Shown: positions 1 through 26,708 of the stretch, one piece after another
Numbering within the stretch: the first letter of the stretch is position 1
How the letters are laid out: each line of letters begins with the position of its first letter
IMG/VR virus record: IMGVR_UViG_3300013886_000019
Strand: one strand, 5' to 3'
DNA from: a virus
Length of the DNA: 26,708 nt
Notes under the pieces: model-generated
The model's database searches: none
Seen by the model: the letters and a program-made list of their open reading frames with translations, nothing else
Told to the model about the DNA's origin: nothing
Program-made: the position numbers and the translations under genes

Positions 1-98
1 CGCTAACTCCCCCCTCCCTCTTCTTCCCGGCCCCCGTCCAACCCTATTAGTTTTTTCTCGCACCCCCGCCGTTCACCCGAACACTAGGGGGTGTCCGG

Positions 99-139
99 GT
101 TAACATCAGTTCATATACTCCCCCCCCTCTGATGTTAAC
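99..139. repeat. Perfect 11-bp inverted repeat GTTAACATCAG (99-109) / CTGATGTTAAC (129-139), 19-bp spacer
   Basis: Read directly; lies in a ~650-bp region with no convincing ORF. Confidence 0.85.
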
Positions 140-700
140 TTCTGATTGCACAGAAATGGGGGGGATAACCACGAATCCCCTCCAGATGTGTTAATACCTG
201 ACTGTTAACCGGGGGGGTGTCGGGGGGTGAACATCGCTACAGGGTGGTCGCCCGATCCCCCCGCGGGAACCCCCCCTCAGGGCCCGGAGCATCGCTGGGT
301 ATCGGGGGATTGACCGGAGCAGGAGGGCGGGTCTAAGGGTACTGGATCGATCCAATGGTACTGGAAATCGGCAGGGGCATTGGGCGTTCATCCCGGCTGG
401 CACTACCAACAACCCTTCGGGCCCCCGATCTGTTCACCGGAATTGGGCGGGAGTGATAGCCCTCCGGTATCGTGTTCATCTGCCGGATCCAAGCCCTCTC
501 CCCGTTCACCCGGCCCCCGGGCACGTTCGCGGACTTCACGAAAACCCCCCCTCCCTCGCCCGGGCAACTGATAGGCAATCTTTATGACGGACCTACCGCC
601 AATGATTGAGTATACCCTTCATCCGGGCGGATCCGGCTGATCCTGGGGGTTTGCTCGCGTGGGGGGAGGTTGTAAAATGTGTCCGAAAAATGAGGTGAAC

Positions 701-970
701 GTGCCCAGCGAGAGTCGTCCGGTGCTGCAAACAGTCAAGCGAGTTCTCGGCAACCGCGGTCAGATGACCGTGGAGGAGGAGCTCCGTGATCTCCGTGCCC
801 TGTCCGGGAAGGAGCAGAAAGCGGTGCGAACCCTCCTCAAGAAGGCCGAGTTGCTCAAGCAGTCCGGGATGCTATCGTCGGCGGCTCGGCTGGAGTCCCA
901 GGCTCTCCAGACCGTGCGGCGCTATCGGCGTGCCGCTAAGACCGGCCCGAACCCGCTCACCGGGGCCTAA
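701..970 (+). CDS. Hypothetical basic helical protein (89 aa, GTG start)
   Basis: GTG at 701 follows the AAAATGAGGTG leader (687-697); same frame as the 659..970 ORF. Confidence 0.6.
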   Translation: MPSESRPVLQTVKRVLGNRGQMTVEEELRDLRALSGKEQKAVRTLLKKAELLKQSGMLSSAARLESQALQTVRRYRRAAKTGPNPLTGA

Positions 971-999
971 CCGGCCCCTTCTTCGTAAAATGTGCTGAA

Positions 1000-1019
1000 A
1001 AAATGCGGTAAAATGCGGT
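1000..1019 (+). repeat. Tandem 2 x AAAATGCGGT (one mismatch to the AAAATGAGGT leader)
   Basis: Read directly at 1000-1009 and 1010-1019. Confidence 0.8.
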
Positions 1020-1139
1020 GTAACATGGGAGCGTTCCGGGCCCGGGGGGTTCTGGAGGGTCCTCGGATCCCTCCTCTTCCCCGGCAGGCACGCCACGGTT
1101 CCCGCACTGACTCTTGATCTCAGGGAACGTGGCGAAGAG

Positions 1140-2588
1140 ATGACAGAACGGCAGGCGACGTTCGATGACCTTGCGGCAGTCCAGTATGTCCGGTCACTGA
1201 ACGCGACCCAGATCGATATCATCCGGCTCCTCGAGCAAGGCGACTACCAGGCCAACATCGCCCGCCGGCTCAAGAAGTCGCGGAGTTACGTCTGTCAGGT
1301 CGTCCGGCGGCTCGAAACCTACGGGCTCATCGTCGCCCGGCGGATCGCCTTCACGCATAAGGGCAAGACCCACACCATCGCCACCACCGACCCGCTCCAG
1401 GGCCGGGCGACCGGGTATATCGTCACCCCCCGGCTGCAGAACCTGCTCGCGCAGAACCCCCACAAAGACGGGTCCTACACGCTCTGCATCCCCCACCACC
1501 TCAAGATCAAGATCCCGATCCTCGACCAGAACCAGCCCCTCGTCACCGCCGGGTGGCGGCAGAGCCGGGCCCGGGCAATCCTCGTCCGGTCCTGGAAACC
1601 GCGGGGGCCCGAACGCCACCTCTTCCATGTCCAGACGGTCGGGGGAACGGTCGGGATCGAGTATCACGGGAAGTCGCTCGTCACCTACCGGGTCGAGCGG
1701 ACGCACCTCATGGCCGCCGATGTCGATGAAGCCACGGCGCTCGCGGCGGCCCAGATCCAGGACGGGGTCGCCCGGTTCGTGGAGGAGCAGGGGTGGTTCG
1801 GGGTCCGGCTCACGCTCGGCACCCCGCAGATCATCGATAAGCCGCACTTCGCCTTCGCCTCGAAGACCGCCCGCACGGTGCTCGACGCCGGGCAGCGGCT
1901 CACGACGCCGGGGGTCTACTGCGACGACTCGCTCGCCCACCACGGCCGGCCGGACGCCGGGGAGATCGAGACCACGGACCCGATCCTCGCGGACCAGATC
2001 GACCGGGGGCTGCGGAACGCCCTGAACATCGAGCCGATCGTGGAGCGGTCGGTCGCCCGGGGCATGGTCGAGCAGAGCAAGACGATCCTGGACGGGTTCT
2101 GCCAGCAGCTCGACCCGATCCAGCAGACGCTCGGGTCGATCTACGAGACCGCGAACACCGTCCTCGCCCACGTCCAGGGGGGAACGACGCTGGAGTATCA
2201 GTTCACCCAGATCGTGACGCTGCTCACCCATACCCTGAACGAGATCAAGGACCTCCGGGGCCGGGTCGCGGACCTCGAAGAGCAGCAGACCCGTAAAAAT
2301 GTGCCGAAAGGGAAGAAAAATGTCGCCAGAACAATGCCACACGAGGGCCGGGACGCGGGGGGCGCCCCGGCCCGGGGTCCCGATCACGGACCAGAAACCG
2401 GATGCCGAGCACAAGGTCTGCCTGAAGTGCGGGCTGGTCTACCAGAAACACCGGGTCCTGAAGTACCGCTACATCCCGCTGGGCCTGCACCGGGAAGTGA
2501 CCCGGTATGTCTGCCGGGACTGCTTCGCCCGGATGCCGGCGGCGGAGCGGCGGCAGGTCGTCGTACCCGCCGGAAGAAGAAAAAGTAG
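1140..2588 (+). CDS. N-terminal winged-HTH (MarR-like) DNA-binding protein with C-terminal coiled coil; true end possibly near 2296
   Basis: QIDIIRLLEQGDYQANIARRLKKSRSYVCQVVRRLETYGLI is a typical wHTH. The last ~90 codons overlap the next gene and look like off-frame translation. Confidence 0.75.
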   Translation: MTERQATFDDLAAVQYVRSLNATQIDIIRLLEQGDYQANIARRLKKSRSYVCQVVRRLETYGLIVARRIAFTHKGKTHTIATTDPLQGRATGYIVTPRLQNLLAQNPHKDGSYTLCIPHHLKIKIPILDQNQPLVTAGWRQSRARAILVRSWKPRGPERHLFHVQTVGGTVGIEYHGKSLVTYRVERTHLMAADVDEATALAAAQIQDGVARFVEEQGWFGVRLTLGTPQIIDKPHFAFASKTARTVLDAGQRLTTPGVYCDDSLAHHGRPDAGEIETTDPILADQIDRGLRNALNIEPIVERSVARGMVEQSKTILDGFCQQLDPIQQTLGSIYETANTVLAHVQGGTTLEYQFTQIVTLLTHTLNEIKDLRGRVADLEEQQTRKNVPKGKKNVARTMPHEGRDAGGAPARGPDHGPETGCRAQGLPEVRAGLPETPGPEVPLHPAGPAPGSDPVCLPGLLRPDAGGGAAAGRRTRRKKKK

Positions 2589-2775
2589 CCGGGCCGCGGT
2601 CGTCAACCCCGCTGCCGTCGCGGGTCTGGCCCGGCTCCGGGAGGTCAAGGGGGGGAGCCCGCAGGAGATCCTGGCGGCCCACCACGAGGTCCTGAAAGAC
2701 GATCCTCAGCGGCTGAGCAGCGCGTTCATCCTCTCCCTTTCCCGGATGCCGCGAGGAGGCGAGTCCCGTGAGTAA
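2320..2775 (+). CDS. Zinc-finger protein (CLKC...CRDC)
   Basis: Two CxxC pairs; ATG after an A-tract; stop overlaps the next start. Confidence 0.7.
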   Translation: MSPEQCHTRAGTRGAPRPGVPITDQKPDAEHKVCLKCGLVYQKHRVLKYRYIPLGLHREVTRYVCRDCFARMPAAERRQVVVPAGRRKSSRAAVVNPAAVAGLARLREVKGGSPQEILAAHHEVLKDDPQRLSSAFILSLSRMPRGGESRE

Positions 2776-3427
2776 CCCGCGGAAGTACTGGGACCGCCGG
2801 TATGCCGCCGGGGGGACGTCCGGCCTGGGCTCGGTCGGAACGCTCCGGGACTGGAAGCATCAGGTTATCCTGTCGTATGCCGGGACCCCCGCCTCGGTGA
2901 TCGATGTCGGGTGCGGAGACCTCTCGTTCTGGCACGGGTGTCCCCCGGAGTCCTATACCGGGATCGACCTCTCGACCGTCATCATCGCCCGCAACCAGCG
3001 CCGGTATCCAGATCGCCGGTGGATCTGTTCCTCCGGGAGCGTCCGGCCCCCGGTCACCGCCCCGGTCGTGCTCTGCCTTGACCTGCTCTTCCACCTCCTG
3101 GACGAGACCGAGTACCGCCGGACGCTGGAAACGCTCTGCGCCTGCTCGGAACGCTGGATCTTCATCTACACCTGGCACACGAACCCGATCCCGGCCATCC
3201 GCTGGCAGATCCGGGTAGACCACCTCCGGCACCTCCGGTTGCGGGCGTTTGCCGCATCGTTCTGGGACCTCACCTCCGACCATGTCTACGAACAGTTCCG
3301 AAACCTCAGAACCGACCTCCCGCTCTTCACCGCGGCAGGGTTCGACCTCGACCGGTTCGTGCCCTACGACCAGGTCGGCGGGATGTATGTCTTCCGCAAG
3401 CGGGAGGAAAAGCATGAAGATCCTTGA
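2768..3427 (+). CDS. Class I SAM-dependent methyltransferase (glycan-cluster type)
   Basis: YWDRRYAAGGTSGLGSVG N-terminus; motif I VIDVGCGD; YTGID; LCLDLLFHL. Confidence 0.85.
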   Translation: MSNPRKYWDRRYAAGGTSGLGSVGTLRDWKHQVILSYAGTPASVIDVGCGDLSFWHGCPPESYTGIDLSTVIIARNQRRYPDRRWICSSGSVRPPVTAPVVLCLDLLFHLLDETEYRRTLETLCACSERWIFIYTWHTNPIPAIRWQIRVDHLRHLRLRAFAASFWDLTSDHVYEQFRNLRTDLPLFTAAGFDLDRFVPYDQVGGMYVFRKREEKHEDP

Positions 3428-4325
3428 AGTCGGCGGGTGCTGCGCCGGGGTTCCCGCCCGGCTGGCCGACCTCCTCGACACCCGGCACATCACGTTCGGG
3501 CCGACGGGGTTCGCTCCTGCAAAGCAGACTGTGCAGTTTGGGGAGGCCCGGCGGTTCGAGGTTCTCAACCGAGTCCAGCACCTCCCCGCATTCCTCGCGG
3601 CGGCTGAGTCGTATGATGTCCTGCACTTCCACTACCGCACCTACCTGCCGCAGTTCCTCGACCTCCCCTTTTGGCGCTTGCGGGGAAAACGGGTCTGGGT
3701 CTCGTTCCACGGCAGCGACATCCGGGGCCGGGCCCTCAAGGCCGCAAACCCCCTGCTCCGGCTCGCAGACCGGATCTTCGTCAGCACCCCAGACCTTCTC
3801 GATACGCTGCCGGACGCCGAATGGCTGCCGAACCCCGTCCCGGCCCTTGACCCCGCCCCGCTGCCCGACAACGAGATCCCGGTCGTGGTCCACTGCCCAT
3901 CAAACCCGGCCCTGAAAGGGACCGCCGTGATCGAGCAGGCGGTCGCGTGGCTCAAACAGCAGGAAGGACGGGAGTTCGTCTACCGCCGGGTCACGGGGTG
4001 CTCGCACGAAGAGACCCTCGCGGCCATGCGGGGTGCCGATATCGTGATCGACCAGGCCCTCTATCCCAGGCTGTACTGCATGGTCTCCATCGAGGCGATG
4101 GCGCTGGGGCGGCCGGTCCTCGCGGCAGTAGACCGCCGCACGCTGGCCCGCCTTCCCCCCGACTGCCCAGTCGTCTCCTGCGGGACCACTCAGGAAACCA
4201 TCGCGGCGGCGCTCGCCTATCTGCTGGACGCCCCCGGCCGGTGTGACCTCCTCGGTCACCAGGGGGTCCAGTATGTTGCCCGGGTCCACAGCCCCGACGC
4301 CGTGAGGGAGGTGCTCCTCGGATGA
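3414..4325 (+). CDS. GT-B fold glycosyltransferase (GT4-like)
   Basis: YDVLHFH, SFHGSDIR, HCPSNPALKGT, ADIVIDQ, IEAMALGRPVL; ATG 3414 overlaps the methyltransferase end. Confidence 0.85.
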   Translation: MKILEVGGCCAGVPARLADLLDTRHITFGPTGFAPAKQTVQFGEARRFEVLNRVQHLPAFLAAAESYDVLHFHYRTYLPQFLDLPFWRLRGKRVWVSFHGSDIRGRALKAANPLLRLADRIFVSTPDLLDTLPDAEWLPNPVPALDPAPLPDNEIPVVVHCPSNPALKGTAVIEQAVAWLKQQEGREFVYRRVTGCSHEETLAAMRGADIVIDQALYPRLYCMVSIEAMALGRPVLAAVDRRTLARLPPDCPVVSCGTTQETIAAALAYLLDAPGRCDLLGHQGVQYVARVHSPDAVREVLLG

Positions 4326-4687
4326 AATATTCAGACTTCATGGTTTGGGCAGACGATCTTATCCAGATCTACCTCCGCTGCGGTCCCCGCCCATTTACTC
4401 GTGCCGAAATCAGTGACATAACTCACCGAGGAACCATGAATCGGTACGCCGAACGAGGCTATTTTGTTCGTGTTCGGAACTCCGAGGGTTCGCCCCTCAA
4501 AAAAGGCGTCCGGGGCCGTGCAAACGTCTGGCGGTTCCATGATCGCATTGCTTGGAAGTGTCAATCGGTAATTGCAGAGCATGAGCGATTGGAGGCAGAT
4601 CTTGGATGGAATCGCGATCTACCAGACGTTTTGTGGAGGTCCCCTGAATGGCGCAGCGGGGGGGAAGATCTGGAGGAGAGATCATGA
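4322..4687 (+). CDS. Small hypothetical protein, possible wHTH
   Basis: ATGA-coupled on both sides; PFTRAEI..RGTMNRYAERGYF..VWRF pattern; visibly lower GC. Confidence 0.6.
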   Translation: MKYSDFMVWADDLIQIYLRCGPRPFTRAEISDITHRGTMNRYAERGYFVRVRNSEGSPLKKGVRGRANVWRFHDRIAWKCQSVIAEHERLEADLGWNRDLPDVLWRSPEWRSGGEDLEERS

Positions 4688-5703
4688 TCGTCTGCCACCT
4701 CACGACTACTCACCCCCCAAACGACGCCAGGATCACGCGGGAGAGCGACTCCCTGCGCCGTTCCGGGTGCCGGGTCTCCGTCGCCACCATCCCGCCGGGG
4801 TACCCGAAATGGCAACACCCGCTCAAACTCCTCCGGCTCGTGGGAGAGTCGTTCCGCCACAATGCCGATATCTACCACTGCCATGAGCCCGATGCCCTTG
4901 TTGTGGGACTCATCCATCGTCTGCGGGGGAAGAAGGTCGTCTATGACGTCCACGAACACTGGCCCTCCGAGCTCCCGCACGACATCAACGCCCCGCAAAC
5001 CATCGCCCCCCTCATCGACCCGGTCGAACGGTGGCTGGCCCGGCGGGCCGATGCCGTGATCGCCGTCTCGGAGAGTGTCGGGGCCCGGTTCGACCACCCC
5101 GTGATCCTGCCGAACTACCCGGACCCCGCCACAACTCTCCTCCCCCCGCCGGCGACCCTCAATCTGCACGCCTTCTCCTGCATCGCCGCCAAGCTGCACA
5201 CCTTCCACGGGGTCCCGGAAGCCCTCGCGGCGGTGGGCCGGCTCCGTGCCGTGGGGTGGGAGGATGCCCGGCTCACGCTGATCGGGAACCGGGCCGTCGC
5301 CCTCCCCTCCGCCGCCCCGGTCACCTGCACCGGCTACCTCCCGCAGGCCCGGGTCCCGGCCGCTCTCCAGGCCGCTGGAGTGGGGCTGGTCCTCCTCCAG
5401 CCCGAGTACGAGAACATCCGGATCGGCCTCCCGAACAAGTTATTCAGTTACATGGCCGCGGGGGTGCCGGTGATCGCCTCTGCCCTGCCGGAGATCCGGC
5501 GGGTGGTCGAGGACGCCCGGTGTGGGGTCCTGGTCGAGCCCGGGAACGTGGACGCGATCGTGGAAGCGGCCTGCTGGCTCGCGGACCATCCCGCCGACGC
5601 CCGCACCCTGGGGCTGAACGGGCAGCAGGCGATCATGACTCGATACCGCTGGGACGCGGTCGAAGAACGGCTGGTGGCGGCCTACACCACCTTGGAACGG
5701 TAA
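4684..5703 (+). CDS. Glycosyltransferase family 4
   Basis: HLTTTHPPNDARI, ADIYHCHEPD, VYDVHEHWP, LPNKLFSYMAAGVPVIAS, GVLVEPGN. Confidence 0.92.
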   Translation: MIVCHLTTTHPPNDARITRESDSLRRSGCRVSVATIPPGYPKWQHPLKLLRLVGESFRHNADIYHCHEPDALVVGLIHRLRGKKVVYDVHEHWPSELPHDINAPQTIAPLIDPVERWLARRADAVIAVSESVGARFDHPVILPNYPDPATTLLPPPATLNLHAFSCIAAKLHTFHGVPEALAAVGRLRAVGWEDARLTLIGNRAVALPSAAPVTCTGYLPQARVPAALQAAGVGLVLLQPEYENIRIGLPNKLFSYMAAGVPVIASALPEIRRVVEDARCGVLVEPGNVDAIVEAACWLADHPADARTLGLNGQQAIMTRYRWDAVEERLVAAYTTLER

Positions 5704-5707
5704 TACC

Positions 5708-6079
5708 ATGTCAGAACACGTATCAAACCCTACCTCCGCCCTCCTTACGCCGGACGGCTACCGGGTCGTGGAGAAGAACGCGGCCGAGACCGTCGCCTTG
5801 GTCGAGGGCGAGCCGGGGGACGCCCTCCGGTTCGCCACCATCACCCTCGCGAACCTGCAGGCGTTCGTCGTCAAACTGGCGGAGATCGCCACCCCCGAGA
5901 CGGAGATCGACCTCTACCTGGACTGGCTCACCATCATCGGGCGGCCGGTATCCGGCGACGGAAAGAAGATGGTTTTCGTTGCCGGGATGATCGTGGAGGA
6001 GGTTCCCGACGATCCCGCCGGGGGTCCGGGGAACGAAAGCGGAACAGACATATATGATGACAGACAAACCTCTGGTTAA
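5708..6079 (+). CDS. Hypothetical acidic protein
   Basis: Fills the gap in the operon; typical codon usage. Confidence 0.65.
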   Translation: MSEHVSNPTSALLTPDGYRVVEKNAAETVALVEGEPGDALRFATITLANLQAFVVKLAEIATPETEIDLYLDWLTIIGRPVSGDGKKMVFVAGMIVEEVPDDPAGGPGNESGTDIYDDRQTSG

Positions 6080-6080
6080 C

Positions 6081-6092
6081 CTGCATGTACAG
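6081..6092. promoter_or_regulatory. Palindromic motif CTGCATGTACAG (1-mismatch variant) upstream of the RBS of 6115
   Basis: Variant of CTGCA-N2-TGCAG, followed by AAAAAATGGGTGATAAAAATG. Confidence 0.45.
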
Positions 6093-6114
6093 ATCTAAAA
6101 AATGGGTGATAAAA

Positions 6115-6399
6115 ATGGCTGAACCCTATCCGTTAACCCCGCCGCCGAACTATTCCGCGTCCGTCCCGGCGGCCCTCGGGATCCCGGCTGGCCGGGCCGA
6201 GGAACTGAACCGCTGGTTGTTCGAGACCGTCATCCCGTCCTGCCCGCTCAGGTCTGATGTCCTCGACATGATCAACGCGGGCCGGGGGATCGAGAACCTG
6301 ACCCAGACTGAGAAACTCTTCCTCGCCTTCGTCTTCGGCCGGGTGAGTATGATCCGGCCGCCGGGAATGGGGGTCCTCTTCGGGGGGCGGGTGCCGTGA
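6115..6399 (+). CDS. Hypothetical protein
   Basis: ATG 6115 after GGTGATAAAA; coupled to the next gene. Confidence 0.65.
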   Translation: MAEPYPLTPPPNYSASVPAALGIPAGRAEELNRWLFETVIPSCPLRSDVLDMINAGRGIENLTQTEKLFLAFVFGRVSMIRPPGMGVLFGGRVP

Positions 6400-6782
6400 G
6401 TGACCTTGTCCGGGATGTGCTCTTCTGCCTCCGGTGCCTGCGGCACCCGGGGGAAGAACCCTTGGTGTTCCTCGGGATCGTCTTCTTCTTCCTCATGGGG
6501 CTCGTCGCGGGGGTGGCGACCGCGGGGGCGCTCACGGTCTCCGAGGCCACCATCACCGTCGAGGAGCGGATCGGGGCGCACGGCGAGGACGGGATCTTCC
6601 TCATCCTGACTGAGGAAGGCGAAGCCTTCACCGTTGAGGACAACCTCTTCAGGCTCCAGTTCGACGCCTCCGACCGCTACGCCAGCCTGAAAGAGGGCGG
6701 GCGGTACCATGTCACCTGCACAGGCTGGCGGTTCCAGCCCCTCTCGTGGTACCGGAACATCGTGGCCGCCGAGGAGGTGTGA
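6396..6782 (+). CDS. Phage-type membrane-anchored/secreted protein (DUF1523-like OB fold)
   Basis: N-terminal TM segment, then FTVEDNLFRLQFDASDRYASLKEGGRYHVTCTGWRFQPLSWYRNI, recalled as a widespread phage family pattern. Confidence 0.7.
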   Translation: MSDLVRDVLFCLRCLRHPGEEPLVFLGIVFFFLMGLVAGVATAGALTVSEATITVEERIGAHGEDGIFLILTEEGEAFTVEDNLFRLQFDASDRYASLKEGGRYHVTCTGWRFQPLSWYRNIVAAEEV

Positions 6783-6787
6783 GTGGG

Positions 6788-7126
6788 ATGTCGTCCACAG
6801 ATAATAATCAGGCCCGGCAATGGCCCCCGGGCACGCTCAGCGCCTCCTTCCGGCTCGCCATCGAGATCCGGCAGATGAACAAAGAAGGGACGCCTGCCAC
6901 TACCCCCGGTCTGATCGAGCGGCTGGCCCCGCTCATGAGCAAGGCCGTTACCCGGGTCGCCCTGATCACGCTGGAGGACTACGGGATCATCGAAGGCCAT
7001 TACGGGCCGACTGGCGACGGCGGGGTGGGGTACTGCTATACGGTCACGGAAGATGTGGCTCCGTTCATCGACACCTTGGCAGAGAAACTCCAGCAGGGGG
7101 TTCTCGTGTATGTGCCGGAGGCCTGA
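6788..7126 (+). CDS. Winged-HTH putative transcriptional regulator
   Basis: LIERLAPLMSKAVTRVALITLEDYGIIEGHY...YCYTV helix-helix-wing pattern. Confidence 0.65.
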   Translation: MSSTDNNQARQWPPGTLSASFRLAIEIRQMNKEGTPATTPGLIERLAPLMSKAVTRVALITLEDYGIIEGHYGPTGDGGVGYCYTVTEDVAPFIDTLAEKLQQGVLVYVPEA

Positions 7127-7127
7127 G

Positions 7128-7457
7128 ATGGGCTATCCCTACGGCACCGTGGACGGGGGCCGGTCCCGGATCGGGGCGGGGCTTGCCGAAGCGGTCCTGA
7201 TCCTGCCGACGAAGAAGCGGGCAGGGCGGCTCCTCGCGATCCCCCGGAGGGATGTGGTGCTCTTCTTCGGGGTCGTCGGTCGCCGGACGCCGGTCTACGA
7301 TGGCACCGGGACGGAGGTCGGCTACGGGGTCTGGGAGGGCGATGTCTTCCGGGTCTATGTCGGGGAAGCCCCCCCGCTCGAGATCCCGGCCCGGGACCTC
7401 CGGGGGGCCGTGCGGGAGTTGCCGAAGGCGGGAACCGTGTACCGGGGGGCGGCATGA
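7128..7457 (+). CDS. Hypothetical protein
   Basis: Start 1 nt after the previous stop; ATGA overlap with the radical SAM gene. Confidence 0.6.
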   Translation: MGYPYGTVDGGRSRIGAGLAEAVLILPTKKRAGRLLAIPRRDVVLFFGVVGRRTPVYDGTGTEVGYGVWEGDVFRVYVGEAPPLEIPARDLRGAVRELPKAGTVYRGAA

Positions 7458-8227
7458 CGCTATCGGTCGTCTACGAACCCCGGGGCCGGGCGCGGGAGTA
7501 TTCCCCCCTTGCCCTCAATCTCTATCGGGGATGCTCCTCCAGATGTGTCTACTGCTACGCCTCAGATGTTCTGCATATGAAGGTCGAAGACTTCCACCAG
7601 CCCGTGCCCCGGGCAGGGATCATCGCGAAACTCGTCCAGGACGCCAAGGCCCTCCAGGCGGCCGGGAACCAGAAGCCGATCTTGCTCTGCTTCACCTGCG
7701 ATCCCTACATGCAGATCGAGGAGCGGTGCGGGATCACCCGACAGGCGCTGGAGATCCTACTCCGGCACGAGCAGCCGGTCCAGATCCTGACGAAGGGCGG
7801 GCGGCGCAGCATCCGGGACTTCGACCTCCTCGCGGAGCACAAAGACCACAGCACCTACGCCGCCACCCTGACGTTCACCGACCCTGCCGACCTCGCCCGC
7901 TACGAGCCCGGCGCCGACACCTACGCCGGCCGGGTCGCGGCCCTCCGGGCGGCGCACCGGCTCGGCATCGAGACGTGGGTCTCCTGCGAGCCGGTGATCG
8001 ACCCGGCCCAGACGCTCGCGATCATCAAGGAGACCCATGAGTATGTCGATCAGTTCCGGGTCGGGAAACTGAACGCCCGATCCGGCGACATGGCGAAGAT
8101 CGAGGCGGCCATCGACTGGCATCGGTTCGCCCGCGAGGCCGTGGACCTGCTGCAGGACCTGGGGGCGAAGTACTACATCAAGGAGGACCTGAAACCGTTC
8201 CTCCGGCAGCGGCAGTTGGGGGTGTGA
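7454..8227 (+). CDS. Radical SAM protein, spore-photoproduct-lyase-like (SplB/Rv2578c-like) family
   Basis: YEPRGRAREY..LALNLYRGCSSRCVYCYA (CxxxCxxC); LLCFTCDPY; QILTKG; WVSCEPVID. Confidence 0.85.
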   Translation: MTLSVVYEPRGRAREYSPLALNLYRGCSSRCVYCYASDVLHMKVEDFHQPVPRAGIIAKLVQDAKALQAAGNQKPILLCFTCDPYMQIEERCGITRQALEILLRHEQPVQILTKGGRRSIRDFDLLAEHKDHSTYAATLTFTDPADLARYEPGADTYAGRVAALRAAHRLGIETWVSCEPVIDPAQTLAIIKETHEYVDQFRVGKLNARSGDMAKIEAAIDWHRFAREAVDLLQDLGAKYYIKEDLKPFLRQRQLGV

Positions 8228-8228
8228 G

Positions 8229-8570
8229 ATGACCCGGCTGCAGATTAGGATCGAGCGGTGGTTGCTCCCGAAGGTAGTGCAGCACCTCGAGCGCGTAATG
8301 TTCTGGCTCAAGCCGCGACTCTGGATTTACCTCGATCTAGATTATGACCGGTGGCACAGCATTTCCAATTCAATGCGCGAATTGAACTCCCAGTTATTTT
8401 CCTTGGAACTGGATGTCCGTGACGAGGTGGTGCGCTATCACACACCGGCAGTATCCTCCCTCATCGCGGGCTACCTCTTCAGGAGTTACACATACGATCC
8501 CGAGAGGGGCCAGAAAGTCAGCGAGGCCATCCAGCGGGAGCGGGAAGAGCGAAACCGGGGGTCAGAATGA
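8229..8570 (+). CDS. Hypothetical protein
   Basis: Operon position; lower GC. Confidence 0.55.
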   Translation: MTRLQIRIERWLLPKVVQHLERVMFWLKPRLWIYLDLDYDRWHSISNSMRELNSQLFSLELDVRDEVVRYHTPAVSSLIAGYLFRSYTYDPERGQKVSEAIQREREERNRGSE

Positions 8571-8815
8571 GCGGGGCGACGGCGGGTTTGATCGCTGGGG
8601 TTTTGGTAGTCCTCCTGAGCTTTGTGGTGGTGATCCTCTCGACGCTGGTCGGTGCGGTCTGCGGCTGGGTAGTGGGACTGACTCCCCTTGGGGGGATGGC
8701 CCTCCACGCCCTGGCGGGGTTCGGGGTGACCGGCATCCCGCTCCACGACATCGGGGCCCTGATCGGGTTTGTGTCGGGGTTCTTCTCGCATCATGGGGGG
8801 GCGAAGGATGATTGA
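8567..8815 (+). CDS. Small membrane protein (2 TM)
   Basis: Two hydrophobic Gly-rich segments; coupled starts and stops. Confidence 0.7.
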   Translation: MSGATAGLIAGVLVVLLSFVVVILSTLVGAVCGWVVGLTPLGGMALHALAGFGVTGIPLHDIGALIGFVSGFFSHHGGAKDD

Positions 8816-9455
8816 GGGGCAAACCCTCTTCGTGACCGAGGTCGGGTCGCGGATGTGGGGCATGGCGACCCCCGAGAGCGACTACGACCATGTCGTCGTG
8901 TATCAAGTCCCGACCCGCCGGATCCTCGAAGGGCACCGGGTCCCGGAGACCCGTCCGACGCGGCAGTACGTGGACGAGGCCGGGCGGGAGATGGATATTT
9001 CCTACTCGGAGATCGGCCATCTCGTCGCCCAACTCATCAAGGGCAATGTCAACAACCTCTGGACCGTCACCTCGCCGGTCGTCGTGGAGCCCTCTCCCGT
9101 GCTCGACGCCCTTGCCTCGCTCGCCCGGAAGACCGTCAGCCGGGCCTCGTACCACTCGATCATGGGGATGGCCCAGAGCCAGTACGCGGACAGCGTCAAG
9201 CGGGCCGCCGTCCGGGACCCGCACAAAAGCCTCGCCACCGCCTACCGGACGGCACGGTTCGGGATCACCCTCTTCGAGACCGGGCGGATCGAGTACCGGC
9301 CGGTGTCGTGGACGGTCGAGGACCGCGAGGTGCAGGCCGCGTTCCGGGACCTGGCTGCGGCACGGGATGCCTCGAACCTCCCCGATGCCCCGGACGAAGC
9401 GGCGTTCCAGAAACTGTTGCTAGACCTCCGGCTCCGGCAGTTGTGGGAGGGATGA
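8808..9455 (+). CDS. DNA polymerase beta-superfamily nucleotidyltransferase (YcgL/RlaP-like)
   Basis: VGSRMWGMATPESDYD (GS..DxD); SYSEIGHLVAQLIKGNVN. Confidence 0.85.
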   Translation: MIEGQTLFVTEVGSRMWGMATPESDYDHVVVYQVPTRRILEGHRVPETRPTRQYVDEAGREMDISYSEIGHLVAQLIKGNVNNLWTVTSPVVVEPSPVLDALASLARKTVSRASYHSIMGMAQSQYADSVKRAAVRDPHKSLATAYRTARFGITLFETGRIEYRPVSWTVEDREVQAAFRDLAAARDASNLPDAPDEAAFQKLLLDLRLRQLWEG

Positions 9456-9814
9456 CCATCCCGGATCGGCAGGCCTTGGTGCTCGCTGCGGTCTTCGGGC
9501 TGCAGGCCGTCCGGTGCTATCTCGTGATGCCGGTGTACCGGCTCGTCAAGGGGGTACTGGACTGGGGGGCCCGGAACTTCTGGTGTCTGGCCTTCGTTCT
9601 CGGCCTCTGGTACTACTCACTTGAGAAGAGCGGGGCGTTCGAGTCCTCGGAGGTGATGATGGCGCAGATGGCCGCCGGGGTCTCGGTCTTCGGCCTCACG
9701 GTGCCGGTATACCGGCTGGTTCTGGGGTTCCTCCTCTTCTTCCTGATCGTCTGGGTATACCGGGTCAACCCAAATTCTACCGGCCAGAGGTCTGGAGGAA
9801 GGCAAAACGGGTAA
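9452..9814 (+). CDS. Membrane protein (about 3 TM)
   Basis: Hydrophobic segments; ATGA overlap with the upstream stop. Confidence 0.65.
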   Translation: MTIPDRQALVLAAVFGLQAVRCYLVMPVYRLVKGVLDWGARNFWCLAFVLGLWYYSLEKSGAFESSEVMMAQMAAGVSVFGLTVPVYRLVLGFLLFFLIVWVYRVNPNSTGQRSGGRQNG

Positions 9815-10004
9815 TGATCATTGCCTGTTCTTTGGGTCTTGCTGAACCTTTTGATTTCGGGCGGGGGAAAGGAAAGTACCTCACCGATCTGAGTTACTCG
9901 GATGTGGTTTCAGGCATTCTCAAAGCACGAACCCGTCTTTGAGGGGCCGCGAGTAGGTATATTGGAGTATCCTTGGCCAAAAAGAGCCTAAAATGAGATG
10001 AAAA

Positions 10005-10274
10005 ATGACCGTAAAAGAGATCGCAAGATTCTACAAGATCCCGGTGGAACGAGCGTTCGGGAACACCGGGGGGTATTATCTTGAGAACATATACCGCGTA
10101 AAGGCAGACGCGACTCGTCGCGCAAAGTCTTTGCGGAAGGAGGGGAAATGGCTCGCCCGGGTGGTGCAGGTCGTGAAACCCCACGGCTCTCTCAAAAACC
10201 TCCCGTACAAGGCTTCTGACTACCACGAGTATGCAGTCTACAGCCGCCCGCAGGCAGGGTGGAACCGCAGATAG
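10005..10274 (+). CDS. Small basic SPOR-like-family paralogue
   Basis: YYLENIYRVKADATRRAKSLRKEGKWLARVV...YAVYSR; A-rich leader. Confidence 0.7.
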   Translation: MTVKEIARFYKIPVERAFGNTGGYYLENIYRVKADATRRAKSLRKEGKWLARVVQVVKPHGSLKNLPYKASDYHEYAVYSRPQAGWNRR

Positions 10275-10286
10275 CGGAGCGAGAAG

Positions 10287-10856
10287 ATGGCAAAGAGCAA
10301 CGACAAGGTCTACCGCAGCATCCGGGGCTCCCATGGGGTCGGGAAAGTGCTCGGGAGGAACAAATGGGTCCACGCCTCCGCGCTGCCCGCCCTCTCCCCT
10401 GCGGAGCGGGCGCTCGTGGGGAAGGCCCTGCGGGCCATCCAGCGCGAGAAGGGGATTGAGATCGACTTCCGCAAGGACGTCATCATCAAGATTAACCCGG
10501 TCGAGAACGGCGGGGCCGTGACGTTCTGCTACAGCCCCGACTGGAAGACCGCCACCGAGCCCGAGTGCGGGCCGATGGTCGGGGTCTCCGGCCTGACTGC
10601 CGGCCCCCTGAAGTTCAGGGTGACCCGGCCCCCCGCCGACCCCTACATCTACCACCACAAGTGGATGTTTGTCGATGACGACTACCGCGGCTTCAATGTC
10701 GCCCAGGCAAAACGGTGGTCCGAGACCTGGGAGAACTCCCCGGTCGTCCGGGCGCTCAATGCCGACAAGGACGAGCACTTCCGGCTCAGGATCGGGAAGC
10801 AGCACTACTGGCAGACCCGGGTGCTCGGCCCCCTCGGCAGAGCCCGGAAGGCGTAG
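10287..10856 (+). CDS. Stand-alone homologue of the repeated domain of DNA phosphorothioation-associated putative methyltransferases
   Basis: GVGK..G..KWVHASAL, VTFCYSPDW..A.EP, DPYIYHHKWMFVDDDYRGF match the recalled VGK..YVH.SAL / Y.P.FD..PHP / NPPILHRKE.FV..DY pattern. Confidence 0.6.
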   Translation: MAKSNDKVYRSIRGSHGVGKVLGRNKWVHASALPALSPAERALVGKALRAIQREKGIEIDFRKDVIIKINPVENGGAVTFCYSPDWKTATEPECGPMVGVSGLTAGPLKFRVTRPPADPYIYHHKWMFVDDDYRGFNVAQAKRWSETWENSPVVRALNADKDEHFRLRIGKQHYWQTRVLGPLGRARKA

Positions 10857-10933
10857 CTCCGAACCCCTCTTTTCTTTGGCCATCACCCCATTGATCGAAG
10901 AATCTCCGAACCCCAAACCGGCAACTATATTAT

Positions 10934-10973
10934 GGATAACCGATAACACTCTGTTACTGACCTGCATGTGCAG
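10934..10973 (+). repeat. 40-bp intergenic element, copy 1 (35/40 identical to 12715-12754)
   Basis: GGATAACCGATAACACTCTGTTACTGACCTGCATGTGCAG, aligned by eye. Confidence 0.85.
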
Positions 10974-10992
10974 GTTACAAGGGTGAATCAGC

Positions 10993-12684
10993 ATGACCGA
11001 TACCACCGATAAAATGCCCCTGAAAAATGCGTTGGCGATGCACATTCGGGCGAAATACCCCCTGATCTGCATCGAGACCCACGAGGAACCCCGGGTCCTC
11101 CAGATCCTCGCGGCGACCGCGGGCCCGGCCGGCCTGAACCGGAGCCTCCTCTACTGGTCCGTGACCCGGGGGCTCCTTGACCTGACGGAGAACCTCGAGG
11201 AGATCGCCTCCGGCGAGATGAAGGTCCTCGATGGGCAGGGGGTCCTCGTCCAGAAGACCCCGGAGGGCCTCTACGAGATCGTCAGGACCGAGCCCGGCCC
11301 CGGCCCCGCCGACCCCTACCAGATCCTCGAGGACATTGAGCGGTACCCGGAGAGCGGGATCTTCGTCCTCGCGGACTACCACCACTATCTCCGCACCGAG
11401 AACCCGGACCCGATCACCGTCCGGAAGGTCCGGGACCTCTTCTCGAACCTCAAAGATACGAAGAAGACCGTCATCCTGATCTGCCCCCGGCTCAGCCTCC
11501 CCGGCGACCTCGAGAAGGAGATCACCTACCTCGACCTCCCGCTCCCGAGCCGGGACGAGCTCGGCGCGATGCTGGATCAGGCCGTCGCGGAGATCCGGGA
11601 GATCGCGGAGGAAGGGGACGAGCGGACCCGGGAAGCCCTGGCGGTCATCGAGCCCCAGCTTGCCGACCGCGACAAGATCGTCGAGGCCGGGGCGGGCCTC
11701 ACCCGGGCCGAGTGGGAGAACGTCATCGCGAAGTGTTTCGTCTCCCGCCGGCTGGAGACCAGCCTCATAAATCAGGAGAAGCGGCAGATCATCAAGAAAG
11801 GGGGTCTGCTGGAGTTCTTCGAGACGCCCGAGAGCATGGCCAGCGTCGGCGGGCTCGCGAACCTGAAAGCCTGGCTCATGAAGGCCAAGCTCAGGTTCAC
11901 CCCGAAGGCCAAGGCGTTCGGCCTCACCCCGCCCCGGGGGATCCTGCTCGTCGGGCCGCCCGGCACCGGGAAGTCCCTCGTCGCGAAGGTCGCGAGCCAC
12001 GAGCTCCAGATCCCCGCCCTCCGGCTCGACATGAGCATGATCGCGAGCAAGTACTACGGGGAGACCTCAAACAACATCAGAAAAGCCCTCGATATGGCCG
12101 ACGCGGTCGCTCCGGTCGAGTTCTGGCTGGACGAGGTGGAAAAGATGTTCGCCTCGGGCCAGGGGGGCAGCGGCGGGCACGAGGAGACCATGCGGTCCCT
12201 CGGCGCGATCCTGACCCACTTCGAGGAATCGACCCAGCCGGTCTTCCGGATCGCGACCTGCAACCAGATCCAGAACCTGCCGCCGGAGTTCATGGCGCGG
12301 TTCGAGAAGGTCTTCTTCGTGGACCTCCCCTCTGCCGCCGAGCGGCAGGAGATCTTCGCGATCCACCTCCGGCAGGTGGGCCGGGACCCGGCGGGGTTCG
12401 ACCTCGCCGCCCTCGCGGCCGCGACCGAGCGGTTCGTCGGCCGGGAGATCCGGAACCTCGTCCAGGAGGCCCTGCAGACCGCCTTCTACGAAGGGGTCGA
12501 GGTCACCACCGACCACCTCCTCGCGGAGGCCGGGAAAGTCACGCCGATCTTCTCTCAGAAGGAGGACGAGATCAACGCCCTCCGCGAGTGGGCGGCAAAG
12601 AACGCGGAACCCGCCTCGGCGGTCGTCGTGGCCGAGCCCGCGAAGGCGAACAAGGGCAAGGGGCGGCGGGGGGTCGAGTTCTAA
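10993..12684 (+). CDS. Ycf46-like AAA+ ATPase (degenerate N-terminal AAA module plus active C-terminal AAA)
   Basis: IRAKYPLICIETHEEPRV; IFVLADYHHYL; VGGLANLKAWL; Walker A GPPGTGKS; Walker B FWLDEVEK; RFEKVFFVDLP. Confidence 0.92.
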   Translation: MTDTTDKMPLKNALAMHIRAKYPLICIETHEEPRVLQILAATAGPAGLNRSLLYWSVTRGLLDLTENLEEIASGEMKVLDGQGVLVQKTPEGLYEIVRTEPGPGPADPYQILEDIERYPESGIFVLADYHHYLRTENPDPITVRKVRDLFSNLKDTKKTVILICPRLSLPGDLEKEITYLDLPLPSRDELGAMLDQAVAEIREIAEEGDERTREALAVIEPQLADRDKIVEAGAGLTRAEWENVIAKCFVSRRLETSLINQEKRQIIKKGGLLEFFETPESMASVGGLANLKAWLMKAKLRFTPKAKAFGLTPPRGILLVGPPGTGKSLVAKVASHELQIPALRLDMSMIASKYYGETSNNIRKALDMADAVAPVEFWLDEVEKMFASGQGGSGGHEETMRSLGAILTHFEESTQPVFRIATCNQIQNLPPEFMARFEKVFFVDLPSAAERQEIFAIHLRQVGRDPAGFDLAALAAATERFVGREIRNLVQEALQTAFYEGVEVTTDHLLAEAGKVTPIFSQKEDEINALREWAAKNAEPASAVVVAEPAKANKGKGRRGVEF

Positions 12685-12714
12685 CCTCCCTGCCTCTTTC
12701 GGAAAGGATAAATA

Positions 12715-12754
12715 GGATGACCGATAATACTCTGTTACACGCCTGCATGTGCAG
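12715..12754 (+). repeat. 40-bp intergenic element, copy 2
   Basis: GGATGACCGATAATACTCTGTTACACGCCTGCATGTGCAG. Confidence 0.85.
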
Positions 12755-12772
12755 AAAAAATGAGGTGTTAAA

Positions 12773-13162
12773 ATGTCGCACATAACTACCATCAAGACCA
12801 AAGTCGTCCTGAAGGACGAGTCCCTCCTCCGGGAGGTCCTGGCCGGGATGCAGCGAACCCTGCGGGGGTTCAGGATCGAAGAGACCACGACCCGGGACGG
12901 CGACCGGCAGATCCTCGTCCGCTACGCTCCCATCGAGATCTACCAGACACGGGGCAACCTCCGGTTCGTCCTGAAGGACGGGGCCTGGCAGATGCAGGGC
13001 GACGGCTACAAGTGCTGGAATGAGTTCAAGGCCGTCACCGACCAGGTTCTCGTCGGCTACCAGCAGGCCGCCCTCCAGCGGGTGCTGATCCGGAACCGCT
13101 ACTCGACCACGGCGCAGGCGGTCTCCCCGTCCTGCGTCACCATGCACGCGAGGAGGTTCTGA
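12773..13162 (+). CDS. DUF1257 (Ycf35-like) protein
   Basis: MSHITTIKTK..LKDESLL..L start; ending VGYQQAALQRVL..NRY; position after a Ycf46-like ATPase. Confidence 0.75.
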   Translation: MSHITTIKTKVVLKDESLLREVLAGMQRTLRGFRIEETTTRDGDRQILVRYAPIEIYQTRGNLRFVLKDGAWQMQGDGYKCWNEFKAVTDQVLVGYQQAALQRVLIRNRYSTTAQAVSPSCVTMHARRF

Positions 13163-13164
13163 CC

Positions 13165-13380
13165 ATGGCCGAAGAGTATGAGATCGAGATCACCCCCCAG
13201 GGCATCAAGCTCGACGCCAGGGGGTTCCAGAACAAGGCCTGCCTGAAAGAACTCGCGGAGATCGAGCGGATGCTCAAGGACCTCGGCATCGAGACCACAC
13301 TTGGAGACCAGAAGCTCAAGCGCGAGGCGATGCTCGCGGACAACACCCCGCAGACTACTCGGCGGGAGGTGCGGCGATGA
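13165..13380 (+). CDS. DUF2997-like protein
   Basis: EYEIEITPQGIKLDARGFQNKACLKEL; usual partner of DUF1257. Confidence 0.75.
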   Translation: MAEEYEIEITPQGIKLDARGFQNKACLKELAEIERMLKDLGIETTLGDQKLKREAMLADNTPQTTRREVRR

Positions 13381-13580
13381 TCCCGATCATCTCCACCCCG
13401 CCGGAGGAGGCCGCCCGCTACCTCGGCACCGGTCTCCCGACCGAGCTGAACGCTCAGGTCGGCCCGGACGCCCTCACCCTCTGGGCCGATTACTCCTACG
13501 ACGAACCCGCCCTTCTCGCGGCGCTCGCGGCGCTCGGCATCGAGGTGGCACAGCCGCCCCAGTTCTCCCCCTGCGGGTGA
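13377..13580 (+). CDS. Small hypothetical protein ending SPCG
   Basis: ATGA-coupled within the module. Confidence 0.6.
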   Translation: MIPIISTPPEEAARYLGTGLPTELNAQVGPDALTLWADYSYDEPALLAALAALGIEVAQPPQFSPCG

Positions 13581-13586
13581 TGCGCG

Positions 13587-14243
13587 ATGGAGAAGATCTA
13601 CATCGTTCAAGTCAGGATGAGCAGCCCGAACCACACCGAGAAGGCGTCCGAAGAGGTCTCCTCGAAGGTTTCGATGATCTTCTACACCTTCGACAAGGAG
13701 ACCCGGCAGAAGATCTCGGCCTGCCGGCAGCGGTACAAGGGCCCGATCTACGCCGAGACGATCGCCTACCCCCCGAAGACGAGCGAATCGACCGGGTTCT
13801 CCCGGCTCTACCTCTGCAACGAGACCCAGCGACAGCGGATCGAGCAGCGGATCGCGGACGCCGACGTGGCGATGAAGGCGATCCACCCGGACCTCCGGGC
13901 GGCGGTGGACTTCCTCCCCCTGGACGCGGCCGAGATCGGGCGGGGGGCGCTCTACCAGCAGATCGCGGACTCGATCAAGTACAAGGTGCTGGATAAAGCG
14001 TTCGAGAAACTGGCGAATGTCGTCCTTGACGAGAACTCCGTCCTGACCCCCCGGACGAAGGCCCGGCTCAGGAAGATGGTCGATCAGCTCGACGCCCTGA
14101 ACATTCTGGAGGACGAGGATGTCGCGGCCAAGATCGCCTCGATCCGGCAGAAGATCGAGGACGAGGCGATCATGCCCCTCAAGGGCGAGCTCGCGGACGA
14201 CCTCAAGACCCTGAAGGGGCGGTTCCATGCGCTCGAGTTCTGA
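13587..14243 (+). CDS. Helical protein, DUF3150-like
   Basis: C-terminal LTPRTKARLRKMVDQLDALNILEDEDVAAKI pattern; context next to the AAA module. Family call is tentative. Confidence 0.5.
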   Translation: MEKIYIVQVRMSSPNHTEKASEEVSSKVSMIFYTFDKETRQKISACRQRYKGPIYAETIAYPPKTSESTGFSRLYLCNETQRQRIEQRIADADVAMKAIHPDLRAAVDFLPLDAAEIGRGALYQQIADSIKYKVLDKAFEKLANVVLDENSVLTPRTKARLRKMVDQLDALNILEDEDVAAKIASIRQKIEDEAIMPLKGELADDLKTLKGRFHALEF

Positions 14244-14279
14244 GGGGCGGGGCTACCCTCCGCTCGCCTGGGGGGCCCG

Positions 14280-14624
14280 ATGACGATTTGTGGTTGCTGG
14301 GAGCATTATCACCCTCCCCCACAGGTCTATGATCTCGCGACGGATCTCCAGATGATCCGGCACGAGGTCGAGGAGATCCTGCGAACCCAGCAGGCCATCA
14401 GTTCCCGACTGGACCGGCTCGCCGCGGTAACCCCCGGGGTACGAGAACTCCGGGCCGGGGTGCAGCCCTCGGTCCCCCGCACTCATGAGAGCCGGTTTCG
14501 GGTGCTGGAGTTCCCGGCGGAGGAAGAGACGGTCGCCCCGCCCGCACCGAAGAAGAGATCGCAGAGCCGATTCAAAAACCTCGAACTCCAACCCATTACA
14601 AAACCTGAAAAATGGAGTGACTAA
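14280..14624 (+). CDS. Hypothetical coiled-coil protein with two RFxxLE[FL] motifs
   Basis: SRFRVLEF and SRFKNLEL. Confidence 0.6.
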   Translation: MTICGCWEHYHPPPQVYDLATDLQMIRHEVEEILRTQQAISSRLDRLAAVTPGVRELRAGVQPSVPRTHESRFRVLEFPAEEETVAPPAPKKRSQSRFKNLELQPITKPEKWSD

Positions 14625-14625
14625 A

Positions 14626-14949
14626 ATGCGTACCCTCTACTATCCCGCACAGCAGGGCCGGCAGGCCGACCTCTGCCGCACCCTCGCCGCCAGCATCCTG
14701 AACCTCATCCGGGCCCCGGAGACCGCCGAGCAGTACAAGCTCGGCTTCACCGCCGCGAACCTCCGCGCCGAAGGCGTCGAGATCCCCGCCGGGGCCATGA
14801 CTCTCCTCGAGGTCCGGGGCTGGATCGCCCGGTCCCCCGAATGGTCGAAGGCGAAACCCCGGGCGGCGATCTGGATGCTGACCCCGGAAGCCGTCCGGTT
14901 CCTGGACGACCACGGGCTCGCTACCTCTTCCGGGGGTGCGACGGCATGA
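14626..14949 (+). CDS. Small wHTH-like protein
   Basis: FTAANL..EGVEIPAGAMTLLEVRGWI..SP....AIWMLT; leader AAAAATGGAGTGACTAAAATG. Confidence 0.6.
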   Translation: MRTLYYPAQQGRQADLCRTLAASILNLIRAPETAEQYKLGFTAANLRAEGVEIPAGAMTLLEVRGWIARSPEWSKAKPRAAIWMLTPEAVRFLDDHGLATSSGGATA

Positions 14950-15188
14950 GCGGCGCAAGCGTCATCACCGACAAGACCGTGGATGCCGTGCTCGACGCCC
15001 TCGAGAAGAAAGGCTACGAGCAGACGGACCTCACAAAGCCCCGGCCGGAGGAGGCCGTGATCACCCTCCACTACCGGCATTATCGGATCCGGTTCACCGT
15101 CCGGGTCGCGGACGAGGCCGACCCCGAACCTGAGGAGGAGCACCGCTGCACCTGCCCGACCTGCACCTGCCAGCACGGGGGGGCCTGA
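14946..15188 (+). CDS. Hypothetical protein with C-terminal HxCxCxxCxC cluster
   Basis: ATGA-coupled; HRCTCPTCTCQH. Confidence 0.6.
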   Translation: MSGASVITDKTVDAVLDALEKKGYEQTDLTKPRPEEAVITLHYRHYRIRFTVRVADEADPEPEEEHRCTCPTCTCQHGGA

Positions 15189-15189
15189 G

Positions 15190-15570
15190 ATGCCGCCGAC
15201 CGTCGAAGAGGCCTGGTCCGCGGTAGTCAAGACCCAGCCGGGGGAACCCCGGCCCCGGGTTGTCACCGTCAGCAAGGACGCCGGGAGCCTCCACCAGTAT
15301 GTCACCGACCTCGCCGCCGCCAACCCCCGGGCCACCTACCGGGTCGTCCCGGTCCTGGTCGTCGGGATGGAGGGGGTCCAGCCGGGGGACGAAGTCCGGG
15401 TCGTGACCCCCCAGGGGAAGCAGGCCTCGACCGGCCATGTCCTTGACCTCCGGGACGGCCTCGCGAAGGTCCGGTACGGGACCGCCGGCGGCACCGCTGA
15501 GGTCCCGGTCGAGCGCCTGGAAGTGGTGTCGCGCTGGGTGCGGTTCCCCCGGGCCGGGGAGGCGAGATAG
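15190..15570 (+). CDS. Hypothetical protein with SH3/KOW-like C-terminal barrel
   Basis: VQPGDEVRV..GHVLDLRDGLAKVRY..EVPVERLEVV. Confidence 0.6.
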   Translation: MPPTVEEAWSAVVKTQPGEPRPRVVTVSKDAGSLHQYVTDLAAANPRATYRVVPVLVVGMEGVQPGDEVRVVTPQGKQASTGHVLDLRDGLAKVRYGTAGGTAEVPVERLEVVSRWVRFPRAGEAR

Positions 15571-15574
15571 CCCC

Positions 15575-15756
15575 ATGCCCCCCTGCCCGAAAAGGAGTTC
15601 TGCATCATGTGTGGGAAGGACGTATCCCGGTCCTCGTAATCGACATGCCGGGGCGAGAAAAAGTACCGCCCGTACTGCAAGAAATGTGCCGTGGCGATGT
15701 TCCCGAGCTTTGCAGAGGTCTTCCCAATAGCATTTTGGTCTAAGAGAAAACCCTGA
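15575..15756 (+). pseudogene. Disrupted zinc-finger gene (CIMC...CKKC)
   Basis: One frame reads LPEKEFCIMCGKDVSRSS*STCRGEKKYRPYCKKCAVAMFP with an in-frame TAA at 15637-15639; ATG 15575 is out of frame by one C in a C6 run. Confidence 0.55.
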
Positions 15757-15788
15757 GTACTCCCCCAGCCCCCTAACTTTTTCTCCCC

Positions 15789-15800
15789 AAACCTTTATAA
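15789..15800 (+). promoter_or_regulatory. Putative archaeal BRE/TATA (AAACCTTTATAA)
   Basis: TTTATAA in an AT-rich intergenic gap ~70 bp upstream of 15867. Confidence 0.45.
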
Positions 15801-15866
15801 TCCCTCACGAAACATCTATAAATTGCTATTGATGTCAAGGGGATCAGTTAAAATGTGGTGGTAAAA

Positions 15867-16151
15867 ATGCGATTAGTACCAGCAGCGATCTGTCGGGCTG
15901 ACGGCGAAACCATGGCCCGGCGCTACAACGGGCGGCTCTACGTCGCTCAAGGAGCCTATTCTGAGAAGGAGGAGGCGGAAGCGTATGCCAGCACCTGCCG
16001 GGGCGAGGGCAGTCTCGCCCGGGTGACCCAGGAGCGGAAACCCCGCCGGATGCGGACCTCCAAGCGGTACATGTGGGTGGTCTGGGCGTGCCCGGCCGAT
16101 ACCGGCACTGATGCTCTGGCCGAGGAGGAGGTCGAGGTCGCATGTCCGTAG
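15867..16151 (+). CDS. Small SPOR-like-family paralogue (alternative start 15912)
   Basis: YNGRLY..GAYSEKEEAEAYASTCRGEGSLARV..WVVW; leader AAAATGTGGTGGTAAAAATG. Confidence 0.65.
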   Translation: MRLVPAAICRADGETMARRYNGRLYVAQGAYSEKEEAEAYASTCRGEGSLARVTQERKPRRMRTSKRYMWVVWACPADTGTDALAEEEVEVACP

Positions 16152-16399
16152 CCCGGCAGGTCACGATCCACGTCGCCCTGAACCCCGACCAGAATCGGAA
16201 GCTGATCCGGGGCAAGGTCTTCGAGCGGTATGGAACCTATCCCAACTTGGACGACGCGATCCAGATCGCGAACTGGCTCCGGAGCAAGGAGGGCCGGATC
16301 CACCCCGACCACTGGACGATCTCCGAGGTCGTGGACTGCGGGGCCCGGCCCGGCCGGGACCGCTACGCGGTCTTTGTGCGGAAAGGCCGGGTCCTCTGA
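16142..16399 (+). CDS. Small SPOR-like-family paralogue
   Basis: IRGKVFERYGTYPNLDDAIQIANWLRSKEG...YAVFVR. Confidence 0.65.
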   Translation: MSVARQVTIHVALNPDQNRKLIRGKVFERYGTYPNLDDAIQIANWLRSKEGRIHPDHWTISEVVDCGARPGRDRYAVFVRKGRVL

Positions 16400-16822
16400 G
16401 CCCGGATCTCCTGCCGCAGGCGCCCTCTCCCGGGGGGCATCTCCCCTCTCTTCTCCGGCACAATTCTCTCCCGGCACCCCCCGCTCAAAACGCGATAGCG
16501 TGGCTCTGGTGCGATCCTGCGATCTGAGGATGTGCGGTATGGCCCGCCGGGAGCCTCGCTCAAACTGAAGCCTCGTTCCGCTCAAACGAAGGGCGGATCG
16601 GGCTTCGTTACCCGTATAGCAACATATGGTTTATGAGTGAATCCGTGACCGCAGGGGGGCGGGATCGCCCGGATCTCGCCAGGTCGCCAGGGGTTCGGGA
16701 ACCCGCCCCCGATCTCCTGTTTCCTGCCGATTTTCTGCACATGCAACTTTCTCGTTGCCCGGTTGGAAACCTTCATGTGGGATCGCCACCCATCCCCTCC
16801 GTACCCACACGGAGTGTTTAAA

Positions 16823-17314
16823 ATGCGATGGACAAATGAGCAGCAAGCCCTGATCGTGAAATATCGCGGAACGAACGCCCCTTCTCCAACAAACCTGACG
16901 CGGATCCCCGAAGGGGATCGAAGATACAAATGCCCGGTCTGCCACCTCGTCCTCTCCTCTGCCGACCTCGATGAGGGCCGGTGCCCCGTCTGCGGCGAGT
17001 CGGCCGGCCTGCGGATCATGTGCCCCCTCGACCACACCCACTGCTCTCACGGGGTCATCGAGTCGCTGGCCTACTGCCCGCTATGCGGCGAGCCCGTCTG
17101 CCCGGAGTGCGGGAGCCATGATGTCGCCCAGATGAGCCGAGTCACCGGGTACATCCAGGCAGTCGGCGGCTGGAACTCCGGGAAACGGCAGGAATTGAAG
17201 GATAGATCCCGGTACGACCCCTTCGACCTCGCAGCCGTCCCGGCCCCAGCTCCGGCGAAGGTGCCCCCGCCGCCCGTTCACACCCCCCCGGCCCCGATCG
17301 AGGTCGCGGATTAG
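16823..17314 (+). CDS. Stand-alone NrdD C-terminal-like zinc-ribbon / glycyl-radical-loop protein (not a full reductase)
   Basis: Several CxxC pairs, then CPECGSHDVAQMSRVTGYIQAVGGWNSGKRQELKDR; ATG after GGAGTGTTTAAA. Confidence 0.8.
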   Translation: MRWTNEQQALIVKYRGTNAPSPTNLTRIPEGDRRYKCPVCHLVLSSADLDEGRCPVCGESAGLRIMCPLDHTHCSHGVIESLAYCPLCGEPVCPECGSHDVAQMSRVTGYIQAVGGWNSGKRQELKDRSRYDPFDLAAVPAPAPAKVPPPPVHTPPAPIEVAD

Positions 17315-17451
17315 CGTGGATGGGGGAACTGATCTCCCCGCCAGACAATTCTTTTCTCTCGTCTCGCCCTCTCATGGGGGCTTCCCAGTTCGGGATTAGG
17401 CAAGTATGGAGAACGGCAACCTCTTTCCCGACACCCTTCCAATACTCGTGC

Positions 17452-17724
17452 ATGGCTCAGTACGAATACACCGTCCTCGCCCACTCCGCCGCCGAAGGCG
17501 GGTTCTGGGCCGAGGTCCCGGCGCTCCCTGGCTGCCTCGCGCAGGGAGAGACTGTCGAGGAGACGCTGACGAACATGCAGGAGGCCGCCGAGGCGCACCT
17601 GCAGGCGCTTCAGGACGAAGGGCGAACGGTACCGGAAGAAGAGGGGGGGCTGGTCGCCTGGATCAGGGTTCGCGAGGCTTCCGCGCCAGCGACCGGCGGT
17701 AGACCGGATACCGGCTCCCGGTGA
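17452..17724 (+). CDS. hicB: HicB-family antitoxin (orphan)
   Basis: EGGFWAEVPALPGCLAQGETVEETLTNMQEA. Confidence 0.85.
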   Translation: MAQYEYTVLAHSAAEGGFWAEVPALPGCLAQGETVEETLTNMQEAAEAHLQALQDEGRTVPEEEGGLVAWIRVREASAPATGGRPDTGSR

Positions 17725-17872
17725 CAGGGTTGACGATATCGCCAGCCTTGAGGTGATAGAACCCCTTCTCCGCGTTCTCCCGGATCCGGGCGACATGGAG
17801 GAAAAGGTTGGTGTCGTGGGCCACCAGGGCCTCGAGGGCGAGGAGGTCCTTAACGAGGGTTGCTTGGTCCAT
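17663..17872 (-). CDS. Hypothetical protein
   Basis: Last gene of the minus-strand operon; overlaps the hicB 3' end. Confidence 0.5.
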   Translation of the reverse strand: MDQATLVKDLLALEALVAHDTNLFLHVARIRENAEKGFYHLKAGDIVNPVTGSRYPVYRRSLARKPREP

Positions 17873-17875
17873 GGC

Positions 17876-18091
17876 TCACCGGCCCCCCCTCTGCCGGTGG
17901 CACGGGTGCAGCTCGGCCCCGGTCGGGACCTGGTCAATGGTGTCCGCAAGCTGCCACGGCCCCATATTGACCCGGTACAAGACCGCGAGGACGACCATAT
18001 CTAAATCAATTCCGCGCCAGGCGACCGGCTCCTGCACAGATGCGAAGTGTTCCGGGCCGCCCTTGCTGGTCTCCCCTTCTTTGCCTGTCAT
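17876..18091 (-). CDS. Hypothetical protein
   Basis: Coupled to the neighbouring minus-strand ORFs. Confidence 0.45.
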   Translation of the reverse strand: MTGKEGETSKGGPEHFASVQEPVAWRGIDLDMVVLAVLYRVNMGPWQLADTIDQVPTGAELHPCHRQRGGR

Positions 18092-18462
18092 GTCAGCCCC
18101 CGTTCGAGGAGCAAGAACCGGGTCGGATGGCTCAGCTTGTAGTCCACCTCTCGGTCATCGATGTAGTCCCGGTGGTTGATGTAGCCCTTGACATAGGGCT
18201 TCACCCGAGCATCGAACCGGACCACATCTCCCTCACGGAGGTCGCCCAGGCCCGCGAACCCCTTCGTGTAGTTGAACCAGAGATGATCGGTGACGATCCG
18301 CCCCTCAGAGTTCCGAACGTCCCGGAGGAGGACGGTCTCGTCGTAATCGACCCATTCGTCCCCGACTTTCTTCGGCCGGTACCGGCTCTTCCTGCCGAAC
18401 CGGACAAAGGTGCCGGTGAATGTCTGCCGCTCTCCGTCAATGGCCTTGAGGTCCTTACGCAT
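18088..18462 (-). CDS. Conserved phage-type hypothetical protein (OB-fold-like)
   Basis: FTGTFVRFG..ETVLLRDV..VTDHLWFNYTKGF..GDVVRFDARVKPYVKGY..DYKLSHPT; RBS GGAAGGAG. Confidence 0.75.
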   Translation of the reverse strand: MRKDLKAIDGERQTFTGTFVRFGRKSRYRPKKVGDEWVDYDETVLLRDVRNSEGRIVTDHLWFNYTKGFAGLGDLREGDVVRFDARVKPYVKGYINHRDYIDDREVDYKLSHPTRFLLLERGLT

Positions 18463-18589
18463 GAGTGCTCCTTCCCCCAGGGGTCCCGTCCACGATCACG
18501 GCCCCGCTGTTCCGCCGGATGCAGGTGCCCTGCTGGGCGCAGCGGAGGGCGAGGTCGAGGAAGTAGGTTGGGCGGTCGGTGCGAGTCAT
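18455..18589 (-). pseudogene. Truncated dCMP deaminase (ComEB-like) N-terminal fragment, 44 aa
   Basis: Hand translation MTRTDRPTYFLDLALRCAQQGTCIRRNSGAVIVDGTPGGRSTHA* matches the YF..A...A.RSTC.RR..GAVIV start of the family; catalytic HAE and PCxxC motifs absent. Confidence 0.7.
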
Positions 18590-19428
18590 GCTGACCGCCA
18601 CCCCCGGCGACCGAAGGAAGCGTTGAGCGAACTCTGGGTCCGATCTGCTTCCAGGAGCCGGTCGATCCGCTGTTTGTATGCCCGGAAGTTCCGGAACTTG
18701 TCATTCTGGTTCTTTGAGTACCGGTCATACGCTCCGGTGCAGTCCTGCCGCCAGGCCCCCGAGTCCGCAGAGGTGATCAGGCTCCGGATCCCCGGATCCT
18801 TCAGGACTTGGTAGGTCAGGCCGAACGCATGGATCGAGCAGATCGCGGGGATGTTCTCCCGCACATACTTGAGGATCCGGTATATCTCAGCGACGTTTGT
18901 CCGGCCCTTGAGCGACCCCACGGCCATATGGTAGTTCCAGCCCCCGGTGCCTTCCTCCTCGCAGTCCCAGATGTACTGGACCGCGTGCTGGTAGTCGGCA
19001 AGGGTGCTGCCCTGAATCGTAAAGATCCACTGGATGTCGTCCTGTTTCCAGGGATGGACGCAGTCCCGCATGAGGTCCCACCCGTTCTCGAGGCTCTCCT
19101 CGATCTGGTTCCGGCGCTCGGATTCATCCATAGATCTCGGGATGATAAAGTCCGGGGTGGCCGCGTAGCCGAGCTGCGGGTAGGTATCCCAGAACTCAAA
19201 GACCCACTCCACGTATTCCTCCGGCGAGAAGGGGTATTCTTTGAAGGAATAAGCCCCCGAGTCGATCATGATCGACCGGGCCCCGTCGAGATACTTCGGA
19301 ACCGCGAGTCTCCCGGCCCCACGGCGCCCCCCCTTCTTCCAGCACAGCCCCGCCGAGACCAGCACATCGACATCCTTCAGGTGCCGGTCGAAGCTGGAGG
19401 CGTCACACGCATAGTAATACCGATCCAT
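18586..19428 (-). CDS. TGT-fold transglycosylase, DpdA-like (7-deazaguanine DNA modification candidate)
   Basis: MIDSGAYSF, ATPD, TIQG, VGSL, IHAFG, SADSGAW; start at 19428 after the leader AAAAATGAGGATAAA. Confidence 0.7.
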   Translation of the reverse strand: MDRYYYACDASSFDRHLKDVDVLVSAGLCWKKGGRRGAGRLAVPKYLDGARSIMIDSGAYSFKEYPFSPEEYVEWVFEFWDTYPQLGYAATPDFIIPRSMDESERRNQIEESLENGWDLMRDCVHPWKQDDIQWIFTIQGSTLADYQHAVQYIWDCEEEGTGGWNYHMAVGSLKGRTNVAEIYRILKYVRENIPAICSIHAFGLTYQVLKDPGIRSLITSADSGAWRQDCTGAYDRYSKNQNDKFRNFRAYKQRIDRLLEADRTQSSLNASFGRRGWRSA

Positions 19429-19600
19429 TTTATCCTCATTTTTCTGGTTCCCCGGTTTGCGCCCCCGGAGACGGGCATGATCCTGGAGATGGGCCAAGAG
19501 GGTCGCCCCCGGCCCTCTCCCGCTATCCTGTGGACTCACCTCAATAGAGGGGGGATGAAGCAGGAAGCCACGCCCTTCAGGGCGTGGTAGTTCACCCATA

Positions 19601-20224
19601 CTAATTCTTCTGTTCAGATGTCTGCATTTCCTTGTTCAGATCCTCTTCTGCCCACTCTTTCAGTCTGAGGTAAAGGGTGTTCCTGGCAATCTTAAGCCTC
19701 CGGGCGATCTCTGCCTTCGAGACCCCAAGGGCAAGCAGTCGCTCAACCTTTGCACGATCAACCTCCTTCACTTTAGGGCCGAACCGTATCCCCTTTTCAA
19801 GGGCTGCACGGCGCCCAGCTTCAGTTCTCTCAAGGATCCGCTCGCGTTCATACTCTGCGAAGGCCCCTGAAATATGGAAGAAGAGCCGCCCATTCGGGGT
19901 GGTCGTATCAATACTGTCGCTGGGAGAGATCAGATCGATATTATGGTCCTTGAGCCATCCGGTAAACCGGATCAGGTCCGAGAGCGAGCGCCCTAACCTG
20001 TCCAGTTTGTAGACAATCACGGCCTGGGCTCCATAAACCCCGATATCGAGTTCCTCCATCATGCGGGTGAACTCTGGCCGGTCAGTGTTCTTCCCTGACG
20101 CCTTCTCGGCATAGATGTGCAGCAATTCGATGTTTCGGTACCCACAGAACCGTTTTATTTCTGTGATCTGGAGATCGAGATCCTGATCTTTAGTACTCAC
20201 TCTGGCATATGCAACTGCTTTCAA
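19601..20224 (-). CDS. Small serine recombinase (resolvase/invertase) with C-terminal HTH
   Basis: YARVST..Q..DLQ; EKASGKNTDRPEF; VYKLDRLGRS; GRLFFHISGAFAEYERE; TTG start; lower GC. Confidence 0.95.
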   Translation of the reverse strand: MKAVAYARVSTKDQDLDLQITEIKRFCGYRNIELLHIYAEKASGKNTDRPEFTRMMEELDIGVYGAQAVIVYKLDRLGRSLSDLIRFTGWLKDHNIDLISPSDSIDTTTPNGRLFFHISGAFAEYERERILERTEAGRRAALEKGIRFGPKVKEVDRAKVERLLALGVSKAEIARRLKIARNTLYLRLKEWAEEDLNKEMQTSEQKN

Positions 20225-20440
20225 TGTCTCATCTCCTCTTCTTTGATGGGGTTTAGTTCACATCTGTAATAATCCTTTTCTTCAAACAGTCAGTTGGCCG
20301 ATAACTCCCCTCACTTATAGGACGTTCAGTGCCTGTTAAGTTAGAGGACACTGGTTAACAACTGGAATTGGTGTAATGAAAGGGAACTTGAGTTTTGTGA
20401 GTAACACGAAAGTGAGGAAAAGTATTACGTGAACGGTAGC

Positions 20441-20458
20441 ACGTTTTTATAAAAACGT
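20441..20458. repeat. Perfect 18-bp palindrome ACGTTTTTATAAAAACGT
   Basis: Read directly; central TTATAA; in the AT-rich gap upstream of the recombinase. Confidence 0.85.
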
Positions 20459-20583
20459 CACACTTCTCCGCCTTGAGATCGATCTGGATCATGGCGGGCG
20501 ACAGGATCCGATCCGGGGAGGATCGCGGGAGGGCGTCTCCCCCCCAAGATATCTTATAGCCGGATGAAGGCCAACCCGAGCTG

Positions 20584-20760
20584 ATGACCTTTCGTGATGG
20601 GTGCCGGAGCGTGGTGAACCCCCTCGCCCGGTGCTGGGACTGGCTCGTCATGGCCCGGGGCCTCTGGTGTTTCGTCCGGGCCAGGGATGCGCTTGCCGAC
20701 CTCGATCAGGAGGCTCTGATCCGGGGAGAGCTGAAACTGCGAAATAAAAAAGGAGTCTAA
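20584..20760 (+). CDS. Possible 58-aa hypothetical protein
   Basis: Hand translation MTFRDGCRSVVNPLARCWDWLVMARG...KKGV*; ends 2 nt before the next ATG; weak RBS. Confidence 0.3.
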   Translation: MTFRDGCRSVVNPLARCWDWLVMARGLWCFVRARDALADLDQEALIRGELKLRNKKGV

Positions 20761-20762
20761 AA

Positions 20763-21020
20763 ATGCGAAAAATGTGTTCAACTCAAAAAATTGGCCTGTT
20801 CTTGGCCGCACTGGTGTTTGCGGGCTGGATCGGGCTTCTGGTGCTGTACCCCGCAGAGGGGTTGCCGTTGCCGGTCTTCGGGATGTATCTGATCTTCGCC
20901 TCCGGGGCGGTAGGCTGCGCCACCCTTTGTGTGCAACACGGGCTCTTCGGGTACCCGGGCGAGCAAGACCCCCGAACCCTGATCGAGATCTCGCTGGAGG
21001 AGGGCCCCGATGCCCCCTGA
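20763..21020 (+). CDS. Small membrane protein (2 TM)
   Basis: Two hydrophobic segments; leader AAAAAAGGAGTCTAAAAATG. Confidence 0.65.
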   Translation: MRKMCSTQKIGLFLAALVFAGWIGLLVLYPAEGLPLPVFGMYLIFASGAVGCATLCVQHGLFGYPGEQDPRTLIEISLEEGPDAP

Positions 21021-21192
21021 GTCCGAAGCCGTCTGCCCCTACTGCGGCTGCCGGGGGCACAAGGCCCCGCACAAGAAACTCTCCTGGATACACAGCCGCG
21101 AGGTGGCAGAGCAGTTCGGCTGGAACGATCTGGCCTGCGGATCCTGCGGCCGGGCGTTCCGGGGCTACCCGTGGCCCCCGCGGGGCCCCTGA
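21010..21192 (+). CDS. Small zinc-ribbon protein
   Basis: CPYC...CGSC. Confidence 0.6.
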   Translation: MPPESEAVCPYCGCRGHKAPHKKLSWIHSREVAEQFGWNDLACGSCGRAFRGYPWPPRGP

Positions 21193-21236
21193 CGCCCCCA
21201 ACCTATATGCCTCCAGAGATGCCTACAACCATATAG

Positions 21237-21419
21237 ATGGACATGATCCCGATGCAGACGATCATCATCGAGCAAACCCCCCCCGGCACCTTCTCCGCCT
21301 ACGCCCCGGAGGTCCCGGGGTGCGTGGCGACCGGGGCGACCCGCGAGGAGGCCCGGGCCCGGCTGCTGGATGCCCTGGCGTTCCACCGGGCCGGGCTCGC
21401 GGAGGACGAAGGGGCATGA
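21237..21419 (+). CDS. Short HicB-like protein (orphan)
   Basis: IIIEQTPPGTFSAYAPEVPGCVATGATREEA..L..AL..H. Confidence 0.75.
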   Translation: MDMIPMQTIIIEQTPPGTFSAYAPEVPGCVATGATREEARARLLDALAFHRAGLAEDEGA

Positions 21420-21754
21420 CCGCCTCGCCCGCCCTCCTCCGGCTCGCCGGGCTGGAGCGGTTTACGATCCCCGGCAAGCGGTACCCGGCCCCGCTCCCGC
21501 CGGCGCTGGAGGCGAACTATTGTTACACCGTGGACGGCGGGCACTCGATCCTGGTCGTGCTCGCAAACGAGTACCGGGCGGGCAAGCCGGTCGCGGACTA
21601 CCTGACCCCCGCCGCCGTCCGCACCGTGCTCCGCCGGGGCTACACCGTCAACGAGGGGCCCCTCAACGGGGGGGTCCACCCCTTCGTCTGGTGCCGGATC
21701 CCCTACTCCTCGGAGATCGGGCTGCTCGAAGAGGCTGACGATGTAGAATACTGA
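21416..21754 (+). CDS. Conserved hypothetical protein
   Basis: YCYTVDGGHSI..VL.NEY..VRTVLRRGY..VWC.IPY; ATGA-coupled. Confidence 0.7.
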   Translation: MTASPALLRLAGLERFTIPGKRYPAPLPPALEANYCYTVDGGHSILVVLANEYRAGKPVADYLTPAAVRTVLRRGYTVNEGPLNGGVHPFVWCRIPYSSEIGLLEEADDVEY

Positions 21755-21769
21755 CCCCTTCGGGGTCAG
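21751..21769 (+). other. Perfect 8-bp hairpin CTGACCCC-TTC-GGGGTCAG over the stop codon
   Basis: Read directly; followed by an AAAAATGAGGC leader. Confidence 0.7.
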
Positions 21770-21791
21770 GACCCTGAAAAATGAGGCTAAA

Positions 21792-22469
21792 ATGAGTCAA
21801 AATTCCTTAAAAGAGGGGATCGGCATGACCGATGCCCCCGAGTTCCCCCAGGCCGACCCGGCGGTCCAGTACATCGTCCGGCAGGTCGCGAAGATCGAGG
21901 ACGCCCGGGCCTGCACCGCGGGCTACTATAAGGGCCAGACAGCCCTGATGCGCCGGCTGGAGAAGACCGACGAAGAGCTCGCCAAGATCCACCGGCTGCT
22001 CGAGGGGCTGACGCCCGAAGACGCCGCCCGGTACTTCCGGGAGGGCATGGACCACGCGATCCGCGAGGTCGAGGGCGAGGTCCGCCGGGAGATCCAGAAG
22101 GGGGCCGACGACGCCGTTGCCCGGCTGGCCGCCACCTCCCGCAACCTCGAGCTGACCGCGGCCGATGTCGAGCGGCAGATGGAACGGGTGCAGAAGAACA
22201 TGGCCGGATCCGAGGGCCTGCTCCGCTCCGCCGTCCGGCAGACCGCCGGGGAGTATGCCGATGCGATCCGTGGGTCGGAAGCCTCCCTACAGGCGGCCGC
22301 CCGAGCCGTCACCGAGGGGTTCCAAGGGATCGCAGCAGCCCAGACCGATCTCCAGGCCCGGTTCGCGGCCCTGGTCGAGAAGTGCCTCTACCGAGTGCCG
22401 CTGGCGTATCTCATCGGGCTGGTGGGGCTGGCCTTCGCCATCGGCTTCGTGGTCCGGGGAGTGGTCTGA
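21792..22469 (+). CDS. Coiled-coil protein with C-terminal TM anchor
   Basis: Long Ala/Glu/Arg helical region; YLIGLVGLAFAIGFVV at the C-terminus. Confidence 0.75.
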   Translation: MSQNSLKEGIGMTDAPEFPQADPAVQYIVRQVAKIEDARACTAGYYKGQTALMRRLEKTDEELAKIHRLLEGLTPEDAARYFREGMDHAIREVEGEVRREIQKGADDAVARLAATSRNLELTAADVERQMERVQKNMAGSEGLLRSAVRQTAGEYADAIRGSEASLQAAARAVTEGFQGIAAAQTDLQARFAALVEKCLYRVPLAYLIGLVGLAFAIGFVVRGVV

Positions 22470-22679
22470 GTACGGACGACCCCCCATCGCCCGACCCATC
22501 CTCACCTGTTTTTGCTGCACATGCAGGCCGCTCGGGCAACCCTTAGAAAATCCCTAATAGTTGCCCACTCTCAACCCTCTAGCCATCCCGGATCAGTCGA
22601 GCCCGCACCAGCGTACCCCGATGCCCTTTCCATAGGCAACTATTATTCCCCCATTTCCCTTATCTCTGATCGAAGCACC

Positions 22680-22973
22680 ATGGCACCCTCGAAAACTCAT
22701 CCCGAACGGGGCTGCAAGCTCACCCCGAAGCAGGCCGAAACCCTCCGGAGGGAGGGGTTCGTGGACATCGTCCGGAGCGGAAAGAAGATCCGGCTGCATC
22801 GGGCGTTCACCCCCGGCGTGGTCCGGGCCAGCACCCGGCAGACCGGCCGGTCGATCCCGCAGTACGACAGTCGGGTGGAGGCGATGGCCCCCGGCAAACG
22901 GATCTCGGCCCGGGGCCGGGTCTATTACGAATACCGGCGGAACCGGACGGATGTCCGGGGGTCGCGGATCTAG
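22680..22973 (+). CDS. Small basic protein with PGKRISxxGxxYYExRxNRxD motif
   Basis: AMAPGKRISARGRVYYEYRRNRTD; pattern recalled from uncultured viral genomes. Confidence 0.65.
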   Translation: MAPSKTHPERGCKLTPKQAETLRREGFVDIVRSGKKIRLHRAFTPGVVRASTRQTGRSIPQYDSRVEAMAPGKRISARGRVYYEYRRNRTDVRGSRI

Positions 22974-23121
22974 GGGAACCCCTCCGCACCCCTCATCAGG
23001 TGACCCCCCGGATCCTCTTCTCACTCCTGCGCCGCCCCGCGCCCCGATTCTCTGATCCGTCCCGTATCATCACCTCCCAAAACCCGATCCTATCCTCGCA
23101 ACCCGAAGCAACGCCATAGAT

Positions 23122-23173
23122 AACCTTTATCTCTCCTTCCTTCCATCTCCCCTGTAGAGCACCCTGTAGAGCA
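23122..23173 (+). promoter_or_regulatory. Putative promoter of the small-gene array: AACCTTTATC plus tandem 2 x CCCTGTAGAGCA (23150-23161, 23162-23173)
   Basis: TATA-like box resembles 15789; the perfect 12-bp tandem repeat is read directly. Confidence 0.45.
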
Positions 23174-23219
23174 ACCCCCGACGAGGAGGTGGATCTGCCG
23201 AGATCCGGCAGGAACGAGC

Positions 23220-23483
23220 ATGAAAACCAATGCAAAAGGGCGGCGGTGCGCCCCCACGGTGACGGCCCGGCGGCTGGAGCAGTTCCCTGGAAAGGGGACC
23301 GCCTACATCCGCGACGGCACCCCGAACCCCCGGCTGACGCGGCCGGAAGACTATGGGTGGACCGAGATCTCGGACGCCGAGATCGCGAAGTTCGCCCGGC
23401 TCGGCTACGACATCTGGTACAAGACCGCCAGCATGGGCGGGGCGCACCGGGTGTACCGGTCGCTGAAGAAGGCCGGGAAGTAG
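23220..23483 (+). CDS. Small basic hypothetical protein
   Basis: First gene of the right-hand array. Confidence 0.6.
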   Translation: MKTNAKGRRCAPTVTARRLEQFPGKGTAYIRDGTPNPRLTRPEDYGWTEISDAEIAKFARLGYDIWYKTASMGGAHRVYRSLKKAGK

Positions 23484-23516
23484 TGAGTGACTGAACGAAA
23501 AAATGAGGTAAGCAAA

Positions 23517-23822
23517 ATGGCAACCAACCCCAACGAAACCTACCCCTACGACATCGTCCACGCGACGCGCTGGTCGAAGGGCGGCAAAGCAGAGCGAAAA
23601 ACCCGGCTGGTCGTACTCCGGTTCAACCTGCCGGCTGGCAGCACCAAGTACCGGTATGCCATGCGCTGGCAGACTGACGGCGGCGAGGACGGCCCCACCT
23701 TCGGCGGCGGGGCCTACCAGACCCGGAGGGCGGCTCAGGATGCCATGATGAAGACCTACCTGGCCCACAATGCCGTCTACGGGAAGGGCTCGATCAGCCA
23801 CCTGCCGGGGATCGCGAAGTGA
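23517..23822 (+). CDS. Small basic hypothetical protein
   Basis: Leader at 23500. Confidence 0.75.
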   Translation: MATNPNETYPYDIVHATRWSKGGKAERKTRLVVLRFNLPAGSTKYRYAMRWQTDGGEDGPTFGGGAYQTRRAAQDAMMKTYLAHNAVYGKGSISHLPGIAK

Positions 23823-23890
23823 GGGGGGGTCCCCCCCTCGCGTTCGCTGACCGGCGAGAGAACAACTACAGAAAAATGAGGTAAAAAATG
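23820..23890 (+). repeat. ~70-bp hairpin-plus-leader spacer, copy 1
   Basis: GAGGGGGGG-T-CCCCCCCTC hairpin; 15-bp CCCCCTCGCGTTCGC and CGAGAGAAC shared with 25704-25773. Confidence 0.85.
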
Positions 23891-24322
23891 CAACGCAAAC
23901 CAAGCAGCAAGGCAACCCCCCCGAAGGCGAGGTCCTCGATCCCGGTCATCCCGGCCATGCGAGGATTCTCGTTTCTCACCGGGGACGTGAACTGGAAAGA
24001 GTACGGCGGAACCTTCTACCGGAGCTTTGGGGACGGAACCTACGCCCTCATTGAGTTCATCAACCTCGAAGATGCTGTCGGGTATGGGGGGATCCGGGGG
24101 AACAAGTATGCGGCCGTAGGACGAACCGTGGACCTCTCGCCGGGAGGGTTCTCGCTGAGAAACCTCGATTCAGCCCTCCGCACCATCGGGGCCTCTCCCG
24201 CGACCCGGAACCCCAAGGTTCTCCTCAATGCGGTGAACGCCTACGGGTCATTTGATGTTGACTTCGAGATCTTCGGCAACAATGCCGACAAGCTCCTGGC
24301 CGCGGCGAAACGCCGGTACTGA
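23888..24322 (+). CDS. Hypothetical protein (FLTGDVNWKEYGG motif)
   Basis: Leader at 23873. Confidence 0.75.
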   Translation: MQRKPSSKATPPKARSSIPVIPAMRGFSFLTGDVNWKEYGGTFYRSFGDGTYALIEFINLEDAVGYGGIRGNKYAAVGRTVDLSPGGFSLRNLDSALRTIGASPATRNPKVLLNAVNAYGSFDVDFEIFGNNADKLLAAAKRRY

Positions 24323-24351
24323 CCTGCATATGCAGTAAAATGAGGTAAAAA

Positions 24352-24897
24352 ATGGATCAGTCATCATCCGCTATCAGGATCCTTGAGAAGAGCAAGCGAG
24401 AGAAGGAGTTCCGGGTCTCGCGAGGCCATCTCTACTACTTTGCGGGGGAGTACCACTACAAGCGCGATGCCGAAGACACCAAGAACGCCCTGAAAAAGGC
24501 GGGGTATTCGGTATTGATGCGGAAGGGGCCTCGCCAGGCTGACGGGTATCAACTCCATGCTCGGAAGGTCAAAGCGACTTCCGAAGACAAAGCGAACCCC
24601 CTGTATGGGGGGAACCGGGTGGTAGAGGTCACTCTTGAATCCGCTCGGCCCCCGATCTGGACCGTCACGCTCATGCACACCGCAAAGAATGGCGAGTACC
24701 GGAGAGATTACTCTAAATCCGCTGGCGAGTACACCCGGCACCATGACGGCCCCTCTATCTCCCCTGCGGTCGCAGAGGCAAAACGTCTGGCGAAGAAATG
24801 CGGGAAAGGAACCTACGTTGTCATCTACGGTGCGACCTCAGCAGAGCGGTTGCAGTGGGATGGGAAGCGGTTCGTGAATCTGGGACGTACCAAGTAA
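24352..24897 (+). CDS. Two-domain protein with N-terminal SPOR-like paralogue domain
   Basis: GHLYYFAGEYHYKRDAEDTKNALKKAGY; CTGCATATGCAG palindrome (24324-24335) and leader upstream. Confidence 0.75.
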   Translation: MDQSSSAIRILEKSKREKEFRVSRGHLYYFAGEYHYKRDAEDTKNALKKAGYSVLMRKGPRQADGYQLHARKVKATSEDKANPLYGGNRVVEVTLESARPPIWTVTLMHTAKNGEYRRDYSKSAGEYTRHHDGPSISPAVAEAKRLAKKCGKGTYVVIYGATSAERLQWDGKRFVNLGRTK

Positions 24898-24910
24898 AAT
24901 GAGGTAAAAA

Positions 24911-25138
24911 ATGGCCACGAAAAAAGGATCCACTAAAAAGCAAGTTCCCCGTGATGGGTACATTAATGTCTGGGCAAAGGATGCAAGAAAGGCCAAGGCT
25001 TTGGTGAAGAAAAGGTATGATCTCCCACCGGGGGCCGAGATTCTCGCAACAAGAGTCCAAGTGAAAAACGCCGGACCTCGGCCACTGCCGTACCCCTATA
25101 TCTATGAAATTGAGGTCTATGTCCCATATAGGGACTAA
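24911..25138 (+). CDS. Small basic hypothetical protein
   Basis: Leader at 24896. Confidence 0.75.
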   Translation: MATKKGSTKKQVPRDGYINVWAKDARKAKALVKKRYDLPPGAEILATRVQVKNAGPRPLPYPYIYEIEVYVPYRD

Positions 25139-25164
25139 ACCCCTGGGGTAAAATGAGGTGAAAA

Positions 25165-25428
25165 ATGGCGAAGCGTGGTATCAATCTGGTCAAAGTGACC
25201 CCGGCCCTGAAGGAAGAACTCCAGAAGGCCGGGATCGCGAAGGCCCGGCTGCGGGGCGAGGTACTGCTCGAGTTCAGGCACCTCTTCCTGGGGAAGTATG
25301 TTCCGGGGAGTTACACGACCCAGTACTATCCCCTCACCGGCCGGGAAGAGACCCCGAAGGTCCGACAGGCCGTGCGGACCTGGGAGCAGCGAACCGGACA
25401 GAAGATCGAAACACTCTACGAAAAATGA
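25165..25428 (+). CDS. Small basic hypothetical protein
   Basis: Leader at 25150; its stop is the TGA of the next leader. Confidence 0.75.
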   Translation: MAKRGINLVKVTPALKEELQKAGIAKARLRGEVLLEFRHLFLGKYVPGSYTTQYYPLTGREETPKVRQAVRTWEQRTGQKIETLYEK

Positions 25429-25438
25429 GGTAAGAAAA

Positions 25439-25699
25439 ATGCCCTGGAAAAAAGATGGCACATATGTGCCGGTGCCCGATGACCGGACCTTCAACGGCAA
25501 GCGGTTCTCCCTCCTGTGGGTAACCGGGTTCAGCTCGAAGCGTCGGGCAGAACAGACGAAGAACGCCCTCAAAGAGGGGGGCAGCAAGCCCTACAACGTG
25601 CGGATCGTTCCCTATGATGGAGGCTATTACCTCTACACCGCCCCACGGGTGACCCGGGAAGATTCCCAGTGGTTGCTTAAGCGGATAGGGGGGATCTGA
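25439..25699 (+). CDS. Small SPOR-like-family paralogue
   Basis: FNGKRF...FSSKRRAEQTKNALKEGG..NVRIVP..GYYLYT; leader at 25422. Confidence 0.75.
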   Translation: MPWKKDGTYVPVPDDRTFNGKRFSLLWVTGFSSKRRAEQTKNALKEGGSKPYNVRIVPYDGGYYLYTAPRVTREDSQWLLKRIGGI

Positions 25700-25703
25700 G
25701 GGG

Positions 25704-25773
25704 TGAGGGGGTTCCCCCTCGCGTTCGCGAACCGTCGAGAGAACTATCTGAGTAAAATGAGGTACGAAAAATG
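25704..25773 (+). repeat. ~70-bp hairpin-plus-leader spacer, copy 2
   Basis: GAGGGGG-TT-CCCCCTC hairpin; core shared with 23820-23890. Confidence 0.85.
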
Positions 25774-26040
25774 GTGAAACGCTACAACTACAAGAACCCC
25801 AAACCCGCCCAATGGCATGAGGGGCCCCGCTACGACATCTCGGTCGCTAACAACCTGCTCTACACGAACAGCGACTGGACCCGGGGGAAGGTCACGGTCT
25901 TCATCAAGGACAAGTGGGACGGCAACAAGATCCACCAGCGCACCGGCGATGCCCAGATGATCGGGAACTTCAGCCCGATCTGGGTGAACTGGAAGGGCAA
26001 GAAGATTATGATCGAGGAACTGCTCGACAGCACGCAGTAA
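25771..26040 (+). CDS. Small hypothetical protein
   Basis: Leader at 25754; the TAA stop overlaps the next leader. Confidence 0.75.
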   Translation: MVKRYNYKNPKPAQWHEGPRYDISVANNLLYTNSDWTRGKVTVFIKDKWDGNKIHQRTGDAQMIGNFSPIWVNWKGKKIMIEELLDSTQ

Positions 26041-26052
26041 AATGAGGTAAAA

Positions 26053-26322
26053 ATGGCAACTAAAAGGAAAACGGTCCTCTTCAAGGACTTGAAGGTCGGG
26101 GAAAGCTTCGAGTTCGGGTCTTCGCCCGATGACTCGTTCTACCTCTCCATGGAACGCGGCCCCTTTGTCAAGGTCAGCCCCCGGAAGTACCGTCCTCGTG
26201 ACTCAGGTGCGAAGCTCAGGGCACGGCAGAAGATCCACGAGGTCTACAAGCTCAGGCCCGCGAAGTTGAGCGACCTGGATATGCAGGTCGGTAGCATCAA
26301 TGTCGAGGTTGTCCGGCGGTAA
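26053..26322 (+). CDS. Small basic hypothetical protein
   Basis: Leader at 26039; VLFKDLKVGESFEF suggests a small beta-barrel. Confidence 0.75.
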   Translation: MATKRKTVLFKDLKVGESFEFGSSPDDSFYLSMERGPFVKVSPRKYRPRDSGAKLRARQKIHEVYKLRPAKLSDLDMQVGSINVEVVRR

Positions 26323-26335
26323 CAGGAGGTGAAAA

Positions 26336-26650
26336 ATGGAGTTCAAATCACTCGAACAATTATTCGAGGAGAACAACGGCCGGACGGTCGTCATGGACCG
26401 CCGGAAGTACCGGGTCCGGTACCGCCGGTACCGGGGCGGCGAGGACATCTGGCTGGAACCCGTCAACAAGAACGCCCCGTGGTACCGCAAGATGCGGGAC
26501 TACCTGGGCGATGACTGGGTCACGGACGCGAAGCACCTTGAGGGCAAGGCCTTTAGCGAGGTCTACCGGCAGCTCGCCTGGAAACAGCCCTCGACCCCCG
26601 GCCGCAAGGCGACGACCTCGCGGAAGAAGGCCCCGGCCCGGAGGCGCTGA
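26336..26650 (+). CDS. Small protein with K/R-rich tail
   Basis: Canonical GGAGGTGAAAA RBS; RKATTSRKKAPARRR tail. Confidence 0.75.
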   Translation: MEFKSLEQLFEENNGRTVVMDRRKYRVRYRRYRGGEDIWLEPVNKNAPWYRKMRDYLGDDWVTDAKHLEGKAFSEVYRQLAWKQPSTPGRKATTSRKKAPARRR

Positions 26651-26651
26651 C

Positions 26652-26708
26652 ATGCCCGCCGCTCCCCGCAAGCCCGTCCGCCGGGCCAAACCCCCAGCCC
26701 CCCGCAAC
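26652..26708 (+). CDS. Possible 5' end of a further basic array gene (truncated by the window edge)
   Basis: ATG 1 nt after the previous stop; MPAAPRKPVRRAKPP. Confidence 0.35.
   Translation, partial: MPAAPRKPVRRAKPPAPRN

Follow-up and report, generated by a model that had tools for sequence, protein, structure and literature searches.

A repeated translation leader as a probable recombination joint in the accessory-gene array of an uncultured archaeal mobile element

Why should a row of mostly unrelated small genes each be preceded by the same short leader, and could this leader do more than start translation? The question is raised by positions 23220-26708 of the window, i.e., the whole 26,708-nt stretch of DNA analyzed here (IMG/VR record IMGVR_UViG_3300013886_000019), where two conserved anchor genes enclose nine small, basic orphan genes (23517-26650), each with a leader in front of it. 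A first-pass annotation made from the sequence alone had reported co-oriented, mostly unrelated short genes, and indeed all called genes are on the + strand and encode 75-181 aa. Their products have a pI of 9.6-10.3, and a Pfam scan of the array genes returned no family above cut-off. The shifts in base composition between genes that had also been reported are borne out by GC3, which differs among the array genes from about 0.69 to 0.91 and is lower still in gene 24911. The claim of SPOR-like paralogues could be upheld only weakly, the similarity being sub-threshold or short: w25439 scores 20.2 bits against SPOR (PF05036), short of the Pfam gathering cut-off of 21; blastp aligns w24352 and w25439 over 35 aa (E=0.003), hhalign gives 61% over one helix, and a single-sequence model of w25439 has a beta-alpha-beta-beta-alpha order at low confidence (pLDDT only 58). 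The genes are the following:

23220-23483, +, 5′ anchor gene w23220, 87 aa, basic, without leader, kept at the array head in relatives
23517-23822, +, cassette gene w23517, 101 aa, orphan
23888-24322, +, cassette gene w23888, 144 aa
24352-24897, +, cassette gene w24352, 181 aa, the most widespread cassette, TAA stop inside leader 4
24911-25138, +, cassette gene w24911, 75 aa
25165-25428, +, cassette gene w25165, 87 aa, its TGA stop being the A-TGA-GG of leader 6
25439-25699, +, cassette gene w25439, 86 aa, sub-threshold SPOR-like match
25771-26040, +, cassette gene w25771, 89 aa, TAA stop inside leader 8
26053-26322, +, cassette gene w26053, 89 aa
26336-26650, +, cassette gene w26336, 104 aa, K/R-rich tail
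26653-26708, +, start of the 3′ anchor gene (open ORF), without leader, matching the DUF2695-like 102-aa gene t27 of contigs L027 and L050

The identical 10-mer that the annotation had noted in eight successive genes is there, far above chance: exact copies of AAAATGAGGT occur consecutively, all on the + strand, at 23500, 23873, 24337, 24896, 25150, 25422, 25754 and 26039. Two of the 10 exact copies in the window lie outside the array (687 and 12757), and allowing up to one mismatch gives 17 matches in the window, on one strand only, versus 0.58 expected from shuffles. The leaders and off-array copies are:

23498-23519, +, leader 1, GAGGT at 23505, ATG at 23517
23871-23890, +, leader 2
24335-24354, +, leader 3, with the palindrome CTGCATATGCAG just 5′ (24324-24335)
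24894-24913, +, leader 4
25148-25167, +, leader 5, GAGGTGA variant
25420-25441, +, leader 6
25752-25773, +, leader 7
26037-26055, +, leader 8
26319-26338, +, leader 9, a variant with a fuller SD, AACAGGAGGTGAAAAATG, before w26336
12757-12775, +, off-array leader preceding gene 12773-13162
687-696, off-array exact copy of the motif

The conserved module is GTAAAATGAGGTRAAAAA (~18 nt), with the ATG 4-7 nt past GAGGT. In a logo over 98 distinct junctions, information is high between -7 and +10, also at positions left free by the pattern with which the junctions were picked, and there is none further 5′ than -7, where the 3′ end of the preceding gene stands. The module holds stops in all three frames (TAA at -6, TGA at -1, TRA at +4), and in 32 of 90 junctions the stop of the preceding gene falls inside the leader; the three leader-supplied stops listed earlier for the window (TAA 24895, TGA 25426, TAA 26038) are all as described. 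The 3′ end of Methanomicrobiales 16S rRNA, GGAUCACCUCCU, pairs with GAGGU(GA) only, and a near-invariant T at -1 takes the place where a G would lengthen this pairing, which agrees with the earlier remark that the AAAAT exceeds what an SD requires. Leader RBS regions have a predicted unpaired fraction of 0.61, versus 0.36 for 21 other RBSs of the window (p=2.6e-4). No inverted repeats were found at the tight junctions, the leader being asymmetric, with no dyad or attC-like repeat.

Is this simply how such hosts begin their genes? When the motif was compared with host RBS context it turned out to be scarce in host-like genomes. The 21-mer leader has matches in only 4 of ~185,000 species genomes, and the 10-mer was matched 582 times across 121 Methanomicrobiales genomes, about 5 times per ~2-Mb genome, a count of similar order to that of a reversed control. 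The full leader stands at a gene start at only 1 of 13 sites in genome G001, and two bins that co-bin fragments of the element hold 1 and 2 motif copies. Hosts of this kind thus do not use the 10-mer as their usual RBS.

The non-coding parts of the locus comprise a conserved upstream region and two spacers:

22974-23219, +, conserved non-coding region 5′ of the array, 91% mean column identity across four elements
23823-23870, +, GC-rich hairpin spacer, G7-T-C7 plus a second short stem, -27.9 kcal/mol, z -2.7
25700-25751, +, second hairpin spacer copy, 78% identical to 23826-23888

The upstream region has an invariant AACCTTTATCTC at 23122-23133, which is its only TATA-like element and therefore the candidate single promoter of the array. 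The array is probably transcribed as one operon from this putative promoter. A 12-bp tandem duplication of CCCTGTAGAGCA in the same region is found, among the compared elements, in the window only. The hairpin spacer is a module that may or may not separate a cassette from the leader that follows; it is present at 2 of 9 joints of the window, whose tight junctions have no GC-rich hairpin.

We compared the array with about 35 related metagenome contigs, all from short-read metagenome assemblies; about 28 further GC-rich contigs were retrieved by the 21-mer leader query, and as about half of the contigs were retrieved with the leader itself, the set is enriched for leader-bearing arrays. There are relatives at 77-97% identity, and gene order is not kept among them: cassettes are inserted, deleted, duplicated and permuted, in blocks whose overlap is confined to the leader. 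We counted 40 leader-preceded cassette types and 66 distinct types of tight junction, 23 of them on at least two contigs and 15 on at least three. Of 147 internal homology ends, 130 are no more than 20 nt away from a leader GAGGT (88%, versus 11% in a random null). Resolution of the crossover point stops at the leader as a whole, as the spacer past GAGGT tracks neither partner. Some homology ends sit at the 5′ edge of a hairpin spacer; the 65-nt spacer offers other neutral sites, and most ends are nonetheless at the leader. The anchor w23220 is followed by six different first cassettes in relatives and w24352 by eight different successors, while w23888, 5′ of w24352 in the window, is 3′ of it in L004-L010; the order w25771-w24352-w23888 is found on six contigs. 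Some arrays (L021, L034, L047) contain duplicated cassettes.

Neighboring cassettes also have discordant identities (89/98.9/87.9/78.1/95.2% in L005). Of the two population alleles of w24911, one matches the copy in the window at 100% and the other at ~78%, whereas w25771 is at least 98.9% identical on all contigs carrying it, regardless of its neighbors; from contig to contig, alleles of the same cassette diverge by up to 22%. The population is thus a mosaic with breakpoints at the leader and discordant cassette histories. Off the leader, in-frame chimeras are joined at microhomology in L032 (GAGTTC-GG) and also in L012, L027, L046, P0005 and P0006, which points to short-homology recombination rather than a site-specific enzyme. 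One contig, L014, closes into a cycle of 1,432 bp that contains four cassettes, its ends meeting at window positions 24427/24428; it could be an excised circle, and equally a collapsed tandem duplication. The backbone of the related elements has one leader-free multi-gene block replacement (between t14 and t24, order preserved), whereas gene-by-gene permutation and duplication in many orders are found in the leader array only.

We consider it probable that the region 23220-26708 is a hyperplastic accessory-gene region in which a translation leader doubles as a short-homology recombination joint. The central idea of the first-pass annotation, a leader serving as RBS context and as joint for gene gain and loss, thus came through the comparisons with host RBSs and with the synteny of relatives. 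The leader would act in the first place as translational punctuation (three-frame stop, SD core of 5-7 nt, A-tracts), the A-tracts keeping the start region single-stranded within a transcript of 60-65% GC. With its stops, SD and A-tracts, each upstream gene would end near the next start and each gene would have a similar, open initiation site. The second function would follow from the first: this repeated, identical ~20-nt leader being the only sequence common to unrelated genes, recombination would fall there. Homologous or short-homology recombination at leaders, within and between co-infecting elements, could then delete, duplicate, insert or permute whole genes and leave them undamaged. 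We infer the translational strength of the leader and the recombination pathway, and likewise that the leader may drive recombination actively rather than mark where recombinants survive. The mobile element that carries the array, either a virus or a plasmid, is uncultured, and a Methanomicrobiales methanogen of anaerobic digesters is its probable host; that the cassettes encode host-takeover or counter-defence proteins is our guess.

A fuller version of this reading, which we regard as rather doubtful, makes the leader a dedicated, recombinase-independent "universal gene joint". Its three-frame stop, two-codon mini-ORF (ATG AGG TRA), SD and A-spacer would let a captured ORF plug in at any frame, to be terminated, re-initiated and expressed; leader-to-leader exchange would free mini-circles such as L014 that carry genes between co-infecting elements. 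The array would then be an archaeal functional analogue of the integron run by host short-homology recombination, and also a nursery of new chimeric genes.

Could the leader instead be a translation signal only, conserved for expression or for binding a factor encoded by the element or by the host, with random illegitimate recombination leaving survivors whose breakpoints lie at leaders? A role in translation or factor binding is proposed for the start-associated sequences (SAS) of mycobacteriophages, in the part of that report on which we draw (PMC3203893), and binding of a factor could likewise account for conservation past the rRNA pairing. Leaders make up nearly the whole intergenic space of the array, so that selection for intact genes after random recombination would also put breakpoints there, and both readings predict similar breakpoint maps. 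The in-gene chimeras imply that recombination is not leader-confined, and the backbone has a variable block without leaders. Yet that block is a single multi-gene replacement with its order preserved, permutation and duplication in many orders being restricted to the leader array; adjoining homology blocks always overlap in an identical leader, and most ends fall at the leader despite the neutral sites of the 65-nt spacer. We therefore find a purely translational leader unlikely.

Site-specific recombination of the integron or shufflon type at the leader seems very unlikely, even though a small serine recombinase gene (Resolvase plus HTH_7, 19601-20224) that could supply the enzyme lies 3 kb 5′ of the array, has a 75%-identical homologue on L031, and would fit with L014 as an excised circle. 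The leader is asymmetric and lacks a dyad or attC-like inverted repeat, the Pfam scan of about 50 ORFs detected no tyrosine integrase in the window, and off-leader junctions occur at microhomology. Moreover, L022 has the array without the recombinase segment at the corresponding place, and the gene lies in a low-GC patch resembling a separate insertion. Hardly credible, finally, is that the shuffling is an artefact, produced by assembler misjoins at the leader or by contigs that represent different parts of a single, very long array rich in duplicated cassettes. The relatives all come from short-read metagenome assembly, a few arrays have duplicated cassettes, and L014 may be a collapsed tandem repeat. 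But at ~18-22 nt the identical block does not reach the final k-mer length of the assemblers that the records name ("k141" MEGAHIT contigs); Logan assembly uses k = 31. The same junctions recur across independent samples and assemblers (the 23 types on at least two contigs, the three-cassette order on six), arrays anchored by the same w23220 open with six different cassettes, and alleles of one cassette are up to 22% apart between contigs.

In T4-type phages, the exchange of orphan accessory genes is explained by regulatory modules that are repeated along the genome and serve as recombination joints as well; for archaeal elements, this idea previously rested on analogy. The population data are unusually clear here (many metagenomes of biogas reactors together gave 40 types of cassette and 66 of junction), and a joint reduced to a purely translational signal of ~18 nt is small enough to be tested by mutagenesis. 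The carrier belongs to the viruses and plasmids of methanogens, which are poorly known and matter for biogas production. High-GC archaea might also offer a use for the leader as a compact expression part.

Among known systems, integron arrays rely on attC sites (imperfect inverted repeats) and the IntI tyrosine integrase. The leader array similarly has co-oriented, promoterless, mostly unrelated small genes behind one candidate promoter, cassette content and order that vary among relatives, and possible circular intermediates. It differs in having neither attC-like imperfect inverted repeats nor IntI; its genes are joined at a ribosome-binding leader, with a pattern of junctions that agrees with recombination at short homology. 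Integron membership was rejected, as the tight junctions have no inverted repeats and about 50 Pfam-scanned ORFs of the window include no tyrosine recombinase. Hin/Gin/resolvase systems need a recombinase, for which the window has the gene at 19601-20224, and dyad-symmetric crossover sites, whereas the leaders have no dyad symmetry and are all in direct orientation; no inversions were seen among the compared arrays.

The leader array resembles, in effect, the promoter-early stem-loop (PeSL) cassettes of the hyperplastic regions of T4-type phages (Arbiol et al., 2010, PMC2839356; Comeau et al., 2014, PMC4122927) and, in form, the SAS of Cluster K mycobacteriophages (Pope et al., 2011, PMC3203893). 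As with PeSLs, a short conserved regulatory module running from the upstream stop codon to the SD and start codon precedes many small ORFans in a variable region, and it is at this module that relatives differ by insertion, deletion or replacement. Neighboring PeSLs can recombine into mini-circles, of which L014 is a possible counterpart if not a collapsed tandem duplication, and two joints of the leader array have a PeSL-like polyG/polyC stem-loop. PeSLs, however, combine strong early sigma-70 promoters, for which a BRE/TATA element would be the counterpart in archaea, and terminators, which makes each gene its own transcription unit (PMC2839356; PMC4122927), whereas the leader (~18 nt of stops, SD and A-tracts) has no room for a promoter and the array looks like one operon, its only TATA-like element lying 5′ of the whole. 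PeSLs include a stable stem-loop as terminator or attenuator, but the hairpin is optional here (2/9 joints), and the host is archaeal.

Closer in host domain, the haloarchaeal myovirus HGTV-1, as summarized in PMC3950731, has a conserved motif in front of the majority of ORFs in one of its arms, and a PeSL-like part in regulation and shuffling was suggested for it. That motif is promoter-like (TATA-box-like with an inverted repeat) and its shuffling is by analogy only, whereas the leader is a translation signal with shuffling documented across about 35 contigs. SAS, as far as the part of PMC3203893 drawn on here describes them, are asymmetric 13-bp motifs that contain the SD core, stand 3-7 bp ahead of start codons that are mostly ATG, and are confined to dispersed genes of the non-structural genome half; a role in translation initiation is proposed, with a bound host or phage factor left possible. 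The leader is likewise asymmetric, in one orientation, a few nt before the ATG of genes of different families, rare in host genomes (SAS are essentially absent from theirs) and conserved beyond 16S pairing, and in both systems the upstream stop is sometimes inside the motif. The consensus differs (GGGATAGGAGCCC versus GTAAAATGAGGTRAAAAA), which makes the leader an analogue and not a member, and its genes form a tight array. No shuffling role is proposed in that part of PMC3203893, whereas the population data of the leader array show shuffling at the motif, a possible explanation of why SAS-like start motifs are conserved past the need of rRNA pairing.

From position 23220 to its end, the window (53-69% GC) carries ten complete genes and, last, one truncated gene, all in the same orientation and 75-181 aa in length. 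The first-pass annotation had described a row of small co-oriented genes behind an identical 10-mer, and this is borne out: the exact sequence AAAATGAGGT precedes eight consecutive genes. The window holds ten exact copies, all on the + strand, the two outside the array lying at 687 and 12757, and 17 matches were found when at most one mismatch was allowed, versus 0.58 expected from dinucleotide shuffles. The 10-mer is part of a repeated ribosome-binding block with a GAGGT core, the leader; leader-preceded genes are referred to below as cassettes and named by their window start (w24352 encodes the 181-aa protein). The first gene of the array (w23220, the 5' anchor) has no leader. Further elements of the array are:

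26321, + strand: ninth leader-type site, a variant with a fuller Shine-Dalgarno (SD) sequence
23823-23870 and 25700-25751: two copies of a hairpin spacer, 78% identical and GC-rich, with G7-T-C7 or G5-TT-C5 and a second stem

Only the first spacer copy folds better than its own shuffles (z -2.7, versus -0.4 for the second), and in relatives the spacer is an optional, separate module. A palindrome, CTGCA(T/C)ATGCAG, stands directly before some leaders (24324-24335 in the window, 85-118 on the related contig L001 and around 1820 on L004), and CTGCCTGCAG precedes the sole full leader in a Methanoregulaceae MAG (host genome locus L052). The palindrome could serve as an operator or processing site associated with the leader.

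Counted from the G of GAGGT, the block conserved over 98 distinct junctions spans -7 to +10, with the consensus G-T-A-A-A-A-T-G-A-G-G-T-R-A-A-A-A-A and the ATG 4-7 nt after GAGGT; the pattern by which the junctions were selected was fixed only from -4 to +5, and conservation of the flanks is thus independent of the selection. The 3' end of the 16S rRNA in four Methanomicrobiales, GGAUCACCUCCU, pairs with GAGGU only, or with GAGGUGA where R is G, and in 95 of the 98 junctions position -1 is a T in place of the G that would extend this pairing. The leader therefore exceeds what an SD requires, as had been argued earlier for its AAAAT. Each reading frame also meets a stop codon in the leader, at intervals of 5 nt (TAA at -6, TGA at -1, TRA at +4), and the upstream gene ends within it at 32 of 90 junctions (24 at the TAA at -6, seven at the TGA at -1, one at a TAA at +4). 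The stops at 24895, 25426 and 26038 come from the leader, in agreement with the earlier remark that it often terminates the preceding gene. The predicted mean unpaired probability is 0.61 at leader starts versus 0.36 at 21 other starts in the window (p=2.6e-4). Every leader spells a two-codon mini-ORF, ATG AGG TAA/TGA, just before the real start (e.g., 24340-24348), and its opposite strand carries two runs of T that, for antisense transcription, would look like archaeal terminators.

The anchor gene is preceded by a conserved non-coding region of 245 nt with an invariant AACCTTTATCTC. In the region preceding the array, at 23150-23173, the window has a 12-bp tandem duplication (CCCTGTAGAGCA twice), which is single-copy in three aligned relatives. 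On the simplest reading, the array would be expressed from one promoter as a polycistronic mRNA; the leader as an archaeal promoter was set aside on position alone.

Is the leader the ordinary ribosome-binding context of host genes? The distribution of the sequence argues against it. The 21-mer GTAAAATGAGGTRAAAAATGG is present in only 4 of ~185,000 species genomes, and the one archaeal genome among the four has it before a single ordinary gene, in DNA with no relation to the element. Across 121 Methanomicrobiales genomes the 10-mer was counted 582 times, i.e., ~5 times per genome or roughly 2 per Mb, a frequency of about the same order as that of a reversed-pattern control, versus 8 copies in 2.6 kb of the array. 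In one genome (G001), just one of the 13 copies forms a complete leader at the start of a gene, and two bins that hold fragments of the element have one and two copies of the 10-mer. Most genes of the window outside the array have GGAGGT-type sites in a GC-rich context.

With the leader as query, a scan of metagenomes yielded 41 contigs, ~28 of them GC-rich with pieces of the array or backbone, and clustering of the leader-preceded genes called on all contigs gave 40 cassette types. Homologues of the 181-aa cassette share 77-97% identity, and their neighbors differ between contigs: we counted eight different successors of this gene and six different first cassettes after the anchor gene, and in some arrays a cassette is present more than once. 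Six independent assemblies have the w25771 homologue directly upstream and the w23888 homologue directly downstream of the 181-aa homologue, the reverse of the window order. The breaks in homology cluster at the leaders: 130 of the 147 homology-block ends internal to both sequences lie within 20 nt of a leader GAGGT, versus 11% for random positions; the exceptions mostly fall where a gene ends next to one of the two hairpin spacers, or beyond the last cassette, and adjacent homology blocks overlap in the leader only. Identity to the window is at least 98.9% everywhere for w25771, 87.7-97.4% for w24352, and either 100% or ~78% for w24911; such discordance between neighbors on one contig indicates separate cassette histories. 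On L027/L050, L029 and L037, a second variable block lies downstream of the array between the gene types t14 and t24, with three non-homologous sets of 5-6 genes between these two conserved genes and no leader. The plasticity of this element family thus reaches beyond the leader joints.

Assembly or arrangement artefacts are unlikely to account for the shuffling, because the final k-mers of the assemblies, as far as the contig names indicate them, exceed the length of the identical block, because individual junctions turn up repeatedly in different samples and with different assemblers (of 66 tight junction types, 23 are found on at least two contigs and 15 on at least three), and because arrays anchored at the same gene differ. 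The main caveat is of another kind: survival of intact genes would also gather breakpoints at leaders, wherever recombination took place. Leaders do occupy nearly all intergenic space, and a leader-free backbone block has also been replaced between relatives; yet permutation and duplication gene by gene are confined to the leader array. Flank variants were used to look for a crossover inside the leader, and the 3' side was uninformative. Collectively, these observations support the proposal, made from the sequence of the window, that the shared leader is both a ribosome-binding context and a joint for gene gain and loss, as the leader is not the ordinary ribosome-binding context of the host and the relatives are not syntenic.

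The leader would first of all be translational punctuation, ending upstream translation in any frame and offering an open SD and start codon. Homologous or short-homology recombination could then pair two arrays, or two positions in one array, at the leader, because it is the sole sequence common to otherwise unrelated genes (one of 120 profile pairs reached a probability of at least 90%). A gene accordion built on hidden paralogy among the cassettes was rejected on this same count. Contig L032 encodes at 877-1089 an in-frame chimera of the first 20 codons of w24352 and the tail of w25165, joined at the microhomology GAGTTC-GG between window positions 24405-24413 and 25268-25278. Similar in-frame hybrids, with the N-terminus of one cassette and the C-terminus of an unrelated one, are found on L012 (380-649), L027 (807-926) and L046 (236-343, - strand) and in the proteins P0005 and P0006. 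These chimeras favor homology-driven exchange over a site-specific enzyme, and show that the array also generates new hybrid genes. L014 (LSQX01379772.1; 1,432 bp) closes on itself as a cycle of four cassettes (w24352, t4, t9, w25771) and maps to 24332-24914 and 25750-26053, its last base corresponding to window position 24427 and its first to 24428. It is a candidate for either a cassette mini-circle, of the kind formed at the promoter-early stem-loops (PeSLs) of T4-type phages, or a collapsed tandem duplication.

The array products are all basic (pI 9.6-10.3) and none has a Pfam family above cut-off, the product of 25439-25699 being just below the SPOR threshold; PHROGs gave nothing for nine of the ten proteins. 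The 181-aa protein has no relative in species-representative genomes, and an exhaustive protein search recovered nothing beyond its own family except two chimeras and one weak repeat protein. The AlphaFold models obtained for two cassettes (pLDDT 52 and 58) were too weak for fold searches, and atlas look-ups for both stayed below 0.9.

Outside the array, the window encodes a methyltransferase, two GT4 glycosyltransferases, a radical-SAM protein and an AAA+ ATPase, together with:

16763-17314: zinc-ribbon protein of 183 aa, ending in the glycyl-radical domain found at the C-terminus of NrdD, the anaerobic ribonucleotide reductase
17320-17724: HicB-like antitoxin-fold protein (E 4e-9)
18586-19599, - strand: weak TGT/DpdA-like protein (E 9e-4, below cut-off)
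19601-20224, - strand: small serine recombinase, Resolvase and HTH_7 (E 8.5e-42)

The NrdD piece may have been acquired from the host as a self-contained "spare part" glycyl-radical domain, and no HicA partner was noted for the HicB-like protein. The recombinase lies in a low-GC patch (~19000-21000, 53-58% GC versus ~65% around), is 75% conserved on L031 and absent at the corresponding place on L022, and looks like a separately acquired module. Relatives also encode an MT-A70 methylase, RNase H, a zinc-ribbon protein and sugar-modifying enzymes, and L040 has a reverse transcriptase (RVT_1) adjoining large PKD-domain proteins (2-1168 and 1458-4702), which may form a diversity-generating retroelement of the same element family. 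Judging from their identifiers, which resemble those of anaerobic-digester and biogas-reactor projects, the related contigs presumably stem from such environments. No capsid, portal or terminase was found among the genes identified on the window and relatives, the phage collection had no DNA match for the array, and neither the 20-mer leader nor the 181-aa protein matched anything in IMG/VR, where the only hit, a distant one to the AAA+ ATPase (36% identity), was on a leaderless contig. We therefore call the carrier a mobile element, virus or plasmid. We assign its host to the Methanomicrobiales with moderate confidence: two bins of this order contain short contigs that match window positions 14579-15688 and 13589-14527 at 96% and 86% identity, and most of the 302 genomes with a match to the NrdD fragment (401 Methanomicrobiales searched) have a locus that shares 72-81% DNA identity with it.

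The closest known system in effect is that of the PeSLs, which combine a promoter and a stem-loop terminator, end in an SD and start codon, are enriched before ORFans in hyperplastic regions and mediate modular shuffling and mini-circles (PMC2839356, PMC4122927). The hairpin spacers of the window recall the polyG/polyC stem-loops of PeSLs, but the leader itself has no PeSL promoter and mostly no stem-loop, and is thus not a PeSL. Among archaeal viruses, halovirus HGTV-1 has been suggested to carry a PeSL-like motif with a promoter and an inverted repeat (PMC3950731). Closest in form, as far as the available text of the source describes them, are the start-associated sequences (SAS) of Cluster K mycobacteriophages, asymmetric 13-bp sequences of unknown function that contain an SD core, lie 3-7 bp ahead of starts that are mostly ATG, do not occur in the host and are conserved beyond what rRNA pairing would require (PMC3203893); their consensus differs from the leader, and that text proposes no role in shuffling. 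The integron features, attC sites and IntI, are absent in the window. The array is a case of modular shuffling at a repeated regulatory module, a known kind of process, here in a new variant, from a methanogen mobile element, whose module consists of no more than a translation leader.
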